In this document: positions 1 through 64,000 of the stretch, piece after piece
How the letters are laid out: the number at the start of each line of letters is the position of its first letter
How positions within the stretch are numbered: position 1 is the stretch's first letter
Origin: Calothrix sp. NIES-2100
Lineage (GTDB): Bacteria; Cyanobacteriota; Cyanobacteriia; Cyanobacteriales; Nostocaceae
NCBI GenBank assembly: GCA_002368195.1
Contig: AP018178.1
Location: 5,337,286-5,401,285, forward strand
DNA length: 64,000 nt
Reading direction: 5' to 3'
Translations under genes and position numbers: made by a program
Notes under the pieces: model-generated
What the model was told of the DNA's origin: nothing
The model's database searches: none
The model's input: only the letters and a program-made list of their open reading frames with translations

Positions 1-2621
1 AATTCTCCAGGCGGAACAAATCCCCAAATCGGGTGTTGCCAGCGAGCTAGTGCTTCAAACCCAATTAGATGGTTAGTGTTAATATCAAAAATAGGTTGAT
101 AGTAAATGATAAAATCTTTGCGTTCTAGAGCTTTACGGAGTTCATTTTCTAAATTGAGTCTGATCAGTGCTTGAGTGTGCATCTGAGCATCAAATATTTT
201 ATAACAGCTTTTGCCTTGAGCCTTGGCTTGATACATGGCAATATCTGAATCTCGCAGCAAATCGGAGGCTTGATGATAATTTTTTTTGCCTAAAACAATA
301 CCGATGCTTGTGGTAATAAAAACTTCATATCCGTGGAGCATTAATGGGTTTTTAAACTCTGCTAATATCCGCTCAGAAACACCAATTGCTTCTTCAATTC
401 CAGCGATATTTTCCAGCAAAATTACAAATTCATCACCACCTAAGCGAGCCGCTAAATCCATTGCCCGAATTTTAGATTTTAGTTTTTGAGCAATAATATT
501 TAGTAGTTGATCGCCTGCTAAATGTCCTAAGCTGTCATTGATAACTTTGAACCGATCCAGATCGAGAAACAAAACTGCGAAATGATAGTTTTCGATTCGC
601 TTGGCGCGGTTAATGGCTAATTCCAGCCGTTCCATCAGCAGGTTACGGTTAGGTAAGTTAGTCAGAGCATCATGCAGGGCGTTGTAAATTAGCTGTTCTT
701 CTGCATATTTGCGATCGCTGATATCAGTAATTGTGCCAACATAACCTGTAATTTTTTCTGCTAAATCATACTCCGCAACAGCTTGGCCAAATACCCAAGA
801 CACTCTACCATCAAGGTGTTGAAATCGATATTCTAGCTGGAAAGGACGATTTTCTTGAACAGCAGAATACCACTCGGTAGCAACTTTTTCGCGATCATCG
901 TGGTGAAGTCCTTGAACCCATCCTGTGTCAGCGGCTTCTTTGGGAGTTAGTCCGCTAATCTTGCACCAGCGTTCATTGACGTAAAGACAGTTTCCTTGAG
1001 CATCGGTGCGGAAAATCCCGACTGGTGCAGCGGCTGCTAAAGAAATATAGCGTTGTTCGCTTTCCCTTAGATGTGCTTCGGTGCGATGTCGTTCTGCTAA
1101 TTCTATTTGCAGCTGTTGGTAAGCAGTGGCTTGTTGGATAGCGATCGCCAGCTGAGTAGAAAGCTGTTGGATGAGAGCAATTTCTTCCGCTTCCCACTGT
1201 CGAGGAGTTTCGCTTTCCACGACGTTCAGTAGTCCCCATAAATTATTGCCTTCGATAATTGGCATCAAAATTTTTGCCCGAGTTTGCAATGTTTCTAGTA
1301 GCTGGCGATGGCAATCACTCATCGGTGTCGTGTAGATATCACAGACAACTCGCGTCTGTTCTTTGCGATCGCCTGTTGCGCAATCCGGTGCATAGCAAGA
1401 ATCATAAATTCGTTTACCTAAGAAAGAAACATAACCATTTGCTACCGATTCTGCCACTACAACTAGGCTCCAGTCTGGTTGAAACTGCCAGATGGCTGCG
1501 CGATCGCAGTTTAAAAGCGATCGCACTTCACCAACTGTTGTGGCAAGAATATCCTGTAGGTTCAGCGAAGAACGGATTTGACTAGCAATGGTAGCAATTA
1601 ATTGTTCTCGCTCTGCTTTTACCTTGAGTATAGCTGTACGCTCTTGAACTTGCTGTTCTAATTCGGCGTTACGATTTTGCAGCAGTTCTAGTTTCTCCGC
1701 TTCTAACCGAGACACCCGATTTTCTAATACTTCGACTAAGTAACTTAACTCCACAGGGTTGAGTACTTTCAAAATACTAGTCTGAGTCACAATCCCTAAT
1801 AACTCTCCTTGGTTTCCTACTACCACTATCCGTTTAACTAAGTATTGCTGCATTATTTGTTGCACAATCAACAGAGATTCCTGAGGACTGACTGAGAAAA
1901 CTGGGGTACTCATCACGTCTTGCGCTTGCAGAACTTCAAAATCCAGTTCTAATGCGTGAAATTGCACAATATCTCGCTCGGTGACAATGCCAATTGGTAT
2001 TGGTAAAGAGTCTCGCTCTTGGACAAGTACCACCGAACTTACCTGATTTTCTGCCATCAGACGAGTAATAGCTAGCATCGACACATTAGGAGCAGCATAA
2101 ATTACTTGCGAAGACATCACATCTCTAACCAGCCGTAGTTGCAATAAGTCTATGGGACGTGATAATTGTCGCAAGCTTTCATGGGTTAGTAGTCCCACAA
2201 TTTGGTTTTGCTCATTGAGCAGAGGTAAGTGGCGGATGTGATATTGCTGAAGCAGATTAACTGCAAAGAAAAGATTGGTAAATGCAGATTGCTGCAAAGA
2301 AATGACTGCTTGTGTCATCACCTCAGCGATTTTCAGGTTTTCTAGCGATCGCTTCTGACAACTGAGGCGAACCACGTCCCTTTCCGTAAAAATACCTAAT
2401 AATTGATGGTTCTCTACTATCAATACACAGCTTGATCGCGCTTCTAGGTGTAAAGCGGCAATTTCCGTATCTGTATCTCTTGAAGACGAACACATTGCAC
2501 GAATACCACTCATCTGGGCGATCGCTTCGCTCACAGATGTATCTGGCGAAACTATCAGCGGGTTGCGAACAATTGCTGACTCCAGATCAGCTTCTGTCAA
2601 AGCAGAGGAAGATATGAACAT
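1..2621 (-). CDS. Multidomain c-di-GMP signalling protein, 5' start inside window, C-terminal EAL domain truncated by window edge. Domain order: CBS x4, coiled coil, GAF, PAS, GGDEF, EAL.
   Basis: Hand translation of the minus strand from the ATG at 2621 (MFISSSALTEADLESAIVRNPLIVS...) gives one uninterrupted frame to position 1. It contains RLGGDEFVILLE (GGDEF signature, around 440-470 on plus coords) and an EAL-domain start (DFIIYYQPIF...EALARWQHP) at the window edge. The frame is absent from the ORF track because it runs off the edge. The small plus-strand ORFs 286..489, 973..1239, 1259..1585 and 2432..2617 are shadows of it. Confidence 0.85.
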   Translation of the reverse strand, partial: MFISSSALTEADLESAIVRNPLIVSPDTSVSEAIAQMSGIRAMCSSSRDTDTEIAALHLEARSSCVLIVENHQLLGIFTERDVVRLSCQKRSLENLKIAEVMTQAVISLQQSAFTNLFFAVNLLQQYHIRHLPLLNEQNQIVGLLTHESLRQLSRPIDLLQLRLVRDVMSSQVIYAAPNVSMLAITRLMAENQVSSVVLVQERDSLPIPIGIVTERDIVQFHALELDFEVLQAQDVMSTPVFSVSPQESLLIVQQIMQQYLVKRIVVVGNQGELLGIVTQTSILKVLNPVELSYLVEVLENRVSRLEAEKLELLQNRNAELEQQVQERTAILKVKAEREQLIATIASQIRSSLNLQDILATTVGEVRSLLNCDRAAIWQFQPDWSLVVVAESVANGYVSFLGKRIYDSCYAPDCATGDRKEQTRVVCDIYTTPMSDCHRQLLETLQTRAKILMPIIEGNNLWGLLNVVESETPRQWEAEEIALIQQLSTQLAIAIQQATAYQQLQIELAERHRTEAHLRESEQRYISLAAAAPVGIFRTDAQGNCLYVNERWCKISGLTPKEAADTGWVQGLHHDDREKVATEWYSAVQENRPFQLEYRFQHLDGRVSWVFGQAVAEYDLAEKITGYVGTITDISDRKYAEEQLIYNALHDALTNLPNRNLLMERLELAINRAKRIENYHFAVLFLDLDRFKVINDSLGHLAGDQLLNIIAQKLKSKIRAMDLAARLGGDEFVILLENIAGIEEAIGVSERILAEFKNPLMLHGYEVFITTSIGIVLGKKNYHQASDLLRDSDIAMYQAKAQGKSCYKIFDAQMHTQALIRLNLENELRKALERKDFIIYYQPIFDINTNHLIGFEALARWQHPIWGFVPPGE

Positions 2622-2639
2622 TCGTGCAATAGTATTAAT

Positions 2640-3100
2640 TGTTTCTTAAGCTCTCACTTTTATCATGCCCATTGCACCTCATACTTCAAACAGTATATTT
2701 GCATATTTGCCAAATTTTTAATGGTTAATGGCCAATCGACTTTGGACTATTGGCTTTGGATAGTTGACAGTCAGCCGCAGGTGCAATCTCAGAAGCCAAA
2801 ATCAGGGCGCTCTTGCCGTTGACGAAGGCAGCCGCAATGACCATTTTCATGCTTCGGGGTTCATTGAGACTGCCTTGATCGCTCCACCCCTGAGATTAAA
2901 GCAATCACGAGTAAACATATTGAACCTCGCATGACTAGAAGTCACGCGATTCCTGCTTCAATGATCTAAGCCTGAATGACTTCAGGACTTACAAGTTCTC
3001 CACAGGCGTTTAGAGCCTCCGGGATACCCACGGCGGCTACGCAATCGGTGCTTTATTTTGAGGAACCCGTCCACCGCACTGGCTCATTAATCTCAATCCT
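2640..3100 (-). ncRNA. Candidate omega-RNA (reRNA) of TnpB, overlapping the tnpB 3' end and the right end of the element.
   Basis: By analogy with characterised TnpB systems the guide RNA derives from the 3' end of tnpB plus the RE. Structured hairpins are visible at 2927..2949 and 2971..2988. No transcript evidence is available. Confidence 0.3.
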
Positions 3101-4206
3101 TCACCCAATATGTTCAAAGCTGCATTATTGTCTCTCAAATTGTCACTACTACAATTAGGACAAGACCATTCACGCAGCTTTAAATCTTTGAGCAATGGGT
3201 TAATGAAACCACAATGATTACACGTTTGAGATGAGGGATAAAATGTCCCAACTTTCTGCACCATTCTGTCATGCCACAAAGCTTTATATTCCAGCATGGC
3301 AACGAACTTAGACCAACTAGCGTCCGAAATGCTCAAAGCTAGTTTGTGATTTTTAACCATGTTGGCAACTCGCAAATCTTCGATACAGATAATGCTGTTT
3401 TCTTTGATTAAGCGAGTTGAAAGTTTGTGCAGAAAATCGTCTCTGAGATTAGTAATTCTTTCGTAGGTACGAGCCAGCTTGATTTTCGCTTTGACTCGAT
3501 TACTACTACCTTTTACACTACGGGATAGCTTTTTATGTGCTTTACGTAACTTCCTTTTTTGAGTTCTGTAATATTTTGGATTATCTACAACTTCCCCATC
3601 GCTAGTAACGAGATAAGATTTTATGCCTAAGTCTAGCCCAATATTTTGAGTGACCCGGGGGTGTTTCTCTATCTCTGTTTCACATAAAATACTAGCAATA
3701 TATTTACCTGATGTAGTGCGAGTTACAGTAACGTTTATCAGCTTTCCAGTAATTGACTGAGACTTGTAAAACTTCACCCATCCTAGCTTTGGAAGCTTTA
3801 AACGATTCTCTATTACTTGAATGTTGCCGTTAGTAAAATTAGTTTTGTAAGACTGCTTGCACCCATACTTCTTTTTAAATTTAGGAAAACCTACACTCTT
3901 TTTGCCTTCGACTTTTTTTAAGTCAGCGAAAAAGTTTTTGTACGCTGTCTCTAAATTCTTGAGTGAGTTCTGTAGAGCAAACTTATCTACCTCTTTGAGC
4001 CATTCAATCTCTTTTTTAAGTAAAGTTAAGTGCTGACTACAAGCGTTATAGTTTAACGCTTTTTTCTCAGTGCTATATAAATTTTTTCTCAGTGCTAAAA
4101 AGCGGTTGTACACAAACCTTGCACAGCCAATAGTCTTGTTAATTAAGACTTCTTGATTGTGTGTGGGAATTAGTGTAACTTTAAACGCTTTCTGGACGTA
4201 TGACAC
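3037..4206 (-). CDS. tnpB: TnpB (OrfB_IS605) RNA-guided endonuclease-like transposase accessory protein, 389 aa.
   Basis: Full ORF. The C-terminus has the zinc-finger CNHCGF...CPNCSS typical of TnpB/OrfB. The body is a lysine/arginine-rich RuvC-like region ([11 protein letters not shown]..., ...ICIEDL...). Confidence 0.85.
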
Positions 4207-4893
4207 AAATTCTTAAATGTCTGTACTTGCAATACTATCTTAACACAAAAGTATGCTCAATATTGAGATCATAACTCATGACTATAAGTCATGAGTATGC
4301 GGCTTGAAGGCATCAAATCCCCGACTTCCTAAAAGTTGTCGGGGATCTCGTAGCCCATGATAATTAATGCGATCAACTACTAGTCCAAGATATCAAGTTC
4401 AAATAGTTTCGCTGGCAAATGAAATCAATATTGAACAATAATCTTTAACTGTGTCAGCCCAAATACAAAGAACAGCTCTCTTTGGAGTTAATGACAGCGA
4501 ATATTAGGGCTGAGAATTATACCCCAGCTTTTTATGTCTTGGCAATGTCAAACAAATTCCGCCAGATAACACGGCGCTAGTAACACAAGCAATTAGGATA
4601 ACTTGGACAACATCACTCCAATTAGTAAGCATTTTTTCTACCTCATTGTTTGAGAAGGATTTTGAGTTGGCGTTTTCTGTGCGTGTCCATAATTACTCTT
4701 TTTTTTGGAATTGGCAAGTGTTTATATCTGGGTTTTTTGAAAAATATCATTGTGAAAAAAGCACAGTATAAATACCGTATAAATCCGGTTTACAAAAATT
4801 TTTTGCCTTATGTAATACCAATTGTCTAAACGATTCCCAGATGTTAGACAAAAAATTCCTCAATCCAAAATTTAAAATTTGGTTTACCGAATT

Positions 4894-6477
4894 TTAATCT
4901 TCGCTATTTTTCACACACAGAGGAATTGTAATTCCTTCTCGCACTAAAGCATTTGTAAACTTCTTGCGGAGAATCCGCTGTATTTCCAGATGCTTACCTG
5001 GCTTAACTTTCGTCACCGTTCTTAGCAATAAATTAGATTCTCCCAGGCTCTCTACTCCATCCACTTGCGTGGCTTCAAGGACATCAGGATAATTTGCTTT
5101 TAACTGTTCTCCTACCTCCTCAATTACTTGATAAACCTGAACTAAGTTGGAGTCATAAGGAATACTAAGTTCTACAACTGCAAAAATATATTGTTTAGAG
5201 TAGTTTGCAATTGAACCAATATCGCCATTACGAATAATCTGTAATTGACCATTAGGATGTCTAATACGAGTCGTGCGCAGTTCAATAGCTTCTACAACCC
5301 CCTCTACAACTTTCTCTTCCTCTTTCCCAGCTTGGATATAATCACCGACTAGGTAATAGTTTTCAAATAGAATAAAAAAACCGCAGACTATATCATTAAC
5401 TAATGTTTGCGCTCCAAAACCTACAGCTATACCGAGAATTCCTGCACCAGCGAGTATGGGAGTCGGATTGATGTTGAGAGTATAAAGGATTGAGATGACA
5501 GCACCAAAGTAAACTAAATATTGTAAAAAACTCCGAATCAGAGGTACAAGGGTGAGCCGTCTACTTGTCTGAATATCATTTAAATTTCCGTCTTTGAATA
5601 CTATCTCTTCAACCAATAAACAAAACACCTCAAACAAGACACGACTGATGAAAATAATGCCGATTATCTGCACAGTTCGCGGCCCATAAACTGCAATATA
5701 AGCGATGAATTTGACTTGCTGAATCACTAATGTCGCCACGCAGACATAAATAACAAATTCCACACACCGTTTCAAAAAGGGAATAAGATGTCGTAGGCGA
5801 TCGTAAAATCTCAGCAGGTTGTCAGGACTGGAGTATCTTAAACTGAGAGCATCTAAGCTATCAATAATTGCCGTGATAGCTTTAGGTATCAGTAACCCGA
5901 CGGCAACGATCAGATAAATTCGCAGTAGGATGTACAAATACTCAGTTATCACTACTGGAACTTTGAGAAACTTGCTAGACAAAATAATCGCCCATAGCCA
6001 GACTCCACTGGTAATGATGTTATTTAAGTTGACAAAGAACGTATCGATACTTTCATCGTCGGCGGTATTTTGTTCAAAGTTCTTAGCGCGAATATTAGCT
6101 ACATTGAGCCAATAGCGTAAAAATTTAAGAACAATCCCTGCTAAAAATAAAATACCAATGCTTTGCGCAACACCAATTCCTAAAGTTACCCAAAATCCTA
6201 AGGGAATACTCTTAATTAAAGATAGTGTGTATTGTTGAAGGTTTTCACCTCGATAAATTAAATAACCATTAGCGCCGACAATAGCAATGCACAATACCAA
6301 ACAAATAAGTAACAAAATACCTGTAATATTCCGCCGCAGAGTTTTGATAGTTCTGCCTTCATTTTTAAGTACAGAGTTTTTCAAAATCAGCTTAAAGACC
6401 TTGTTATGAATCCAATTTACTAACAAAAAAACGAATATTACAAGCGTGGCTTCAGCAAAGATAATTAATAAATCCAT
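4894..6477 (-). CDS. Mechanosensitive ion channel, MscS family, 527 aa. It has an extended N-terminal TM region plus the MscS core.
   Basis: Multiple TM helices followed by GFGAQTLVNDIVCGFFILFE (pore-helix TM3 signature of MscS) and a C-terminal beta domain. Confidence 0.8.
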   Translation of the reverse strand: MDLLIIFAEATLVIFVFLLVNWIHNKVFKLILKNSVLKNEGRTIKTLRRNITGILLLICLVLCIAIVGANGYLIYRGENLQQYTLSLIKSIPLGFWVTLGIGVAQSIGILFLAGIVLKFLRYWLNVANIRAKNFEQNTADDESIDTFFVNLNNIITSGVWLWAIILSSKFLKVPVVITEYLYILLRIYLIVAVGLLIPKAITAIIDSLDALSLRYSSPDNLLRFYDRLRHLIPFLKRCVEFVIYVCVATLVIQQVKFIAYIAVYGPRTVQIIGIIFISRVLFEVFCLLVEEIVFKDGNLNDIQTSRRLTLVPLIRSFLQYLVYFGAVISILYTLNINPTPILAGAGILGIAVGFGAQTLVNDIVCGFFILFENYYLVGDYIQAGKEEEKVVEGVVEAIELRTTRIRHPNGQLQIIRNGDIGSIANYSKQYIFAVVELSIPYDSNLVQVYQVIEEVGEQLKANYPDVLEATQVDGVESLGESNLLLRTVTKVKPGKHLEIQRILRKKFTNALVREGITIPLCVKNSED

Positions 6478-7841
6478 ATTTTGTATATGAAAATCAATAT
6501 TTTGAATGATAAGATTTTACTAAATTAAATACTTTCTGAGAATTTTCAGGGTTTCGTTAGCTGTTGGCATTGTATTTTTAGAATACTACCCAGACGAAGA
6601 TAGTACAAGGACAGATAAGACAGTTAAGCGAATCATCTAGAAGACGAGTTAAAACAGTTATCGCTATTTTTTACTCTCGAAAAATCACAATACTAACCCT
6701 ACTAACAACCTCAGACAGCATCTGATTTGTGTCATCGCATTCCTGCTTTATCATTTAACATTCTTAATTGCGAAAGTAAGTCGGTAATTGCACCAAACTA
6801 TATTACGCAATGTAAACATGCTTGAAACCCTTACCAAGGATGCCACTTGCTTCAAGCCTCTTAAGCCGTCCAACACAGGGCTGCACCAATGACAAACCTC
6901 TCTTATCAAAGACGCACTCGCGTTCGCGAGCTGTCTTTAATTGCGCCGACCTACTTACAAAAAAATAAGATTTTAAGATAATTCTCTGCCGCTACCAAAA
7001 GTCGGATTATTTTTTATGATAAGAGTTTCTTAGCTATATCAGTAATTTCAATAATCAAATCAAATTGCCATATAGCAATCTTAAATAATTCATGAACAAC
7101 AAGATCCCAGACTTCTTCTAGACAACTTCTGCGGGGCTTACCCTTCGCGCTTAAGCGTTCTGATTCCTCAGGGAGAGGGTGAGCGCTTTCTTTCTTCGGG
7201 TACGATAGAAATCGGGGATCTTAAACCCAATGATTTTTACAAATCAAATAGAATTGCTAGATGTAGATTTCTGAATTCCATACTCAAATTTTTGCATCTA
7301 TCTATAGGCAGATCAGTTAATTTCGATACTTTAATATTATGATACTAGCTTGATTCTAATTTACGCTTAAGAAGCAGCAACTTGCTTTTTGTTACCCTAA
7401 AGCGTATATTATAGTGTAGCTTAAGTTACTATAATCCTTAATAGTTAACAAATTATCTTTGTCAACTATTAAGGGTTTTATGTCAATCTTTGATAGTCAC
7501 TCAAAGCTAACTTAAATCTAAATTAAGCTATTAAAGCAGGGGTTTCATAAAAAATAAATAGTTTCAAATTTGAATGATAGCTGAAGGTTAATATTTTATG
7601 AAATAAAGATAATATCTGGCTCTGAATTTACGCTGTTTAGCTTATTTGGCAACAACACTCATGGATAAATTTAATTTGCTTAAGTCAAGTCAATTTTTAG
7701 CGAATCCTTGTATTGGTTGCTAATTTTTGCTAATGTTAACTTAAAAAACGTTAAATTTATAACGCTTACCGTTAATTGCAATAAATTGTGTTCCTCTAAT
7801 GCTCGAAAAAATTGGAGAATTAATCCTCTAATTAGTAGATT

Positions 7842-9239
7842 TTGTGTCAACAAGAAACTGTTAGTACACAACCTATGGAATTAAAACAAAATAGAACAAA
7901 GAGAAAAAGAGGAGTTATCTTAACTCCTCAAGGACTAAAACAATTACAAGAGGCGATTACATCCTGCGAGATAGCGGAAAATCAAGGTGAGCGCTTAACT
8001 TTAGAGCAACTATCGCACAGGATCAATATTTCGCCTAAAACTCTGAGCCGATTGTGGTCTTTAAGTAAAGGTGTAGATCAAAAAACTCTCAAATTATGTT
8101 TTAATGCCTTTAATTTAGAATTACAAGATGAAGATTATATCTTTTTGCAAGAGGAAAATGAAACAGAAATATTAGACTTTTTTGAGGAGAATTCACCAAT
8201 ATCAAAAAAAATTCCTTTGTCATATCCTAATGGTCCTGTAGCACTGGATTCTCCCTTATATATTGAACGTCCGCCTATCGAAGAACAGGTTTATCAAGAA
8301 GTTACTCAACCTGGTTGTGTAATTCGGATTCGCTCCCCTAGACAGATGGGGAAAACCTCTTTAGTCCTGCGTTTGTTAGCTTTTGCCAAAACACAAGGGT
8401 ATCGTACTCTGAAGATAAAATGCGACCAACTTGATGAAAACTATTTAAGCGACTTAAATAAGTTGTTACGTTGTCTTTGTCGGCAAATAGCTACAGAATT
8501 GGGAACAGATCCCAATATAGATGACAAATGGGATGATGAGATTGGTTGTAAATTGAGTTGTAGCTTATACATCCAAAACTATCTACTAAAGCAGAGTCAC
8601 AGCCCGATAGTTTTAGTGTTGAGTGAAGTTGACCGCTTTTTTGAGTATCCTCACATTGGGCGGGAGTTTTTTGCTTTATTGCGTTCTTGGTGCGATGAAG
8701 CACGGCAAAATCACCATTGGCAAAAATTGAGGTTAGTAGTAGTTTACTCTACAGAACAGTATATTTCTTTAGATATTAATCGTTCGCCATTTAATATTGG
8801 ACTACCTATTCGTCTGAAGGAATTTACCCAGGAACAAGTAGAAGAATTAGCTAGGCGATACGGCCTTTACTGGACTACGAGAAAAGAATCTAGCCAGTTG
8901 ATGTCTCTCGTAGGAGGTCATCCCGCACTGATTCAACTAGCTTTGTTTTATGTTTACTCTCAACCCATGACTTTAAAAGAGTTGATAGCCGAAGCGATCG
9001 CCAACGGTGGCATTTACCGTTATCATTTATGGCTACATTGGGTAAACCTGCAAGCCAATCCTGCTCTGCTCCAGATTTATACTGAGCTAGTAGCAGCAAA
9101 ACAAGGTATAGTTCTTGATCCTGCGGATGCTTACAAACTGGAAAGTTTAGGATTAATTCACTTTGAAGGCGATCGCATCCTACCGCGTTGCGAACTCTAC
9201 CGCACTTATTTTGCCAAGCAACTATCTAAAATGGTTTAA
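7842..9239 (+). CDS. AAA-like domain (PF14516-type) ATPase with N-terminal HTH-like segment, 465 aa. The true start is possibly at 7875 (MELKQN).
   Basis: The sequence YIERPPIEEQVYQEVTQPGCVIRIRSPRQMGKTSLVLRL... parallels the N-terminus of the downstream WD40 protein (YVIRQADAQLY...FCYVFNSRQMGKSSLLHR). The N-terminal 90 aa resemble an XRE-type HTH. Confidence 0.6.
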   Translation: MCQQETVSTQPMELKQNRTKRKRGVILTPQGLKQLQEAITSCEIAENQGERLTLEQLSHRINISPKTLSRLWSLSKGVDQKTLKLCFNAFNLELQDEDYIFLQEENETEILDFFEENSPISKKIPLSYPNGPVALDSPLYIERPPIEEQVYQEVTQPGCVIRIRSPRQMGKTSLVLRLLAFAKTQGYRTLKIKCDQLDENYLSDLNKLLRCLCRQIATELGTDPNIDDKWDDEIGCKLSCSLYIQNYLLKQSHSPIVLVLSEVDRFFEYPHIGREFFALLRSWCDEARQNHHWQKLRLVVVYSTEQYISLDINRSPFNIGLPIRLKEFTQEQVEELARRYGLYWTTRKESSQLMSLVGGHPALIQLALFYVYSQPMTLKELIAEAIANGGIYRYHLWLHWVNLQANPALLQIYTELVAAKQGIVLDPADAYKLESLGLIHFEGDRILPRCELYRTYFAKQLSKMV

Positions 9240-9790
9240 CCAAATCTATCCGCTAGGGTATTTGTCATCCGGAAATTTCTTTGATTGTGAAATCATATTG
9301 GCCTTCGCAGATGTTTAGTCCGGAATTCTCGGAGTAAAAATTTATCTGAGAATAGTCTTACTTAAGTAGGGCGACGCACTAAAACTACGGGCATAAATCG
9401 TTATTTATGATTTCTTACAAAGTCTGATCTAAAGAAGCCCTGGATCAGACTTTGCGCTTTGTTACTTGTCATTTGTCATTTCCCAGAAGGAGCAGATAAC
9501 TCTTAACAGGGAACGGGGGATAATGCGTGAATTTTGAATTGTTTATCCCCCTTGGCTTCCTCTGTCCTAGTTCCCCTTGTCTCACTTGTCTCCCTTATCT
9601 TTATATTCCCAGTCACAACCAAATAAATATCAACTTAAGTTACTATTTAAGTTACCTATAAGTCACAGGCTTTATCTTTGTAAATTGAGAAATTTTTTCA
9701 GAAAAATTGCTGTTTACTCATCTCATTATCATCGGATTTTTTATATTAAAATGCAAGGACAGTTAAGACATTTAAGCTAAAAATCAAATG

Positions 9791-9888
9791 GACATTTAAG
9801 ACATTTAAGACATTTAAGACATTTAAGACATTTAAGACATTTAAGACATTTAAGACATTTAAGATTTAAGACAGTTAAAACACTTAAG
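9791..9888. repeat. Tandem repeat of the 9-bp unit GACATTTAA, about 8 perfect copies plus degenerate copies.
   Basis: Read directly: gacatttaa repeated 9791..9862, decaying into gatttaagacagttaaaacacttaag. Confidence 0.9.
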
Positions 9889-10078
9889 TGAAAAATTATG
9901 TAAATAATATACTAGTTGCTGCAACTGACAATAATTGAACAATATTTAACGATAAGTGAATGTTTGTCTACACATCAAACTTTGCGGGGAAATATATATC
10001 CTAGATTGCATCGCCACAAATTTTGCACAAATTATCTAGTATGAAGTTAATATAAGAATTTGATATCAAATATCTGAT

Positions 10079-13000
10079 ATGAAATACCAAGTTGGTGGTA
10101 GTATACCTAGTGATGATCCGAGCTACGTTATTCGTCAAGCGGACGCACAACTTTATACGAGCTTAAAAGCAGGCGATTTTTGTTACGTCTTTAATTCTCG
10201 CCAAATGGGTAAATCATCGCTGTTGCATCGCACAAAAGAGCGTTTGATGCAAGAAGGTAATAGCTGCATTTATATAGATGTAACACGCTTGGGTAGTGAA
10301 GATACAAAGACCGAACAATGGTATAAAGGAATTATTATCTGTCTTTTTTACGGCTTAAATTTAGCGGAAAAAGTTAATTTTAAAGAGTGGTGGGAGTTGC
10401 AAACAGGACTTTCACCTGTACAGAAGCTAAATCAGTTTGTCGAAGAGGTATTACTTACCTGTGAACAAAGTGAGCGAATCGTTATTTTTATTGATGAAAT
10501 TGATAGTTTATTGAGTTTGAGTTTTTCGGTTAGTGACTTTTTTGCTTGGATTCGTCATTGCTATAACCAACGCGCCCACGACCCAAAATTTCAACGTTTA
10601 GGATTTGCAGTGTTTGGGGTAGCCAGTCCATCTGACTTAATTGCTGATAAACGCCGCACACCTTTCAACATTGGCACAGCAATTGAGTTATACGGGTTTA
10701 AACTAGAGGAAGCTACCCCATTACTCCCAGGTTTAGAATCAGTAGTTAGCCAACCTCAAATAATACTACAGAAGATTATGGACTGGACTGCTGGACAACC
10801 TTTTCTGACGCAAAAAATTTGTCAGTTAGTTGTGCAGACCGCCAGAGAAACACCGCAGAAAAAAATTGATTTACCGCCAGCTACAGAAGGGTATTGGATC
10901 GAGCAACTGGTAAAAAAGCAGATTATTCAACAGTGGAAAGCCAAGGACGATCCAGAACACCTGCGCACAATTCGCGATCGCCTCCTGTACAACGAACAAC
11001 GCGCCGGGAGGTTGTTAGGTATTTATCAGCAGGTGTTACAAGCTGAAGCTGGTAAACCTCTTGTAGCGATCGATGATAGTCGAGAACAAAAAGAACTATT
11101 GTTATCTGGGTTAGTTGAAAAAAACAACGGCTATCTCAAAATTAAAAATCCCATCTATCGCCATGTTTTCAATTCTGAATGGGTGGAAAGACAATTAGAC
11201 AACCTGCGTCCTTACTCGCAAATCTTCAATGGTTGGGTAGCATCAAATTATCAAGATGAGTCACGATTACTGCGGGGAAAGGCTTTAAAAGATGCTCAAA
11301 ATTGGTCGCTGGGTAAAAGTTTAAGTGATTTGGATTATAAATTTTTTGCTGCTAGTCAAGAATACGAAAAGCGCGAAATTCAAACAGCATTAGAAGCAGC
11401 ACGAGCCAAAGAAATAGAAGCACGACTAGCACAAGAGAAAAAAAGTGCTAAAGTGCAAAGATTGTTGCTAATTGGCATGTGTATTAAGTTGTTCATTTCT
11501 ATAGGTTTGGGATGCGGAATTTACATTTTGTATCGCCAATCCCAGAAAAGCGAAACTCAAGCCAAAACTAGCGAAATTCAAGCCTTGGTATCGGCTTCTG
11601 AAGGCATGTTCGCCTCAAATCGTAGATTAGATGCCCTGATACAAGCAATTAAAGCTAAACAGAAACTACAACAACTAGAAAAACCAAACATCAATATTGA
11701 GCGTCAGGTAAACAATGTATTACAACAAGCTGTTTATGGGGCAGATGAATACAATCGATTTTCTGGTCATACAGCAGCTGTGATGTCAGTAGATATTAGT
11801 CCTGATAGTTCTTTAATTGCTTCCGCCAGTATAGATAAAACCATCACGATTTGGCAGCGTGATGGTACAGCCGTAGCAACTCTCAAAGGTCATCAGGGAG
11901 CAATTAGATGTGTTAAATTTAGTCCGGACGGTCAAACACTAGCCTCGGCGAGTGAGGATGGTACTATTAAACTGTGGAAACAAGAAAGTACAGACGGCCA
12001 GTGGCACATTTATAAAACATTCAAAGGTCACACTGCTTCCGTTTGGGGAGTCGCCTTTAGTCCTGATGGTCAATTTTTAGCCTCTACTGGTTGGGATAGA
12101 ACGGTAAGATTTTGGCAGCAAGATGGTAAACTGCTAAAAACATTTGCAGGTTACAAAGGATTTTGGGGAGTAGCTTTTAGTCCCGATGGTCAAACTGTTG
12201 CGGCGGCAAATCTAGATGGGACTGTAAAACTTTGGCAACGAGACAACACAGGCTGGCAAAACCCCAAAATTCTACAAATTCTCCAAGGACATAAAGCTTG
12301 GGTTGAGGGAGTCGCTTTTAGTCCTGACGGTCAAACCATTGCTTCTGCGAGTGAAGATAAAACAGTGAAACTGTGGCGGCGAGACAGTAAATATGGTAGC
12401 TATCGACTGGATAAAACTTTGCAAGGTCATACTGCTGGGATTGCAGGAGTCGCCTTTAGTCCTGATGGTCAGACTATTGTCTCTGCCAGTCTCGACAAAA
12501 CTATGAAACTTTGGAACATTGATGGTACGGAATTGAGAACGCTCAGAGGACATAGTGCTTCTGTTTGGGGAGTAAGTTTCAGTCCTGATGGCAGCTTTAT
12601 TGCTTCGGCGGGTGCAGAAAATCTTGTCAGACTCTGGAAAAGTCAAAATCCATTCCATAACAGTGTAATTGCCCACAATGCGGGGATTTGGTCAATAGCT
12701 ATTACCGCTGACAGTTCCACCATTGGCACAGCCAGTCACGAAAATGTTGCCAAATTGTGGAGTCCTCAAGGTAAATTGCTCAAAACTTTGACTGAAACAA
12801 GTGTCATGTTCGATGTTTCATTCAGTGAAGATGGCAAGTTAGTGGCTCTTGCTGCCTACGATGATACAGTAAAAATCAAGCGGCGAGACGGTACTAATGT
12901 TGCTAGTCGCAAAGATACCCACGGTATCATCACAGGAGCGAAATTGAGTCCCGATGGTCAAGCGATCGCCATTGCTAATGTTGACAAAATGGCTCAATTA

Positions 13001-13636
13001 TGGTCATTAAAAAATCCGGCATTGCAGTTTCTCAAAGGACATCAGGCAGAAGTCTGGCAAGTAGTCTTTAGTCCCGATGGTAAAATGGTGGCGAGCGCCA
13101 GTGCTGATGGTACTGCCAAGGTGTGGACACTAGACGGGAAGTTGCGCTCAACCCTCGTCGGACATGAGGCGGCTGTGTGGATAGTTGGCTTTAGTCCCGA
13201 CAGTAAAATGGTAGCTACTGGCAGCGGTGACAATACCATGAAGTTGTGGACGGTGGATGGTAAGTTATTGCAAACTTTCATTGGTCACACAGGTGCAATT
13301 TGGGGAGTAGGGTTTAGTCCCGATGGCAAAATCATTGCTTCTGGTAGTGTGGATGCTACCATCAAACTTTGGAAGCTGGATGGTACGGAAATAACCACCC
13401 TTAGAGGTCATACTGCGGCTATTCGCAAAATTGCTATCAGCCGCGACGGCACTTTTCTGGCCTCAGGGGGTGATGATAACACACTGATGATCTGGAATTT
13501 ACCGCGTATTCTCAACTTAAATCCACTTCCTGATGCTTGCACTATTGTCCAGGACTATTTGAAAACTAACACCACAGTGGAAAAAGGCGATCACTCTTTA
13601 TGCCAATTCCATAACAAAGCAAAAGCATCGAGTTAG
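10079..13636 (+). CDS. STAND-type signalling protein: AAA-like NTPase domain, coiled-coil/TM linker, then about 14 WD40 repeats, 1185 aa.
   Basis: N-terminal P-loop-like NSRQMGKSSLL. A TM-like segment LLLIGMCIKLFISIGLGCGIYILY. Repeated GH..xVxxVxFSPDGxxxASAS.DxTxKLW units run from about 11760 to 13500. Confidence 0.85.
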   Translation: MKYQVGGSIPSDDPSYVIRQADAQLYTSLKAGDFCYVFNSRQMGKSSLLHRTKERLMQEGNSCIYIDVTRLGSEDTKTEQWYKGIIICLFYGLNLAEKVNFKEWWELQTGLSPVQKLNQFVEEVLLTCEQSERIVIFIDEIDSLLSLSFSVSDFFAWIRHCYNQRAHDPKFQRLGFAVFGVASPSDLIADKRRTPFNIGTAIELYGFKLEEATPLLPGLESVVSQPQIILQKIMDWTAGQPFLTQKICQLVVQTARETPQKKIDLPPATEGYWIEQLVKKQIIQQWKAKDDPEHLRTIRDRLLYNEQRAGRLLGIYQQVLQAEAGKPLVAIDDSREQKELLLSGLVEKNNGYLKIKNPIYRHVFNSEWVERQLDNLRPYSQIFNGWVASNYQDESRLLRGKALKDAQNWSLGKSLSDLDYKFFAASQEYEKREIQTALEAARAKEIEARLAQEKKSAKVQRLLLIGMCIKLFISIGLGCGIYILYRQSQKSETQAKTSEIQALVSASEGMFASNRRLDALIQAIKAKQKLQQLEKPNINIERQVNNVLQQAVYGADEYNRFSGHTAAVMSVDISPDSSLIASASIDKTITIWQRDGTAVATLKGHQGAIRCVKFSPDGQTLASASEDGTIKLWKQESTDGQWHIYKTFKGHTASVWGVAFSPDGQFLASTGWDRTVRFWQQDGKLLKTFAGYKGFWGVAFSPDGQTVAAANLDGTVKLWQRDNTGWQNPKILQILQGHKAWVEGVAFSPDGQTIASASEDKTVKLWRRDSKYGSYRLDKTLQGHTAGIAGVAFSPDGQTIVSASLDKTMKLWNIDGTELRTLRGHSASVWGVSFSPDGSFIASAGAENLVRLWKSQNPFHNSVIAHNAGIWSIAITADSSTIGTASHENVAKLWSPQGKLLKTLTETSVMFDVSFSEDGKLVALAAYDDTVKIKRRDGTNVASRKDTHGIITGAKLSPDGQAIAIANVDKMAQLWSLKNPALQFLKGHQAEVWQVVFSPDGKMVASASADGTAKVWTLDGKLRSTLVGHEAAVWIVGFSPDSKMVATGSGDNTMKLWTVDGKLLQTFIGHTGAIWGVGFSPDGKIIASGSVDATIKLWKLDGTEITTLRGHTAAIRKIAISRDGTFLASGGDDNTLMIWNLPRILNLNPLPDACTIVQDYLKTNTTVEKGDHSLCQFHNKAKASS

Positions 13637-14278
13637 GGACTTCCAACTAAAAAAATATTCCATTACTGTGATACCAGGGGAGCAGGCAGATCTTAGCAGG
13701 CGGGAGGAACAGTCGTGTTGAGTCTAGAAATTGGAATAATTTATTTTTTGGAGTTCCCTTAACTACCTACACTCACCCGTTAGCCCGTTAGAGGAGTGTC
13801 GGCTTCTGATTTCATTGAATGTGGTCGCCATCCCCTTCAGGTTACTTGGTCTTACACCTCCTCCATCAGCAGTGACTGGGTTCCCGCCGCCATTGTTCAA
13901 TATGCGAATGCTCACCTTTAGTCTCAAGTCCAGGTGCATGGTTTCCCAAAAGCCACACAATTGGCGTGGAAACAAACTCCCTGCCTATCAGCCACTCCTT
14001 CACCTATTGCCTTCTTGACAAATGACAAATTACAAAACTCCAATTATGACCTAAAAAACTTTACTAACTCTTCTCAAATGTACTCACTTAAGTATATATA
14101 ATAATTGAGTAGATTTCTTTTTAATAAGAAGTCAAATTATGCGTAATGTTAATTTTTTTATATACAAAACAAGACATAATTAAATGTTTTTAATTACATA
14201 ATATCATCTATCATTTTTTTCACTAAATACAAACAATGTTATATTCACACACTTTTAATTAAAGCACTTGATATTTAT

Positions 14279-16096
14279 ATGGTTCGTATTCTGCTAGTAG
14301 ATGAGCAAAAACGCCTTAGAAAATACTTGCACGCTCTATTAGATCCAGATTGTGATTTAGAGGTAATCGCCACGATTCAAAAAGGTAAGAGTGCGATTGA
14401 GCAAGTAGCTAGTTTACAGCCTGATATAGTCCTAATAGACATAGATACACTTGGCATAGATGGGGTGCAAGCCACCAAGACAATCTGTCAGCGATTTCCG
14501 CAGATCAAAGTTCTCGTGTTGAGCAGTAACGATCGAGATGAATATATCCATCAAGCCTTGGATGCAGGGGCGATAGGCTATCTGATCAAAAATGTATGTG
14601 CTGAGGAATTACGAGAGACAATTCGCTTTTTTTGTCAAGATTCTATTAAGTTGGAACATAAACTTCCACAACAATCTAATCTAAAAATTCCAGTATCAAC
14701 TTCAGTATCTGCAAACTCGGTCTTTAAAGAATCTGGCTTGAAAATTCCTGTAGTAGAGAAAGAACTTAACTTATCTGCTAATTCATCACAGTTCCAGTCA
14801 TTCAGAAAGTTCATACCGCCTCCTAGCAATCAAAAAGAAATGACTAGTCTATCAAATCAACCATCCCCTAAACAAATTAGCTGGTATCAATTACTCACAT
14901 TACTCATGATTGCTGTTGGTTGTACCACTGGTATTTATCTTCTTCGCCAGGCACTGAGGAAGCCGCTGCCATCATTGAACTACATACAACAACAGTCAAC
15001 ACTGATGGGCACAGAATTTAGCGGTAAAGTTAAGCCAGCTAAAATAGTGAAAATAGCTGCATCTATCCCTTCAGTAGTTGAAAAAATTAATGTGCAAATT
15101 GGCGATAAAGTTAATCTGGATCAACCCCTCATAGTTCTCAAAAACCCTGAGAGTGACAGAGAAATTGAACAAATTTTGCAGCAACGCCAAAATCTCCTAC
15201 AACAAGAACAAGCAGTACTTCAACAACAGCAAACTGCTAAACAAAAAGTTTTAATCTGGGAGCAGAAAATTACCGACATTAATCGTCAGGAAACGCCACT
15301 AGCTGCGAAAATAGCTGATGCAGATTTGGAGTTATCTTTAACTCAGAGTGAAGCTGATAAACTACCTTTACCCCAAAGACAGGATTCAGTGGAAAGAACT
15401 AAAGCAATTTACGAAAGAGCTGAATCAAGAGTACGCCGATTTGCACAACTTTATCAACAGGGTGCGATCGCCCAAGATCAATTGGAGCAAGCACAAGCAG
15501 ATCTCAAAGTTGCTAAAGCAGATTATCAAGTAGCTGAAACTGCTGCTGCTACCGCAAACAATCTAGAACTTGCCAAAAAACAAAAGTCTCAGTTACAACG
15601 TCAGGTATCCTTAGAACAACAAAAACTCAAGCGCCAAGAACTAGAGCAACAGTTACAAAATTTGCGCTTAGAGTCTCAACAAGCAACTGAACGATTAAAA
15701 TTAATCCGTGAACAATCAACTCAGCTTTTCCAGCGTCAGATGCCATCGGGAAATACTATAGTGAAGGCGACAAGTGCGGGAGTAGTAGTGCAAGTACCAG
15801 TGAAAATCGGCGATCAAATCTTCACTGGTAACCCCCTGCTAGAATTAGCCCAACTCAAGTCCCTCAACGTTGAAGTATTGGTTAATGCTCGGCTAATTAA
15901 CGCTCTGCGTCAAGGTCAAAAAGCCACCATTAAAGTAGGTATAGGAAAAACTGCTCAGAAGTTTGAGGGAAAAATCGTCACGATTAATCCCATACCCTCT
16001 GAGAACATGAATCACACTGTTGAGATCCAGTTTGAAAATCCTGATGATGCTTTACTAGTGGGGCAAATGGCAGCTATCCAGTTTTTACCAGATTAA
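14279..16096 (+). CDS. Response-regulator receiver (REC) domain fused to an HlyD-family membrane-fusion/periplasmic adaptor protein, 605 aa.
   Basis: N-terminus MVRILLVDEQ...DIVLIDIDTLGIDG...VLVLSSNDRDEYI...GYLIKN matches a CheY-like receiver. This is followed by a TM helix, a biotin-lipoyl-like segment (VEKINVQIGDKVNLDQPLIVL), a long Q-rich coiled coil and a C-terminal beta-barrel (VKIGDQIFTGNPLLEL). Confidence 0.8.
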   Translation: MVRILLVDEQKRLRKYLHALLDPDCDLEVIATIQKGKSAIEQVASLQPDIVLIDIDTLGIDGVQATKTICQRFPQIKVLVLSSNDRDEYIHQALDAGAIGYLIKNVCAEELRETIRFFCQDSIKLEHKLPQQSNLKIPVSTSVSANSVFKESGLKIPVVEKELNLSANSSQFQSFRKFIPPPSNQKEMTSLSNQPSPKQISWYQLLTLLMIAVGCTTGIYLLRQALRKPLPSLNYIQQQSTLMGTEFSGKVKPAKIVKIAASIPSVVEKINVQIGDKVNLDQPLIVLKNPESDREIEQILQQRQNLLQQEQAVLQQQQTAKQKVLIWEQKITDINRQETPLAAKIADADLELSLTQSEADKLPLPQRQDSVERTKAIYERAESRVRRFAQLYQQGAIAQDQLEQAQADLKVAKADYQVAETAAATANNLELAKKQKSQLQRQVSLEQQKLKRQELEQQLQNLRLESQQATERLKLIREQSTQLFQRQMPSGNTIVKATSAGVVVQVPVKIGDQIFTGNPLLELAQLKSLNVEVLVNARLINALRQGQKATIKVGIGKTAQKFEGKIVTINPIPSENMNHTVEIQFENPDDALLVGQMAAIQFLPD

Positions 16097-16102
16097 TTTT
16101 TC

Positions 16103-17623
16103 ATGAAGAGACTATCTGTATTATTGACTACGGAAGGGACTTATCCCTACCATAAGGGCGGTGTAAGTACCTGGTGTGATGTTTTAACCAGCCAACTTCC
16201 AGAGGTAGATTTTCATGTGTTGGCGATCGCGGCTAATCCTTACCTAGAGTTACGCTATAAATTACCCAATAATGTCAAGCAACTGGTGAAAGTGCCCTTG
16301 TGGGGAACAGAAGACCCTGTAGAATACTCTTGGCGCTTCCCCTTTTCTCAGGCATTTAAAAGCAAAATAGAAACCACAAACAGGGTAATTGCAACTCAGT
16401 TTATCCCTTTATTTGAGGGTTTTTTAACAGCCATCCTCTTGCACGAACCAGATATCGAGCAGTTGGCCCACCTCATACTGGCAATTTATAAATATTTTCA
16501 GCGTTATGACTACCACAAGACAATGGAGTCGAAACTGGTATGGTCAACTTTTCAACGTTTAACCGCTACTCATTGGCATCCGTTAGTTAATCCTAATGCC
16601 GTCAAACTCATAGAACAGACGGAAGCCATGCGCTTACTCTATCGGTTTCTCATTCCCATTCATATCCCTGTTCCTAAAACCGATATCACCCATGCCTCAT
16701 CTGCTGGTTTTTGTGGCTTACCCTGTGTTATTGCCAAGTTAGAAAGAGGTACTCCTTATCTGCTCACAGAGCATGGTATCAATATTCGAGAGCAGTATTT
16801 AAATTTAAATCGCAGTATTCCCTCCCTATTTGTGCGTCAATTCTTATATCGATTAATGGGGGCGGTAGTTAAAGTCAACTATCACTACGCCGATCAAATT
16901 TCTCCTGTTTGTGAATACAATGCTCGTTGGGAACGTTGGTGGGGGATACCTGACCATAAAATCAAGGTGATTTACAACGGAGCCGATCCAAATATCTATC
17001 ATCCTACCCCAACCGTCGCTAAAGAACGACCTCAAGTCATGAACATGGGCTTGATTTTTCCTCTCAAAGGACAACTAGATTTGATCGCCGCAGCCGCTAT
17101 TGTCCGAGAGAAAATCCCCAATGTGGAATTTCGCTTTTATGGTCGTCCTTCCGATGAAAAATATTTTGCTCAATGTCAAGAATTAGTTCGCACCCATAAT
17201 TTAGAAGCAAATATCAACTTTGCCGGATTTACTAGCGAGCCTTGGCGAGCTTACAGTGAGGCAGATGTAGTGGCTATGTCGAGTATTTCTGAGGGCTTCC
17301 CTTATGCTCTCATTGAAGCCATGCTTTCCGGGGCTACCATTGTTTCTACGGATGTCGGCGGTGTCAGCGAAGCTTTAGGTGATACCGGATTACTCGTACC
17401 AGCCCATCGTCCTCAAGCCCTAGCTGCGGCGATTTTGCAGCTTCTAGAGTTACCCGAAACTGATAGGCGGAAATTTGGCCAGTTAGCCCATGAACGCGCC
17501 CTCAAGTTATTTACTCAGCAAAAATTCTTAGATGCACACATGGATAGTTATTACAACCTCATGAAACAAGTAAAAACAGACACAACTTCTATGAAAGAGT
17601 TGGCGATCGCATCTTCTAAGTAG
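16103..17623 (+). CDS. GT4-family glycosyltransferase with DUF3492-like N-terminal domain (PelF-like architecture), 506 aa.
   Basis: The C-terminal EGFPYALIEAMLSGATIVSTDVGG is the GT4/Glycos_transf_1 E-x7-E region. About 280 aa of non-GT N-terminal domain precede it, as in PelF-type enzymes. The gene starts 7 bp after the HlyD-fusion stop. Confidence 0.75.
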   Translation: MKRLSVLLTTEGTYPYHKGGVSTWCDVLTSQLPEVDFHVLAIAANPYLELRYKLPNNVKQLVKVPLWGTEDPVEYSWRFPFSQAFKSKIETTNRVIATQFIPLFEGFLTAILLHEPDIEQLAHLILAIYKYFQRYDYHKTMESKLVWSTFQRLTATHWHPLVNPNAVKLIEQTEAMRLLYRFLIPIHIPVPKTDITHASSAGFCGLPCVIAKLERGTPYLLTEHGINIREQYLNLNRSIPSLFVRQFLYRLMGAVVKVNYHYADQISPVCEYNARWERWWGIPDHKIKVIYNGADPNIYHPTPTVAKERPQVMNMGLIFPLKGQLDLIAAAAIVREKIPNVEFRFYGRPSDEKYFAQCQELVRTHNLEANINFAGFTSEPWRAYSEADVVAMSSISEGFPYALIEAMLSGATIVSTDVGGVSEALGDTGLLVPAHRPQALAAAILQLLELPETDRRKFGQLAHERALKLFTQQKFLDAHMDSYYNLMKQVKTDTTSMKELAIASSK

Positions 17624-17640
17624 AGAGGCGCAAAAAATCG

Positions 17641-17800
17641 AAGTTGCTCACTGAGCGTAAAGCCTCCGGCATAGCTTCTCCTGTCGGAGAGGCTGCGCCA
17701 ACGCTTAGCGCGTAGCGTCTCGCAGAGAAGTCGAAGTCAGCCAAGTTGCTCACTGAGCGAAGTCGAAGTGAGCGAAGTCGAAGTCAGCCAAGTCTAAATG
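17641..17800. repeat. Copy of a short dispersed intergenic repeat family (MITE/REP-like) plus GAAGTCGAAGT tandem units.
   Basis: The core ggcatagcttctcctgtcggagaggctgcgcc and flanking cgcttagcgcgtagcg recur at 54340..54480 and 60060..60180 (partly inverted). Confidence 0.7.
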
Positions 17801-17857
17801 TGCCCTCTATCTTGTCTTAATTACAATTTTTAACGGCGACTGAACTTATCTAAATAT

Positions 17858-18706
17858 ATGAATCTTTATTTCAAAACAACACGCAAATTGATTATGAGTG
17901 GTTTATTGACAGCAACACTTGCTTGTAGTAATGGGATTAAGCCAGAAACTGCCACGGCTCAAACTAAAATTCTCATCCCTCTTTATTCCTATCCTACCTG
18001 GTACAATCCCGAAGCTTATACTTGGCCGAAAATAGCTGCGGCTGCAAGTCAAGTCCCGATTACTGCCATTATTAATCCCAATAATGGCCCCAATAATGGC
18101 CCACCAAACAGAGATTATGCCAGAGGTATTCAAGACCTCAAACAAGGGGGTGTAACAATCCTGGGTTATGTGGCTACGAATTACGGCAAACGCGACATCT
18201 CTCAAGTCAAAGCTGATATTGATATCTACGCTAAGCATTTTCATCTTGATGGGATTTTCTTAGATGAAGCCGCCAGTGGGGCAGACAAGCTCAACTACTA
18301 CCAGGAAATTTACAAACACATTAAAACTCAGCCCCAACTGAAAATGGTTGTACTCAACCAAGGTACTCAAACCGATCAAGGATATCTGACTCGACCAGCA
18401 GGGGATAACCTAGTCATTTTTGAAAATTATTCAACTGCTTGGAATCAATACCAGCCTCAGACCTATGTCAAAAATTACGAGTCTGGGCATTTTTCCTGTT
18501 TAATTCACACCGTTCCTGATGTTGCCACAATGAAACAACATATTAATCAGGCTGTGGCACGCAATATCCAATATATCTACATCACAGATGATAGCCCTGA
18601 TAATCCCGACAAAGATCCTTGGAACAGCTTACCCTCTTACTGGCAAGAGGAAGTAAATCATATCCGGTCTTTAAATCAAAAAGTTCAGAGGTCTTCAGGA
18701 AGCTGA
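17858..18706 (+). CDS. Spherulation-specific family 4 (spherulin-4-like, Sph3/GH135-like) protein with signal peptide or lipoprotein signal, 282 aa.
   Basis: ILIPLYSYPTWYNPEAYTWP..., GYVATNYGKRDISQVKADIDIYAKHFHLDGIFLDEAASG and the overall length match the spherulin-4 family pattern as recalled from memory. N-terminus LTATLACSNG. Confidence 0.6.
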   Translation: MNLYFKTTRKLIMSGLLTATLACSNGIKPETATAQTKILIPLYSYPTWYNPEAYTWPKIAAAASQVPITAIINPNNGPNNGPPNRDYARGIQDLKQGGVTILGYVATNYGKRDISQVKADIDIYAKHFHLDGIFLDEAASGADKLNYYQEIYKHIKTQPQLKMVVLNQGTQTDQGYLTRPAGDNLVIFENYSTAWNQYQPQTYVKNYESGHFSCLIHTVPDVATMKQHINQAVARNIQYIYITDDSPDNPDKDPWNSLPSYWQEEVNHIRSLNQKVQRSSGS

Positions 18707-20487
18707 ACTTGATAGATTCTCAAGTCATTATCTTCATAATAGATAGCCACCTCCTGTTCATGGAGGTGACGATAAGTCTCACACATCTGCAATGCTGTAA
18801 ATTGTAAGCTGGCACGACCTGCCGATGAGCGATAGTTACGATAGGTAGGGTCAGATAAAACAGAGTAGGGAAGCATTTGGCTTTCACTCAGTCCTGTAAC
18901 CAAGGGTCGTTTTTCGACAAAGATAAACAGATTTGGTACTGAATAACGGAAGTGAAAATCAGGTTTGCTGACTTTAGATCCATACTTCTCCACAAATAAC
19001 CCCAGATCCTCATACCAGCCAGCACCATAACTTTCTGCTAGTTGTTCAATGGGGGCGACAATCACCCAGCGCTTGATGGGGAATCTAACTCGTAGTTCTA
19101 GGGTTTTACGCGCAGCCATTTCATATTCGAGATAGCTGAGTTTCGGAGAAAGTGGCAACAAAAAGTTAATTGCGATCGCCAACATCAAAATCACGCAGAT
19201 AATCTCAGACCATAAACCTAATATCAGACTCAGCAACCAGCTGCTGGGGATTAACACCAGTCCCCAAAGCCAGCTTAGTCCTACAGGTAGTGTGACTAAA
19301 AAAGTGCTTTCCCATCCCAAGGGATTTTCCGGGAAAGCAAAGCCTAAAGCCAATATTATCCAACTAATAGTAACTACAGTTAGTGCTAATCTCCCTCCAC
19401 CAATGAAGCTGATTCCGCCGATGAATGCCAGAATCAGCAACGTTGGTTTAATAATTGCCACGATCGTTAAGCAGCAAACTGCATCAATCAACGCTTCTCG
19501 ACGATATTTACTTTTAGAAGCTTCCCAACCTCGTCCTAAACCTAAAACCAAAAACATAACTCCAATTTCTAAGTTATCCCCTGCCCATTGGCGGATTAAG
19601 GAGGAATTCAAACTTTGAGTTACTGTTGTTAGCCATTGCTGTAACCAAATCGGAGCAAATTCAGGAATATGTCGATGGGAAGTGAACAGATAAGCCCCTA
19701 AGCTACACATCGCACCAATAGCAGCTGTTTTATGCTGAGAAATCACACCGATACCATAGCCGACACTTAGCACCAATAGACAGCCTAAGAGGGGCCCCAG
19801 GAAGCGGATCACCTGCATGGCATCAATCGCACCCAACAGCGATAAGACGCTAGCTAAAGTAGAGAAGGCGGGAAAAGAGTGAATCTGTCCTGGCCAATCC
19901 CCTGCTATGAGTTGCCTGGTAGCCAGCAGAATACTATAACTATCTGGATTTCCCAAACGCAGTTCCTGCAAAGGATGCTCAAATCGCAGTAATACAGCAA
20001 ACGTCAGGATAACAGTGAGTAGCAGAACCTCCAGTATTGTTTGTGAGAAGGCGATCGCGATTACTTGCTGAGCGATCGCCAGTTGTTTTTTTCCCGCCTG
20101 CCAACTTCTATCAACAACCTGAAGAATTTTTGGTAAAAAGCCTTGATCTAGAGCATCTAACACAGCAAATCCTACCCTGTGGCATATCAGATTCAACTGC
20201 TTTTTAACACGCCAATCATGCTGTTGCAGCCAGGGTAGAAGCAAACAACCGCTATATAAAAGTACTAGAGTAAACCAGCTAAACAAATGCAAGGCACTCA
20301 ACAACCAAACCCCTATGAAAGTGACTAGCAACATTCGCGCCCAGCCACTTACTATTCGACTTGGCCAAGGCATTGTTTTCGGAAAAGTAAAAATTACGCT
20401 GGGCAGCCAGATAAACACAATGACAAGCACTATGGCTACCCATATAGTAGTGAGCAAATCAAAAATAAAGGTTTGCAGAACTAACAC
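18685..20487 (-). CDS. Polytopic membrane protein (at least 12 predicted TM helices) with about 150-aa soluble C-terminal domain, 600 aa. Function unknown.
   Basis: Long hydrophobic segments throughout. The 3' end overlaps the convergent spherulin-like gene by 22 bp. No recognisable catalytic motif. Confidence 0.55.
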   Translation of the reverse strand: MLVLQTFIFDLLTTIWVAIVLVIVFIWLPSVIFTFPKTMPWPSRIVSGWARMLLVTFIGVWLLSALHLFSWFTLVLLYSGCLLLPWLQQHDWRVKKQLNLICHRVGFAVLDALDQGFLPKILQVVDRSWQAGKKQLAIAQQVIAIAFSQTILEVLLLTVILTFAVLLRFEHPLQELRLGNPDSYSILLATRQLIAGDWPGQIHSFPAFSTLASVLSLLGAIDAMQVIRFLGPLLGCLLVLSVGYGIGVISQHKTAAIGAMCSLGAYLFTSHRHIPEFAPIWLQQWLTTVTQSLNSSLIRQWAGDNLEIGVMFLVLGLGRGWEASKSKYRREALIDAVCCLTIVAIIKPTLLILAFIGGISFIGGGRLALTVVTISWIILALGFAFPENPLGWESTFLVTLPVGLSWLWGLVLIPSSWLLSLILGLWSEIICVILMLAIAINFLLPLSPKLSYLEYEMAARKTLELRVRFPIKRWVIVAPIEQLAESYGAGWYEDLGLFVEKYGSKVSKPDFHFRYSVPNLFIFVEKRPLVTGLSESQMLPYSVLSDPTYRNYRSSAGRASLQFTALQMCETYRHLHEQEVAIYYEDNDLRIYQVQLPEDL

Positions 20488-21395
20488 AATAATTTACATT
20501 AATATCTCTTAGTCAATCAAAACTCAGCTAGCAGCAACTGTCAATTCAAGGGTTCTAGATATACACATTAAGGCTACTCTTGCAACCTTGATAATTGTAA
20601 ATTTAGTACACAATAGCGGAAATAAAGCCATCCCTCACAATGGCGCGAACATCTGATATGGTGAGCTTTTTGAATTCCGCACACCAGTACTAGGTTTTAA
20701 CCCCCAAGCTTATTTAAACATGGTAATTACCTATTCAAAGTTATTTTATCATTTTAAAATGAGGAACATATGAAGAAAGTAAAATTAGTGTTTTTACTTG
20801 TTTTAACCGAGACTTTATAGATAGTTTATTGATTCTTTATAGAAAGTGTAATATGTTGAAAACGGTAGTTTTTATTACATAAAATTTAGCTATTTATTGT
20901 AAACAGTCTGAAATAATACCAATAATTAACAAAAGATTTAAAAAAATGCAGTTTTATGTCAAAAAAATAAACTTGCACAATCTGGTTAAAAAACAGATCA
21001 GTAAATTTATCGAGGTGTAGTAACATCATATTTGCATTATGAATAAAACAACGAAAATTTATGTACTGGAAAATTTACCAAGAATTTATTTTTTAATAAG
21101 TATTTACGTAAGACAATATGGTTCAGATGCTCATCAGGTTGATTATGAATAAATAAGTTAGTTAATTTGAAAAGTATCCTAAAAATTCGCCAATACCATC
21201 TCTAAAAATAGATTTTCAATTCTCAAAAAAATCTAACGATTGAAACGTATTGGTTGAACATCTAAAGTTTCAACATCATTTCAGGATAGAGGGTGATTAG
21301 TTTCACTTCTAGCCAACTTTTTGATGTATACATGCTGAAAAATTTATTTTTTGAGGCAGACAAAAAAATTTCATTATCATTTAGGGAGAAAAAGA

Positions 21396-22606
21396 TGGCT
21401 AAAAAAATATTAGTAACCGGAGGAGCAGGTTATATTGGCTCCCATACAATCCGTCAATTAGGAGAAGCTGGCTATGATGTAGTGGTTTATGACAACCTCT
21501 CTACAGGTTCAGCAGCATCAGTAATTTATGGTGAACTAATTATTGGTAGTCTCGACGATAAAAATTTATTATCTCAAACATTTAGTCAACACAAATTTGA
21601 TGCAGTTTTGCATTTTGCAGCTCATCTATCTGTACCAGAGTCAGTAGTAAAACCTCTTGATTACTATACAAATAATACTTGTAATACCCTGAATTTATTG
21701 CATTGTTGTCAATTATTTGATGTAAAAAAAATAATTTTTTCTAGTACAGCTGCGGTTTATGGTCAACCTGAGGAATATCCCGTAACAGAGTTATCACCGA
21801 CCAAACCCATGAATCCCTATGGTCGTTCCAAGCTGATGAGCGAACAAATTATCCAAGACTTTGCGCAAGCATCTGGATTAAAATACGTGATTTTACGTTA
21901 CTTTAATGTCGCTGGAGCAGATACTACAGGAAAGTTAGGTCAGTCTGCCAAGAAAGCAGAACACTTAATTAAAGTGGCTTGTGATGCAGCTTTAGGTCGT
22001 CGTCCCTGTGTGAATATCTTTGGAACAGACTTTCCCACCGCAGATGGAACGGGAATTAGAGATTACATCCATGTGGAAGATTTAGCTACAGCCCATGTTG
22101 ATGCGTTGCAGTATCTCGAAGCAGGAAATGACAGTCAAATATTCAACTGTGGTTATGGTCAAGGCTATAGCGTGCGGGAAGTCTTAAAGATGGTGCAGAA
22201 AATCTCTGGAGTAGACTTTCCTGTAATTGAAAACCAACGACGAGCAGGAGATCCGGCTTGTGTTGTAGCCAGCGCTGATAAAATTCGCACCATATTAGGT
22301 TGGGAACCCAAATACAACAATTTAGAAACCATTGTCTCTACAGCTTTAAACTGGGAGAAAAAATTAATTGCTTTGGCCACATTAGAAAAACAGCTAGCAC
22401 AACAGAATTTCCGGCTAGGTGCTCTATTGCTAGAAAACAAAATTATTTCATCGACCGAATTAGAACGAGCTTTACACGAGCAATTAGTCACTAAGCAGAA
22501 ATTAGGGGAAATATTGGTGCATAAGTCAATTATTTCCACTCAAATGCTGGAAAAATTTTTGTTAGAGCAAACTTGGAGAAAACAAGGCATTTGGTTGCAA
22601 GTGTAA
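21396..22606 (+). CDS. galE: UDP-hexose 4-epimerase (GalE/SDR family) fused to a C-terminal T2SSE_N/MshEN-like domain with two tandem c-di-GMP-binding-type motifs.
   Basis: Start chosen at MAKKILVTGGAGYIGSH (Rossmann GxxGxxG) with GGAGAAAAAG 6 bp upstream. The track ORF begins 103 bp earlier with no RBS. YxxxK epimerase core. The C-terminus has RLGALLLENKIISSTELERALHEQ and KLGEILVHKSIISTQMLEKFLLEQ (22412..22560), which fit the RLGxxLLxxGxIxxxxLxxALxxQ MshEN motif. Confidence 0.8.
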
Positions 22607-22829
22607 ATCACAACAAATACTGAATTTTCTTGAGCTTTCTTGAGAATTTTTTACTAGAGGAATCCGGTTTTTTGAATAATTAACTTAATCCTGAAGTTTA
22701 AGTTTAGGGTTAGCAATGCCTACCCTATCTTGGGTTTGTAACCTATAGCAATACCTAAATTTCAAAAAATAAATGTGAATCCTCTAGTGAATTTTGGTTA
22801 AATATTTACCTTTAAGGGTGTAAAAAATC

Positions 22830-25800
22830 ATGAGTAATGATCTGTTGATAATCGACCTCGAAGAGGTATTAAAAAGAGCAATAAATAACATTAGCGAATT
22901 CTTTACATCTGCTGAGTATGCGCAGAAAATGAATTTAGCATTTGGAGAAAAGTGGGATCAAGAGAAAGCCAAGAAGGTAATTGCGGGAATCATCAACAAT
23001 ACAAACCTCCCAGAAATTCAAGTAGTTGACTCTTTAGAAATAAATGGTGGACAAGGAGCTTTTGGGAGTTTTAACCAGACAATTTATTTATCAAAAGCGC
23101 TTTTAAATGATGCAGTCAAAAGTGTTGATGTCCTGATAGAAGAACTAGGGCATTTTATAGATTCGCAGATAAATATTCAAGATGCACAGGGCGATGAAGG
23201 AGCAATTTTTGCCGCAATCGTCCAAGGTAAAGAGCTAACTCAAACTCAACTCTTAGGGTTGAAAAGTGAGAACGATACAACAAATGTCATCATCAATGGA
23301 GAAGCCAGAACATTAGAGCTAGCAGCTACCTACGGTAATATTAGCCTCGATGGTAACTTAAGTGATTGGACATCAGCAGAGAGATTAGATTTTCTTCCTG
23401 GAACAGGAATACCAGGATACGAAATCTATGGAAAGTATGCAGGAGATGCTTATGTATTCGCCTTGAAATCGGATACCCAAGCGATAGGTGCGGGCACAAC
23501 ATTCTGGCTAAATACAGACAGAAATGCGAGTACAGGTTATCAAATATTTGGTCAGACTGGAGTAGGAGGAGCCGAATATAACGTTGATTTCTTTACAGAT
23601 AATGTACCCTCTTTATACACAGGAGGAGCCGGAGCCAATTTGGTCGGTGGTTCTTTAAACTATGCCTATGGTACTAATAATCAAATAGTTGAATTCGCCG
23701 TTCCAATAGCACTTTTAAATGGAGCGCCACAAGCAATTGATGTTTTGACGGATATTAATAACCAAACATTTTTACCGTCTAATTATTCATCTCAAAAATA
23801 TACGGTTTCTGTTTTACCACCAAGAACAGACTTTAGTAAGAAGGTTGGGATAGTATTTTCGGAAACTACAGCGAAAAATTTCTTTCAAGATAAAGCCTAT
23901 ACCCAACTCTTCCTGTCGATGCAAAGCCAAGCAATGCAGGCGGGTATTCCCTTTGATATTCTCACAGAGAATGACTTAACAGACCTCAGCAAGGTTGTTA
24001 ATTATGATGCGCTGATATTTCCTTCTTTCCGAAATGTACCTCTGGCGAAGCTGGATGCAATTCAAAATACACTCACACAAGCCGTCTACAAATATAATAT
24101 TGGACTGATTACAGCTGGAGACTTTTTAACTAACGATGAAAATAATAATGCTTTAGCCGGAGATTCCTACATCCGGATGAAGCAGTTGTTGAATGTGACT
24201 AGAACTGGTGGCGGTGGGCCAGTCAATGGTGTTCTCAACGCTGAGGATATTGCTCATCCAGTGATGCAAGGTTATTCTACGGACGAGGCGATTCGTAGTT
24301 ATAACGGCATCTTTTTTAATAGCTATGGTGATGCAGATAGTACAGACAATAAAACACCCATAGTTCTCGCAGATTTTTTGGTAAATGGGCAGAAAAATAA
24401 TGCTGTACTAGCAACACAAACCGGTGGTAGAAACGTCCATTTTGCCACTGAAGGGTTCATGGGAGATAACAATTTACTGTGGAAAGCATTGCAATGGGCT
24501 GTTCTTGATAACAAACCCAAAGTAGCGTTAAACATGAGCCGGGATGCAAGTATATTTGTTTCGCGGACTGATATGGATCAGTCTCAGGAAGCTGAGGATG
24601 TGAATCCGGTGGGAACTACTCCAGGGATTTACGATCGCCTGCTGCCGACTCTGACACAATGGAAAAACGACTATAATTTTGTCGGGTCATACTACATCAA
24701 TGTGGGTAACAATCCAGCAAATGGGCAAGTGACTGACTGGACTGTCTCCAAGCCTTACTATAATCAAATCCTGGCTCTACAAAACGAAATTGGTACCCAC
24801 TCTTATACTCACCCCGAAGACACAAATCAGAACACCTATAAAGAAAATAATGCGTCGGCTCCTATAACTCCCACTCTCACTGATGCACAATATGCTACTA
24901 AGTTGGAGTTTGAATTTAACCAATCACAATTAGTCATTGAGCAACAGTTAGGAATTCAAGTTTCAGGCGCAGCGATTCCCGGCGCACCAGAAGGTTTAGG
25001 AGTTTCCCAAGAGCTTCAGAAATACCTATCCTATGTTTCTGGTGGTTATGCAAGTGTAGGTGCAGGTTATCCCAGTGCTTTTGGCTTTATGTTTCCGGGT
25101 AAGGATTATGTCTATTTAGCCCCGAACATGTCCTTTGATTTTTCGCTGGTAGAGTTTCGCAAGTTAACAACACAGCAAGCGGAAGCAGAATGGCTTAAAG
25201 AATATACTGGTTTAACCAATCATGCAGCCCAAGCTATCATTCATTTTCCTTGGCATGATTATGGCCCTACAGCGTGGGATACTAGTCCAGAGGATAATCT
25301 ACCCTCGCCTTACAATCAGGCAATGTTTACTAATTTCCTTGCCAGAGCATACAAGGATAATACAGAGTTTATTACCGCGTTAGATTTAAGCGATCGCATC
25401 AGAACTTTTGAGAAATCACAATTAACTATTGATTATCCCAGTGCAAATACTATTACTGCTACTGTTGCAGGAGTTACTAATGTAGGGACTTTTGGTTTAA
25501 ATATCGATCCAACTCAAACCATTAAAAGTGTGAATGGTTGGTATGCCTACGATAAAGATACGGTATTCTTACCAGCTAATGGCGGTCAATTTACAATCAA
25601 TTTGGGAACTCTTCAAGATGATGTGACCCATATTACTGACCTACCAATGCGTGGCGAATTGAAGTCTGTTATCGGTAATGGCACTGATTTAGAATTTACA
25701 TTCTTTGGTGAGGGTAAAGTTGTCTTAGATTTAAAAAATCCCACTGGATTGAATATTGTCACTCAAGGTGCAAGTAGTACGACTCTCAACGGTGAGATTC

Positions 25801-27092
25801 TCGAGATGAATTTTAGCGGTCTGAGTCTACACACTGGCAAAGTGACATTAGCTCCAGATACTCCCCCAACAGTAGCTAACCCAATTGCCGATGTCAGCGT
25901 ACTTGAGGATGCAGCAGATACTGTAATTAATTTAAGTAATGTCTTCACAGATATTGATAACGCTGTTACTGGCATTACTAAGACAGTTAAAGCTAATAGC
26001 AATAGTGGCTTAGTTAATGCCAGCATTGTTAACAATAATCTGACTCTGGATTATCTACCGAATCAATTTGGGACTGCGACAATTACTATTACTGGTACAT
26101 CTAATGGCAAAACTGTTGATGATACCTTTACAGTCAACGTTGCGCCTGTGGATGATGCGCCGACTGTGGTTACTCCAATTGCTGATGTTATTGTTAATCA
26201 AGGTTCTGCTAACACTAATATTAATTTAGGTAGTGTCTTTACTGATATAGATAACGATGCTGCGGCGATTACTAAGTCAATTGTCACCAATAGCAATAAC
26301 ACCTTGGTGAATGCCTCAATTGTGGGTAATTCTTTAACCTTGCAATATTTACCCAATCAATTTGGTAATGCGCAAGTGACTGTGCGTGGTACATCTGGCG
26401 GTAAAACAGTTGATGATACTTTTAGTGTCACTGTTAACCCTGTGGGCAATATCATTAATGGTACTGCTGCAAACAACTCTCTTTTAGGTACTTCAGGTAG
26501 AGATATCATTAGCGGATTTGGTGGTAATGACACCATAGATCCTAGAGAGGGTAATGATGTTGTTTATGGTGGCGATGGTAACGATTATGTTTTGGGAAGT
26601 TTAGGGGATGATTTAATTTATGGGGACGCTGGTAACGATACGTTATTCGGTGGCTCAAATAACGATACCCTTACTGGTGGTAAAAATAGTGACCGATTAG
26701 TTGGTGACTCAGGAATTGACACTCTGATTGGTGTCAACCCCAATGATACTTTAGCTGGAGCAGGAGAAATTGATACCTTAACTGGTGGTACTCAAGCTGA
26801 TTTATTTGTTCTCGGTGATAGAACTAAGGCTTACTACAATGATGGTAATAATCTTAGCTCTGGCACGGGTGACTATGCTCTAATTACAGACTTCAGTACC
26901 TTTGAGGGAGATAAAATCCAACTTTTTGGTAGCGCCGCCAACTATAGAATCAATAATCTTTCATTTAGTTTATCATTGGGCTTCCATAGCGCGCTTTACT
27001 TAAGAACTGGCGGTCAGGATGAGCTAATAGGAGCGATTCAAGGATTTAATAGCCTGAGTCTTACTAGTAGCAGTTTCAGCTATGTGAGCTAA
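22830..27092 (+). CDS. Giant secreted multidomain protein, paralogue 1 (1420 aa). Conserved N-terminal module, NodB-like metal-dependent deacetylase/esterase motif, Ig/FN-like segment, 2 cadherin-like (DDAP-type) repeats, RTX nonapeptide Ca-binding repeats, conserved C-terminal domain.
   Basis: [12 protein letters not shown] (H-S-x-x-H NodB motif 2). Repeats [18 protein letters not shown]...[13 protein letters not shown]. GGxGNDxLxG-type repeats GFGGNDTIDPREGNDVVYGGDGNDYVLG. No N-terminal signal peptide (T1SS-type substrate expected). Confidence 0.8.
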   Translation: MSNDLLIIDLEEVLKRAINNISEFFTSAEYAQKMNLAFGEKWDQEKAKKVIAGIINNTNLPEIQVVDSLEINGGQGAFGSFNQTIYLSKALLNDAVKSVDVLIEELGHFIDSQINIQDAQGDEGAIFAAIVQGKELTQTQLLGLKSENDTTNVIINGEARTLELAATYGNISLDGNLSDWTSAERLDFLPGTGIPGYEIYGKYAGDAYVFALKSDTQAIGAGTTFWLNTDRNASTGYQIFGQTGVGGAEYNVDFFTDNVPSLYTGGAGANLVGGSLNYAYGTNNQIVEFAVPIALLNGAPQAIDVLTDINNQTFLPSNYSSQKYTVSVLPPRTDFSKKVGIVFSETTAKNFFQDKAYTQLFLSMQSQAMQAGIPFDILTENDLTDLSKVVNYDALIFPSFRNVPLAKLDAIQNTLTQAVYKYNIGLITAGDFLTNDENNNALAGDSYIRMKQLLNVTRTGGGGPVNGVLNAEDIAHPVMQGYSTDEAIRSYNGIFFNSYGDADSTDNKTPIVLADFLVNGQKNNAVLATQTGGRNVHFATEGFMGDNNLLWKALQWAVLDNKPKVALNMSRDASIFVSRTDMDQSQEAEDVNPVGTTPGIYDRLLPTLTQWKNDYNFVGSYYINVGNNPANGQVTDWTVSKPYYNQILALQNEIGTHSYTHPEDTNQNTYKENNASAPITPTLTDAQYATKLEFEFNQSQLVIEQQLGIQVSGAAIPGAPEGLGVSQELQKYLSYVSGGYASVGAGYPSAFGFMFPGKDYVYLAPNMSFDFSLVEFRKLTTQQAEAEWLKEYTGLTNHAAQAIIHFPWHDYGPTAWDTSPEDNLPSPYNQAMFTNFLARAYKDNTEFITALDLSDRIRTFEKSQLTIDYPSANTITATVAGVTNVGTFGLNIDPTQTIKSVNGWYAYDKDTVFLPANGGQFTINLGTLQDDVTHITDLPMRGELKSVIGNGTDLEFTFFGEGKVVLDLKNPTGLNIVTQGASSTTLNGEILEMNFSGLSLHTGKVTLAPDTPPTVANPIADVSVLEDAADTVINLSNVFTDIDNAVTGITKTVKANSNSGLVNASIVNNNLTLDYLPNQFGTATITITGTSNGKTVDDTFTVNVAPVDDAPTVVTPIADVIVNQGSANTNINLGSVFTDIDNDAAAITKSIVTNSNNTLVNASIVGNSLTLQYLPNQFGNAQVTVRGTSGGKTVDDTFSVTVNPVGNIINGTAANNSLLGTSGRDIISGFGGNDTIDPREGNDVVYGGDGNDYVLGSLGDDLIYGDAGNDTLFGGSNNDTLTGGKNSDRLVGDSGIDTLIGVNPNDTLAGAGEIDTLTGGTQADLFVLGDRTKAYYNDGNNLSSGTGDYALITDFSTFEGDKIQLFGSAANYRINNLSFSLSLGFHSALYLRTGGQDELIGAIQGFNSLSLTSSSFSYVS

Positions 27093-27122
27093 ATAATTAC
27101 TAGCCTTTAGTTTGCGTGATTA

Positions 27123-27170
27123 ACTCATACAGAGGAAGACACTTCCATACAAGTGTACCTCTGTTGAGTC
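27123..27170 (+). terminator. Conserved stem-loop downstream of paralogue 1 (stem actcaTAcagagg / cctctgttgagt).
   Basis: Seen directly. Homologous hairpins follow paralogues 2 and 3. Confidence 0.4.
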
Positions 27171-27347
27171 AGCTAAAAAAGAAAGTGCAAGTCACAAAAA
27201 GTAAGTATATAAAATTAATATATTTTTGATTTTATATATACAAAAATCATCTTTTATTTGCCGGAATTAACTACAGATTTTTGTATTATTAATTATTGGA
27301 TATTAGTCAGTTTTGGAAAATTACATATCTTAAAAAAATAAAAACTT

Positions 27348-30300
27348 ATGAATAATAGTCTGTTAATGCCTAATGTTGAAGAATTGCTAAAAAGAGCAAT
27401 AAATAACATCAGTGAATTCTTTACCTCTCCAGATTATGCTGAAAAGATGAATTTAGCATTTGGAGAGAAATGGGATGAAACAAAAGCTAAGAATGTAATT
27501 CAAGGATTAATAACCTATACAAACATCCCCGAAATTAAAATAGTTGAATCCTTAGAAATTAATGGAGGACAAGGTGCTTATGGCAGTGTTAAGCAAACGA
27601 TTTATTTATCGACAGCAATTTTAAATGACCCAGTCAAAAGTGTTGATGTCCTGATAGAAGAACTAGGGCATTTTATAGATTCGCAGATAAATATTCAAGA
27701 TGCTCAGGGCGATGAAGGAGCAATTTTTGCCGCAATAGTCCAAGGTAAAGAGCTAACGCCAACACAACTGGTAGGGTTGAAAAGTGAGAATGATACAACT
27801 AATGTCATCATCAATGGACAAGCCAGAACATTAGAGTTAGCCGCTACATACGGTAATATTACCCTCGATGGCAACTTAAGTGATTGGACATCAGCAGATA
27901 GATTAGATGATCTTCCTGGGACAAGAGTACCAGGATACGAACTCTATGGAAAGTACGCAGGTGATGCTTATGTTTTCGCCTTTAAATCGAATAGCGAACA
28001 GATAGGTGCGGGCGCAACATTATGGCTAAATACAGATAGAAATTCGCTCACAGGCTATCAAATATTTGGTTTAACGGGAATTGGGGGAGCAGAATATAAC
28101 GTCAACTTTTTTAGTGATGATAAACCCTATCTTTATACAGGTGCAGACGGAGAAAATTTTGTCACAGGTCCCTTAGACTATGGCTATGGTACGAATAATC
28201 AAATAGTCGAATTCGCCGTGCCCATATCTCTGCTCAATGGAGCGCCACAAGCAATTGATGTGGTAGTCGATATTAATAATGACACATTTTTACCATCTGA
28301 TTATTCTACGCAAAAATATACGGTTTATGCCACACCACCAGTTTTACCACCAAGGACAGATTTTAGTAAAAAGGTAGGCATAGTATTTTCGGAAACAACA
28401 GCGAAAAACTTCTTTCAAGATAAAGCGTATACCCAACTGTTCATGTCGATGCAAAGCCAAGCGATGCAGGCGGGTATACCCTTTGATATCCTCACGGAAG
28501 ATGACTTAACTGATATCAATAAAGTTGTCAATTATGATGCGCTAATCTTTCCCTACTTCGCAAATGTGCCTCTGGCGAAACTAGATGCTATTGAAAATAC
28601 ACTCACACATGCAGTGTATAACTATAACATCGGGATTATTACCGCCGGAGATTTCTTAACTAACGATGAAAATAATAATGCTTTAGCCGGAGATTCCTAC
28701 ATCCGGATGAAGCAGTTGTTGAATGTGACTAGAATTGGTGGTAGCCCCGAAAATATACTTGTAAATGGCATTCTCAACACTGAAGATATTACTCATCCAG
28801 TGATGAAAGGCTACTCTACTGATGAGGTAATTCGTACTTACAACAATATCACTTTTAATAGTTATGGTGATGCTGACCCTATAGATGATAAAGCACCTAT
28901 AGTTCTTGCAGATTTTGAGGTAAATGGGGAGAAGAACAATGCTGTTTTAGCGACGCAAACCGGAGGCAGAAATGTCCACTTTAGCACTCCGGGATTCATG
29001 GCTGATAACAATTTAGTCTGGCAAGCATTGCAATGGGCTGTTTTAGATAACAAACCCAAAGTGGCTTTAAACATGAGTCGGGATGAGAGTATTTTTATCT
29101 CTCGCAATGACATGGATCAGTCTCAGGAATATGCTGATGTTAATCCTTCAGGAACCACTCCAGGGATTTACGATAAACTGCTTCCCATCCTGACGCAATG
29201 GAAAAATGACTATAATTTTGTCGGCTCATACTATATTAATGTCGGTAACAATCCCGCAAATGAGCAATTTACTGATTGGAATATTTCCAAGCCTTACTAT
29301 GAGCAAATGCTGGCTCTGCAAAATGAAATTGGTACCCATTCTTATACTCACCCAGAATTTACTGATCAATTAACTGCTGCGCAATTGGAGTTTGAATTCA
29401 ACCAATCGAAATTAGTTATTGAGCAACAGTTAGGAATTCAAGTCAAAGGTGCAGCGATTCCCGGAAACCCAGAAGGTTTAGGAGTTTCCCAAGAACTTCA
29501 GAAATATTTATCTTATGTTTCTGGTGGATATGCCAGTGTGGGTGCAGGTTATCCCAATGCTTTTGGGTTTATGTTTCCGGGTAGTGATTATGTCTATTTT
29601 GCCCCGAACATGTCCTTCGACTTTTCCCTGGTGGAATTTCGCAAGTTAACACCACAACTAGCCGAAGCCGAATGGCTTAAAGAGTACACTGGGTTAACCA
29701 ATCATGCATCCCAAGCCATCATCCATTTTCCTTGGCATGATTATGCTCCGACAGTCTGGGATACAGATCCAGAGGATAACATCCCTTCGCCTTACACTCA
29801 GGCAATGTTTACTAATTTTATTGCCAGAGCGTACAACGATAATACGGAGTTTGTCACCGTTGCTGATTTGAGCGATCGCATCAAAACTTTTGAGAAATCA
29901 CAATTAACTCTCGATTATCCTAGTACAAATACTATTACTGCTACTGTTGCAGGAGTTACTGATGTAGGCACTTTTGGTCTGAATATTGATCCGACTCAAA
30001 CAATCCAGAGTGTCAATAACTGGTATGCTTACGATAAAGATACGGTATTTTTACCAGCTAATGGCGGTCAATTTACGATCAATTTGGGAACTCTTCAAGA
30101 TGATGTGACCCATATTATTGACCTACCCATGCGTGGCGAATTGAAGTCTGTTCTTGGGGATGGTACAGATTTAGAATTTACATTTTTTGGTGAGGGTAAA
30201 GTTGTCTTAGATTTAAAAAATCCTACTGGATTGAATATTGCTACTCAAGGTGCAAGTAATACGACTCTCAACGGTGAGATTCTTGAGATGAATTTTAGCG

Positions 30301-32801
30301 GTGTGAGTCTACATACTGGTAAAGTGACATTAGCTCCGGATACTCCCCCTACAGTAGCTAACCCAATTGCCGATGTCAGCGTACTTGAGGATGCCGCAAA
30401 TACTGTTATTAATTTAAGTAATGTCTTCACGGATATTGATAATGATCCTAGTGCAATTATCAAGACGATTCCAGCTAACAGCAACAGTAGTTTGGTTAAT
30501 GCCAGTATTGTTAACAATGAGTTGATTCTGGCTTATTTACCTAATCAATTTGGTACGGCAGAAATTACTATTAGCGGTACATCTCATGGCAAAACTGTTG
30601 ATAATACCTTTACAGTTAACGTTACTGCTGTGGATGATGCACCTATAGTAGCCAACCCTATCACAGATGTGAATAGTAGCGAAGATGCGCCTAACACTAT
30701 TATTGATTTAAGCCAGGTCTTCACTGACATTGATAACGATCCTATTGCAATTATCAAGACGCTTCAGGCTAACAGCAATAGTAGTTTAGTTAATGCGAGT
30801 ATTGATGGTAATAACTTAGTTCTGGCTTATTTACCTAATCAATTTGGTACGGCGGCAATTACCATTAGCGGTACATCTAATGGCAAAACTGTTGATCATA
30901 CCTTTACAGTTAATGTTGCTCCTGTGGATGATGCACCTACAGTAGCCAACCCTATTGTGGATGTGAATAGTAGTGAAGATGCACCTAACACCATTATTGA
31001 TTTAAGCCAGGTCTTCACTGATATTGATAATGATCCTAGTGCAATTATCAAGACGCTTTCAGCTAATAGCAACAGTAGTTTAGTTAATGCCAGCATTGTT
31101 AATAATGCCTTGATTTTTGCTTATCAACCTAACCAATTTGGGACGGCGGCAATTACTATTAATGGCATATCCAACGGCAAAACCGTCGATAATACCTTTA
31201 CAGTTAACGTTGTGCCTGTAGATGATGCGCCGATTGTGGTTACTCCAATTGCCGATATTTTTGTTAATCAAGGTTCTGCTAACACAATTATTAATTTAGG
31301 CAGTGTCTTTACTGATATTGATAATGATCCGACTGCCATCACTAAGGCGGTTGTGACTAATAGCAATAACACCTTGGTTAATGCCAGTATTGTGGGTAAT
31401 TCTTTAACACTGCAATATTTACCCAATCAGTTTGGTACTGCACAAGTTACTGTTCGTGGTAATTCTAACGATTTAACTGTTGATGATACTTTTAGTGTGA
31501 CTGTCAATCCCGTGGGTAATATCATTAACGGTACGGATGCAAACAACATCATTGCAGGTACTTCAGCTAGAGATATCATTAGCGGATTTGGCGGTGACGA
31601 TAGCATTGATGGGAAAGCGGGAAATGATGTGATTTATGCTGGTGATGGCAACGATACTCTGATTGGTGGTACTGGCAATGATAGTCTCTATGGTGGAGTT
31701 GGCAACGATAAGTATACGGTGGATAGTTTAGGAGATGTAATCATTGAAAACATCAATTCAGGCATAGATACCGTTAGTGCCTCAATTAGCTACACTTTGG
31801 CAGATAACGTTGAAAATCTCACCTTAACTGGTACATCAGCTATCAACGGTATCGGTAACAATCTTAATAACATCCTCACTGGGAACGCTGGTAATAACAT
31901 CCTCACTGGAAACGCTGGCAATGATAGCCTCAACGGTGGTGCTGGCGATGATATCCTGAATGGCGATGATGGCGACGATAGTTTGATTGGTGGCACTGGT
32001 AATGATACTCTCTACGGTGGAGTTGGCAACGATAGCTATACAGTGGATAGTATAGGAGATGCGATCGCTGAAAACGTTAATTCAGGCATAGATACCGTTA
32101 GTGCCTCAATTAGCTACACTTTGACAGATAACGTTGAAAATCTCACTTTAACAGGTACATTAGCTACTGAGGGTATAGGTAATAATCTCAACAATAATAT
32201 TACTGGGAACGCTGCTAATAACATCCTCACTGGGAACGCTGGCAATGACATCCTCACTGGGAACGCTGGCGATGATATCCTGAATGGTGGTGATGGCGAT
32301 GATCAACTCAAGGCTGGCGTGGGTAACGATATACTCTATGGTGATATCGGTAACGATCTGCTAGATGGTGGTGACAATAATGATACTTTGTACGCTGGTC
32401 GAGGTAATGATAGTGTCTTGGGTGGTAAGGGTATCGATACTCTCATTGGTGTAAACCCCAACGATATCTTGGCAGGAGCAGGAGAGATTGATACCTTAAC
32501 TGGTGGTACAGAGGCTGATTTATTTATTCTAGGCGATCGCAATCAGGCTTACTACAATGATGGAAATAATGCCAACCTAGGGTTAGGTGATTATGCGCTG
32601 ATTACTGACTTCCGTATTGCTCAAGGAGATAAGATCCAACTCTTTGGCAATTCTAGTAACTATTTCTTAGGTGCTTCCCCAACTGGCTTACCTACAGGTA
32701 GAGCAATTTTCCTGAAAACTTCTAATCAAAATGAATTGATTGCAATTGTTCAAGGAGATACTAGTGTGACTGCTATTACTAGCGGCTTGAGCTTTGTTTA
32801 A
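27348..32801 (+). CDS. Giant secreted multidomain protein, paralogue 2 (1817 aa). Same architecture with 5 cadherin-like repeats and an expanded, internally duplicated RTX region.
   Basis: Near-identical to paralogue 1 over the first ~1000 aa (identical stretches such as gaaaataataatgctttagccggagattcctacatccggatgaagcagttgttgaatgtgactagaa in both). Five ~95-aa DDAP repeats 30340..31500. Duplicated block YTVDS(L/I)GD...[14 protein letters not shown](A/T)[11 protein letters not shown]. Confidence 0.8.
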
Positions 32802-32830
32802 CAACTTATAGCATTGAGATTGGTTGATTA

Positions 32831-32861
32831 ACTCAACAGAGAAACTTTACCTCTGTTGAGT
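32831..32861 (+). terminator. Conserved stem-loop downstream of paralogue 2 (perfect 11-bp stem actcaacagag / ctctgttgagt, 9-nt loop).
   Basis: Seen directly. There is no U-tract, so it may be an RNA stability or processing element rather than an intrinsic terminator. Confidence 0.4.
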
Positions 32862-33053
32862 CCACTAAAACAAAGTTGCACACAAGCTAGCAATTGCACC
32901 GATCGCAGTCAGCAGCGAAAATCAAGATTTTGCAATTGTATACCTACCCAAAAACATTTGGGATTTCTCTGAATCAACCGTAGTTTACTGTGTTATTAAA
33001 TATTGCACAGTAGTTATTTTTTTTACTTTATATGTTTTAAAAGTGAAATTATT

Positions 33054-36000
33054 ATGAGTAATGAACTGCTGAAGAACAACCTGGAAGAGATTTTAAAAAG
33101 AGCAATAAATAATATTAGTGAATTCTTCAGATCTGCTGATTATACGTCCAAAATGAACCTAGCATTTGGGGAGAAGTGGAATAAAGAGAAAGCCAAGAAT
33201 GTCATTACTGGAATCATCAACTATACAAACTTACCAGAAGTAAAAATAGTTGAGCCTGTAGAAATAAATGGAGGAAAAGGAGCATTTGGTAGTTTTAACA
33301 ACACAATTTATTTATCCTCAGCAATTTTAAATGATGCAGGTAAAAGTGTTGGTGTTCTCATAGAAGAATTAGGACATTATATAGATTCGCAGATAAATAG
33401 AGAAGATGCACAGGGCGATGAAGGAGCAATTTTTACAGCAATAGTCCAAGGTAAAGAGCTAACTCCAACTCAACTCTTAGGCTTGAAAAGTGAGAATGAT
33501 ACAACTAATGTCATCATCAATGGACAAGCCAGAACATTAGAGTTAGCCGCTACATACGGTAATATTAGCCTGGATGGCAACTTAAGTGATTGGACATCAG
33601 CAGATAGATTAGATGATCTTCCTGGGACAAGAGTACCAGGATACGAACTCTATGGAAAGTATGCAGGTGATGCTTATGTTTTCGCCTTTAAATCGAGTAA
33701 TGAACAGATAGGTGCGGGCACAACCTTATGGCTGAATACAGATAGAAATTCGCTCACAGGCTATCAAATATTTGGCTTAACGGGAATTGGGGGAGCAGAA
33801 TATAACGTCAACTTCTTTAGTAATGATAAACCCTATCTTTATACAGGTGCAGACGGAGAAAATTTTGTCAAAGGTCCATTAAACTATGCCTATGGTACTA
33901 ATAATCAAATCGTCGAATTCGCAGTCCCAATATCCCTCCTGAATGGAGCGCCACAGGCAATTGATGTGGTGGTCGATATTAATAACAAAACATTTTTACC
34001 CTCTGATTATTCTACGCAAAAATATACGGTTTATGCGACACCATCAGTTTTACCAGCAAGAACAGATTTTAGTAAAAAGGTAGGCATAGTATTTTCCGAA
34101 ACAACAGCGAAAAACTTCTTTCAAGACAAAGCGTATACCCAACTGTTCCTGTCGATGCAAAGCCAAGCGATGCAGGCGGGTATACCCTTTGATATTCTCA
34201 CCGAAAATGACTTGACAGACCTGAGTAAGGTTGTTAATTATGATGCGCTGATATTTCCTTCTTTCCGAAATGTGCCTCTGGCAAAGCTGGATGCAATTCA
34301 AAATACACTCACACAAGCAGTCTACAAATATAATATTGGACTGATTACTGCTGGAGATTTCTTAACTAACGATGAAAATAATAAGGCTTTAGCCGGAGAT
34401 TCATACATCCGGATGAAGCAGTTGTTGAATGTGACTAGAACTGGTGGCGGTGGGCCTGTTAATGGGATTCTCAACGCTGAGGATATTGCTCATCCAGTGA
34501 TGCAAGGTTACTCTACGGACGAGGCGATTCGTAGTTATAACGGCATTTTTTTTAATAGCTATGGTGATGCAGATACTACAGACAATAAAACACCCACAGT
34601 CCTCGCAGATTTTTTGGTAAATGGGGTAAAGAACAATGCTGTACTAGCGACGCAAACCGGTGGTAGAAACGTGCATTTTGCCACTGAAGGATTCATGGGT
34701 GATAACAATTTAGTCTGGCAAGCATTGCAATGGGCTGTGTTAGATAATAAACCCAAAGTGGCTTTAAACATGAGTCGGGATGCGAGTATTTTTATCTCTC
34801 GCAATGACATGGATCAGTCTCAGGAATCTTTAGATGTCAATCCTGAAGGTAATACTCCAGGGATTTACGATCGCCTGCTGCCGATTCTGAGCCAATGGAA
34901 AAACGACTATAATTTTGTCGGCTCATACTACATTAATGTCGGTAACAATCGCGCGGATGAGCAATTTACCGATTGGACTGTCTCCAAGCCTTACTATAAC
35001 CAAATCCTAGCACTCCAAAATGAAATTGGTACCCATTCCTATACGCACCCAGAATTCACCGATCAATTAACTCCCGCACAATTGGAGTTTGAATTTAATC
35101 AATCAAAATCAATCATCTCCCAAAGGTTAAGAGTTCCAGTCGTAGGTGCAGCAATTCCGGGAAACCCAGAAGGTTTAGGAGTTTCCCAAGAACTTCAGAA
35201 ATACTTATCCTATGTTTCTGGTGGATATGCCAGTGTCGGTGCAGGTTATCCCAATGCTTTTGGCTTCATGTTTCCGGGTAGCGATTATGTCTACTTTGCG
35301 CCAAACATGTCCTTTGACTTTTCCTTGGTGGAGTTTCGTAAGTTAACACCACAACAAGCCTCTGCTGAATGGATTAAAGAATACACTGGCTTAACCAATC
35401 ACGCCGCCCAAGCAATCATCCATTTTCCTTGGCACGATTATGGCCCGACATTGTGGGATACAGATCCAGAGGATAACATCCCCTCGCCTTACACTGAGGC
35501 AATGTTTACGAATTTTATTGCCCAGGCATACAACGATAATACGGAATTTGTTACCGTCGCCGATTTAAGTAACCGCATCAAAACCTTTGAGAAATCACAG
35601 TTATTTATTGATAGTAGTGGCAATACGATTACGGCTAATGTTGTGGCTACTAATGTGGGCACTTTTGGTTTGAATGTCGAGCCTACTCAAACGATTCAAA
35701 GTGTGAATAATTGGTATGCTTACGATAAAGATACGGTATTTTTACCTGCCAATGGCGGTCAATTTACGATTAATTTGGGCACAATTGCAGATGATGTTAC
35801 CCATATTATTGACTTGCCCATGCGTGCCCAACTCACGTCTACTGTTGGTAATGGCACAGATTTAGAATTTTCCTTCTTTGGTGAGGGGAAAGTTGTCTTA
35901 GATTTAAAAAATCCCACGGGATTGAATCTTGTGACTGAAGGTGCAAGCACGACAACTCTCAAGGGTGAGATTCTCGAGATGAATTTCAATGGTCTTACCC

Positions 36001-36794
36001 AACATACTGGTAAGGTGAAATTAACTCCAAATGGTCTGCCGATAGGTGGCAATATCATTAATGGTACGGCTGCAAACGACAACATTCAAGGTACTTCAGG
36101 TAGAGATATCATTAGCGGATTTGGCGGTGACGACACCATCGATGGCAGACAAGGTAATGATGTGATTTATGGTGGTGATGGTAAGGATAATCTTCGGGGA
36201 AACATAGGGGATGATTTGATTTATGGGGACGCTGATAATGACACTATAGATGGTGGAGATAATAACGATACCTTATATGGCGGTGATGGCGACGATCAAC
36301 TCAAGGGTGCTAAGGGTGATGACATACTCTATGGCGATATCGGTAACGATAAACTAGACGGTTTAGACGATAATGATACTTTGTATGGTGGTAAAGGTAA
36401 TGATGATGTCAGGGGTGGTAAAGGTGTAGATACTCTTGTGGGTGTAGATCCCAAGGATATATTGGCAGGAGTAGGGGAGATTGATAAGTTAAGTGGTGGC
36501 GAGGAAGGTGATTTATTTATTCTTGGCGATCGCAATCAGGCTTACTACAATGATGGAAATAATACCAACTTGGGGTTAGGTGACTATGTGCTGATTACTG
36601 ATTTCAATAGCCAAGAGGGAGATAAAATCCAACTCTATGGTAGTGCTGATAACTATTTCTTAGGTGCTTCACCAAAAGGCTTACCTAAAGGTACGGCGAT
36701 TTTCTTGAGAACTTCCAATCAAAATGAATTGATTGCAATTGTTCAAGGAGATACTAATGTCAATAGTATTAGTAGCACCTTCAAATTTATGTAG
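33054..36794 (+). CDS. Giant secreted multidomain protein, paralogue 3 (about 1247 aa from MSNELL). Same N-terminal modules, no cadherin-like repeats, RTX repeats, same C-terminal domain.
   Basis: Start moved to ATG 33054 ([25 protein letters not shown] aligns with [25 protein letters not shown] of paralogue 1). The track start 33003 adds a hydrophobic nonsense leader. Confidence 0.8.
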   Translation: MSNELLKNNLEEILKRAINNISEFFRSADYTSKMNLAFGEKWNKEKAKNVITGIINYTNLPEVKIVEPVEINGGKGAFGSFNNTIYLSSAILNDAGKSVGVLIEELGHYIDSQINREDAQGDEGAIFTAIVQGKELTPTQLLGLKSENDTTNVIINGQARTLELAATYGNISLDGNLSDWTSADRLDDLPGTRVPGYELYGKYAGDAYVFAFKSSNEQIGAGTTLWLNTDRNSLTGYQIFGLTGIGGAEYNVNFFSNDKPYLYTGADGENFVKGPLNYAYGTNNQIVEFAVPISLLNGAPQAIDVVVDINNKTFLPSDYSTQKYTVYATPSVLPARTDFSKKVGIVFSETTAKNFFQDKAYTQLFLSMQSQAMQAGIPFDILTENDLTDLSKVVNYDALIFPSFRNVPLAKLDAIQNTLTQAVYKYNIGLITAGDFLTNDENNKALAGDSYIRMKQLLNVTRTGGGGPVNGILNAEDIAHPVMQGYSTDEAIRSYNGIFFNSYGDADTTDNKTPTVLADFLVNGVKNNAVLATQTGGRNVHFATEGFMGDNNLVWQALQWAVLDNKPKVALNMSRDASIFISRNDMDQSQESLDVNPEGNTPGIYDRLLPILSQWKNDYNFVGSYYINVGNNRADEQFTDWTVSKPYYNQILALQNEIGTHSYTHPEFTDQLTPAQLEFEFNQSKSIISQRLRVPVVGAAIPGNPEGLGVSQELQKYLSYVSGGYASVGAGYPNAFGFMFPGSDYVYFAPNMSFDFSLVEFRKLTPQQASAEWIKEYTGLTNHAAQAIIHFPWHDYGPTLWDTDPEDNIPSPYTEAMFTNFIAQAYNDNTEFVTVADLSNRIKTFEKSQLFIDSSGNTITANVVATNVGTFGLNVEPTQTIQSVNNWYAYDKDTVFLPANGGQFTINLGTIADDVTHIIDLPMRAQLTSTVGNGTDLEFSFFGEGKVVLDLKNPTGLNLVTEGASTTTLKGEILEMNFNGLTQHTGKVKLTPNGLPIGGNIINGTAANDNIQGTSGRDIISGFGGDDTIDGRQGNDVIYGGDGKDNLRGNIGDDLIYGDADNDTIDGGDNNDTLYGGDGDDQLKGAKGDDILYGDIGNDKLDGLDDNDTLYGGKGNDDVRGGKGVDTLVGVDPKDILAGVGEIDKLSGGEEGDLFILGDRNQAYYNDGNNTNLGLGDYVLITDFNSQEGDKIQLYGSADNYFLGASPKGLPKGTAIFLRTSNQNELIAIVQGDTNVNSISSTFKFM

Positions 36795-36847
36795 CGAATA
36801 ATTCATAGCTTTTTAATGTTTTTTCTTAATTTGTGGGATGTTTAATT

Positions 36848-36885
36848 CATACAGAGTGGGCACTTAATTGTAAGTGTTCACTCTG
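36848..36885 (+). terminator. Conserved stem-loop downstream of paralogue 3 (acagagtg ... cactctgt).
   Basis: Seen directly. Same family as 27123..27170 and 32831..32861. Confidence 0.35.
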
Positions 36886-36987
36886 TTGCAGTATTAAAAA
36901 AGCGGCTACCCGCAGGATATATAAACTGTGGGTTGCAAAGAGTAAAAGGCTTTTAAATTTGGCATACACATAAAATTACATAAAATT

Positions 36988-38535
36988 ATGATTTCACAAG
37001 AGCAAAAAATATTAGAGCTAGTTAGCGCTATTGAAGAAATTACTGCGGAACCTGCTGATTTTTGGCAAATAACGGCAATTATAGAATCATTAGGTTATAC
37101 CGATAGATTTATTCGCCAGGAATTTGGGTTTCCAGATGCTTTATCTCTGGCTAAGTATGTTTACGAGCATCACAATTTCTCGCCAGCATCGAAATCAATA
37201 TCACCGCGAAAAAATACTTTGCGGAATATTATTAAGGAGATTCAAATATTCGTTGAGCAATTCTCACAAAGTTTTGTTTTTGCTCTACCGTTGCTGCTGA
37301 TATTGCTGTTAGAGTCTGTCCAGATAGATAATCAATCTCAACTATTACCACCGGAACTTGCATCACTGATCACTTTGGCAACTATGGCAAGTCTCACTAT
37401 TAGTGGGGGATTTGTACAAATGATTAGCCGAAGGGGAGAGTTTTATCTGAAGTTGGGTGAGCCAATGCAAGCTAGAAGAGTTTGTTTCCCAATTATTTAT
37501 TTAGGTGCGGCTACTAGTATTATCTTGGGTTTATTTGGGCTATGGTTTGGTTTTTATCAAGGTCAGTTTGCTGATGAATATTTGATTCTGGCTGCTTTGT
37601 ATTATCTAGTGCTGAGTTTACTCTGGATGCTGTTAGCGGCCGTGGCGATTCAATTACGCTGGTGTACACCAATAATTATGTTGGGTTTAAGCATACTGTT
37701 TGTGTTTTTAAGAGTTTGGGTGAATATAGATGCACTGACAGCCCAAATCATTAGTATGTTTGCCACTTTATTAGTAGTAAGCTGCTTAGTTGGATTTGGA
37801 TTTGGTAAAGATAAGAAAACAGGTCAAAGTAGTGGCGCGAAAGTTCCCTTACCTCGCTTGAGTGCCCTGGTATACTTATTAGCTCCTTATTTCTTTTACG
37901 GCATAGCTTATTTTAGTTTTATTTTTGGCGATCGCATGGTGGCAGGTTGGGCTGTAAATCCTGCTTCTGGGCTAGTTTTTGCGATTAATGCTGATTATCA
38001 ACGGGCGATGGATTTAGCCCTAGTGAATTTTCTGTTGCTGGTGCCACTAGTTGAATATTTAAGTTATCGATTTATTAGTTACTGGTTTGGAAAGTCAAAA
38101 AATCTGAATGGTGAAAACCTGACTAAATTTTATCGAAAATTGTTTTATCGCTACTGGTTAACTGTTGCGTTAACTGTGATATTTTTTGGACTATGTATGG
38201 CTGGCACATTTGGATTTTTAAAACCAGCAAGTTGGAGTACACAGATAAATTTACAGTCTTTGTTTGGCTGCTTAGGTTATTTGTTTTTTGTCATCGGGTT
38301 ATTGAATGCGATATTGTTGTTTAGTTTGAATCAAGCAGCTATGGTAGTTAAAAGTATTATCCCTGCTTTGATACTAAATTTGACTTTGGGTTACATCTTG
38401 GCGCATGTTATTAGTCCAGATTGTGCTGTGATTGGTTTAGTCACTGCTGCTGCTTTGTTTATGTTGCGCTCAACTTATAAAGTTTTGCAAGCGATGAAAC
38501 AACTTGACTATATATATTATGTTGCTGGATATTAA
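36988..38535 (+). CDS. Polytopic membrane protein (about 12 TM, 515 aa) with about 95-aa cytoplasmic N-terminus. Possible polysaccharide exporter/flippase-like (PST/MATE-like, PelG-like size).
   Basis: Hydrophobicity pattern only. No diagnostic motif recognised. Confidence 0.45.
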   Translation: MISQEQKILELVSAIEEITAEPADFWQITAIIESLGYTDRFIRQEFGFPDALSLAKYVYEHHNFSPASKSISPRKNTLRNIIKEIQIFVEQFSQSFVFALPLLLILLLESVQIDNQSQLLPPELASLITLATMASLTISGGFVQMISRRGEFYLKLGEPMQARRVCFPIIYLGAATSIILGLFGLWFGFYQGQFADEYLILAALYYLVLSLLWMLLAAVAIQLRWCTPIIMLGLSILFVFLRVWVNIDALTAQIISMFATLLVVSCLVGFGFGKDKKTGQSSGAKVPLPRLSALVYLLAPYFFYGIAYFSFIFGDRMVAGWAVNPASGLVFAINADYQRAMDLALVNFLLLVPLVEYLSYRFISYWFGKSKNLNGENLTKFYRKLFYRYWLTVALTVIFFGLCMAGTFGFLKPASWSTQINLQSLFGCLGYLFFVIGLLNAILLFSLNQAAMVVKSIIPALILNLTLGYILAHVISPDCAVIGLVTAAALFMLRSTYKVLQAMKQLDYIYYVAGY

Positions 38536-38754
38536 GGAGGGGTTAGGGGGATGAGGGAGATGAGGTAGAAGTGAAAATTATGATTTTTATGTCCTCGTTG
38601 TGTGATTTATCACATTAGTGTCTAGCTTGAAAATAGGGGCGGGATAAATTTTCATGTTTGATTGTGGGATTTTCCCGTGATTAGCTGACTTGCAAAAGCT
38701 AAACTATGTCTATTACATTGTGAATGACCGAACGTTTGGGATATTGATCATCTA

Positions 38755-39405
38755 GTGATAGCTACAACTCCTAAAGATAAACTACCTTCTAGAGGTGATA
38801 GGGACAGTCGAGAGGCGATCCTGAAAGTTGCCCTCCAGCTATTCACCCAAAAAGGTTATGAAGGTACTTCAATCGAGGATATTCGTAAGGCGGCAGGGTT
38901 TAAGTCAAAAGCTAGTCTTTATAACCACTTTAAAAGTAAAGAAGAGGTTGTCAATGCTCTCACAACCAGGATTCTGGCACAGATAGAGAAAATTATCCTC
39001 ACAGCCTACCAATCAGCAACATCTGACCCTCTTGCACAAATTATCGCAGTTCTACAAGCTTTTATTCAGTGGGGACTAACCCATCGCCAGGAATGCGTAT
39101 TCCGTAGCATTCGGGCGCATGAGGAAAGAATGCTCACTGGACAATATGACTATCAAGGTGTAAATCGCTCCGTAATTTATCCTTTGTTACCAAATATTAT
39201 TCAACAACTCCGCGCCACCTATCCTGTACGCCAAATCACGGATTCCGCCTTATATCACATGATTATGGGCGCAATCTATAGAGCCATACTTGACCAAAAT
39301 ACCTTCGGCGAAATCAGTATTTCAGAGCAAACAGAGCAGATATTGCAAGTGTGTTTGGGGATTATATTTAGCAAATCAGTTACAGATTTCAGTAAATTTT
39401 CGTAA
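38755..39405 (+). CDS. TetR/AcrR-family transcriptional regulator, 216 aa.
   Basis: N-terminal HTH REAILKVALQLFTQKGYEGTSIEDIRKAAGFKSKASLYNHF is the canonical TetR_N. Confidence 0.85.
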   Translation: MIATTPKDKLPSRGDRDSREAILKVALQLFTQKGYEGTSIEDIRKAAGFKSKASLYNHFKSKEEVVNALTTRILAQIEKIILTAYQSATSDPLAQIIAVLQAFIQWGLTHRQECVFRSIRAHEERMLTGQYDYQGVNRSVIYPLLPNIIQQLRATYPVRQITDSALYHMIMGAIYRAILDQNTFGEISISEQTEQILQVCLGIIFSKSVTDFSKFS

Positions 39406-39576
39406 AAAAAAGAACGAACGTTTATTCTTAGACTTATAATCTAGAGTAATTACCTTCTTAGGCAACTATTGGGTGATGTAGAGCATTAAATCAGATTTTT
39501 TTCCAAAAGTCGGGATTGAGTGCGATCGCCAAATAAACAGGTATAAGTTTTTATCTGATGGGATTGGAGAAAACCT

Positions 39577-39893
39577 ATGTCTACTCAATTGCCCAGTACC
39601 TCAACTCTCTATGACCAAGATTACTATCTCTGGATAGAAACAACCCTAAATTAATTATCCGTCGGCAAAGTTACTGAGGTGGATCTCAACAATCTCATCG
39701 AAGAATTAAAAGACATGGGTAACACAAGGATGCTTAAAAACTTATTTTACGGAGGTGTTTGATGAGTGTTACGCCGATGCGATCGATTTAGCTGTTGCTG
39801 AAACAGGTTTGCCTCGAACTACGTTCCCTGAAAAATGCCCTTTCGAGCAAACTGATGTTCTCAATCCCGAATTTTTACCTGATTAGTTAAAGA
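39577..39893 (+). pseudogene. DUF29-family gene remnant broken by frameshifts.
   Basis: Three frames give MSTQLPSTSTLYDQDYYLWIETTLN*, ...VDLNNLIEELKDMGNTRMLKNLFYGGV* and ...FDECYADAIDLAVAETGLPRTTFPEKCPFEQTDVLNPEFLPD*. Together these recapitulate a DUF29 protein (cf. typical ...LYEQDFYAW..., ...LENLIEEIESMG...). Confidence 0.6.
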
Positions 39894-39972
39894 TTGATAA
39901 TTTCTACTGCGCCAAAGTCGGACTATCTCTATTAAAGGGGAAATTAACCGAAGTTGTAGCAGACTACACAAG

Positions 39973-41097
39973 ATGCTCTTGATTACCATTTTATGTACGA
40001 ACGTTCATACTAAAAAAAGCAAAACGATGCAACAACCAAATCATCAAATAGCCGAACGTCTTTTGCGCCAACGTGGATATGACAATTCAGCAGAAATGAT
40101 TCGCAGTGTACAGGAATTTATAACTCGATATGGCCAGACACCTTTACAAACTATGGAGAGGCTAGTTCAAGAAAATCAACTGGTTTGTCTGGGTGAATTT
40201 CATAACTATGAAGGTCGATATATGCACTCAGAATTGATTGAAGTTGCAGCAGCACATGGAGCAAAAGTTCTTTTCGTTGAAGTATACGCAGATGAACAGA
40301 GAACAATCGATGATTTTTTGCAAACAGGAGACTTTTCACGAATAGCAGAATTTTCTGAAGCAAAAAACGCTAATCTTGCCTTTCAAAGACCTTATGTAAA
40401 GATGCTCGAAACCGCTCGTGTATCGGGGATGAAAATTGTTGCGGTTGACATTAATAGCGATGGTGCTACTAGAGATAAGCATATGGCAGAAGCGATTCTA
40501 AATCATTTTTCTGATTATCCTAGCGATCGCGGAATTTTTGTAGCGGGACAATTTCATTTAATGCCTCGACCGTTTTTTGTGAGTACCAAATCTGCATCTA
40601 CTTGGCTCAAAGAAACTCTCACAGGAGGTGTTGTGACTATTGGACGGGCATATATCAATATTAACGAGCAATCTGAGGAGCTTCTGAACATCTGGGCATT
40701 GATGGCAAATGCAAGTCAGCCTGTGATAGTGCCAACTCAAAATTCCCCGTTTTTCAAGCTTCCCAGCACCGTAAGAGACAATCCACTAATAGGAAGCGAC
40801 TTCGATTACCTGTTTCTCTATCCTCATCCAATGGGTGAGAAGGTAGAAGCAATAGAACAAAATAAAGTTTCGCAAGAACAACAAAGATTCTTAGCAGTCG
40901 CAACAGGTAGCTTGCAAATCTCACCCTTTGCAGCAACAGAGTTGCTATCTATAAAAAACCTCATGGCTCAAATAGATAAACTCGATCCCCTAGTAAAACA
41001 AGGAGATGAAGCTGCAAGAATAGAGTATGAGCGATTGGCCGCTGAAGTTTTAGAGCATTCCCGACGTTATCAACAAATGACTGGAGGCGAGCGATGA
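39973..41097 (+). CDS. Tiki/TraB/GumN/ChaN-superfamily protein, 374 aa. The start is possibly at 40027.
   Basis: LVCLGEFHNYEGRYMHSEL carries the GExH motif that defines this superfamily. KIVAVDINSD and the HxxE-like downstream residues are consistent. Confidence 0.45.
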   Translation: MLLITILCTNVHTKKSKTMQQPNHQIAERLLRQRGYDNSAEMIRSVQEFITRYGQTPLQTMERLVQENQLVCLGEFHNYEGRYMHSELIEVAAAHGAKVLFVEVYADEQRTIDDFLQTGDFSRIAEFSEAKNANLAFQRPYVKMLETARVSGMKIVAVDINSDGATRDKHMAEAILNHFSDYPSDRGIFVAGQFHLMPRPFFVSTKSASTWLKETLTGGVVTIGRAYININEQSEELLNIWALMANASQPVIVPTQNSPFFKLPSTVRDNPLIGSDFDYLFLYPHPMGEKVEAIEQNKVSQEQQRFLAVATGSLQISPFAATELLSIKNLMAQIDKLDPLVKQGDEAARIEYERLAAEVLEHSRRYQQMTGGER

Positions 41098-41549
41098 AAC
41101 AAGCATCAGATGGGTCTGTGTTTGCGATCGCCTTATTCTTTGGACTAGGTTTCATATATTTATCTTGCGGAGATCGTGCTGTTCTTAGATGCGATCGCGC
41201 TCAAGATAGCTGTCAATTGGTGGAGAAAAATTTTTGGCGATCGGTATCAAAGGATTTTCCGATTAGCGATTTGAAAACAGTCGAAGAGATAATACCCGGT
41301 GGTGACGCATTACCTTATGTCCATCTGTATACATCAAGAGGAGAAATTTATTTAGAGAGTTGGGCAAATTTCAGTATTAATGAAATTAAAACTTTTGCAA
41401 ACAACCCCGCACAAAGATTTTTGAATATTAAAACATATCCTTGGGGAGATTGGTGGACTGGAGGGATTTTAACCGGATTTAGCAGTTTAGTGTTTTTATC
41501 ATTTTTCATTTATGAGGTAAAAAGTCTAATTTATGGTTTAAACAAATAG
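41094..41549 (+). CDS. Hypothetical membrane protein, 151 aa (N- and C-terminal TM).
   Basis: ATGA overlap with the upstream gene suggests translational coupling. Confidence 0.45.
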   Translation: MKQASDGSVFAIALFFGLGFIYLSCGDRAVLRCDRAQDSCQLVEKNFWRSVSKDFPISDLKTVEEIIPGGDALPYVHLYTSRGEIYLESWANFSINEIKTFANNPAQRFLNIKTYPWGDWWTGGILTGFSSLVFLSFFIYEVKSLIYGLNK

Positions 41550-41647
41550 ATGCATGAATATTTTATTTATCTATATCACCCCAATGATTTAAAAAATCAA
41601 GAGAAATAACTAAATCCTGATGTGTAGGTACTTACTAGGGAGTATGT

Positions 41648-42208
41648 ATGCCTAAGACAGATGCTGGTAGTTGCCTTGGTTGTTTAGGAAATTTGGTAAT
41701 TTTGACTTTTTTTGGCTCAATGTTCTTTGGTGGGGGAGTTGTGATGAGAGTTGGTGGTTTAGGTTTTTCTTTGGGTAGAGACCCAATTGATTATCAAAAT
41801 ATTATTAACTACCACTGGGCGGATTTAGAGAATAATAAAAAAGTCACTGAGGAAGCAGTTAAAAAGCTTCATACACAACTAAATCAAGGGCAGTGTCAAG
41901 ATATTTTTGACCAAGCCAGTGAAATACTTAAGAAAAATCAAAGCAAGTCACAAGTAACGAGTTTTTGTCAAAATTTGACTCTAAATCTAGGAACTCAAAA
42001 ATCCTCTCAATTGACCGATTGGTGGGGACAGCCTACTGATAAAGACTCTGAGAAATATATCCTAACTCGTTACATAACAACCTTTTCTAAAGCAAGTGTT
42101 CGAGAGACATTTGTTTGGTTAGTGAAAGATAGTAAGCCAGAACTTGTAAATTATGAAATTTCTCCTATAACTATGCCAGTTCAGCAATTTGTACCAAGTA
42201 AAATATGA
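41648..42208 (+). CDS. Hypothetical protein with N-terminal TM anchor, 186 aa.
   Basis: ORF with G-rich TM start. GGAG-like RBS (actagggagtatgtATG). Confidence 0.4.
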   Translation: MPKTDAGSCLGCLGNLVILTFFGSMFFGGGVVMRVGGLGFSLGRDPIDYQNIINYHWADLENNKKVTEEAVKKLHTQLNQGQCQDIFDQASEILKKNQSKSQVTSFCQNLTLNLGTQKSSQLTDWWGQPTDKDSEKYILTRYITTFSKASVRETFVWLVKDSKPELVNYEISPITMPVQQFVPSKI

Positions 42209-42257
42209 TCCAACAAATCAGTATTAACTCTTCAAGGAATGTGGTTTTATTAAATAT

Positions 42258-42683
42258 ATGAACACTATTTACTTCATCTACTTATATAATGCCTTGCTCG
42301 GCTCGATAAGACCATCTGGTCTAGATCTGGAATTTGTCGCTAATCAACCAAAACCTAAATCACCAAGCGGTGCAGCAGGAGCTACTGCTGTTCCAGAAAT
42401 AGACGAAATTCAGTTAATTCGTCAACTGTTGGAATCATTATCTGAATCATACCGTGATTCCAATATAACTGAGCATGAAAAAAAGATAGCTGTATCTGAC
42501 GTAATTCATATCTTGAGTGAAAGCTTAATCAAAGAAAAAATAAATTTAAAGGCGCGATTGCTGAGATCTGCTTTTGGCTATAATTCCTTTTATCTAAAAA
42601 GATATTTAAGTTTTGAATCTAATCATTTTGTTAATATTACATTAGATGAATTTCGAGAAATGGTTAGTAAATCGACAGATTAA
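42258..42683 (+). CDS. Hypothetical protein, 141 aa.
   Basis: ORF only. AT-rich codon usage similar to its neighbours. Confidence 0.35.
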   Translation: MNTIYFIYLYNALLGSIRPSGLDLEFVANQPKPKSPSGAAGATAVPEIDEIQLIRQLLESLSESYRDSNITEHEKKIAVSDVIHILSESLIKEKINLKARLLRSAFGYNSFYLKRYLSFESNHFVNITLDEFREMVSKSTD

Positions 42684-42749
42684 AGTCTAGTAAATGAAGA
42701 ATATTTAAAAATTTTCCTTTTTTAGTTACAAAAAATAAAATTAAGAGTT

Positions 42750-44819
42750 ATGTCTGACTTTACTGCCCACGGCTATGAAATTATTGAACAGTTGGGACAA
42801 AATATCTATGGTGGCAGAATTACTTACAAAGCTGTTAAGATTAACGATCGCCAACTCGTTGCGATTAAACAATTCCAATTTCTCAAAAATAGCACCTGGG
42901 AAGATTATAAAATAATTCAACAAGAAATTGAGACGCTGCAAAGATTAGAAAACTCTGGAATTCCGCGCTATTTGACTCATTTTGATTCCGAGGATGGAAT
43001 TTGCCTAGTTCAAGAATACAAAGATGCTCAACCTTTATCTTTACAGCGGAGTTTTACCTCAGAGCAAATTAAAGATATCGCTAGAAAAATTTTAGAGATT
43101 TTGGTGTATTTGCAAAATCTCAATCCTCCTGTAATTCACCGCGATATTAAACCTGAAAATATCTTAATTGATGAAAAAAGTAATATTTATTTAGTCGATT
43201 TTGGCTTTTCTAAAATTGGAGAAGGTTCAGTTAATCTTAGTAGTTTTGCAGCTGGAACCTTTGGTTTTATGCCACCGGAACAGTTGCACAACTTACCATT
43301 AACTAAAGCTTCGGATCTCTATGGACTAGGTGCAACGCTAATTTGTTTGATCGTAGGGATAAAATCAATAGAAATCGGCAATTTGATTGACTTAAGCAGT
43401 AATAGCTTCCAGTTTGAGCATCGGATGTCAGAGTTTAGTGTAGAGTTTATTCGCTGGCTCAAACAGATGGTAAAACCCGATCCAAAACAGCGTTTTCCCA
43501 ATGCAGAAGAGGCTTTAAAGGCTCTAGTATCTATTTCTTCTCTAGTGCGATCGCCAGAAGTTAAACTCAGTCAATCTGTACTTGAATTTATAGCAAATAG
43601 ACTTGGAGAAAAACTAACGCAGATAATCACCATCGAAAATTCTATTCCAGAGACTATTTTAGAAGGACATTTACAAGTTGCTCCCCATCATCAAGATCCA
43701 CCCCACACCCCAGATAGTCATGATTGGATTACAATTACTCACCAACACTTCAAAAAAAATCAAGTTCAATGCAAAATTATTGTAAATACAAGTAAATTAA
43801 AAGCAGATAGTCTCTATCAACGCCGACTTCTTTTACAGACTAATGCTAGACAGAAACCTTATCAAATTGATTTAAAAGTATACACTGCTCCAGCACCAAT
43901 AAAGATTAAACCACTTCCTTATGGGACTTTTTTACTAACTCTGATTACTGCCTTTGTAACTCTAGTGGGATTGTGGAAACTTAATGGATCATTTGGCAAT
44001 TTATTGGCAGTGATAATTCCGGCTGTAGCTAAAGATATCTTGGGTCTTTTATTTCTACCTATTTGTGGTATTATAGGTGGATTTTTAATAGGAGGTGGAC
44101 TGGGATGGTTTTTGGGAATTGTTCTTAATTCTTTGCTGGGTGCTAGGCAATTTAAAGAATATTCTGAGATTGGAGGTGGATGGGGAATTTTCATTGGGGC
44201 TTTTCTGGGATTTTTTGCTGGTATATCTTGGGTTGTGTTTTTTAATTCCAGCAATCTTGAATTTTGGACATTATACATAAAATTATTGGTGTTTTCTACA
44301 GTTGTAATCGTTGGCGGTGTAACTACGATTGGGACTGCTATTACAACTGCTGAGAATTGCTGCAGGAATGATGTTACATATAGAGATTCAATTATTTTAT
44401 CGCGCTTAATACCCGCTTTGGGGATTAGTTTAGGCGTAGGTTTAATGCTGGGCTTCTCTAATTTTTGGGTAATATCAGCAATAACTGTTACTGGACTACC
44501 TGTTATTAAAGTAATTGTTCAGCATAGTTTTAAATCTCTCACACAAGGGAAATTGAATACAGCGCAGACTTCATCTGTTATTAATCAGCAAGCTTCACCG
44601 GAGAAAAATTCAAAATCGCAGAGTTCATCTGTGATTAATCAGCAAGCTAACTCTAGGGAATTGGATGCGCACAGAAACGAATTTTTACAACTTCTCTATG
44701 GCGATCGCGACGCTTGCGAACGGCTTATTCAACTTGAGCGTAAGCGAAATCCACATAAATCAGAAATAGAACTGTATCAGAATGCAATTTCTCGCCTGCT
44801 AAAAGATCGTCGATACTAA
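42750..44819 (+). CDS. Ser/Thr protein kinase with C-terminal polytopic membrane domain, 689 aa.
   Basis: Hanks motifs: VAIKQF (subdomain II lysine), HRDIKPENILID (VIb), DFGFS (VII), GTFGFMPPEQ (VIII). The C-terminal half has about 6 TM helices and a duplicated TSSVINQQA(S/N) segment. Confidence 0.85.
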   Translation: MSDFTAHGYEIIEQLGQNIYGGRITYKAVKINDRQLVAIKQFQFLKNSTWEDYKIIQQEIETLQRLENSGIPRYLTHFDSEDGICLVQEYKDAQPLSLQRSFTSEQIKDIARKILEILVYLQNLNPPVIHRDIKPENILIDEKSNIYLVDFGFSKIGEGSVNLSSFAAGTFGFMPPEQLHNLPLTKASDLYGLGATLICLIVGIKSIEIGNLIDLSSNSFQFEHRMSEFSVEFIRWLKQMVKPDPKQRFPNAEEALKALVSISSLVRSPEVKLSQSVLEFIANRLGEKLTQIITIENSIPETILEGHLQVAPHHQDPPHTPDSHDWITITHQHFKKNQVQCKIIVNTSKLKADSLYQRRLLLQTNARQKPYQIDLKVYTAPAPIKIKPLPYGTFLLTLITAFVTLVGLWKLNGSFGNLLAVIIPAVAKDILGLLFLPICGIIGGFLIGGGLGWFLGIVLNSLLGARQFKEYSEIGGGWGIFIGAFLGFFAGISWVVFFNSSNLEFWTLYIKLLVFSTVVIVGGVTTIGTAITTAENCCRNDVTYRDSIILSRLIPALGISLGVGLMLGFSNFWVISAITVTGLPVIKVIVQHSFKSLTQGKLNTAQTSSVINQQASPEKNSKSQSSSVINQQANSRELDAHRNEFLQLLYGDRDACERLIQLERKRNPHKSEIELYQNAISRLLKDRRY

Positions 44820-44982
44820 TCAACTAGAAGCTTGCTGCGTCCCGGATTTTCATAGCTTGGATGTGGGTGCGATCGCCGTTCGCGTAGCAGACGCACCAGA
44901 AGACGTTACCGAAAGCATCGCCCAAGCATGGGTGTTAAGGAAAATACTTGGCTAAACATTTATCAAGTGCTACCGTCTACAG

Positions 44983-47046
44983 GTGATATTGGATTTGAAG
45001 GGATTCTCCAAAATGAAGTGTAGACGAAAAGTAGCTGGTGGACAGAAGTCGCTCATCAGTTTCAGCTTAATATCTGCTTTGCTAGCACCTTATTCTGCTA
45101 TAATAGCCGCACCACCGAGAACCCCAGATCAAACTGTAAGTTGCGAGATTTTAGTGGTGGGTGGTGGACTCTCTGGTGCAGCCACAGCTTATGAAGGCTT
45201 GCTAGCTGGACGAACTGTTTGTTTAACGGAAATTACTGACTGGCTAGGGGGACAAATTTCTGCACAAGGAACCTCTGCGTTAGACGAACGACCTACCCAG
45301 CGGGCGCGTCAATTCTATTCTCGAGGTTATCTGGAATTACGCAACCGCATTGAGCGCAAGTATGGTAAGCTCAACCCTGGCAACTGTTGGGTAAGTGATT
45401 CGTGTTTTCTCCCCCATGATGCTCATAGCATTTTGGCTCAGATGCTCAAAGATGCCGAAAAAAGGGGGAAAGGTAAACTGCAATGGTTCGCCAACACGGT
45501 GATAAAGGATTTAGAAATTAGTGCTGATGGAAAAATAATTAATAGTGCGATCGCTATTCAACATCAACCAGCAAAAGGTGCATTACCTCTTAATACTTAT
45601 CCTTTATCTCAAACCATTGAAGATGCTTATACCTACGGTAACTCATCACGCTTTACCAAAAATATTATCCGTTTTGTACCTAAGCAAAATCCAAAAACCG
45701 CAGCAAATTGGTATGTTGTAGATGCCAGTGAAACTGGGGAAATCATTGCTTTGGCTGATGTTCCCTACCAATTAGGTATTGATGCTCGTTCCTACCTAGA
45801 ACCTTCTGCTTCTAGCCCCCAAAACGACCCCTATTGTCCGCAAGGTTTTACCTACACTTTTGCAATGGAGGCTACCAAAGACGCACAACCCCAGACAATG
45901 CCTCAATATTATCCCCAATACGCCCCATATTTCAGCTATGAATTACAACGGTTGGCAAACTTTGACTTAGTTTTTACCTACCGTCGCATTTGGAGTCCTA
46001 AAAAAGGACAACCCGCAAAATTCGGCGGTGTCAATTTTACTGCTTCTACGCCTGGGGATATCTCCATGCAAAACTGGACTTGGGGTAATGACTACCGTCC
46101 TGGAACTGCTGCGGATAATCTCATTTACACTCGCCAACAGTTGCAAAGTACTGGACAGTTGCAGCCTCATGGCTGGATGGGAGGACTCAGAACAGATACC
46201 CTGCGCAAAGCTGAAGAAAATGCTCTTTCCTATTACTATTGGCTAGTTGCTGGAACTACAGATTCTCAATTAGGGGATGGTGTGAAGCAGCCGCAACCAA
46301 ATCACCGCTTGTTATCAGGGTTAGATTCCCCAATGGGGACTGTGCATGGCTTATCGAAATATCCTTATATGCGGGAAGGACGGCGGATTATTGGTCGCCC
46401 CAGTTGGGGACAATCCTCTGGCTTTGGTATCTGGGAAATAGATATTTCTCGCCGTGACTATAATGATGAATATTACCGCAAAACTCTGCCCGCAGATATG
46501 TATAAGCAGTTAAGAGCAGCACTCGCAGGTTTAGAAGCAACATCGGTAATTACAGGGCAAGTTTCACCAGATAAAGCAATGCGGCGGACTCGCTCAACTA
46601 TCTTCCCTGACTCTGTAGGTATCGGTCACTACGCCATTGACTTCCATCCCTGCATGACACAAAGTCCTCCAGAAACACCTGGTAATACAGAACGTGCTGG
46701 TGAAAGGCGCGGCGCTGGCCAAGCTTATCCCTTCCAAATTGCGCTCAGAGCAATGATTCCCCAAAAAATTGACAATTTAATCGTCGGTGGTAAAAGTATT
46801 GCGACTAGTCATATTGCTGCGGCGGCTTATCGAGTACACTCCTTTGAATGGTCTGCGGGTGCGGCGGCGGGAACTGTTGCAGCTTTTGCATTGAAAAATG
46901 CGATCGCACCCTATCAATTAGTCGATGACTTACCCAAACCAGAACCGCAATTAGAAGCACTCAAACGTCTTTTAAAGGAAAATGGCAATCCTACTGCCTT
47001 TCCAGATACTTCGATTTTTAACCAAAATTGGGAGGATTGGCGCTAG
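44983..47046 (+). CDS. FAD-dependent oxidoreductase (FAD_oxidored-type) with signal peptide, 687 aa.
   Basis: ILVVGGGLSGAATAYEGLLAGRTVCLTE is a GxGxxG dinucleotide-binding fold. The hydrophobic N-terminus is LISALLAPYSAIIAA. Confidence 0.7.
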   Translation: MILDLKGFSKMKCRRKVAGGQKSLISFSLISALLAPYSAIIAAPPRTPDQTVSCEILVVGGGLSGAATAYEGLLAGRTVCLTEITDWLGGQISAQGTSALDERPTQRARQFYSRGYLELRNRIERKYGKLNPGNCWVSDSCFLPHDAHSILAQMLKDAEKRGKGKLQWFANTVIKDLEISADGKIINSAIAIQHQPAKGALPLNTYPLSQTIEDAYTYGNSSRFTKNIIRFVPKQNPKTAANWYVVDASETGEIIALADVPYQLGIDARSYLEPSASSPQNDPYCPQGFTYTFAMEATKDAQPQTMPQYYPQYAPYFSYELQRLANFDLVFTYRRIWSPKKGQPAKFGGVNFTASTPGDISMQNWTWGNDYRPGTAADNLIYTRQQLQSTGQLQPHGWMGGLRTDTLRKAEENALSYYYWLVAGTTDSQLGDGVKQPQPNHRLLSGLDSPMGTVHGLSKYPYMREGRRIIGRPSWGQSSGFGIWEIDISRRDYNDEYYRKTLPADMYKQLRAALAGLEATSVITGQVSPDKAMRRTRSTIFPDSVGIGHYAIDFHPCMTQSPPETPGNTERAGERRGAGQAYPFQIALRAMIPQKIDNLIVGGKSIATSHIAAAAYRVHSFEWSAGAAAGTVAAFALKNAIAPYQLVDDLPKPEPQLEALKRLLKENGNPTAFPDTSIFNQNWEDWR

Positions 47047-47059
47047 CTAATAAAATGAC

Positions 47060-47081
47060 AAAGTCCGCATAGGCGGACTTT
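47060..47081. terminator. Bidirectional hairpin between convergent genes (9-bp stem aaagtccgc / gcggacttt, loop atag).
   Basis: Seen directly, followed by an A-run on plus strand and flanked by T-rich minus-strand sequence. Confidence 0.5.
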
Positions 47082-47144
47082 GAAAAAAGGGAATATTGAA
47101 ATCGATAGAACAAAATTCACATATTAAATAATGTAGATTTATCA

Positions 47145-47414
47145 TTATTTATTTTGGTCATTATGCTGATTTGCTGGGGTGTCTACTTGCAAAGTATCCC
47201 CTTTTTGTTTAACTGAAAAGTCTGGTTCACTTTTGCTACTTTGAGCCAGTCCAGCAGCCCCCGCAATTGCCGTTCCTGCAAGGCCAAGACCAGCAGACCA
47301 TTTGGCATCAGTAATTTTTGGCGAAACTAAAACAGCAACACCAATTATAGCTCCGATACCAGCCATAAATAGGGGGGTTATAGCTCGAATTAATTCTGGG
47401 GTAAGAGATTTCAT
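47145..47414 (-). CDS. Small membrane protein, 89 aa.
   Basis: Two glycine-zipper-like TM segments (GIGAIIGVAVLV, GLGLAGTAIAGAAGLA). Confidence 0.45.
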   Translation of the reverse strand: MKSLTPELIRAITPLFMAGIGAIIGVAVLVSPKITDAKWSAGLGLAGTAIAGAAGLAQSSKSEPDFSVKQKGDTLQVDTPANQHNDQNK

Positions 47415-47658
47415 AGAAGTGCAATTATAGAATTAGCTTTTAACTAAATATATATACGCTCTAGAAGATACACATTCCAGAATGGTTTTACATGTTTAGC
47501 AAATGATAGTCATGGTAATGTAAAAACGAAGTACCCCACCGCACAAAGGGTGGGGTATTAGGTGAAATAGGTTAAAAGCAGATATCAGCAAGACATAGTA
47601 TTTCTGATTGAGAATAGGCAACTGTTCTGTTGCCTATTGCTCGCTTCCCATGTACTTA

Positions 47659-48093
47659 TTAGTTAGTGTATTTACTGATTACTTTTGCTAAATCTGGCAC
47701 AGCTTCCTCCACATGTTGCTTGGCTGAGCCGCGAAATTTTTCGTATGTTCCTTTAACGATTTGGCGCTTGGTGTTTTTGACCCGCTCATCGGTGACGCTC
47801 AGTAGTGCATCAGCAGTGCGATCGCGACTTGTAATCAGGTGTTCTACTGGATCGCCTTTCTCTTTACCTTCATTCCAAATCGGATCGATGGCTGTAAAGC
47901 ACTGGGGTAGAAGCTGCTCGACGACGTAAGGGATGTATCCTGGCTTCACTCCTTTCAATGCAGCGAAGGCTGTTTTCAAGGCTATACCGCTGATTCCTGA
48001 CTTGGATGCAACCTGTGCTTCGAGCATCGTGCAACAGTCATCCACCAACATGTCCTTTTTGTTTGAATTCAATAGTTCGTCGCTCAGTCCCAT
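47659..48093 (-). CDS. Hypothetical protein (about 144 aa from MGLSDELL).
   Basis: Start moved to the internal ATG at 48093. It has a perfect AAGGAGG Shine-Dalgarno 7 nt upstream. Confidence 0.5.
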   Translation of the reverse strand: MGLSDELLNSNKKDMLVDDCCTMLEAQVASKSGISGIALKTAFAALKGVKPGYIPYVVEQLLPQCFTAIDPIWNEGKEKGDPVEHLITSRDRTADALLSVTDERVKNTKRQIVKGTYEKFRGSAKQHVEEAVPDLAKVISKYTN

Positions 48094-48467
48094 TTCAATC
48101 CTCCTTATTGTCAAAGTACTTAATTTCCATTCAACCAATTTTGTCAACGAACAGGAAATTACAAAATAGCGCAGGAAGTCTGAAAGCTTACCAAGCGCAC
48201 CCAGAAATTTTAAACAATTTCTGGGTATGCTGTCGAAAATTCATATATATGAAGTAAATGTAAAGTATTTAATATTACACCTTATCCTTACAAAGGGAAG
48301 CATGAAAAGCAAGAAGGCAAGCGGTAAGTAACCGCACTGCCTTCTCTGGCGTTATTGAGTAAAAATTAACGGCTTGATCAATACTTCGCCAACTTTTGAA
48401 CAGCCCTACTCTTCTAAAGTGAAGGTATTTTGGCTCGCGATCGCAGGGAGTATTATGATTGAGCTAT

Positions 48468-48773
48468 TTACTTTTCAGGTTCTTGGTGATGACCTGTGCC
48501 TGTTTCAGTTTCCAGTAGTCTTGAAATAAATACGTCTGGTTTTCTACTGACCACAGACTTAACTTTATCAATGGCAATTACTTCACTGATTTTGACAATC
48601 ATTTCCCACAGAGTATCCTCCTCTGTCTCTTTGTTGTAAGTTCTGTGCTTAAACCACAACAAATCATCCCAAACTCCGATGACTGTGGCGAAATACCACT
48701 TATCTCTTATTAGTATCCAGATTTCTTGTTCTAGGTAGGTCTGAAGAATAGATTTCACAACGGCTGAGATCAT
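48468..48773 (-). CDS. Hypothetical protein, 101 aa.
   Basis: ORF only. Confidence 0.35.
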   Translation of the reverse strand: MISAVVKSILQTYLEQEIWILIRDKWYFATVIGVWDDLLWFKHRTYNKETEEDTLWEMIVKISEVIAIDKVKSVVSRKPDVFISRLLETETGTGHHQEPEK

Positions 48774-49125
48774 GAAAAGATATGCGCTACAGATTACACG
48801 GATGTTACAGATTATGGCTACAGTGTAATTACGTATTTAATAAGTACAAAATCGCCTATGCCTTTAGACATAAGCCTTGAGAGATATCCATTTAATTCCT
48901 TGCTTGGCAAAGTCTACATCTTTCCAGAATGTCGATTGCTTATACATGTAGTGTGTAGAAGAGAACTTCTAATTTTGAAATTAGGAACTGAGAATTGGAA
49001 AGGGAATGAGGGGGACAAGGGAGTGTGGGGAGTTTTCTTCACCATGCGCACAACCCATTGCCTTTCAAATTGGTATTACTTTAATAACAGAAATAACAGA
49101 TAAACTGACTTAAGGCGAGGTGTTT

Positions 49126-49497
49126 ATGGCAGAAGCGAAAAACGTACTAGGCACAAACCTGGAGATTTGTTGTACTTCTCCGATGACTGGTTATTACCGC
49201 GATGGCACTTGCAATACAGGAGGTCAGGATTTTGGAATGCACGTTGTTTGTGCCCAAGTGACAGCAGAATTTCTGGAATTTACTAAATTGCGAGGAAATG
49301 ACCTCAGCACAGCTGTCCCGGAATATAATTTTCCTGGATTGAAAGCGGGCGATTGCTGGTGTTTATGTGCGGCTCGTTGGCAAGAAGCGCTAGAAGCTGG
49401 TGTTGCTCCCCCAGTCGTCCTGACAGCAACCCATGCTAGAGCTTTGGAAGCCTGTAATTTAGAGGATTTGAAAAAACACGCATTACCGGGAAAATAA
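49126..49497 (+). CDS. DUF2237-family conserved hypothetical protein.
   Basis: MAEAKNVLGTNLEICCTSPMTGYYRDGTCNTG is recognisably DUF2237-like. GAGG lies 5 nt upstream of the second ATG. Confidence 0.6.
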   Translation: MAEAKNVLGTNLEICCTSPMTGYYRDGTCNTGGQDFGMHVVCAQVTAEFLEFTKLRGNDLSTAVPEYNFPGLKAGDCWCLCAARWQEALEAGVAPPVVLTATHARALEACNLEDLKKHALPGK

Positions 49498-49500
49498 GGA

Positions 49501-49600
49501 AGGGAGCAGAGGGGACAAGGGAGACAAGGGAGACAATTAACTGTTGACTGTTGACTGTTGAGTGTTGACTGTTGTCCAATGCCCAATGCCCATTAAATCC
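49501..49600. repeat. STRR-type heptamer arrays (GGGGACAAGGGAGACAA; CTGTTGA x5 = STRR3 CAACAGT family; CAATGCC units).
   Basis: Read directly. Confidence 0.85.
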
Positions 49601-50456
49601 TGTGATAGTTTGTTAATTCAAAACCGTTGTTTGTTAAACTCTGGCGCACCTGCTGACTTAAAAGGGCAGAAAATTCTGCTGCACCTGAGCCTGATGGCCC
49701 GTTCAGTGGTTCGCCTGAGTTAATAACTGCGGGATGAGAATATATTTCTACTAGGTCTGCCTGAATTTGCGGGATCAGTCCTAGTAAGTATTCTTCAGTC
49801 ATATTTCCAGTTTGCAGCAATCCATATACGCGCTCGGCGTATTTTATACCGTGAGCGTTGAGTAAACTTTCACCATAACGGCGCAGTCCGCCAAATACTC
49901 CTGACCAGACTAACTTAGTGAGTAGCTCTCGACGGTCAAGTTTTAGGCTGATTTTCAATTCTTCAGATGGCAGACGGATGACTCGGATTTTAAATTCTTG
50001 AGCTAATTCTCCCAATAACCGTAATATTACGGGATGGGCATGTAAATGTAAATGCCCATCAACATGAGAAAGGGGCAGCCCGGATGCACGGAATTTTTCC
50101 AACTGGGCGCGGATTTCTTGCCGCAATTCCTCACGGGCAGCGGGATGAAATTGATAACGTAAGCCAGCTACCAGAGGACTATCAGAAAAGTTACCGAGTG
50201 AGTCTACCAAATGGGGAATTTGGGAGGGAGGCAAAACAGCCCGACCGCACACCAGTACTAAATGCAGACCAACTGCCAAATTGGGATGAGTACGTGATAA
50301 GGCGATCGCTTCTTCGGCAGCATCTCCAGTTACCATCAAACTGGTACTAGTTAGCACACCCTGTTCATAAGCTTGGATAATTGCTTGATTGACACCAGCA
50401 GAAAAGCCAAAGTCATCACCATTAATAATGGCAAAGCGGGGTTTGTCAATTGTCAT
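49593..50456 (-). CDS. hpnK: YdjC/ChbG-family carbohydrate deacetylase, HpnK-like (hopanoid biosynthesis-associated), 287 aa.
   Basis: The N-terminus FAIINGDDFGFSAGVNQAIIQAYEQGVLTSTSLMV is the YdjC signature. It sits immediately downstream of an HpnJ-like radical SAM gene. Confidence 0.65.
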   Translation of the reverse strand: MTIDKPRFAIINGDDFGFSAGVNQAIIQAYEQGVLTSTSLMVTGDAAEEAIALSRTHPNLAVGLHLVLVCGRAVLPPSQIPHLVDSLGNFSDSPLVAGLRYQFHPAAREELRQEIRAQLEKFRASGLPLSHVDGHLHLHAHPVILRLLGELAQEFKIRVIRLPSEELKISLKLDRRELLTKLVWSGVFGGLRRYGESLLNAHGIKYAERVYGLLQTGNMTEEYLLGLIPQIQADLVEIYSHPAVINSGEPLNGPSGSGAAEFSALLSQQVRQSLTNNGFELTNYHRI

Positions 50457-50653
50457 TTGTCAATTGTCATTTGTCATTGGGCATGGGGCATGGGGCATTG
50501 GGCATGGGGCATTGGGCATTGGAAACAATTTTGGATTTTGGATTTTGGATTTTACATTGGAATCCAAAATCGCAAATCTAAAATCTAAAATTTCTTGTCC
50601 TCCTTGTCCTCCTTGTCTCCCTTGTCCCCTCATCCCCCTCATCCCCCTCTGCC
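50457..50653. repeat. Compound STRR array filling the hpnJ-hpnK spacer. It has TTGTCAA/TTGTCAT units, (GGGCATG/GGGCATT) x7, GGATTTT x3 facing AATCCAAAAT/CTAAAAT, then (CTTGTCCTC, CCTCATCCC) units.
   Basis: Read directly. It contains a long imperfect inverted repeat (ggattttggattttggatttt / aatccaaaatcgcaaatctaaaatctaaaat). Confidence 0.85.
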
Positions 50654-52102
50654 CTAGTTCCCCGCTGCGTGTGCAGCAGTTTGCTGATTGCGGCGTTCTT
50701 TGAGGTAGGAGAAAAACTCCCCGCCTTCTCGCAGGCGGCGTACCATCATCTGTCGGTCTGCGAGCATTTCTTTGACAATGGGGATGATTGCCTTGGGACG
50801 GAAGTAAAATTTCCGGTACATCCGCTCAACTGCATCTTCAATTTCCTCACTGGAAAGGGTGGGATATTGCAGTGTTGAGGTTTGAATACCAGAGTTAGCT
50901 ACTAGAGATTGATTGGTAAACCAGCCGTTTTCCTTAGCTTGTTCGTAAAGTTCTGTACCTGGGTATGGTGCAGCAATGGAAACTTGAATTGTATGGGGAC
51001 TGAGTTCACAGGCAAAGCGAATTGTCTCTTCTACGGTTTCTTGAGTTTCAATTGGTAGACCAATAATGAATGTTCCGTGAACGGTGATGCCGAGTTTATG
51101 GCAGTTTTTCATAAATTCCCGCGCCACTTCTAGCTTGATGCCTTTCTTAATCCGGTTGAGAATGTCTTGGTTACCAGATTCAAAACCAACAAGCAGCAAC
51201 CGCAGGCCGTTGTCGCGCAGGGTTTTGAGGGTGTCGTAGTCTAAATTGGCACGGGCGTTACAACTCCAAGTGAGTTTGAGCCGCTTCATATGTTCGCTAA
51301 TTGCGATCGCGCGATGTTTGTCTATGGTAAAGGTATCGTCATCAAACATATATTCCCGCACTTTGTCGCCGAAAATGGCTTTGGCTTCTTCCATCTCCCG
51401 CCCGACAACTTCTGGGGTTTTATGCCGATATAAGTGACCGCCAATTGTCTGCGGCCAAAGGCAAAAAGTACATTTTGCCGGACAACCGCGCCCAGTGTAA
51501 AAGGAAATGTAGGGATGCAGTAAGTAGCCGATGAAATATTTATTAATATCTAAGTCACGGGCATAGGTAGGGAGGACGCTGGGCATAGCATCCCAATCGT
51601 GAATTAAGGGGCGCTCCTCATTGTGACGCACGTTAGAGAACTGGTCACGATAGCTCAGACCCTGAATATTTTCCCAAGGTATGCCTTGAGCTAGTTCCTT
51701 ACAGGTATAGTCAAATTCGTTACGACAAACAAAGTCGATTACTGGATTACCCCGCAGCGTCTCCTCGGGTAAGACTGCCACATGCGCCCCTACAAAGCCA
51801 ATCTGTACGTCTGGATTTTGCGCTTTAATAGCTTGGGCACACTTCACGTCATTAGCGAGTGAGGGTGTACTGGTGTGCATGATTACCAATTCGTAATCCT
51901 TAGCAATTTTCAGCACATCTTCCACAGTTTGATTATGTGGTGGAGCATCCACCAGCCTGCTACCTGGCACAAGTGCAGCAGGTTGCGCTAGCCATGTGGG
52001 ATACCAAAAGGAAGTAATTTCGCGCTTAGCTTGGTATCTTGAACCAGCACCACCGTCAAAGCCATCAAAGGAAGGAGGACTGAGGAACAAAGTTTTCTTC
52101 AT
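50654..52102 (-). CDS. hpnJ: B12-binding-domain radical SAM protein, HpnJ-like (hopanoid biosynthesis-associated radical SAM), 482 aa.
   Basis: The N-terminus MKKTLFLSPPSFDGFDGGAGSRYQAKREITSFWYPTWLAQ matches HpnJ as recalled from memory. CPAKCTFC is the radical SAM cysteine cluster. Confidence 0.75.
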   Translation of the reverse strand: MKKTLFLSPPSFDGFDGGAGSRYQAKREITSFWYPTWLAQPAALVPGSRLVDAPPHNQTVEDVLKIAKDYELVIMHTSTPSLANDVKCAQAIKAQNPDVQIGFVGAHVAVLPEETLRGNPVIDFVCRNEFDYTCKELAQGIPWENIQGLSYRDQFSNVRHNEERPLIHDWDAMPSVLPTYARDLDINKYFIGYLLHPYISFYTGRGCPAKCTFCLWPQTIGGHLYRHKTPEVVGREMEEAKAIFGDKVREYMFDDDTFTIDKHRAIAISEHMKRLKLTWSCNARANLDYDTLKTLRDNGLRLLLVGFESGNQDILNRIKKGIKLEVAREFMKNCHKLGITVHGTFIIGLPIETQETVEETIRFACELSPHTIQVSIAAPYPGTELYEQAKENGWFTNQSLVANSGIQTSTLQYPTLSSEEIEDAVERMYRKFYFRPKAIIPIVKEMLADRQMMVRRLREGGEFFSYLKERRNQQTAAHAAGN

Positions 52103-52402
52103 TGATATTTCTCCTTAGTCAATAGTCAATTGTCAATTGTCAATGGTTAAGGGTAATTGGGCATGGAGCATGGGGCATCCCTTCGACTTCGCTCAGGGCA
52201 AGTGGGCAAGAGTCAAGAGTCAATGGTCAATGGTCATTAGTTATTCTCACCCATCTTCCTTGTCTCCCTTCCCTTATCTTCCTTCTGCCCGGACACTGAG
52301 TTTCGACTACGCTCAACTACCGCGAAGTCGTACCCTACGGGAAGCAAGCTACGCGGAGCGTCTCCCACAGAAGTGCTGCCTTCTGCCCTCTGCCTTCATA
52401 AA
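52103..52402. repeat. STRR array in the spacer between the squalene-synthase-family gene and hpnJ (GTCAATT/GTCAATG units, GGGCATG units, CAAGAGT units).
   Basis: Read directly. Confidence 0.8.
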
Positions 52403-53233
52403 CTAGCTAGCTTTAATGTTCACATCAATAAACTGCTTGAGGAGTGCCAAAACATCGTTCCGACTGAGTTTTTCTTTGCCATTAGCTAAAGCGTCAAGTG
52501 TTCCATGTGCCAAGGTGAGGGGAATTTGGCAAAAATCTAAAGCTGGCCCCGCAGCAAGGCTTTGAGTGTAAGCATCTGCTAGCTTTAGGTTACGGCGTGC
52601 ATACTCATGCATATTTGCAGCACTCCAGCCTTCGGGATAGAAATCTACCCCCCGTTTTAAATCTTCACTGTGGTTACGCAAGATGTTAACTGCTTGTAAA
52701 CCCCGACCAAACCCAATTGCTTGAGTCCGGTTAGTTTCCGTGCCATCATACCAAGCCCATAAATCAGACAATAACAAGCCCACCGCACCTGCAACCCCAA
52801 ATGTATAACGATCCAAATCAGACTCTGTCTGAATTTTCCAGTTATTTTCTGCCCAGTACGCCATTCTGTCTGCCATTGCGGCGGTGGCATCCCAAATTCG
52901 GGGGGCGATCGCTTCTGGTGCTAATATTGACCATTCTCTAATTCCTAGGGTAACTTCTGGTAAAGTATTCTCATAACCATTAAATCCTAAGGAAAAAGCA
53001 TCAACTGCGAAACCATCAACCCCCGCTTGTAATGTTAAGCTGATTGTTCGTAACAACTGTGCCTTAGTTGGGTTATCCAGTTCTGGATGATCTTCAATTT
53101 CATCAATAGCACGCATACACAAGTATGCTGATGCAACTGCCTCTTGTAACCCTGACGGTAAAAGACTAATTGGAATGTAAAAAGTTCGACTAGTTTCCTT
53201 CAGGATTTGCAGTGCATCTCTACGTAAATCCAT
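52403..53233 (-). CDS. Squalene/phytoene synthase family protein (HpnC/HpnD-like size, about 276 aa from MDLRRDAL).
   Basis: Aspartate-rich YLCMRAIDEIED and later DxxxD-type motifs. Start moved to the ATG at 53233 with a GGAGTG SD. It cannot be assigned to HpnC, HpnD or Sqs from sequence alone. Confidence 0.65.
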   Translation of the reverse strand: MDLRRDALQILKETSRTFYIPISLLPSGLQEAVASAYLCMRAIDEIEDHPELDNPTKAQLLRTISLTLQAGVDGFAVDAFSLGFNGYENTLPEVTLGIREWSILAPEAIAPRIWDATAAMADRMAYWAENNWKIQTESDLDRYTFGVAGAVGLLLSDLWAWYDGTETNRTQAIGFGRGLQAVNILRNHSEDLKRGVDFYPEGWSAANMHEYARRNLKLADAYTQSLAAGPALDFCQIPLTLAHGTLDALANGKEKLSRNDVLALLKQFIDVNIKAS

Positions 53234-54339
53234 GTTTTCACTCCTCTCTTGATTTTCACACCACATGAAGTTTTCGGTTTTTTTTGATGATACTGGATCT
53301 GTTTTTACTAAATCTTAAGAACTTTATTTTCGCTAGTATTTCCTCTAACAATTAATAGTTTACGGTATCACAATTAACAAAAATCTCACATTGCTCAAAG
53401 TTTAGTCTAGTATATAGGGCTTTGGTGACAAAAATGCACGGAGGATAGGATGGGATGGCTCTCATCATCTTTTCGGGCAAATTATCAATATTTATGCTAA
53501 TATTTGTGCAATTATCTGCAAATTTTCCTACTAATGAACAGCTAATTTCCGAGGAGTAAATGCCTTGAAGTCTGGATGAAGCTGAATAGAGTAGCATAGT
53601 TATTGTATCCATAGAGACAAATAATCAAATTACTGTTAATCGGTCATAGTAACTCAAAACGACGATTAATGCCTGTAGTCTAAGCAAGCACAGCTTCTTG
53701 AAGGTAGGGAATAAAGAGAGTAAACAAATACAAATATTACTCCTCGCCCTCATGTAATAATCCAGTGTAGTTTTTGACAAAATTACTGAATCTGGAAGCT
53801 CAAGTTTAGCTCAAGACAATACCCAGCCTAACTTTATTTCAAAAATCCAATATGAATTTTATAGAGGATACTTATTAATTACGATAATAGAGAATAAGTA
53901 GTTCCCGAAAATTTAATCACTTATTGCTTTAATTTTTACCCGCGTTCAGTCCACAGCATAGATAGCAATTGTCAGAATAGCGATGAATTTATGCTGTTTT
54001 ATGCGCTTCATTTGTGGATCTGACATTGTGTAAAGTTGTCAGCAATGGTAATTTTGAGCTTGAGTTTCAACTAATTTATCTAAATTGATCTATAACGTGC
54101 TTCCTGTTTCTCGTGCCGATATATGCATGACAATACCACGCCGAGTTTACGTTATATTTACTTACTCCTCTGTCTAGAAGTTTGTGATGGAACTGATAGC
54201 TGTTCTTTCTCTAGCCTACTTCCTTTGCTCTACCAGTTTTTATCAATATTTAGATGCGATCGCCACATTAAGGCGATTTACAGGAATAAATATACCGCCG
54301 CCGTTGGTTTCGACTTTGCTCAACCAACTCCAGAGTCGA

Positions 54340-54480
54340 GAGTTGAGCGTAAAGCCTTCTCTACGAGAGGCTTCGCCAACGGCATAGCTTCTCCTGTCGG
54401 AGAGGCTGCGCCCTAAGCGAAGCTATGCCGTAGGCTTTACGCTTAGCGCGTAGCGGACGCACCAAAAGTCGAAACTCGCC
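54340..54480. repeat. Second copy of the dispersed intergenic repeat family (see 17641..17800).
   Basis: ggcatagcttctcctgtcggagaggctgcgccctaagcg plus cttagcgcgtagcggacgcacc. The latter is also partly found at 44878..44897. Confidence 0.7.
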
Positions 54481-54993
54481 AACACAGGTATTTTCTTTCT
54501 CGGAAATCACCTAATCTAGAAAATTAAGCTTGAGGATATGATCACAGATGAAAAGAAGCTTAAGTCTGTGAGCAAGGTAAGAGAAAAGCAAAAAGAAAAG
54601 AGTACAAGGAAAAATTTTTAAATTTCTCCTTGACTTCCTCTACCTTCGTATCTTTCCGGCTTGTCCCAGAACCAACTTGAAAAGTTTGTTGGCGGCGCCT
54701 GATTGCTGAAGAATAAACTTTTATTGATATTTGGCGTATCTACACACAGATAGAACTAATAAATCTACTTTTTTGGGGATGCGATCGCTCAAAATATAAT
54801 TATCATAATTAGAAATTTGAAGGATTAAGTGAATTAACTTAAAATAAATTGGCTTGATTCTACATATGTGTGTATATTTATTATTGTTTTGCTCAAAATA
54901 ATTCTCTGATTTAAAAATCTTTCGCTAGAGAGATGTACATAACTATAAAGATAATGCCAAAAATATATTATCTAGACTACGAGGCTTAGAAAA

Positions 54994-55434
54994 ATGCCAA
55001 AAGTAGGTAAATATGCATTACTGAGTAATTATTTATTAATAATAACCTGGTTAACATCGTGTAGCGGTAAATCTACTTCAGAAGATATGACTAAGGAAAT
55101 ACAAAATGTCTCTTCCTGGTCAGCAACAGCCCAGATGGTAGGTGATGCTTGGATACAGGGTGCTGTACCGAAAAAATATGCGCAAACGACTTTAAAGAAA
55201 GCTCAACAAGAAATTCTCAAAGAAAAAGACAATATAGTCAAACTCCAAACATCTCAAAAGGCAGTTGCCCAGCATAAATCTGTACTTTTAACAGAAGTTT
55301 TATTATTAGCTAATAAAACAGAACAAATGTCAAGAGCAATTACCCAAGCAAATCGTCACCAGGTGCAAAAATCTCTGAAAGAATTAGAAGCAGAAACTAG
55401 AGTTCTCCACAGACTCAGAAACATACCCGAATAA
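54994..55434 (+). CDS. Putative lipoprotein, 146 aa, coiled-coil rich.
   Basis: N-terminus LLIITWLTSCSGKS (lipobox-like LTSC). The stop is 4 bp before the next gene. Confidence 0.5.
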   Translation: MPKVGKYALLSNYLLIITWLTSCSGKSTSEDMTKEIQNVSSWSATAQMVGDAWIQGAVPKKYAQTTLKKAQQEILKEKDNIVKLQTSQKAVAQHKSVLLTEVLLLANKTEQMSRAITQANRHQVQKSLKELEAETRVLHRLRNIPE

Positions 55435-55438
55435 AGCC

Positions 55439-56653
55439 ATGAAGAAAATTTGGGAAATTGCACTGGGAATTATTACCAGTATCGGCGGCTTTCTGGATGT
55501 AGGTGCGATCGCTACAGCAGCAGAAGCTGGATCTACCTATGGCTTTCAACTAATTTGGGTAATAATCCTAGGAACAATTTGTGTCATCTCTTTAGTAGAA
55601 ATGTCTGGGCGATTAGCAGCTGTTAGTAAGCATACCTTAGCAGCAGCAGTGCGGGAACGCTTTGGTTTTAACTTTTATGTCATTCCCTTATTTGCAGAAA
55701 TTATTGTTGATTTTCTGGTTTTAGCTGCGGAAATTGGCGGTGTTTGTATAGCCTTACAACTAGTAACAGGTATTAGCTTCCAATGGTTTGCTTTACCTGT
55801 AGCTTTTGCTATTTGGTTATTACTATGGAAAGGCACATTTGGTCTAATTGAAAACGGCATTTCTGCTTTAGGTTTAGTTACTTTAGTATTTGTCTATGCT
55901 ACGTTTAAATTATATCCTTCATTAACAGAAATTGGCAGAGGTTTTTTGCCTACAATCTCAAGGGAAGATACTCCACATTATTTATTTATTGCAGTGAGTA
56001 TTTTAGGTGCATTAATTAGCCCTTACCTATTTTATTTTTACTCATCTGGTGCAGTGGAAGATAAGTGGGATGAAGGAAATATTGGCGTAAATCGTGCTGT
56101 TGCTGGCTTGGGAATGGGCTTTGGTAGTATTGTATCGCTCGGCGTGCTAATTGTAGCAGCACTAACACTCAACCCTAAAGGCATCCAAGTTGATAGCTAT
56201 GAACAAGCAGCGTTGATGCTAACTGAACCTTTAGGCTACTGGGGTTTTATTTTGTTTGCAGCATCGTTGGGAATAGCTTGCTTTGGTGCTGCGCTGGAGG
56301 TGACTCTGGATACAGCCTATATTGTGGCTCAAGCTTTTGGTTGGAATTGGGGCGAAAATCTCAAACCAAAAGATGCAGCGCGGTTTAGTTTGGTTTATAC
56401 CGTGTTTGTATTTTTAGCGTCGTTACTAATGGTATTCGGTATCGATCCATTACAACTGACTTTATTTTCAATGGCGATTACAGCAGTTATTTTACCACCA
56501 GTGATAGTGCCGTTTTTGGTTTTAATGAACGATAAATTATATGTGGGCAAGTATCGTAATGGTTGGATTAGTAATAGCGTGGTGATATTTACAATTGCGC
56601 TGGCATTTGTGATGGCTATTGTGGCAATTCCTTTGGAGTTTATTGGAGGATAA
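55439..56653 (+). CDS. NRAMP-related divalent-metal transporter family protein (divergent), 404 aa.
   Basis: TSIGGFLDVGAIATAAEAGSTYGFQLIWVIILGTI parallels the NRAMP TM1 region (GPGFL..DPGN...GA.YGY.LLWV). About 11 TM helices. The canonical DPGN is replaced by DVGA. Confidence 0.55.
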   Translation: MKKIWEIALGIITSIGGFLDVGAIATAAEAGSTYGFQLIWVIILGTICVISLVEMSGRLAAVSKHTLAAAVRERFGFNFYVIPLFAEIIVDFLVLAAEIGGVCIALQLVTGISFQWFALPVAFAIWLLLWKGTFGLIENGISALGLVTLVFVYATFKLYPSLTEIGRGFLPTISREDTPHYLFIAVSILGALISPYLFYFYSSGAVEDKWDEGNIGVNRAVAGLGMGFGSIVSLGVLIVAALTLNPKGIQVDSYEQAALMLTEPLGYWGFILFAASLGIACFGAALEVTLDTAYIVAQAFGWNWGENLKPKDAARFSLVYTVFVFLASLLMVFGIDPLQLTLFSMAITAVILPPVIVPFLVLMNDKLYVGKYRNGWISNSVVIFTIALAFVMAIVAIPLEFIGG

Positions 56654-56758
56654 AGTATTTAGATGAATCGAGTTGTTGCATAAATATTTTTTTATCACGC
56701 AAAGGCGCAATCGCGCTTCGCGATCCCGCAGGGTAGGCGCAAAGAAGAATGCAAGAAT

Positions 56759-57118
56759 ATGGATATTATTAGGGATGTTTTAGATAATCAATTAGTAGAT
56801 CGCAATCAACGCAAAATGGGTAAGGTTGATGGCGTTGTAATGGAATTGCGAGAAGGAGAACCACCGAGAGTGGCTTATATAGAAGTGGGAGTGACGACGC
56901 TGGCTAATAGGATAAATCCACGTTTAGCACGTTGGGTTGCAGCTATTGCGAGTAAATGGGGTGCGAAGCAAAGTGAACCATTGCGGATTCCTTGGACAAA
57001 GGTGCGGGATGTTGGTATTGATGTGGAAGTCGATGAAGAAGCCGAAGCCACACCCGCTTTAGCCTACGAAAAATGGTTGCGCGATCGCATTATCAAACGT
57101 ATCCCTGGAGATGGATAA
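56759..57118 (+). CDS. PRC-barrel domain protein, 119 aa.
   Basis: VLDNQLVDRNQRKMGKVDGVVMEL is a PRC-barrel-like core. Confidence 0.5.
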   Translation: MDIIRDVLDNQLVDRNQRKMGKVDGVVMELREGEPPRVAYIEVGVTTLANRINPRLARWVAAIASKWGAKQSEPLRIPWTKVRDVGIDVEVDEEAEATPALAYEKWLRDRIIKRIPGDG

Positions 57119-57468
57119 TGACAACTAGAGAAATTCATTTAGAATTATTACTTGGTAAGCAAGTATTAGACTCCAATGGTAACGCGATCGGACGCATTGA
57201 GGAAGTACGCGCCGAAAAGCAAGGTGAAGAATGGTTAGTTCAGGAATATTTAATTGGCTACGCTGCAATTTTAGAAAGATTATCCGCCTGGACAATTGGG
57301 TTAGGAATTTTGCATTTACTGGGTGCGCATAAAATCCACGGTGGTCATACAGTACCTTGGGACAAGCTAGATTTGACTAACCCTGACAAACCGCGTTTGC
57401 TTTGTAGTTTAGAAGAATTAAAGTCATTATCTCCAGAATCGCAAAATGTAGATAAGACATCGAATTGA
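57118..57468 (+). CDS. PRC-barrel domain protein, about 116 aa (start at internal ATG overlapping the upstream stop, taATG).
   Basis: LLGKQVLDSNGNAIGRIEEVRAE. GGAG lies 8 nt upstream of the ATG at 57118. Confidence 0.5.
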   Translation: MTTREIHLELLLGKQVLDSNGNAIGRIEEVRAEKQGEEWLVQEYLIGYAAILERLSAWTIGLGILHLLGAHKIHGGHTVPWDKLDLTNPDKPRLLCSLEELKSLSPESQNVDKTSN

Positions 57469-57470
57469 TT

Positions 57471-57519
57471 AGTCAACAGTCAACAGTCAACCGTCAACCG
57501 TCAACCGTCAACCGTCAGT
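57471..57519. repeat. STRR3-type heptamer array (CAACAGT/CAACCGT x7).
   Basis: agtcaacagtcaacagtcaaccgtcaaccgtcaaccgtcaaccgtcag. Confidence 0.9.
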
Positions 57520-57538
57520 TGTCCCTCTCAGATTAATC

Positions 57539-60016
57539 ATGCCGCAATATTTTGGGAAATTACCAACAACCAACCAACCTTGGAACAATATCGGTGGTGT
57601 ACAAGCTGTAAATTGGAGCGATGCCTACGGTGGTAAACAACGCACTGTTAATTTTGAGTGTGGTAACTCACGGTTACAAATTACCATACTTTCCTCTAAT
57701 TTAGTTCGAGTCAGGTTTGCACCGACTGGGGAATTTACGCCCCGCCGTTCTTGGGCGGTAACAGTGGATGATTCAGAATGGGAAAAAGTACGCTTTGAGG
57801 TGCAAGATACTGAAACGACGGTAGAAATTACAACTGAAAAAATTCGCTTGTGTGTGCAAAAGCAAGATTCTCGCCTAGTTTGCTTTGACAAAGCTAATCG
57901 TCCCTTTGCCGAAGATGTTGATATGGGGATTGGTTGGCGTAGGGGCGCTGTTGCTAGCTGGAAGAAAATTTACGCCGATGAGCATTTTTATGGCTTTGGG
58001 GAACGCACAGGCTTTCTGGATAAACTCAGCCAAGTGAAAACTAACTGGACAGTTGATGCTTTAGATTACGATGCGTTGACTGATGAAATGTACCAAGCCA
58101 TTCCATTTTTTATGGCTTTGCGTCCAGATGTAGGTTATGGCATCTTTTTTAACACGACATTTTGGAGTCAATTTGATATTGGTGCCCAAAAGCCTGGTGT
58201 TTGTCAGATGGAAACTCGCGGCGGAGAGTTAGATTATTACATTATCTATGGACCCGAACCAGCGGATATTTTGCGTACATATACGCAATTAACTGGGAGA
58301 ATGTCGCTACCACCAAAATGGGCGCTAGGTTATCATCAATGTCGCTGGAGTTACGAATCAGAAGATGTGGTGCGGGAACTAGCGCGAGAATTTCGTCAGC
58401 GCCGCATTCCTTGCGATGTCATCCACCTGGATATTGACTATATGCGGGGTTATCGTGTGTTTACCTGGAGTCCGAAACGCTTTCCCGAACCCGCAAAATT
58501 GGTAAGTGATTTGGCTCAAGCTGGTTTTAAGACAGTGACAATTATCGACCCAGGTGTGAAGTATGAGCCAGAAGCCAATTATCACGTTTTCGATCAAGGA
58601 ATAGCCAACGATTATTTTGTGCGTAAAGCCGATGGCGTGTTATTTCACGGCTATGTGTGGCCGGAAAAGGCTGTTTTTCCTGATTTTTTACGTTCTGATG
58701 TGCGTCAATGGTGGGGTGATTTACACAAAAGCCTCACCGATATTGGTGTGGCAGGAATCTGGAATGATATGAATGAACCCGCCATAGATACTCGCCCCTT
58801 TGGGGATGGGGGGGAGAAGATTTGGTTTCCTCTGGATGCGCCGCAGGGGGATGGGGGGGATGAGGGGGACAAACAGACGCGGGGACGCGGGGATGAAACA
58901 GATGGGGGGGATGAGGGGGATGAGGGGGATCAGGCAAAAAGCGAAAATGTCTCCGCGTCCCCGTGTCCTCGCGTCCCCGTGTCCTCTTCCACTCATCTAG
59001 AGGTGCATAATTTGTATGGGTTGATGATGGCTAAAGCTTGTGCTGAAGGGTTGCAGCGCCATCGGCAAAAAGAGCGATCGTTTGTGTTGACACGTTCTGG
59101 TTATGCTGGGGTGCAGCGTTGGTCTTCGGTGTGGATGGGGGATAACCATTCATTGTGGGAGCATTTGGAAATGTCCTTACCCATGCTGTGTAACATGGGG
59201 CTTTCGGGTGTGGCGTTTGTCGGTTGTGATATTGGTGGGTTTGCAGGTAACGCCACTGCGGAGTTATTTGCCCGGTGGATGCAGGTAGGAATGCTTTACC
59301 CACTGATGCGCGGACATTCTGCCATGTCTACGGCGCGTCATGAACCTTGGGTATTTGGCGATCGCACAGAAAATATCTGTCGGGAATATATTAACCTGCG
59401 CTATCAGCTATTACCTTACATCTACAATCTGTTTTGGGAAGCGGCACAAACAGGCGCTCCGATTTTAAGACCACTATTTTACCATTATCCGCGCGATCGC
59501 CAAACCTACACCCTTTACGATCAGGTATTTCTGGGAGCTTCTCTGATGGCTGCACCGATTTACCGTCCTGGCGTTGAGTACCGCGCTGTCTATTTACCCG
59601 CAGGTACTTGGTATGACTGGTGGACTGGAGAAAAATACACAGGCCCTACCCATATTTTGGCCCATGCACCATTAGAAAGAATGCCACTTTATGTCCGTGG
59701 TGGCGCCATCATCCCCATGCAACCTGTGCAGCAATATGTCGATGAACTTCCACAAAACTTACTGCATTTGCGTATTTGGCCTGGTGAGAACCAATACTTA
59801 TTTTTTGAAGATGATGGTATCACCAATAATAGTCATAATCAAAACTACTCTTTACGAGAAATCAGGGTATATACGCAAGAAAATCAAACCGTCGTTGATA
59901 TTGTTAAAAGAGTAGGGGAATGGATACCACCAAAAAGAGAAATAATTGTTGAAGTAGTCGGCATTGGCGAACAACGCTTTACTGATGATGGCGGCGCATA
60001 TATCTTGAGATTTTAA
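57539..60016 (+). CDS. Glycoside hydrolase family 31 alpha-glucosidase, 825 aa, with an in-frame low-complexity insertion.
   Basis: GIWNDMNEP is the GH31 catalytic-nucleophile signature. HLDIDYM and WMGDN are supporting motifs. Confidence 0.85.
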   Translation: MPQYFGKLPTTNQPWNNIGGVQAVNWSDAYGGKQRTVNFECGNSRLQITILSSNLVRVRFAPTGEFTPRRSWAVTVDDSEWEKVRFEVQDTETTVEITTEKIRLCVQKQDSRLVCFDKANRPFAEDVDMGIGWRRGAVASWKKIYADEHFYGFGERTGFLDKLSQVKTNWTVDALDYDALTDEMYQAIPFFMALRPDVGYGIFFNTTFWSQFDIGAQKPGVCQMETRGGELDYYIIYGPEPADILRTYTQLTGRMSLPPKWALGYHQCRWSYESEDVVRELAREFRQRRIPCDVIHLDIDYMRGYRVFTWSPKRFPEPAKLVSDLAQAGFKTVTIIDPGVKYEPEANYHVFDQGIANDYFVRKADGVLFHGYVWPEKAVFPDFLRSDVRQWWGDLHKSLTDIGVAGIWNDMNEPAIDTRPFGDGGEKIWFPLDAPQGDGGDEGDKQTRGRGDETDGGDEGDEGDQAKSENVSASPCPRVPVSSSTHLEVHNLYGLMMAKACAEGLQRHRQKERSFVLTRSGYAGVQRWSSVWMGDNHSLWEHLEMSLPMLCNMGLSGVAFVGCDIGGFAGNATAELFARWMQVGMLYPLMRGHSAMSTARHEPWVFGDRTENICREYINLRYQLLPYIYNLFWEAAQTGAPILRPLFYHYPRDRQTYTLYDQVFLGASLMAAPIYRPGVEYRAVYLPAGTWYDWWTGEKYTGPTHILAHAPLERMPLYVRGGAIIPMQPVQQYVDELPQNLLHLRIWPGENQYLFFEDDGITNNSHNQNYSLREIRVYTQENQTVVDIVKRVGEWIPPKREIIVEVVGIGEQRFTDDGGAYILRF
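58795..58990. repeat. STRR-like GGGGATGA/GGGGACAA heptamer cluster plus inverted repeat (gacgcggggacgcgggg / ccccgtgtcctcgcgtccccgtgtcc) embedded in-frame in the GH31 CDS.
   Basis: Same units as the intergenic array at 50580..50660 (reverse complement). It encodes GDGGDEGDKQTRGRGDETDGGDEGDEGDQ...SASPCPRVPVSSS. Confidence 0.75.
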
Positions 60017-60059
60017 AATCTACACTAGGATATATTTTTGAAAACACCAGAGGGGCGGC

Positions 60060-60210
60060 ACTTCGATTTCTCTGCGAGACGCTACGCGCTAAGCGTAAAG
60101 CCTACGGCATAGCTTCTCCTATCGGAGAGGCTGCGCCCTAAGCGTTGGCGCAGCCTCTCCGCAGGAGAAGCTATGCCCAATGCCCAATGCCCAATGCCCA
60201 ATGCCCAATA
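60060..60210. repeat. Third copy of the dispersed repeat family (inverted orientation, forms a perfect hairpin ggagaggctgcgcc-ctaagcgtt-ggcgcagcctctcc) followed by (CAATGCC) x5 STRR units.
   Basis: Read directly. Confidence 0.75.
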
Positions 60211-60339
60211 AAATATGCATATAGATAGATGAAACTATAAATCAAGTATAAGTATTATAAAATACCAGAATATATCCCTCTAGACTCAAAAAACCTTGAA
60301 ATTTGCTCGGCACGTTTAGATGGGGTTACAAAAACCTGG

Positions 60340-63300
60340 ATGTTAAACAGAAACCGCTGGTATCTGCAAGTTCTCGACCAAGTCCCCAGTAAACCGTTAA
60401 TAGTACAAATCAGTAGTGCGATCGCCATATTCATCGGCGGATTTGTACTTATTGGCTGGGGTTTCGATATTGAATTTCTCAAATGTTTCTGCTCTAGTGG
60501 TTTAGTGACCATGAAGGCAAATACAGCCTTGGGTTTTATACTGTCTGGTGTGTCACTGTGGTTAGTTCAGAATCTCAAGACAGAAAAAGGTACTTCTCTC
60601 CAAAATAACGCCCACCACCTTTGGGTTTCGCGGCTGTGTGCAGTAGCAGTATTGATGCTTGGGTTGTTAACAGTCGTTCAATATATCTTTGGGAAGAATT
60701 TTGGCATTGACGAGTTGTTATTCCCCGATTCGCCAAATGCTATATTCACATCGCGGCCAGGACGAATGGGATTGAACACTGCACTTGACTTTATGCTCGT
60801 CGGTAGATCCCTAGAGCTAGCAGTGCATCAAAAAACCGATCGTAGCTATTGGTATTCCCAAATTCTCGCCCTCATAGCTGCTTTAATTTCCTTGCAGGCG
60901 TTAATTGGCTATACCTATCAAGTACAAAGTTTGTATGGCTTACAACCTTATACAACTTCAATGGCCTTACACACAGCTATAACTTTTATAATGCTGTGTA
61001 TTGGTATTATGTGGACAAATCCAAACCAGGGATTAATGCGAATAATTACAAGCAATACCGACAGCGGTTTGTTGTCCCGCAGATTATTATTTGCGGCGAT
61101 CGCAGTTCCTTTGCTAGTAGGGTGGTTAATTGTTCTTGGTCAAAAAATAGGTCAATATGATACGGCGTTTGCCATATCATTATTTGCCATTATCATCATG
61201 GTGATTTTTGCCATTATCATCTGGCAAAGTGCAGCAGTAGTTGAACGCCTCAGTAAACAACGCGATCGCGTTCAAGATGAACTAAAAGCTTACGAAGAAA
61301 AACTCGGAAGTCTTGTAGATGCTAATTTAATCGGCATTATGTTTGCTGATATATATGGCGGTATCCAGCAAGCAAATAATGAATTTTTATCCCTGATTGG
61401 CTACACGCGGGAAGATTTATTAGCCGGGAGGATCAGCTGGAGCGAGATCACACCCCCAGAATACTTATATTTGGATGAGCAGGGAATCGCCCAAGCCCAA
61501 GCAAATGCGAATGGTGCTTGTACGCCCTATGAAAAAGAATATATCCGCAAAGATGGCAGCCGTATACCGGTGTTAGTTGGTTACGTACTGTTGGGAGAAC
61601 AACGCCAAGATTCAGTAGCATTTATTATCAACTTAAGTGAACGTCAACAGGCAAAACAACAAATAGTCCAGCTCAACAAGGATCTTCAGCGCCGTGTCAC
61701 TGAGTTACAAACTTTGCTTGATGTTATCCCCATTGGCATTGGTATTGCCGAAGATCCTGAATGTGAAAGTATTAGAGTTAATCCCGCTTTTGCCAAACAG
61801 TTAGGGATTTCGCCGGATAACAACGCCTCCTTGACTGCGCCACTTGAGGAGAGACCAAATTTTAAACTCTACCGTGAGGGTAAGGAAATATCAGGACAAG
61901 AACTCCCCATGCAGTATGCTGCTGCTCATGGCGTTGAAGTTGTAGATTTTGAGCTAGAGATATTACAGGAAAATGGTAAATTAGTCAAGTTATTAGAGTA
62001 TGTTGCACCTTTGTTTGACGAAGAAGGTAATACTAGAGGCTGCATCGGTGCATTTTTGGATATTACAGAACGCAAGCAAGCTGAGGAATTGCTACGAAAT
62101 CAGCAAAAATGGCTGGAAGATGTACTCAATCTCATGCCCAGACCACTAATATTTATAGAACCAGGAACAGCACGGGTAACTTTCGCTAATCGCGCCGCCG
62201 ACGAAGTAGCTGGGGGCGAATTTCCCAAAGGGATAGCAGCAGCAGATTACCACAAGTTTTATTATTATACTGATGCTCACGGCGATCGCCTTGCCAACGA
62301 CCAAATGCCAGGAGTGCGGGTTGCTCGTGGAGAACGCCTGGATGGGTTAGAGGTAGACTGGCATACAAATCAAGGTGTGCGTTCTCTATTGATATTTGCT
62401 GATACAATGCCTGCAATGCATGGTTATCCAGCTACCTGTGTATTAGTTTTCCAAGATATTACCAATATCAAGCAAGTAGAAAAAGCCCTTTCTTTAGGCT
62501 ACAAAAGACTTAAACTGCTATTTGATACTGCTAGTGAATTATTATCCAGTCAAAATCCTGTGGCATTAGTTGATAGCTTATTCCGTCAACTTGCCGAGCA
62601 AATTGGGTTAGATATGTATCTAAATTACTTGATAGAAGACAACTCTCAGGTAATGCATCTAGCCTCATCCACGGGTATTTCTGAAGAACTGGCAAAAGAA
62701 ATCGAGTACTTGGCGGTGGGTACAGCAGTATGTGGGACGACAGCCCAAACAAAGTGTCAGGTTACCTTAGATAATGTCCAGCAATCAACTGACCCAAAAA
62801 CAGCATTGATTCGCTCTATCGGCATTACAGCTTACTACAGTTACCCGTTAATTACTCAAGGGCAGCTTTTAGGTACTCTTTCCTTTGGCAGCCGCACTCG
62901 CACTCGCTTCAGTGATAATCAAAAGGGAATGATGCAAGCAGTTTGCGATCAAATAGCGATCGCAATGGAACGGGCGCGGTTAATTACTTCTTTGCAACAA
63001 CAAACTGAGCAGTTGCAAGAAGCAAACCGAATGAAAGATGAATTTTTGGCGATATTGTCCCATGAATTGCGATCGCCCCTCAACGCTATCCTCGGTTGGG
63101 CACAATTGCTACGTTCCCGTAATCTCAACGAAACTCAAGCGAGTAGGGGTTTGGAAACAATCGAACGCAATGCCAGAATCCAAACCCAGCTAATTGAAGA
63201 CTTGCTGGATATTTCGCGGATGATTAGAGGAAAGTTGCGTTTGAATGTGGCGACTTGCAATCTGATTTCCATTATTAACTCAGCCTTAGAGACGGTTCAC

Positions 63301-64000
63301 CTAGCAGCCCAAGTCAAGGAAATCGATGTGCAATTTTCTCTACCGGAGCAGGAATCAGTAGCAAATAATCGCAGTAGTGAATTTTTAGTTTCCGGCGATG
63401 CCGAACGCTTACAGCAGATCATTTGGAATTTATTATCCAACGCCATCAAATTTACTTCTCCAGGTGGTAAAATAGAAATTAGGATGGCAAAACTCGTCGA
63501 AAAATGCAAAGGTAATCTGACTAGCTACGCTCAGATTCAAGTAATTGACACAGGTATTGGTATTAGTTCCGAGTTTCTGCCTTACGTATTTGATAGATTT
63601 CGTCAAGCTGATAGTTCCAGTACCAGAAAACATGGTGGACTAGGATTAGGGTTAGCAATTGTCCGTCATTTAGTAGAACTGCATGGCGGTACAGTGCAAG
63701 TCGATAGTCCAGGTGAGGAGCAAGGCGCGACATTTACAGTCAAGCTACCGCTGTTGTCGCCAACACAAGCAACAATTTCCTCCCTACACAAAGAAGATGA
63801 TTCCGCGTCGGTTTTGTATCCTTCCTTGTTAGGCGTGCGAGTCCTAGTAGTAGACGACGAAGTTGATAGCCGGGAATTTATCACCACCGTACTTCAACAA
63901 TCCCAAGCCGAAGTGCAAGCAGCAGCATCAGTACCAGAAGCATTGCAGATAATTCAAGAGTGGAAACCAGATGTGATTGTCAGTGACATCGGTATGCCGA
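60340..64000 (+). CDS. Hybrid sensor histidine kinase, partial (runs off the right edge). Membrane sensor domain (about 7 TM), PAS x3, GAF, HisKA, HATPase_c, then the start of a receiver domain.
   Basis: Hand translation from ATG 60340. The nearest in-frame upstream stop is at 60238 with no alternative start. H-box EFLAILSHELRSPLNAI. G-boxes IDTGIGIS and GGLGLGLAIV. Receiver start VLVVDDEVDSRE...DIGMP at the edge. Not in the ORF track because it is open-ended. Confidence 0.85.
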   Translation, partial: MLNRNRWYLQVLDQVPSKPLIVQISSAIAIFIGGFVLIGWGFDIEFLKCFCSSGLVTMKANTALGFILSGVSLWLVQNLKTEKGTSLQNNAHHLWVSRLCAVAVLMLGLLTVVQYIFGKNFGIDELLFPDSPNAIFTSRPGRMGLNTALDFMLVGRSLELAVHQKTDRSYWYSQILALIAALISLQALIGYTYQVQSLYGLQPYTTSMALHTAITFIMLCIGIMWTNPNQGLMRIITSNTDSGLLSRRLLFAAIAVPLLVGWLIVLGQKIGQYDTAFAISLFAIIIMVIFAIIIWQSAAVVERLSKQRDRVQDELKAYEEKLGSLVDANLIGIMFADIYGGIQQANNEFLSLIGYTREDLLAGRISWSEITPPEYLYLDEQGIAQAQANANGACTPYEKEYIRKDGSRIPVLVGYVLLGEQRQDSVAFIINLSERQQAKQQIVQLNKDLQRRVTELQTLLDVIPIGIGIAEDPECESIRVNPAFAKQLGISPDNNASLTAPLEERPNFKLYREGKEISGQELPMQYAAAHGVEVVDFELEILQENGKLVKLLEYVAPLFDEEGNTRGCIGAFLDITERKQAEELLRNQQKWLEDVLNLMPRPLIFIEPGTARVTFANRAADEVAGGEFPKGIAAADYHKFYYYTDAHGDRLANDQMPGVRVARGERLDGLEVDWHTNQGVRSLLIFADTMPAMHGYPATCVLVFQDITNIKQVEKALSLGYKRLKLLFDTASELLSSQNPVALVDSLFRQLAEQIGLDMYLNYLIEDNSQVMHLASSTGISEELAKEIEYLAVGTAVCGTTAQTKCQVTLDNVQQSTDPKTALIRSIGITAYYSYPLITQGQLLGTLSFGSRTRTRFSDNQKGMMQAVCDQIAIAMERARLITSLQQQTEQLQEANRMKDEFLAILSHELRSPLNAILGWAQLLRSRNLNETQASRGLETIERNARIQTQLIEDLLDISRMIRGKLRLNVATCNLISIINSALETVHLAAQVKEIDVQFSLPEQESVANNRSSEFLVSGDAERLQQIIWNLLSNAIKFTSPGGKIEIRMAKLVEKCKGNLTSYAQIQVIDTGIGISSEFLPYVFDRFRQADSSSTRKHGGLGLGLAIVRHLVELHGGTVQVDSPGEEQGATFTVKLPLLSPTQATISSLHKEDDSASVLYPSLLGVRVLVVDDEVDSREFITTVLQQSQAEVQAAASVPEALQIIQEWKPDVIVSDIGMP

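Follow-up and report, generated by a model that had tools for sequence, protein, structure and literature searches.

A tandem triplet of RTX-containing, PelA-like putative polysaccharide deacetylases beside a PelF gene in Calothrix sp. NIES-2100

Background

Among described systems, the best multi-domain fold match to the proteins analyzed here is PelA, the Pel deacetylase/hydrolase of Pseudomonas (family CE21; PDB 9cgy). PelA is periplasmic, has PelB as its partner, and carries an N-terminal GH166 hydrolase domain in addition to an alpha/beta domain, a carbohydrate-esterase (CE) barrel and a beta-rich domain. The Aspergillus deacetylase Agd3 (CE18 and CBM87; PDB 6nwz) has two adjacent Asp residues in its first motif and a CM1-CM2 spacing of more than 120 residues that results from a 64-aa beta2 insertion; it is secreted and deacetylates GAG extracellularly (PMC7229062). 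Bacterial clusters of this type hold Spherulin4 genes, and a 4-epimerase together with Spherulin4 is described for GAG and bacterial Agd3 clusters (PMC7229062). PelA_DA of Bacillus cereus (CE26 and CBM114; PDB 9ZAU) works on alpha-1,4-GalNAc on the outer side of the cytoplasmic membrane; it has an N-terminal transmembrane anchor, the adjacent residues D262/D263, and an Asp near the catalytic His that may activate that His.

A parallel of a different kind is provided by AlgE1-7 of Azotobacter vinelandii, which are type I substrates and whose module numbers vary between paralogs. They are paralogous, modular, Ca2+-binding RTX enzymes, extracytoplasmic mannuronan C-5 epimerases that are exported via an eexDEF-encoded system and modify an exopolysaccharide once it has been polymerised (PMC6140867). 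Here we describe three paralogous genes from Calothrix sp. NIES-2100 and compare their products with these systems. The window referred to throughout is the whole 64-kb stretch of DNA analyzed. Our literature search found no enzymatic, proteomic or genetic data on any member of the deacetylase family to which the three proteins belong.

Results and discussion

Three tandem paralogs with variable repeat modules

The three ORFs correspond to BAY24531-33, are co-oriented on the (+) strand and already carry the RefSeq label 'polysaccharide deacetylase'. Homologous hairpins are predicted by RNA folding 3' of each gene.

22830..27092, + strand: gene A (BAY24531), ORF of 1420 aa, an exact match to P0001
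27124..27169, + strand: stable hairpin 3' of the gene A stop codon (dG -22.4 kcal/mol, z -3.2)
27348..32801, + strand: gene B (BAY24532), 1817 aa; core as in A and C, with a short loop, four repeats and a larger RTX region
32831-32861: hairpin 3' of gene B, homologous to that of A (dG -17.1 kcal/mol, z -3.7)
33054..36794, + strand: gene C (BAY24533), 1246 aa; core as in A and B, short loop, no cadherin-like repeats
36851-36886: hairpin 3' of gene C, homologous to that of A (dG -24.1 kcal/mol, z -5.3)

The start of gene C is most likely the ATG at 33054, giving 1246 aa, since it is the start chosen in GenBank and aligns with the ATGs of A and B. Gene A appears to be orthologous to the gene that related strains have in single copy; it equals the Calothrix FACHB-1219 ortholog in length, and its 19-aa loop insertion is common to the orthologs of FACHB-1219 and Tolypothrix FACHB-123.

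In each protein the shared N-terminal region of about 1000 aa is followed by the 98-aa repeats, where present, then by the RTX repeats and finally by a C-terminal domain that is conserved.

25860..26444, + strand: two 98-aa cadherin-like repeats of A (A 1011-1205; blastp of the repeat unit)
26445..27089, + strand: RTX nonapeptide block and C-terminal domain of A (Pfam PF00353, 7.4e-20)
30342..31514, + strand: four 98-aa cadherin-like repeats of B (B 999-1389; blastp; TRF period 294 nt)
31515..32798, + strand: RTX region and C-terminal domain of B (PF00353, 3.8e-41, 8 stretches)
36039..36791, + strand: RTX block and C-terminal domain of C (PF00353, 2.2e-24)

The initial annotation had described three consecutive, co-oriented genes that share the motif HSYTHP and a C-terminal domain and differ in RTX repeat number, and all of this is borne out: the ORFs lie at 22830-27092, 27348-32801 and 33003-36794, HSYTHP occurs at position 657 of A, 664 of B and 661 of C, the C-terminal domain aligns over about 100 aa, and PF00353 matches 4, 8 and 4 stretches in A, B and C (71, 139 and 85.5 bits). 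Cadherin-like repeats that differ in number between the copies were also correctly recognized, with a unit of 98 rather than about 95 aa and a count of 2, 4 and 0 rather than 2, 5 and 0. The repeats of B form 3.1 copies of the 294-nt period with 82% matches (TRF), and profile searches give weak Cadherin_4 and tandem-95 matches in B. The RTX region of B contains a duplicated 324-nt (108-aa) module (TRF period 324 nt, 2.0 copies, 86% matches), and the RTX block plus C-terminal domain of A resembles the C-terminal portion of RTX proteins of the SMc04171 type.

Divergence and gene conversion

The N-terminal region of about 1000 aa is indeed shared by the three copies, yet at 85-86% protein and 83-87% DNA identity it falls short of the 'near-identical' earlier proposed. 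The 'long identical nucleotide tracts' reported between copies are likewise shorter than suggested, the longest exact match being only 73-89 nt. Gene conversion itself is nevertheless supported by the mosaic pattern of the informative sites. These number 557 (168 joining A and B, 184 A and C, 205 B and C) and cluster along the gene, with 264 switches, a value as low as which was reached in none of 2000 permutations (p<0.0005); the longest concordant runs have p = 0.001, 0.008 and 0.0005. The triplication is a lineage-specific expansion under purifying selection (dN/dS of 0.16-0.17 among A, B and C) that has been partly homogenised by gene conversion. An array of at least four tandem paralogs also occurs on one unrelated metagenome contig.

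A PelA-like core with conserved, predicted catalytic motifs

The shared region of A divides into five domains.

22830..23339, + strand: N-terminal zincin-like domain (A aa 1-170)
23340..23834, + strand: beta-sandwich, all-beta in the AlphaFold (AF2) model (aa 171-335)
23835..24515, + strand: GATase1/ThuA-like alpha/beta domain (aa 336-562)
24516..25415, + strand: carbohydrate-esterase (beta/alpha) barrel (aa 563-862)
25416..25859, + strand: beta-rich domain (aa 863-1010), which completes the PelA-like three-domain core

In the AlphaFold model (pLDDT 87) a beta-sandwich precedes the GATase1-like alpha/beta domain, the CE4-superfamily barrel and the beta-rich domain, and the best multi-domain Foldseek match of the model is PelA (E 3.5e-19). 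The initial annotation had named the proteins as candidates for a PelA/Agd3-type deacetylase role, and this interpretation is supported. The GATase1/ThuA-like domain is the counterpart of the alpha/beta domain of PelA and of the middle domain of GH42. The beta-sandwich, which has zero matches in Pfam or NCBIfam, is putatively carbohydrate-binding; it is present twice in some homologs, and the family consensus contains the duplicated unit. The zincin-like domain has as invariants E104-E105-L-G-H108, an HExxH with Glu in place of the first His, together with D111, D118 and G121-D-E-G124; it is assigned no role in the deacetylase model.

Three motifs and one variable loop mark the predicted active site of the barrel.

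24564..24578, + strand: R579-T-D581-M-D583, found as R-x-D-[MV]-D in 121 of 121 homologs
24798..24812, + strand: H657-S-Y-T-H661, the HxxxH metal-binding motif (MT2/CM2), HSxxH in 119 of 121 homologs
24813..24902, + strand: variable loop directly after HxxxH (A 30 aa, B and C 11 aa each), low pLDDT
25248..25262, + strand: P807-W-H809-D-Y, WHD in 106 of 121 homologs, no match in the other 15

R579 is the predicted base-activating Arg, D581 the predicted catalytic base and D583 the predicted metal-binding Asp, while H809, next to an invariant Asp, is predicted to be the catalytic acid His (MT5/CM4). The three motifs lie at the ends of predicted beta-strands. A, B and C each retain all of them, and they are invariant in our family alignment (A1). 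A CE4-type (beta/alpha) barrel with an Asp plus His-His metal triad and acid/base residues is present. Of 113 family members, 91 have an 11-aa loop after HxxxH; the 30-aa form was found solely in A and in its orthologs from FACHB-1219 and FACHB-123.

Relation to known deacetylases

At the sequence level the family stands apart. The CE4/NodB profile PF01522 (gathering threshold 23.1 bits) has no match in A and stays below threshold in B (22.4 bits) and C (19.1 bits), and some family members exceed it (P0248, 26.1; P0192, 26.7). Searches with phmmer or the family profile did not retrieve PelA or Agd3 and gave faint CE4 matches alone (E 0.016-1), the weak CE4 matches falling on the H657-S-Y-T-H661 region; 9cgy was not retrieved at E<=1 by phmmer and a 24-sequence profile run against all PDB sequences. 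An exhaustive phmmer search ends at 549 clusters (50% identity). In contrast to canonical CE4/NodB proteins, where the first motif is D-D, the motif here is D-x-D, and the barrel always lies within a three-domain core of about 670 aa, in a separate family of 549 clusters.

The likeness to PelA extends to the arrangement of the alpha/beta domain, CE barrel and beta-rich domain, to the D-x-D motif and to the 76-residue spacing between this motif and HxxxH (H526-x-D528-x-D530 and H600 in PelA). The differences are equally specific: the base-activating His526 of PelA is replaced by Arg in 121 of 121 homologs, the first 335 aa hold the zincin-like domain and beta-sandwich instead of a GH166 domain, and RTX repeats at a locus without PelB/PelC take the place of a periplasmic protein with a PelB partner. 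PelA-type hydrolysis would here fall to a separate Spherulin4 protein. Agd3 differs in its adjacent Asp pair, as against D581-x-D583, and in its longer spacing, as against 76 residues to H657. Also, an Agd3-type CM3 Arg, expected between CM2 and CM4, has no equivalent, as alignment A1 contains no invariant Arg between H661 and H809; its invariant Arg residues, R571 and R579, lie N-terminal to the base. The D-x-D motif, the 76-residue spacing and the missing CM3 Arg place the deacetylase outside CE18, and no sequence similarity was found to a putative Agd3-type protein of Deinococcus. PelA_DA, with a carbohydrate-binding alpha/beta/alpha domain, CE barrel and beta-sandwich, is similar by published description, although A, B and C have no N-terminal transmembrane helix; 9ZAU was not among the fold-search matches, the Foldseek library extending to 2026-04-08 and the 9ZAU paper dating from 2026-05-07.

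Genomic context

The triplet is flanked by genes that suggest a polysaccharide locus.

14279..16096, + strand: response-regulator receiver and membrane-fusion (HlyD/RND-adaptor type) fusion (Pfam, NCBIfam)
16103..17623, + strand: PelF-type GT4 glycosyltransferase (DUF3492 + GT4; NCBIfam PelF equivalog 149.9 bits, cutoff 100; Pfam)
17858..18706, + strand: Spherulin4 protein (Pfam PF12138, 1.7e-54)
18685..20487, - strand: orphan 600-aa polytopic membrane protein, conserved in three other cyanobacterial loci (alignment A3)
21293..22606, + strand: UDP-glucose/GalNAc 4-epimerase GalE (GalE equivalog, 475.7 bits)
36988..38535, + strand: orphan 515-aa polytopic membrane protein, conserved in three other cyanobacterial loci (alignment A2)

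The Spherulin4 protein, whose Pfam family also includes Aspergillus Sph3, carries a lipoprotein-type signal (...LTATLAC/SNG). GalE ends in a tandem MshEN-type c-di-GMP-binding motif (NF053729, 51.5 bits, cutoff 38, aa 374-426). Both orphan membrane proteins have zero matches in Pfam and NCBIfam. The 515-aa protein shows no similarity to an annotated PelG, and its N-terminal motif is common to a 516-aa gene directly 3' of a Deinococcus pelF (E 6e-5); it may serve as the system's PelG-like exporter.

We compared the window with four other cyanobacterial loci (Pleurocapsa PCC 7327, Planktothrix agardhii, Calothrix FACHB-1219 and the MAG locus L007), in all of which the deacetylase is single-copy. 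All four combine PelF and the deacetylase with a GalE-like epimerase and an unannotated membrane-protein gene of about 515 aa, the last being represented in L007 by a 520-aa unannotated gene beside PelF, in a matching position. Spherulin4 and an unannotated gene of about 600 aa are found in Pleurocapsa, Planktothrix and FACHB-1219; L007 is without Spherulin4 and contains an unannotated gene of 630 aa. A receiver-domain gene of adaptor size lies beside PelF in Pleurocapsa and FACHB-1219, its place being taken by a 418-aa gene with faint barrel-sandwich matches in L007 and by a 520-aa unannotated gene in Planktothrix. Gene order is shuffled among the five loci. GlmS is present in the MAG locus and a PGM/PMM gene in three of the four, FACHB-1219 being the exception; these neighbors point to a hexosamine polymer. 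Both proteobacterial homologs examined, from a Burkholderiales MAG and a metagenome contig, have no adjoining EPS genes, which indicates that the family is not bound to a PelF locus everywhere.

The locus has the PelF glycosyltransferase of pel operons (pelABCDEFG), and Pfam and NCBIfam detect no PelB, PelC, PelD, PelE or recognisable PelG in the window. It also has the 4-epimerase and Spherulin4 hydrolase (GalE, PF12138) that accompany the deacetylase in fungal and bacterial GAG-type clusters (uge3, sph3, agd3, ega3, gtb3), and no Ega3-type GH114 gene was found among the window ORFs scanned.

Secretion route

All three proteins end in Gly/Asp-rich nonapeptide repeats typical of RTX type I substrates, and PDB sequence matches of the RTX region include CyaA, lipases, serralysins and the R-modules of AlgE, the last matching gene B directly. 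By inspection A, B and C lack a cleavable N-terminal signal peptide; the N-terminus (MSNDLLIIDLEEVLKR...) is acidic, and its helix 10-25 belongs to the folded domain. The absence of a signal peptide, the RTX repeats and the conserved C-terminal domain make type I secretion most likely. The 64-kb window contains no T1SS ABC exporter, type I HlyD adaptor or outer-membrane/TolC-like gene, its sole adaptor scoring as RND/ABC-type (RND/DevB) rather than type I HlyD and having no ABC partner; the putative type I system is most likely encoded elsewhere in the genome. Core-only family members bear Sec or lipoprotein signals, and these signals, together with the C-terminal RTX repeats, argue for action outside the cytoplasm.

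Proposed function and alternative explanations

In our view A, B and C are probably Ca2+-dependent, probably type I-secreted de-N-acetylases, acting extracellularly to tailor a Pel/GAG-like polymer as Azotobacter AlgE epimerases do with alginate. Gene structure, fold, motif conservation, synteny and mosaicism are demonstrated above; activity, substrate, secretion route and division of labour we infer as follows. PelF would polymerise a GalNAc-rich polymer from UDP-sugars supplied, under c-di-GMP control, by the GalE-MshEN fusion; the polymer may leave the cell through the two orphan membrane proteins together with the receiver-adaptor fusion and be trimmed by the Spherulin4 lipoprotein. The deacetylases would leave the cell unfolded via the type I system and fold on extracellular Ca2+, the cadherin-like repeats (2, 4 and 0) possibly holding them at the cell surface or the sheath in the role of spacers or tethers. 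In the active site D583, H657 and H661 would hold a divalent metal, with D581, positioned by R579, as base and H809 as acid. Acting on the GalNAc-rich, Pel/GAG-like product of the adjacent genes, partial deacetylation would yield a cationic, adhesive polymer. The deacetylase chemistry would be of a known kind; the secretion route is probably unusual, and the gene is present in several copies.

An active secreted deacetylase could instead be aimed at peptidoglycan, chitin or a foreign polysaccharide, in defence, competition or nutrient scavenging, and its link to the PelF locus would then be partly incidental. We regard this as unlikely, since PelF, the GalE-like epimerase and the gene of about 515 aa surround the deacetylase in five of five cyanobacterial loci and Spherulin4 in four of five, and the multi-domain architecture fits PelA, not peptidoglycan deacetylases. 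Somewhat less probable still is that the proteins are RTX surface adhesins or structural proteins of the sheath, in which the esterase-like core merely binds carbohydrate and variation in repeats and copies generates surface diversity. Cadherin-like and RTX repeats, large size, tandem converting paralogs and variable repeat number are typical of RTX adhesins, and family members frequently have many Ig or cadherin domains. However, the metal and acid/base residues are kept in all three copies and in nearly all of the 121 homologs, whereas a module that only binds would not be expected to keep them; some are missing from CE4 pseudoenzymes such as BA3943. In addition, gene C is without any cadherin-like repeats, and core-only family members exist. 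That the proteins are secreted metalloproteases or bifunctional enzymes, with activity in the zincin-like domain as in serralysin-type RTX proteases, seems very improbable.

For the de-N-acetylase reading, the comparison with AlgE1-7 concerns the working mode of the system, not ancestry; the chemistry (epimerisation against deacetylation), the catalytic fold and the polymer are all different. The differing loop next to the active site and the differing repeat modules suggest that, by analogy with Azotobacter AlgE1-7, A, B and C may be isoenzymes that differ in deacetylation pattern or location.

Implications

It is possible, though we put this forward tentatively, that the locus represents a fourth, undescribed type of Pel/GAG-like system, beside Gram-negative pel, Gram-positive pel and fungal GAG. 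Such a type would combine c-di-GMP control of precursor supply through GalE-MshEN, export by orphan membrane proteins and a phosphorylation-controlled adaptor, and T1SS-delivered, PelA-like deacetylases of their own CE family that work as AlgE-like isoenzymes. If so, tailoring of the polymer would occur outside the outer membrane, and through their loops (30 versus 11 aa) and tethers (2, 4 and 0 repeats) the isoenzymes may produce distinct deacetylation patterns or work at distinct sheath depths.

A tandem triplet of predicted polysaccharide deacetylases

Three consecutive, co-oriented genes, as proposed in the initial annotation, are borne out as open reading frames that match GenBank entries exactly and lie 200-260 nt apart:

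22830-27092, + strand: gene A (BAY24531), 1420 aa
27348-32801, + strand: gene B (BAY24532), 1817 aa
33054-36794, + strand: gene C (BAY24533), 1246 aa, beginning at ATG 33054

The start of gene C is most likely ATG 33054 rather than TTG 33003. GenBank names A and B 'peptidase-like protein', and RefSeq names all three 'polysaccharide deacetylase'. An assembly artefact or a group of pseudogenes can be rejected, as all three reading frames are intact, their module content is unlike and dN/dS is 0.16-0.17, which points to purifying selection on each copy.

A structural model of residues 171-1010 of A was built with AlphaFold from 24 homologs (pLDDT 87.2, pTM 0.87). It contains the following domains:

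A aa 171-335: beta-sandwich
A about aa 336-562: alpha/beta domain
A about aa 563-862: (beta/alpha) barrel
A about aa 863-1010: beta-rich domain

By far the top Foldseek match in the PDB is PelA of Pseudomonas thermotolerans (9cgy; E 3.5e-19, 729 columns, TM 0.49/0.50), followed by the GATase1/ThuA-like middle domain of GH42 enzymes and by CE4 deacetylases. Sequence searches fall short of this relationship. None of A, B and C reaches the Pfam threshold for Polysacc_deac_1/CE4, and searches of all PDB sequences with phmmer (gene B) and with a 24-sequence profile returned RTX and faint CE4 matches only, with no PelA or Agd3. Likewise, when the beta-sandwich, alpha/beta and beta-rich domains, one cadherin-like repeat and the C-terminal 150 aa were scanned separately with Pfam and NCBIfam, RTX was the only match.

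Predicted active site

Three motifs, R579-T-D581-M-D583, H657-S-Y-T-H661 and P-W-H809-D-Y (A numbering), are invariant across the 24-sequence alignment. Among the homologs, R-x-D-x-D is present in 121/121, HxxxH in 119/121 and the third motif (PWHDY) in 106/121. All three are intact in genes A, B and C, and the HSYTHP string named in the initial annotation occurs in each. In the model, each motif is placed at the C-terminal end of a predicted barrel strand, the position that the corresponding motifs occupy in CE4, CE18, CE21 and CE26 enzymes. The invariant R579, two residues ahead of the base, takes the position of PelA H526, which the PelA authors propose to activate the base and which superposes on an Arg of CE4 and CE18 enzymes. 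By analogy with that proposal, R579 may activate the catalytic base.

The loop directly after HSYTH (24813-24902 in A) is 30 aa long in A and 11 aa long in B, C and 91/113 relatives. The 19-aa insertion in A is common only to the orthologs of Calothrix FACHB-1219 and Tolypothrix FACHB-123. In Agd3, the fungal GAG deacetylase, and in PelA_DA of Bacillus cereus, the corresponding region shapes the substrate cleft. The three copies thus vary where specificity or placement could differ, namely in this loop (30 versus 11 aa) and in their cadherin-like repeats (2/4/0).

Comparison with characterised deacetylases

The closest architecture is that of PelA (CE21). In its D-x-D form and in the 76 residues that separate it from HxxxH, the first motif of A matches PelA (D528, D530 and H600). 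However, A, B and C have no sequence homology to PelA, carry Arg in place of His, and lack both the hydrolase domain and a PelB. Agd3 (CE18) differs in having adjacent aspartates (D377/D378), with H510 more than 120 residues away, whereas A has D-x-D and 76. Membership in CE18 was therefore dropped, as there is no sequence path to Agd3 and both the form and the spacing of the motifs differ. By analogy, A, B and C may resemble PelA, Agd3 and PelA_DA in their mode of working, and Agd3, which is secreted in fungi, offers a functional parallel to the proposed extracellular role.

An organisational likeness may also be drawn to Azotobacter, where AlgE1-7 form a set of paralogous RTX enzymes. The exporter encoded by eexDEF is a type I system. 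It is through the eexDEF-encoded system that the AlgE1-7 epimerases, which are extracytoplasmic, are exported (PMC6140867).

In the open-access literature we found no description of this deacetylase family or of an RTX-linked polysaccharide deacetylase, nor of a cyanobacterial Pel/GAG-like locus or a GalE-MshEN fusion. What was already known is the generic RefSeq label. New relative to existing descriptions are the PelA-like architecture, the recombining triplet, the conservation of the locus in cyanobacteria and the probable RTX delivery.

Repeats, mosaicism and probable concerted evolution

The initial annotation proves essentially correct as a whole, except in its repeat count and level of identity. 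A shared N-terminal region of ~1000 aa is indeed present, but to call it near-identical overstates an identity of 85-86% in protein and 83-87% in DNA. The copies do differ in cadherin-like repeats; the unit is 98 aa (a period of 294 nt by TRF) rather than ~95, and the count is 2 in A (aa 1011-1205), 4 in B (aa 999-1389) and 0 in C, not 2/5/0. RTX repeats are present in all three (PF00353 at 71 bits in A, 139 in B and 85.5 in C), with a duplicated 108-aa RTX module as the extra in B. The C-terminal domain is conserved over the last ~100 aa, with B and C the closer pair.

Gene conversion had been suggested from long identical nucleotide tracts. The exact tracts are at most 89 nt, but the mosaic is statistically real. 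The 557 informative sites divide into 168 that join A with B, 184 A with C and 205 B with C, and these patterns run blockwise along the genes, with 264 switches (0/2000 permutations as low, p<0.0005) and longest concordant runs at p = 0.001, 0.008 and 0.0005. Within a single gene pair, dS per 100 codons spans 0.18 to >0.9. Mosaic blocks together with uneven dS are the pattern left by gene conversion or recombination between A, B and C. A simple tree-like history of duplication is rejected, since the three site patterns are near-equal in frequency and spatially clustered.

A, B and C are 85-86% identical to one another at the nucleotide level, versus 79-82% to the single-copy ortholog of Calothrix FACHB-1219. 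A tree of the whole core places A with B and C despite the loop insertion that A has in common with the FACHB orthologs, which fits concerted evolution.

Intergenic alignment and RNA folding identify homologous, stable hairpins 30-60 nt past the stop codons:

27124-27169, + strand: hairpin after gene A
32831-32861, + strand: hairpin after gene B
36851-36886, + strand: hairpin after gene C

Their folding energies are -17 to -24 kcal/mol (z -3.2 to -5.3; 0/200 shuffles fold as well), and the core sequence is CA(A/T)ACAGAG...CTCTGTTG. There is no clear U-tract 3' of the three hairpins, and a promoter and terminator consensus scan gave no gain over shuffled sequence. These hairpins could be terminators or 3' stabilisers that travel with the duplicated unit.

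Breadth of the family

With the ~675-aa core as query, an exhaustive phmmer search of 1.84 billion representatives yielded 549 clusters (at 50% identity) with E<=1e-3, 303 of them with E<=1e-30. The family is discrete, in that this search does not reach PelA. The core is invariably whole and the flanks are variable: some members carry RTX modules with cadherin or Ig arrays and extend up to 2650 aa, and others consist of the core only with a Sec or lipoprotein signal (P0206, P0239 and P0244). Among GTDB species representatives, 286 loci encode the family. It ranges over many cyanobacterial orders as well as Sphingomonas, Methylobacterium, Roseomonas, Microvirga, Burkholderiales and Thiothrix. 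Cyanobacteria and Alphaproteobacteria of the Sphingomonas and Methylobacterium types are the groups in which it is common.

Clustered multiplication is not unique to Calothrix NIES-2100. An unrelated JGI metagenome contig (Ga0654466_0000136, locus L010, 378-19367) has at least four paralogs, which indicates that it recurs; three of these are in tandem (1326, 1586 and 1588 aa), and the fourth (1427 aa), ~4 kb further on, overruns the end of the locus.

A conserved locus with Pel- and GAG-type partners

The triplet is flanked by several genes with proposed roles in exopolysaccharide production:

14279-16096, + strand: response-regulator receiver fused to a membrane-fusion protein, upstream
16103-17623, + strand: PelF, upstream (NCBIfam equivalog, 149.9 bits, cutoff 100)
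17858-18706, + strand: Spherulin4 protein, upstream, with a lipoprotein-type signal (...LTATLAC/SNG)
18685-20487, - strand: 600-aa orphan polytopic membrane protein, upstream
21293-22606, + strand: GalE with a C-terminal MshEN c-di-GMP motif, upstream (NF053729, 51.5 bits, cutoff 38)
36988-38535, + strand: 515-aa orphan polytopic membrane protein, downstream

In the first of these, a transmembrane segment connects the receiver with a membrane-fusion protein of HlyD/RND type, a combination that may tie phosphorylation signalling to polymer export; the locus contains no ABC or RND partner gene for it. The lipoprotein signal of the Spherulin4 protein would place this putative hydrolase in the periplasm or at the membrane, and the deacetylases appear to be secreted. 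Residues 374-426 of GalE form a full tandem MshEN-type motif, RLGALLLENKIISSTELERALHEQ - LVTKQ - KLGEILVHKSIISTQMLEKFLLEQ, in a 24+5+24 layout. A c-di-GMP receptor on a UDP-sugar 4-epimerase would control precursor supply, not the synthase.

The deacetylase is single-copy in Pleurocapsa PCC 7327, Planktothrix agardhii, Calothrix FACHB-1219 and a MAG, with most partner genes alongside and, in FACHB-1219, the same gene order as in the window. The triplication is thus a lineage-specific expansion. PelF, a GalE-like epimerase and an unannotated ~515-aa gene occur in 4/4 of these loci; the epimerases are likewise extended (398-408 aa), the MshEN motif having been read in the GalE of the window. Spherulin4 and a ~600-aa unannotated gene are found in Pleurocapsa, Planktothrix and FACHB-1219, and the MAG has a 630-aa unannotated gene and no Spherulin4. 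A receiver-domain gene of adaptor size adjoins PelF in Pleurocapsa and FACHB-1219; in its place are a 418-aa gene with faint barrel-sandwich matches in the MAG and a 520-aa unannotated gene in Planktothrix. GlmS in the MAG locus and a PGM/PMM gene in three of the four (not FACHB-1219) are consistent with a hexosamine polymer.

The two orphan membrane proteins are conserved in three of the other cyanobacterial loci, and the fourth holds similar-sized unannotated genes. Neither belongs to a Pfam or NCBIfam family, even when four orthologs of each are scanned at E<=10, and the 515-aa protein has no hhalign match to an annotated Sulfitobacter PelG. Its short N-terminal motif, TAIIESLGYTDR..., is common to a 516-aa Deinococcus protein (E 6e-5). 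The closest PelF relatives among annotated plasmids are in Deinococcus, Streptomyces and Thermus, and the Deinococcus locus contains pelF, this 516-aa unannotated membrane protein immediately downstream, and two GH114 genes. The core finds nothing by hhalign or BLASTP in the 716-aa hypothetical protein of that cluster. Bacterial Agd3-type clusters, some with Spherulin4 genes, have been described in Deinococcus, Streptomyces and Thermus lineages (Bamford et al., PMC7229062), and the epsSMASH preprint finds 'pel-like' pelFG clusters to be widespread.

Other genes in the window have no apparent link to the triplet: an IS605-type OrfB/TnpB gene (3037-4206, - strand), AAA_35 ATPase and AAA_35-WD40 (1185 aa) genes (7842-13636, + strand), a possibly hopanoid-related YdjC / B12-radical-SAM / squalene-phytoene-synthase group (49593-53266, - strand) and a GH31 glycosidase gene (57539-60016, + strand).

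Proposed function and its implications

Fold, motifs and synteny support the earlier suggestion that a carbohydrate-esterase domain makes A, B and C candidates for a PelA/Agd3-type deacetylase. They are best viewed as a lineage of PelA-like deacetylases which, in cyanobacteria, is joined to RTX secretion modules and lies in a hybrid Pel/GAG-type locus. Most probably, the polymer made by this locus would be GalNAc-rich and Pel/GAG-like, with its UDP-sugar precursor supplied by the GalE-MshEN fusion under c-di-GMP control. PelF would polymerise it, export would fall to the two orphan membrane proteins together with the adaptor fusion, and the Spherulin4 lipoprotein would trim it. A, B and C would be exported by a type I system whose genes lie elsewhere, and would fold with Ca2+. 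At the surface or in the sheath they would remove some of the polymer's N-acetyl groups, rendering it cationic and adhesive.

Two non-cyanobacterial homologs, from a Burkholderiales MAG and an unassigned metagenome contig, are not neighboured by EPS genes. It is chiefly these that speak for deacetylation of a different substrate (peptidoglycan, chitin or a foreign polysaccharide, for example), a reading we consider unlikely. A purely adhesive, non-catalytic role is quite improbable because the catalytic residues are conserved. That the whole protein acts as a protease is very hard to credit, since the N-terminal zincin-like domain has a degenerate motif and most family members can dispense with it.

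The cationic, adhesive character of Pel, GAG and PNAG results from partial de-N-acetylation. To our knowledge, each newly characterised deacetylase of the PelA/Agd3 kind has given rise to a CAZy family of its own (CE18, CE21 and CE26). The A/B/C family represents a fourth PelA-like lineage, without a characterised member. In its cyanobacterial members, a Pel glycosyltransferase is combined with accessory genes of GAG type and apparently also with type I secretion, and polymer tailoring would thus sit outside the outer membrane. If the proposed function is true, this family would add a link to the proposed bacterial-fungal history of GAG/Pel systems, and would be the second case, after AlgE, of a secreted battery of RTX isoenzymes that edits an exopolysaccharide. 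It would also make sheath and biofilm adhesion accessible to genetics in cyanobacteria that are filamentous or form blooms, including Planktothrix agardhii.

Follow-up and report, generated by a model that had tools for sequence, protein, structure and literature searches.

Sequence analysis of a probable hopanoid biosynthesis cluster, sqs-hpnJ-hpnK, with short tandem repeats in its spacers in a heterocystous cyanobacterium

In the 64,000-nucleotide stretch of DNA analyzed here (the window), we identified three co-oriented genes that lie, with their spacers and flanking non-coding DNA, as follows.

53234..53435, minus strand: AT-rich conserved non-coding block 5' of sqs, candidate promoter/leader region
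53233..52403, minus strand: sqs, an SQS/PSY-family ORF of 276 aa, a predicted squalene synthase of the sll0513 type known from Synechocystis
52103-52402, minus strand: sqs-hpnJ spacer, 300 bp
52102..50654, minus strand: hpnJ, a B12/radical-SAM ORF above the curated cut-off of TIGR03471
50457-50653, minus strand: hpnJ-hpnK spacer, 197 bp
50456..49593, minus strand: hpnK, a YdjC-family deacetylase ORF (predicted to convert BHT-GlcNAc to BHT glucosamine) above the cut-off of TIGR03473
49498-49592, no strand assigned: 95-nt array-filled spacer between hpnK and a convergent DUF2237 gene

The three co-oriented minus-strand ORFs and the lengths of the two inner spacers are exactly those given in an initial annotation of this DNA. 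In 49 of 80 related loci, sqs is likewise found directly 5' of hpnJ. With a probability of about 0.8, we read the locus as a hopanoid biosynthesis cluster in the order sqs - hpnJ - hpnK, from Calothrix sp. NIES-2100 or a near-identical strain, with generic STRR spacers. It is an ordinary hopanoid-lipid cluster of a heterocystous cyanobacterium, and its spacer heptamers are short tandem repeats already known in such organisms.

The identities first proposed for the second and third genes are well supported. HpnJ reaches 801.4 bits against TIGR03471 (cut-off 577.6), covering profile positions 1-471 of 472, with B12-binding and Radical_SAM Pfam domains and the CxxxCxxC motif present as CPAKCTFC. 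It does not cluster with non-hopanoid B12-radical-SAM families, the next best of which scores 138 bits. HpnK scores 289.3 bits against TIGR03473 (cut-off 232.6) and 249 bits against Pfam YdjC. The hpnK start codon and first five codons lie inside a heptamer array (TRF array 50442-50478, which overlaps the start of the CDS), with the start codon itself supplied by an array unit (CCCAATG / ACAAATG), and N-terminal residues of HpnK are array-encoded in relatives too.

The first gene had been described as HpnC/D-like, a description that we replace with a one-step squalene synthase of the sll0513 type. Profiles of both candidates were rejected, HpnD at 48 bits (cut-off 279) and HpnC at 20 bits (cut-off 250). 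The predicted protein is identical over 276/276 residues to a Calothrix sp. NIES-2100 protein and scores 91.6 bits against Pfam SQS_PSY. Synechocystis cells lose their squalene when sll0513, which encodes 277 aa, is deleted (PMC3953072). The sll0513 snippets MSLRRNAL, TSRTFYI and DEVEDHP read MDLRRDAL, TSRTFYI and DEIEDHP in Sqs here, a match at 19 of 22 residues, N-terminus included, in a comparison made up of these 22 residues, translated from published primer and asRNA sequences, plus protein length. The start at 53233 is preceded by a conserved Shine-Dalgarno sequence, GAGGAGTG, 6 nt ahead of the ATG; an alternative in-frame ATG upstream, at 53266, would give a 287-aa ORF and is probably not used.

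Could this gene instead encode a different prenyl-diphosphate enzyme, specific to hopanoids or not, such as an HpnC/HpnD-like half-reaction enzyme or a phosphatase like Bacillus subtilis YisP, that adjoins hpnJ by chance? We regard this as very unlikely. Such an enzyme would fit a score below every NCBIfam equivalog cut-off, including that of the best match, squal_synth (81 vs 287 bits), but the HpnD and HpnC scores are lower still, and an NCBIfam scan covering 20 ORFs of the window revealed no HpnE-like partner for a half-reaction enzyme. Kinship to solved squalene synthases is only distant (E = 8e-12 over residues 18-216), and the second Asp-rich motif begins with Asn (NHSED), at a position that is variable across the family; against this, the SRTF flap, DEIED and FCxIP motifs align with human squalene synthase, and length, N-terminus and hallmark motifs are as in sll0513. 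The PCC 7120 ortholog, alr1805, is retained alone, without adjoining hpnJ or hpnK, as expected for a general squalene gene, and the JGI annotation of the family is farnesyl-diphosphate farnesyltransferase. On these resemblances the first gene is a predicted single-enzyme squalene synthase, Sqs.

The initial annotation had all three genes jointly making BHT-CE from BHT-GlcNAc. This stands for two of them, since PMC13459092 assigns the deacetylation of BHT-GlcNAc to HpnK and the formation of the cyclitol ether to HpnJ, but Sqs belongs to the beginning of the pathway and has no part in this step. In the pathway as we envisage it, Sqs would condense two farnesyl diphosphates and reduce the product to squalene within one enzyme, and shc, hpnH and hpnG, sited elsewhere in the genome, would then lead from squalene to bacteriohopanetetrol (BHT). 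The hpnI gene lies elsewhere on the same chromosome; its product would add N-acetylglucosamine, HpnK would take off the acetyl group, and HpnJ, as a B12/radical-SAM enzyme, would contract the sugar ring, yielding BHT cyclitol ether. These are the activities that we infer for Sqs, HpnJ and HpnK in this organism. The window lacks hpnI, as had been noted (tblastn with three cyanobacterial HpnI queries, best E = 0.46). A bona fide HpnI is present elsewhere in the same genome: the NIES-2100 ortholog P0326 reaches 384 bits (cut-off 310) and comes from the same sequencing sample as the exact HpnJ of the window. Among the 80 related loci, hpnI adjoins hpnJ/hpnK in 32. In Dolichospermum and Aphanizomenon, two genera with this cluster, BHT-CE accounts for 74-92% of the bacteriohopanepolyols.

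Strict period-7 arrays occupy 268 bp of the window, compared with 0 bp in 20 shuffles, and four of the seven arrays flank sqs/hpnJ/hpnK. Both operon spacers had been thought to consist almost entirely of heptamer arrays. For the 197-bp spacer this is largely so, with TRF arrays covering 179 of 197 nt (91%), although 56 of those 179 nt are 9-mers (GGGGATGAG, GGACAAGGA) and not 7-mers; for the 300-bp spacer the coverage is 106 of 300 nt (35%). On the sense strand, the hpnJ-hpnK spacer runs from GGGGATGAG / GGACAAGGA 9-mers through GATTTTA, AAAATCC and CCCAATG to TGACAAA. The sqs-hpnJ spacer passes from G-rich GGCAGAG arrays through dispersed-repeat-like inserts to C-rich and TTGACAA arrays and the AAGGAG Shine-Dalgarno of hpnJ. 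Its non-tandem part includes inserts of 84 nt (52291-52374) and 30 nt (52177-52206), which match short repeats dispersed through other loci and the window. The same phenomenon extends to the 95 nt 3' of hpnK, where TRF arrays cover 89 of 95 nt (94%) with units GGGCATT, ACAGTCA and the 9-mer AAGGGAGAC. Repeats of this kind inside an operon had been assumed to be unusual, but in Nostocales they are not: PMC2670836 documents STRR hairpins in the hupS-hupL spacer and within the nif cluster.

The region also has symmetric and G-rich features. In the list below, potential G-quadruplexes come from a regex scan (four or more G3+ tracts, loops of 1-7 nt), which found seven in the window, three of them flanking hpnJ/hpnK.

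50527-50558 / 50561-50592, no strand assigned: central inverted repeat, AT-rich, in which the heptamer arrays GATTTTR and AAAATCC oppose each other
50619..50663, minus strand: sense-strand potential G-quadruplex motif that overlaps the stop codon of hpnJ
50479-50516, plus strand: potential G-quadruplex motif on the template strand ahead of the hpnK start
49502-49530, plus strand: potential G-quadruplex motif

The extended inverted symmetry ascribed to both spacers is found in the hpnJ-hpnK spacer, where 32-nt arms, 81% complementary, are separated by 2 nt, but the sqs-hpnJ spacer has only short palindromes of the CAATTG type. Both have a G-rich 5' half and a C-rich 3' half. The hpnJ-hpnK spacer has a predicted RNA folding energy of -60.3 kcal/mol, with z = -2.3 relative to dinucleotide shuffles and -4.7 relative to mononucleotide ones; for the sqs-hpnJ spacer the energy is -94.1 kcal/mol (z = -2.0, dinucleotide shuffles). 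The z-scores from dinucleotide shuffles are modest.

An initial suggestion was that the spacers act as processing or attenuation structures, with hairpins in the STRR RNA that process, stabilise or attenuate and so set sqs, hpnJ and hpnK levels within one transcript. We consider this unlikely. The long inverted repeat is in its favor, as is the recurrence of structure in relatives, where arrays are kept at these positions in many genera despite changing units and occur in 68% of sqs-hpnJ and 36% of hpnJ-hpnK spacers, compared with 14% of other co-directional spacers. The folding z has a median of -1.9 and -3.2 in these two spacers, respectively (controls, -1.4), and falls below -2 in 48% and 72% of them. 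Both fold more stably than the remaining co-directional spacers (Mann-Whitney p = 0.04 and 0.0004). These comparisons are confounded by shared ancestry, and the statistics ignore relatedness among loci. PMC2670836 speculates on a similar role for the hupSL spacer. However, the hpn spacers are hypervariable, so a processing or attenuation role has no support from conservation: no hairpin sequence or register is kept, and among strains whose sqs DNA is 94-95.5% identical the sqs-hpnJ spacers measure 143, 283 and 300 nt and differ in their repeat units. Lengths among relatives range from 10 to 322 nt for sqs-hpnJ and from 26 nt up for hpnJ-hpnK. Neither spacer contains a terminator-like hairpin with a U-run or an Rfam match, and polarity and folding are general to array-bearing spacers and follow from composition; G-then-C order holds in 77% of array-bearing hpn spacers and 52% of other array-bearing ones, the reverse being almost nil. 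Against our own reading of the spacers, the array enrichment and stronger folding at both could reflect selection instead of neutral turnover.

Upstream of sqs, the block at 53234..53435 is 72-89% identical across Nostocaceae, including PCC 7120 alr1805. It has invariant blocks ATCCAGTATCATC and TGGTGT and a promoter-like TTGTCA-N16-TAGACT at 53431..53404; an Rfam scan of it gave no hit and RNAalifold no consensus structure. Most likely, the three genes would be co-transcribed from this conserved promoter/leader. Long spacers count against co-transcription. Heptamers containing TTGACA could themselves serve as -35 boxes.

An alternative is that the genes form three separate transcription units, with promoters or terminators (TTGACA heptamers acting as -35) or G-quadruplex/cruciform insulators in the spacers. 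We find this doubtful. Spacers of 197 and 300 bp are long for an operon, the TTGACAA heptamer contains a perfect -35 hexamer, and one array includes a promoter-like match (50477..50449), but promoter-like matches in the region are no more frequent than in shuffles (14 vs 11.1 +/- 3.2), and no promoter signal was found in the spacers. The potential G-quadruplexes on the sense strand past the hpnJ stop and on the template strand ahead of the hpnK start are placed as in Nostoc repeats (PMC4692102), and many genomes have other genes between hpnJ and hpnK or no sqs upstream; in genomes where sqs is not 5', hpnJ must be served by a promoter of its own. Against separate units, the sqs-hpnJ spacer of close relatives consists of arrays and the hpnJ Shine-Dalgarno with nothing more, leaving no -10 between array and start codon, arrays extend into the hpnK start codon, and the sole strongly conserved non-coding block is that upstream of sqs. 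In our reading, the arrays arise and turn over fast, probably by slippage. They keep a genome-wide rule (G-rich half 5', C-rich half 3') that makes the transcript locally structured, and if this influences the stability of the mRNA, access of ribosomes or pausing, the influence would be generic to STRR, with no dedicated attenuator. The arrays appear to have no operon-specific regulatory role.

The cluster resembles the BHT-CE pathway of Burkholderia cenocepacia and Methylobacterium (Schmerk et al. 2015, as summarised in PMC13459092) in its HpnJ, HpnK and HpnI equivalog families and in the predicted chemistry of GlcNAc addition, deacetylation and ring contraction. It differs in that hpnI is unlinked here and a one-enzyme squalene synthase, not hpnCDE, heads the cluster. 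With the proteobacterial HpnC/HpnD/HpnE route, Sqs shares the SQS_PSY superfamily, a similar protein size and a hopanoid-cluster setting, but is one gene and not a pair, far below both cut-offs and with no HpnE among the scanned ORFs. Its closest likeness to a characterized enzyme is to Synechocystis sp. PCC 6803 Sqs (sll0513; Englund et al. 2014), as judged from the 22 residues and length. The two proteins share a wide distance from the Thermosynechococcus (359 aa) and eukaryote-type SQS; here, hpnJ and hpnK come after sqs.

Rehm et al. (2015, PMC4692102) describe a strong excess of heptamer repeats in the intergenic DNA of Nostoc. In Nostoc PCC 7120, G-rich heptamers lie on the coding strand just past stop codons and on the non-coding strand just ahead of starts, a strand rule that holds in the spacers here. 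As in the Nostocales hupS-hupL and nif repeats (cited in PMC2670836), the units are 7-bp tandem repeats with hairpin potential and no known function, there between co-transcribed genes. Unlike those repeats and those of PCC 7120, the arrays here fill three consecutive spacers, have 9-mers mixed in and supply the hpnK start codon, and in relatives they occupy these spacers about 2.5-5 times as often as neighbouring co-directional ones.

The hopanoid cluster at this locus is ordinary and publicly annotated, and its repeats are typical of Nostocales. The initial annotation had described three co-oriented genes, and on the minus strand the open reading frames do follow one another head to tail.

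53266..52403, minus strand: SQS/PSY-family gene (sqs), likeliest start 53233, 276 aa
52102..50654, minus strand: B12/radical-SAM gene (hpnJ), 482 aa
50456..49593, minus strand: YdjC-type gene (hpnK), 287 aa

The second and third genes keep the names first given to them. HpnJ scored 801.4 bits against TIGR03471 in NCBIfam (curated cut-off 577.6; profile positions 1-471 of 472) and only 138.5 bits against the runner-up family, which places this radical SAM protein among the hopanoid enzymes rather than in a non-hopanoid family. Pfam matches to a B12-binding domain (PF02310, 38.5 bits) and a Radical_SAM domain (PF04055, 83.3 bits) were also present, and the CxxxCxxC cluster motif reads CPAKCTFC in the translation. 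HpnK lies above the curated cut-off of its own family (TIGR03473, 289.3 vs 232.6 bits) and carries a YdjC domain (PF04794, 249.1 bits), and its gene adjoins hpnJ here and in 56 of the 80 related HpnJ loci used for comparison. The reviewed genetics of B. cenocepacia assign GlcNAc addition to HpnI, deacetylation to HpnK and ring contraction to HpnJ (PMC13459092). By analogy with this one organism, HpnJ is predicted to be needed for bacteriohopanetetrol (BHT) cyclitol ether, and HpnK, whose function is taken from the same literature summary, is predicted to deacetylate BHT-GlcNAc (PMC13459092).

The identity of the first gene had to be revised. Sqs has an SQS_PSY domain in Pfam, yet it falls below every curated equivalog cut-off in NCBIfam. 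An HpnC- or HpnD-like protein had been proposed, but the scores were 19.9 bits against HpnC (TIGR03464, cut-off 250.45) and 48.5 bits against HpnD (TIGR03465, cut-off 278.6), and the protein is instead a squalene synthase of the type encoded by sll0513 of Synechocystis sp. PCC 6803. The longer eukaryote/Thermosynechococcus type of squalene synthase (~340-360 aa) was also considered and set aside, as Sqs has 276 aa and reached 81 bits against squal_synth (TIGR01559, cut-off 286.75), over profile positions 5-212 of 337 only. There is a single SQS-family gene rather than an hpnC-hpnD pair, and a scan of 20 window ORFs against NCBIfam gave neither a second copy nor a match to the FAD enzyme HpnE. 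An FAD oxidoreductase at 44983-47046 was rejected as HpnE, being without an NCBIfam match and assigned to PF12831 by Pfam.

The close homologs of Sqs are 276-aa cyanobacterial proteins carrying the JGI name farnesyl-diphosphate farnesyltransferase, including one Calothrix sp. NIES-2100 protein identical at 276/276 positions. Englund et al. showed by deletion that sll0513 (277 aa) is required for squalene formation; its product shares only 29.5% identity with the Thermosynechococcus enzyme of 359 aa, and proteins with over 60% identity to the sll0513 product are encoded by other cyanobacteria (PMC3953072). We compared Sqs with sll0513 over 22 residues, in three fragments translated from a published antisense RNA and two qPCR primers, and found 19 of the 22 to be identical (MSLRRNAL, TSRTFYI and DEVEDHP in sll0513; MDLRRDAL, TSRTFYI and DEIEDHP in Sqs). 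The two proteins also agree closely in length (276 vs 277 aa) and share an N-terminus. On these 22 residues and the length, Sqs and sll0513 are one family, and Sqs is predicted by analogy to be required for squalene synthesis, sll0513 being the one member for which deletion has established this (PMC3953072). Since the N-terminus is shared, the start codon of sqs is placed at 53233, with a Shine-Dalgarno sequence (GAGGAGTG) 6 nt 5' of the ATG that is kept even beyond Nostocales. A family alignment of 13 members, drawn from cyanobacteria, Chloroflexota, Streptomyces and Firmicutes, shows an invariant first Asp-rich motif (DEIED); of the second, NHSED in Sqs, only the last Asp is kept, and the first position is variable. 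The SRxF flap (SRTF) and the FCxIP motif (FCQIP) are retained in an alignment to human squalene synthase. The Nostoc PCC 7120 ortholog, alr1805, is solitary, with neither hpnJ nor hpnK beside it, which fits a general squalene-supplying enzyme. We found no literature on alr1805, alr1806 or alr1807.

The initial annotation had noted the absence of hpnI and suggested searching the genome for it. The gene is indeed absent from the window (best tblastn match, E = 0.46), and no further hopanoid genes were found among the other scanned window ORFs. The genome does encode an HpnI, protein P0326 of Calothrix sp. NIES-2100 (384 bits, above the HpnI cut-off of 310), on the same 9.9-Mb chromosome record, and the assembly of sequencing run DRR315829 contains P0326 as well as the window HpnJ in exact copies. 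The pathway is thus complete at the GlcNAc step, with hpnI merely unlinked in the NIES-2100 lineage. In 32 of the 80 related loci an hpnI gene is adjacent, its product scoring above the HpnI equivalog cut-off (369 vs 310 bits); the gene orders include sqs-J-K-I, J-K-I and I-J-K. Several Nostocaceae have sqs-J-K followed by a DUF2237 gene, an ABC exporter of the cyclic-peptide type and then hpnI. In our window, a DUF2237 gene (49120-49497, plus strand) converges on hpnK, a position kept in 24 of the 80 related loci.

Because hpnI is unlinked rather than missing, BHT cyclitol ether is a predicted product of this strain. The cluster would supply squalene via Sqs and the last two steps to the product, HpnK acting first and HpnJ second. 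In Dolichospermum and Aphanizomenon, which have the sqs-hpnJ-hpnK arrangement in common (L041 and L050 in the comparison set), BHT cyclitol ether makes up 74-92% of bacteriohopanepolyols and BHT glucosamine is found too (PMC5642901). The chemistry of these relatives agrees with the predicted pathway. The compound, dominant in these related bloom-forming genera, is also a sedimentary biomarker.

How the three genes are expressed can be approached through the DNA around them. An AT-rich non-coding block of ~200 nt directly 5' of sqs (53234-53435, minus strand) is 72-89% identical across Nostocaceae, includes the invariant sequences ATCCAGTATCATC and TGGTGT, holds two candidate sigma-70-type promoters and also precedes alr1805. 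We favor co-transcription of sqs, hpnJ and hpnK from a promoter 5' of sqs, because this is the only strongly conserved non-coding block, because the sqs-hpnJ spacer of close relatives consists of arrays and the hpnJ ribosome-binding site only, and because arrays extend into the hpnK start codon. Separate transcription units for the genes appear improbable. Gene orders in which hpnJ and hpnK occur without sqs would suit them, but a scan for promoters and terminators returned no more sites than shuffled sequences did. A shared hopanoid operator was rejected, since the conserved upstream motifs are essentially confined to the position upstream of sqs in the window and the loci searched. A riboswitch-like leader of sqs is likewise unsupported, as RNAalifold found no consensus structure in 38 aligned sqs upstream regions (energy 0). 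Rfam 15 gave no family match in the spacers or the sqs leader (47000-56000, E <= 1). Inside sqs, the opposite strand gave one cobalamin match, which was sub-threshold (17.9 vs 31.5 bits) and taken as chance.

The two spacers have exactly the lengths first reported, 300 bp between sqs and hpnJ (52103-52402) and 197 bp between hpnJ and hpnK (50457-50653). Of the window, 268 bp lie in strict period-7 arrays, compared with none in its shuffles, and the cluster genes are flanked by four of these seven arrays. With tandem heptamers in intergenic DNA of a Nostocales genome, far above chance, these are STRR sequences (short, tandemly repeated and repetitive) of heterocystous cyanobacteria. Both spacers had been described as consisting almost entirely of heptamer arrays with extended inverted symmetry, and on both points the description comes close only for the second. 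By TRF, arrays fill 179 nt (91%) of the 197-nt hpnJ-hpnK spacer, 123 as 7-mers and 56 as 9-mers, but only 106 nt (35%) of the 300-nt sqs-hpnJ spacer; the 95-nt stretch 3' of hpnK is similarly full (89 nt, 94%). The remainder of the sqs-hpnJ spacer includes inserts of 84 and 30 nt, with matches among short dispersed repeats in unrelated places. An inverted repeat (32 nt, 81% complementary) occurs in the hpnJ-hpnK spacer, and the sqs-hpnJ spacer has no long one. In both spacers the 5' half is G-rich and the 3' half C-rich, and in both the folding is modestly stronger than in dinucleotide shuffles (z = -2.3 for hpnJ-hpnK, -2.0 for sqs-hpnJ). The hpnK start codon itself lies within a heptamer array (50442-50478), its ATG being part of the repeat unit ACAAATG / CCCAATG. 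The array encodes the first 5-6 residues of HpnK, which vary between genomes (MTIDKP, MPNIKS, MPHSP and others in loci L001-L031). An array of (CCCAATG)n is stop-free in all frames and offers an in-frame ATG at every third unit.

Arrays occupy these spacers in most Nostocaceae, but with unit types that vary by genome (GGCAGAG with CCCAATG, GGGGACT with CCCATTA, or GGGGAGT with CCCAATT). The sqs gene lies directly 5' of hpnJ in 49 of the 80 loci, with a spacer of 10-322 nt and one 1113-nt case that holds an extra ORF; the hpnJ-hpnK spacer measures 26-2737 nt, the long ones with intervening ORFs. Within the same loci, 68% of sqs-hpnJ and 36% of hpnJ-hpnK spacers bear arrays vs 14% of other co-directional spacers, and array coverage is 20% in the hpn spacers, 3.8% in other intergenic DNA and 0.28% in coding DNA. 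Median RNA folding z was -1.9 (sqs-hpnJ) and -3.2 (hpnJ-hpnK) vs -1.4 in 90 control spacers (p = 0.04 and 0.0004, with statistics that ignore relatedness). The G-then-C polarity is seen in 77% of array-bearing hpn spacers and 52% of other array-bearing spacers, with the reverse order almost absent; its presence in the latter makes it a general property of such arrays. In two metagenomic strains, with sqs DNA matching the window at 95.5% and 94.1% identity, the sqs-hpnJ spacer measures 143 and 283 nt, respectively, and is built of other units, with only ~20 nt conserved at either end. Spacers that differ so much beside such similar sqs genes evolve much faster than the genes, keeping only a general architecture.

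We regard the arrays as typical STRR, which would be made and remodelled by slippage and would have at most generic effects on the transcript. The initial annotation had suggested processing or attenuation structures. A dedicated role of this kind seems unlikely; the folding propensity would suit it, but none of 10 terminator-like sites in 49300-55100 (a GC-rich hairpin with a U-run after it) falls in either spacer as an intrinsic terminator or attenuator. More doubtful still is that the succession of G-rich array, AT-rich hairpin and C-rich array is a selected architecture and not the outcome of neutral slippage, kept across Nostocaceae while units turn over, which uncouples or tunes the late hopanoid enzymes relative to Sqs through the hairpin and G-quadruplexes on the polycistronic mRNA or the DNA, with CCCAATG supplying the hpnK start in a way that tolerates slippage. 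The same succession was also considered as a mobile composite cassette, but blastn of the spacers against all loci returned only array-level matches and short modules, such as GGACAAGAAATTTTAGATTT, that recur in other spacers, which is insufficient to call it an element. The arrays stay in place with their polarity and fold propensity while units and lengths change, which makes this operon convenient for testing effects on expression.

Other repeats were observed in the window. A GH31 alpha-glucosidase-like gene (57539-60016, plus strand) has an in-frame insert of 9-mer and 8-mer repeats at 58845-58986 (GGGGATGAG and others) that translates to GDGGDEGD...GGDEGDEGD and splits the family match into residues 83-416 and 485-753; it is an STRR-like array tolerated within coding sequence. 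A (GTCAACC)n array at 57470-57518 fills the 70-bp co-directional spacer ahead of this gene, and an (ATGCCCA)n array follows past it at 60171-60210. These arrays share units with the hpn spacers, which indicates unit families common genome-wide. An 839-bp intergenic region has a clean array of 9-mers, GACATTTAA x 11, at 9791-9888, and copies of a short dispersed repeat, spanning 33-45 nt with 93-100% identity and in both orientations, are intergenic at 54375-54455, 60080-60177 and 17651-17699. A 15-mer array, CAGCGAAGTCGAAGT, at 17723-17794 has its core GCGAAGTCGAAG in common with the sqs-hpnJ spacer insert. A Pel-like polysaccharide region (14279-22606) includes a PelF-type GT4, a fusion of a response regulator with an adaptor, and a GalE with a C-terminal c-di-GMP-binding domain. 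The window also holds an IS200/IS605-type TnpB RNA-guided endonuclease gene (3037-4206, minus strand, 508 bits). The short-read Logan assemblies of this strain, DRR315829 (L082) and DRR315830 (L083), break inside the STRR spacers on either side of hpnJ, leaving the gene alone on a 1.6-kb contig with flanks that stop 100 or 72 nt upstream and 52 nt downstream. In practice, such breaks endanger synteny calls made on Nostocales MAGs.

The main value of this analysis is in tidying annotation: in many Nostocales, the gene 5' of hpnJ is an sll0513-type squalene synthase, not HpnC or HpnD. Of modest interest are the persistence of arrays at two spacers despite fast unit turnover, the supply of the hpnK start codon by an ATG-bearing heptamer and a conserved sqs leader without recognisable RNA structure. 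The spacers alone reveal no new mechanism, and they contribute a well-documented case for comparison to the long-unsolved question of the role of STRR.

Repeat-filled spacers had been thought unusual inside an operon, but there are precedents in Nostocales. Hairpin-forming STRR heptamers have been reported between hupS and hupL in several members of the order, and in a nif cluster with "highly variable but structured intergenic regions"; transcript stability, translational coupling or pausing have been suggested as roles (PMC2670836). Heptamer repeats have also been reported to affect recF and recO expression in PCC 7120 (preprint). According to Rehm et al. 2015, heptamer repeats with G-quadruplex potential are strongly enriched in the intergenic DNA of Nostoc, their G-rich units lying on the coding strand just past stops and on the non-coding strand just ahead of starts (PMC4692102). 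Taking at least four G3+ tracts, on the coding strand up to 50 nt past a stop or on the non-coding strand up to 50 nt before a start, we found two such motifs.

50619-50663, sense strand: potential G-quadruplex motif overlapping the hpnJ stop
50479-50516, antisense strand: potential G-quadruplex motif 23 nt before the hpnK start

As motifs, these potential quadruplexes at the hpnJ stop and the hpnK start are placed just as the strand rule of Rehm et al. 2015 describes for Nostoc.

Follow-up and report, generated by a model that had tools for sequence, protein, structure and literature searches.

A Tract of Short Repeats Translated in Frame within a GH31 Alpha-Glucosidase Gene of Calothrix sp. 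NIES-2100, at a Repeat Hot Spot of Nostocales

A GH31 alpha-glucosidase gene lies between two intergenic heptamer arrays in a 64-kb stretch of Calothrix sp. NIES-2100 DNA, which was analysed over its whole length (64,000 nucleotides; hereafter, the window). Its reading frame runs through a tract of short repeats, which is the subject of this report (Table 1). Members of GH31 comprise an N-terminal beta-sandwich, a TIM barrel, and proximal and distal C-domains, with a nucleophile motif (WxDMNE) and an acid/base motif (WxGDN). The encoded protein matched the alpha-glucosidase of Calothrix sp. NIES-2100 at 100% identity, and Pfam returned all four GH31 domains (PF13802; PF01055, E = 4e-126; PF21365; PF17137), with the TIM barrel matched once and without interruption across residues 256 to 631. 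The domain set, the motifs WNDMNEP (residues 408 to 414) and WMGDN (residues 532 to 536), and the fold place the protein in GH31. As is established for GH31, the Asp of WNDMNEP is the catalytic nucleophile.

Table 1. Coordinates of the host gene, the repeat tract, and related arrays in the window.
Feature	Positions	Strand	Basis or remark
GH31 alpha-glucosidase CDS, host of the repeat tract	57539..60016	+	825 aa; open reading frame intact
WNDMNEP motif, end of strand beta4	58760..58780 (residues 408-414)	+	Invariant in both protein alignments
Native first part of insert 2, AIDTRPFGDGGEKIWFPLDAPQG	58781..58849 (residues 415-437)	+	All cyanobacterial orthologues; pLDDT 70-84
STRR-type tract, 138 nt / 46 aa (DGGDEGDKQTRGRGDETDGGDEGDEGDQAKSENVSASPCPRVPVSS)	58850..58987 (residues 438-483)	+	Orthologue comparison
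9-mer array AGGGGGATG x2.8	58845..58869	+	TRF; G4 motif at 58846-58868 (regular-expression scan)
8-mer array GACGCGGG x2.2, left inverted-repeat arm	58876..58893	+	TRF, inverted-repeat search
9-mer array GATGAGGGG x3.8, encoding GDE GDE GD	58901..58934	+	TRF; second G4 motif at 58904-58928
C-rich array, GTCCCCGC with period 8 and CGCGTCCCCGTGTCCT x2.1 (TRF, 58954-58986), right inverted-repeat arm(s)	58949..58986	+	
Native sequence again, S-THLEV-HNLYG, start of helix alpha4	58988..59020 (residues 484-494)	+	Conserved THxE(V/A)HNLYG
Comparator array, hpnJ/hpnK spacer	50594..50649	-	CTTGTCCTC x3.8 and CCCCTCATC x2.7
Intergenic heptamer array GTCAACC x6.6	57472..57517	.	Just upstream of the GH31 start codon; TRF
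Intergenic heptamer array ATGCCCA x5.3	60173..60209	.	Downstream of the GH31 stop codon; TRF

An earlier note on this DNA, made from the letters alone, had described about 190 bp of heptamers behind the WNDMNEP motif. The repeat block is indeed there, G-rich and then C-rich, but the extra sequence amounts to 138 nt, the stretch from 58781 to 58849 being native and conserved, and the periods found with TRF were 9, 8, and 8/16 nt. The tract replaces five ancestral residues (PxDER), for a net gain of 41 aa. Its units, arranged head to tail, are 9-mers (GGGGGATGA; TRF period 9, 2.8 and 3.8 copies), 8-mers (GACGCGGG; period 8, 2.2 copies), and reverse-complement C-rich 8/16-mers (2.1 to 4.5 copies). 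The reading frame is open throughout and encodes the acidic loop that the note had read, a G/D/E-rich peptide with a net charge of −8 and a hydropathy of 0.325, below the disorder boundary of 0.476. GC content was 63.8% in the tract and 45.7% in the remainder of the gene, and GGG accounted for 8 of 9 Gly codons in the tract versus 16 of 64 elsewhere. All six occurrences of GACGCGGGGAC in the 64-kb window (one mismatch or fewer; 0.25 expected) fell within the tract, with two copies on the + strand and the other four on the − strand. The inverted repeat that had been noted was recovered with arms at 58876 to 58893 and 58966 to 58983 (18 nt, 89% complementary), together with a longer 29-nt pair (76%); the C-rich array is the reverse complement of GACGCGGG units, and in the minimum-free-energy structure it is base-paired to the left arm.

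Units of the tract were dispersed at several loci, both within the window and on other cyanobacterial contigs. There were six exact copies of GGGGATGAG in the window, against 0.2 expected: three in the tract, two in reverse complement at 50629 to 50646 (hpnJ/hpnK spacer), and one at 38547. Read on the − strand, the spacer array consists of GAGGACAAG and GATGAGGGG units, its CCCCTCATC x2.7 stretch (50626 to 50649) matching the GATGAGGGG array of the tract in reverse complement. The view that tract and spacer are filled by the same units held for GGGGATGAG, with its two reverse-complement copies; the GGGGACAA-type unit is represented in the tract by a single copy (58865). A metagenome scan with the inverted-repeat arm gave 120 matches, mostly on high-GC soil contigs and probably due to chance, so only the 13 low-GC contigs were used. 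All 13 carried GACGCGGG arrays, 9 of them outside long open reading frames; the arrays adjoined GATGAGGGG, GGGGATT, and GGGGACT units, followed on several contigs by the C-rich complement. The exact double 9-mer GGGGATGAGGGGGATGAG was absent from the 84 loci compared.

Orthologues were compared by loop length, defined as the number of residues between WNDMNEP and HNLYG; both motifs were found in 119 of the 120 closest proteins. The loop of the host gene is 75 aa long. Among the closest proteins, it ranged from 30 to 77 aa, with exactly 34 aa in 39/119 and more than 36 aa in 67/119; the 62 closest had 31 distinct lengths, with all variation directly after PQG. Forms of 30 to 31 aa, which may be collapsed tracts, retain the GAGAAT junction. 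A fixed length of 34 to 35 aa was found in non-heterocystous cyanobacteria, in Chloroflexi, and in a second Nostocales GH31 lineage, the short loop having ordinary sequence (PQG-PxDER-TTHxE) in all three. At 55 loci of other cyanobacteria and Chloroflexi, the loop measured 33 to 35 aa (34 or 35 aa at 53 of them). Ordinary segments as long as that of NIES-2100, which would argue against an insertion, were not seen among the orthologues; outside Nostocales and Chroococcidiopsidales, the loop is 34 to 35 aa. The comparison showed an ancestral length of 34 aa for the loop that follows the nucleophile strand and that, in the clade of Nostocales and Chroococcidiopsidales, the five residues after PQG were replaced by G-rich arrays of 7-, 8-, and 9-nt units.

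The replacing arrays differed from one Nostocales orthologue to the next (loops of 30 to 77 aa), being built from GGGGACAA, GGGGAGCA, GGCAGGG, TCCAAAA (translated as SKIQNPK), GGGAGATGA, CTTGTCTTC, or GCCACTA units of 7, 8, or 9 nt. Pairs of Nostoc strains with flanks 93 to 97% identical differed by up to 37 aa in loop length; Microcoleus pairs of matching divergence kept a constant 34 aa. An identical 31-nt element was nested in AATTCAA arrays, both in a GH31 gene (L205) and in the kinase gene next to GH31 (L028 and L060), and in a C-rich array (L009), and a 24-nt element lay inside a further tract (L008), with related copies in intergenic DNA of the window. The alignments showed, then, that orthologue arrays vary in unit type and copy number even among close strains and that nested mini-elements can occur. 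The nested elements also indicate that coding and intergenic arrays undergo the same processes.

The tract of NIES-2100 itself is collinear with that of Aulosira ZfuVER01 (L081; 80.7% identity, one 3-nt indel), a collinearity held across about 14% nucleotide divergence. It exceeds the tracts of its closest tract-bearing relatives, Calothrix FACHB-1219 and NIES-2098, by 78 nt, the excess aligning as two blocks; these relatives are without the hairpin, yet bear repeat tracts at the identical site. Because it is collinear with the Aulosira tract, the NIES-2100 tract is judged old, predating the split of Calothrix NIES-2100 and Aulosira ZfuVER01, and the site is, on this comparative evidence, a long-lived repeat hot spot across Nostocales. 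The earlier note had spoken of a repeat element invading a coding gene. That reading is supported in that extra DNA whose units are shared with intergenic arrays is present, but it is not the product of a recent one-off event.

For the protein structure, an AlphaFold model was built on a deep alignment that included Chloroflexi-type homologues (pLDDT, 88.4; pTM, 0.90); a model from 42 close orthologues alone left the catalytic domain unresolved (pLDDT, 52.8) and was set aside. The best Foldseek match of the model used was 6jr6_A (TM, 0.86). Residues 441 to 481 form its only long stretch with pLDDT below 50 and no secondary structure, located between strand 406-409 (beta4) and helix 486-508 (alpha4), which corresponds to GH31 insert 2, and the phmmer match to PDB sequences is split at 417/485. 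Insert 2 is a recognised flexible insertion of GH31, placed in the catalytic barrel after beta4 and before alpha4 (PMC9061262), and the tract lies inside it, directly following the nucleophile strand. Unlike the tract, the insert-2 segments known so far fold as ordinary loops, 15 to 60 aa in length, and none is reported to consist of genomic tandem repeats (PMC9061262). The suggestion that the repeats are tolerated in a surface loop is supported by the model, in which the extra residues are predicted as a structure-free, low-confidence excursion within insert 2.

Several families of repeats invite comparison. STRRs, the short tandemly repeated repetitive sequences of heterocystous cyanobacteria, are said to go back to Mazel et al. 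in 1990; the classical STRR1-3 are reportedly the heptamers CCCCAGT, TTGGTCA, and CAACAGT, described as intergenic. The units of the NIES-2100 tract are likewise short and tandem, and they are found again in arrays between genes, both in the window and on other cyanobacterial contigs; unlike STRR1-3, they are degenerate, translated, and 8 to 9 nt long rather than strict heptamers. Heptamer arrays were found in orthologue tracts (TCCAAAA, GGCAGGG, GCCACTA) and in the spacers flanking the host gene. Small dispersed repeats (SDR), attributed to Elhai et al. in 2008 (Genome Res 18:1484), are reportedly mini-elements of ~21 to 27 nt that insert into heptamer arrays in Nostocaceae. By that description, the 24- and 31-nt elements nested in Nostoc GH31 and kinase tracts may be alike; the NIES-2100 tract, unlike SDR-bearing arrays, is without a nested element. 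The SDR work is cited in PMC5861425 and PMC3116915, and the term STRR is in use (PMC5088731). In Nostoc sp. PCC 7120, GGGGA(C/T)T repeats form G4s and are 68% intergenic and 32% intragenic, with few inverted pairs found (Rehm et al. 2015, PMC4692102). The tract resembles them in being G-rich and tandem with at least four G-tracts, so that G4 formation is predicted, but it has GGGGATGAG and GGGGACGC as its units in place of GGGGAYT. The 2015 study is confined to statistics, with neither a hot spot in a conserved enzyme nor an orthologue comparison (PMC4692102).

We consider it likely (probability of roughly three in four) that the tract is Nostocales STRR-type DNA carried in frame at a permissive site of a housekeeping enzyme, most probably as a tolerated and presumably neutral passenger with no function of its own. 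Such in-frame arrays are not confined to GH31, as they occur also in the kinase gene next to it and between the domains of three unrelated proteins. Arrays at the site would grow, shrink, and turn over through replication slippage, and exchange with, or copying from, other genomic STRR arrays may contribute. Selection would purge variants that break the frame, create stops, or encode hydrophobic or structured peptides, and the survivors would be those that leave insert 2 (the beta4-alpha4 loop) as a disordered excursion rich in Gly, Asp, Glu, and Ser. The tract of NIES-2100 and Aulosira may have stayed collinear because its units are interrupted and mostly 9 nt long, a multiple of three, which would damp slippage. 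With a left half that is G-rich and a right half that is its C-rich reverse complement, the tract would copy the hairpin layout of intergenic STRRs, and the mRNA hairpin and G4 motifs would be a by-product of that copied layout. As to its origin, in situ expansion and copying-in each have some support: some orthologue arrays (GCAGGGG-type) begin at the CAG GGG codons of the native gene, pointing to local seeding, and GACGCGGG and GATGAGGGG units are common to unrelated loci, pointing to import.

Alternatively, the tract could be kept for the structure of its RNA or DNA, with the hairpin and G4s slowing translation past beta4 and before alpha4, which might help the barrel to fold co-translationally, or tuning mRNA stability or translation. 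The sense mRNA is predicted to form a hairpin of −73.2 kcal/mol (z of about −3.6 to below −4; equalled by 0/200 shuffles), antisense RNA and DNA folds are weaker (z of about −2), and the predicted fold of the Aulosira tract is strong as well (z, −5.05). The arms are better conserved between the two genomes (21/22 nt, 95%, and 33/38 nt, 87%) than the sequence between them (38/51 nt, 75%), and both arm mismatches in NIES-2100 are G-U pairs, possible in the sense strand only. Taken together, arm conservation and G-U mismatches could hint at selection on RNA structure, but the conservation concerns about 60 nt in two sequences, and intra-tract gene conversion would explain it equally well. Two canonical G4 motifs (G3+N1-7) are predicted in the sense strand (58846 to 58868 and 58904 to 58928), a G4-aware fold of the G-rich half reached −45.6 kcal/mol versus −12.7 kcal/mol without G4, and G4 formation in vitro is documented for G-rich Nostoc repeats (PMC4692102).

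Among 21 other orthologue tracts tested, z ranged from −2.0 to +2.5, and many, such as the TCCAAAA types, are without any complementary arm; a hairpin conserved across orthologues was rejected, the strong fold being confined to NIES-2100 and Aulosira, and even there the pairing register differs. The layout of G-array and C-array is, moreover, expected from the origin of the tract alone because intergenic arrays share it. An Rfam scan of 57000 to 60500 (E ≤ 1) returned only sub-threshold matches resembling miRNA precursors (e.g., 23.5 bits where the gathering score is 96), and promoter and terminator sites in a scan were at or below shuffle expectation, one terminator-like site falling in the tract on the antisense strand. 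Retention for RNA or DNA structure seems unlikely to us. The possible mRNA hairpin raised in the earlier note is borne out as a predicted fold in NIES-2100; a function for it is unsupported because it is lineage-specific.

Equally doubtful is a discrete mobile element, palindromic and of the MITE, REP, or RPE type, that entered in frame once, before Calothrix NIES-2100 and Aulosira ZfuVER01 diverged. The tract does have an inverted repeat of 18 to 20 bp with a spacer of about 55 to 70 nt, the 78-nt excess over Calothrix FACHB-1219 and NIES-2098 does align as two blocks, and short mobile mini-elements demonstrably enter such tracts in Nostoc. There is a precedent in the RPEs of Rickettsia (Ogata et al. 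2000), which PMC10969869 describes as palindromic repeats lying in frame in unrelated housekeeping genes, translated, and judged compatible with fold and function; the NIES-2100 tract is likewise repeated palindromic DNA in frame in a housekeeping gene. RPEs, however, form discrete families of ~100 to 150 bp with a conserved peptide, in Rickettsia only, and the tract is a length-variable mosaic of tandem micro-units at one site. Its arms are not unique terminal repeats but tandem 8-mers, which elsewhere make up plain arrays that vary in length; no target-site duplication was seen at 58849/58850 or 58987/58988; the whole unit had no second copy in the window or the 84 loci, the 18-mer arm occurring only in the two orthologous tracts; and the relatives that lack the hairpin already bear repeat tracts at the site. 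Of the marks by which MITEs and RPEs are recognised, the tract has an inverted repeat, though one with arms of tandem micro-units, and near-identical copies were not found in the window and the 84 loci.

A broader proposal joins both ideas: mosaics of STRRs and mini-elements would be coding-compatible recombining or mobile cassettes that build disordered loops and linkers at Nostocales hot spots (GH31 insert 2, kinase linkers, and other inter-domain linkers), with the sense hairpin and G4s of Calothrix and Aulosira selected as a translational pause or stability element between beta4 and alpha4. We hold this proposal to be improbable.

More improbable still is a contingency locus, in which a change in repeat number would turn the enzyme on or off through frameshifts or yield adaptive variation in a functional loop near the active site. 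Nostoc arrays do contain 7- and 8-nt units, so that gain or loss of a single unit alters the frame, close strains differ strongly in length, and the loop lies only 23 residues past the catalytic nucleophile. However, all orthologue loci covering the region are in frame (3 of 80 loci gave no match, one on a contig that ends early and two on Chloroflexi contigs, most likely motif variants missed by the pattern), and a perfect repeat of non-multiple-of-3 units with out-of-frame alleles was not seen among the orthologues found. The units in NIES-2100 are 9-mers or degenerate 8-mers in a tract that is collinear across 14% divergence, its peptide is low-complexity and predicted to be disordered, and the N-terminus of the host protein, read from sequence, has no obvious signal peptide. 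An intein or intron was dismissed for this low-complexity tract without splicing motifs, as was a target of a diversity-generating retroelement, the variation being in length with no adenine-specific substitutions. An assembly or sequencing artefact is scarcely credible: G-rich repeats and hairpins are error-prone to sequence, but a collinear in-frame tract was found in the independent Aulosira ZfuVER01 MAG and a Logan contig (run SRR25993457), and tracts at precisely this codon are present in dozens of further genomes.

In-frame "junk" repeats inside an enzyme are a neat case but not unprecedented; no description of the GH31 repeat hot spot was found in the open-access papers searched. The locus offers a comparative example of "intergenic" repeat DNA becoming bacterial protein sequence, with an ancestral length of 34 aa, an insertion point that is exact to the codon, and dozens of natural variants. 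Every repeat event at the site is visible because the reading frame is under selection, and the locus could serve as a natural experiment on the tolerance of the GH31 loop, as a marker for typing Nostoc strains, or for studying how STRR arrays arise, spread, and exchange units. For annotation, a caution follows that low-complexity segments of Nostocales proteins can be translated genomic repeats and not functional motifs. Enrichment of tract 12-mers in the flanking DNA of the same locus was mixed, being absent at some loci and clear at others (L004, L006, L008, L014, L028, and the window), and weakly suggests shared units.

The GH31 alpha-glucosidase gene of Calothrix sp. NIES-2100 (57539..60016) encodes an 825-aa product, 100% identical to the alpha-glucosidase of this strain, with the full GH31 domain set and a TIM-barrel domain matched without interruption over residues 256 to 631 (Pfam). 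Behind its WNDMNEP motif lies an in-frame repeat tract, whose units were resolved with Tandem Repeats Finder and a repeat finder (see table). An earlier note had described about 190 bp of heptamers here; the units are 8- and 9-mers, and the insert falls some 50 bp short of that length, the preceding codons being native. The tract differs from the remainder of the gene in GC content (63.8% versus 45.7%) and in the share of GGG among Gly codons (8/9 versus 16/64). Its repeat content is far above chance: GGGGATGAG occurs exactly six times in the window (0.2 expected; three copies in the tract, one at 38547, and two, in reverse complement, in the hpnJ/hpnK spacer, which the note had rightly said shares units with the tract), and GACGCGGGGAC six times with at most one mismatch (0.25 expected), always within the tract and on both strands. 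The native, conserved FGDGGEK codons (TTTGGGGATGGGGGGGAGAAG, 58800-58820) share 88% identity with the first tract unit (58847-58863) and could be a seed for the tract or a conversion target with it.

Repeat features of the GH31 gene, its orthologues, and the neighboring hybrid kinase gene (L-numbers, fetched loci or contigs)
Feature	Location	Remarks
WNDMNEP	window 58760-58780	GH31 gene
Native 23 codons after WNDMNEP, AIDTRPFGDGGEKIWFPLDAPQG	window 58781-58849	kept in every cyanobacterial orthologue
Repeat tract proper	window 58850..58987 (+)	138 nt, 46 aa
AGGGGGATG x2.8	window 58845-58869	
GACGCGGG x2.2	window 58876-58893	
GATGAGGGG x3.8	window 58901-58934	
C-rich reverse-complement array CGCGTCCCCGTGTCCT x2.1	window 58954-58986	right side of tract
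STRR-type array	window 57472-57517	flanks GH31 gene
STRR-type array, ATGCCCA x5.3	window 60173-60209	flanks GH31 gene
Array unit GGGGACAA	L001, L018	GH31 orthologue
Array unit GGGGAGCA	L004, L009, L028	GH31 orthologue
Array unit GGCAGGG	L006, L057	GH31 orthologue
Array unit TCCAAAA	many Nostoc	GH31 orthologue; translated SKIQNPK
Array unit GGGAGATGA	L071	GH31 orthologue
Array unit CTTGTCTTC	L014	GH31 orthologue
Array unit GCCACTA	L019	GH31 orthologue, Chroococcidiopsis
GACG(C/T)TCGCGGACTCGCTAACGCTGCGCTAAC	L205 7324-7355	GH31 gene of Nostoc FACHB-892, AATTCAA array
GACG(C/T)TCGCGGACTCGCTAACGCTGCGCTAAC	L028 ~8929-8960, L060 ~3767-3798	hybrid kinase gene, two other Nostoc, AATTCAA array
GACG(C/T)TCGCGGACTCGCTAACGCTGCGCTAAC	L009 ~4534-4565	C-rich heptamer array elsewhere
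Hybrid kinase arrays	L004 8845-8910; L005 8786-8817; L028 8871-8970; L060 3704-3800	
Hybrid kinase arrays	L014 9279-9407 and 12493-12535; L009 12615-12650; L011 12613-12644; L012 12470-12530	

Both flanking motifs, WNDMNEP and HNLYG, were present in 119 of the 120 closest proteins. The loop between them is exactly 34 aa long, the ancestral length (AIDDRPFGDPGNKIWFPLDAPQG-PxDER-TTHxE), in 39/119; elsewhere it spans 30 to 77 aa, with all variation immediately after PQG. Among 77 orthologous DNA loci, copies from Oscillatoriales, Leptolyngbyales, Synechococcales, and Chloroflexi have loops of 34 to 35 aa (rarely 33 aa), as does a second GH31 lineage of Nostocales (63 to 67% identity to the window protein); the variable-loop class comprises the Nostocales orthologue clade and some Chroococcidiopsidales. 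Orthologues without the insert have an ordinary loop, so the segment is an insertion, as had been claimed, and not a stretch of constant length. At the DNA level, simple tandem arrays of various units make up the orthologue tracts. Nostoc strains with 93 to 97% identity over the flanking 1.2 kb can be as much as 37 aa apart in loop length, whereas Microcoleus pairs of equal divergence have 34 aa without exception. This makes the site a hypervariable repeat hot spot throughout the order and not something special to the NIES-2100 genome. The second Nostocales lineage (L029, L033, L036-L039, L056, L063, L070; proteins P0178, P0194, P0204) retains the ancestral 34-aa loop despite equally repeat-rich genomes. 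Loops of 30 to 31 aa, below the ancestral length (P0036, P0046, P0053, P0056, P0058, P0059, P0061, P0014), still hold the tract-typical E-N (GAGAAT) junction in Nostocales, which suggests collapsed former arrays.

The nearest relative, the gene of Aulosira sp. ZfuVER01 (86% identity), carries a collinear 74-aa version, its tract 80.7% identical to that of NIES-2100 with one 3-nt indel. The tract is thus older than the split of both lineages and has been stable since, consistent with units that are interrupted and mostly 9 nt long. At the identical codon, a shorter AGCAGGG-type tract is present in Calothrix FACHB-1219 and NIES-2098, which come next in relatedness.

An AlphaFold model (123 sequences, Chloroflexi-type homologues included; pLDDT, 88.4; pTM, 0.90) superposed on GH31 dextranase 6jr6_A with a TM score of 0.86. 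Its only long low-confidence, structure-free stretch (residues 441 to 481) falls between strand beta4 (406 to 409), at whose end the nucleophile motif lies, and helix alpha4 (486 to 508), and phmmer matches to the PDB are broken at 417/485. In GH31 terms, the stretch is "insert 2," an insertion following beta4 that is flexible and, in general, conserved (PMC9061262). The loop is acidic and G/D/E-rich, as the note had it (9 Gly, 8 Asp, 5 Glu, 5 Ser; net charge, −8), and with a hydropathy of 0.325, below the disorder boundary (0.476), this composition is what a disordered loop would be predicted to have. Disorder and natural length variation suggest that it is surface exposed. A second, small indel site lies in the N-domain (~57614-57640; residues 26 to 34), where pLDDT falls to 79 to 81 and NWSDAYGGKQRT adds about 6 residues relative to the consensus N-xxx-RT.

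In the best supported reading (probability, about 0.75), the tract is STRR-type, tolerated, and function neutral: slippage and exchange with other arrays would maintain and remodel it, and selection would screen it for reading frame and a hydrophilic, disordered translation. An RNA hairpin or G-quadruplex (G4) element under selection is unlikely. An inverted repeat is present, as claimed (arms, 58876-58893 and 58966-58983; 18 nt, 89% complementary), and the Aulosira tract also has one (20 consecutive predicted pairs). The predicted sense RNA fold of 58840-58995 is strong (−73.2 kcal/mol; z, −3.6; 0/200 shuffles as good), and the predicted DNA and antisense RNA folds are weaker (z, ~−2) because the two arm mismatches can pair, as G-U, in the sense orientation alone. 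The sense strand also carries two canonical G4 motifs, and the G-rich half is predicted to fold at −45.6 kcal/mol with G4 and −12.7 without. All support for selection on such an element comes from these G-U pairs and from the slightly better conservation of the arms. Folds of 21 other orthologue tracts range from z −2.0 to +2.5, so the suggested mRNA hairpin holds as a strong prediction here and is lineage specific. Rfam gave no family match for the tract region, and promoter and terminator scans gave matches at chance level.

One discrete palindromic mobile element is equally improbable: the arms are tandem micro-units, target-site duplication is absent, and no further copy was seen in the window or in the 84 loci compared. 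A phase-variable or adaptive loop is very improbable, and independent assemblies rule out an artefact.

As for the origin of the units, a metagenome scan with the arm sequence returned many contigs, of which the 13 at cyanobacterial GC (34 to 45%) are described. They hold GACGCGGG arrays mixed with GGGGATT, GGGGACT, and GGGAGATGA (in L102, also GATGAGGGG); in L102, L125, and L134, a short spacer and the C-rich complement follow, the layout of the tract. Arrays lay outside long ORFs in 9/13, so the label "intergenic-type" is apt. All other STRR-type arrays checked in the window (period, 7 to 9) are likewise outside or at the edge of mapped ORFs. Some GCAGGGG-type orthologue arrays start precisely at native CAG GGG codons, and the GAT GAG of ancestral D-E is still visible in some Nostoc tracts (e.g., PQGGDER in L003); local seeding thus also contributes, and the NIES-2100 tract may stem either from import or from in situ growth.

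In Nostoc, the tracts contain nested mini-elements. A 24-nt element, CGCTCGACTGAGCGAAGTCGAAGT (peptide RSTERSRS), interrupts the TCCAAAA array of a Nostoc GH31 tract (L008, ~7385-7410) and is present in protein P0035; relatives occur in two intergenic window regions (17751-17783 [+] and 52181-52198 [−]) with 1 to 2 mismatches in an 18-nt stretch, where chance alone would give 0 copies. A 31-nt element, GACG(C/T)TCGCGGACTCGCTAACGCTGCGCTAAC, is near-identical among copies, encodes D(A/V)RGLANAALT in GH31 and kinase genes, and in both is nested at an identical phase of an AATTCAA array; it resembles a small, array-targeting mobile element, similar to small dispersed repeats (SDR). The gene directly 3′ of GH31, a PAS/GAF/HisKA/REC hybrid kinase, has two in-frame STRR sites in several Nostoc and Tolypothrix genomes, one after LWLFLKGEQG (G-rich 8-mers with AATTCAA heptamers, or GGGGGACAA x8 and then a C-rich array) and one in the linker leading to the receiver domain, where C-rich 8-mers encode a peptide rich in P, S, and L. 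In the window copy, as far as it is visible (~60.3 kb to 64000), such arrays are absent. Three further proteins have in-frame GACGCGGG arrays: an M16 peptidase, another hybrid kinase, and a beta-helix/SLH protein, in which the array lies between domains. The repeat processes in GH31 tracts are the same as in spacers, and in-frame tracts are not unique to GH31.

SDR elements of 21 to 27 nt were reportedly found nested in heptamer arrays by Elhai et al. in 2008. Together with the 32% of GGGGA(C/T)T G-rich repeats of Nostoc 7120 that are intragenic (Rehm et al., PMC4692102), this agrees with our observations. Intragenic STRR and G-rich repeats are already known, recorded as a statistic; in the searchable literature, we found no account of a codon-precise, order-wide hot spot within a conserved enzyme's catalytic domain or of nested mini-elements common to different genic tracts. 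In the broad sense, the tract is one of the Nostocales STRR/G-rich tandem repeats, but it lies outside the strict heptamer STRR families and the GGGGAYT consensus. It behaves like the Rickettsia palindromic elements, repeated palindromic DNA translated within housekeeping genes (PMC10969869), yet is no member of that family.

Downstream of the GH31 stop, a long GC-rich palindrome (60040-60172; …CTTCTCCTATCGGAGAGGCTGCGCC…GGCGCAGCCTCTCCGCAGGAGAAG) directly precedes the ATGCCCA array; Rfam has only subthreshold miRNA-like hairpin matches there, and the palindrome could be either a terminator or one more of the dispersed palindromic repeats. The hpnJ/hpnK spacer (50436-50665) is pieced together from at least six different tandem units (TTTGTCA, CATTGGG/CATGGGG, ATTTTGG, AATCTAA, CTTGTCCTC, and CCCCTCATC), with an internal palindrome, GGATTTTACATTGGAATCC, at the junction of the ATTTTGG repeats and their complement.
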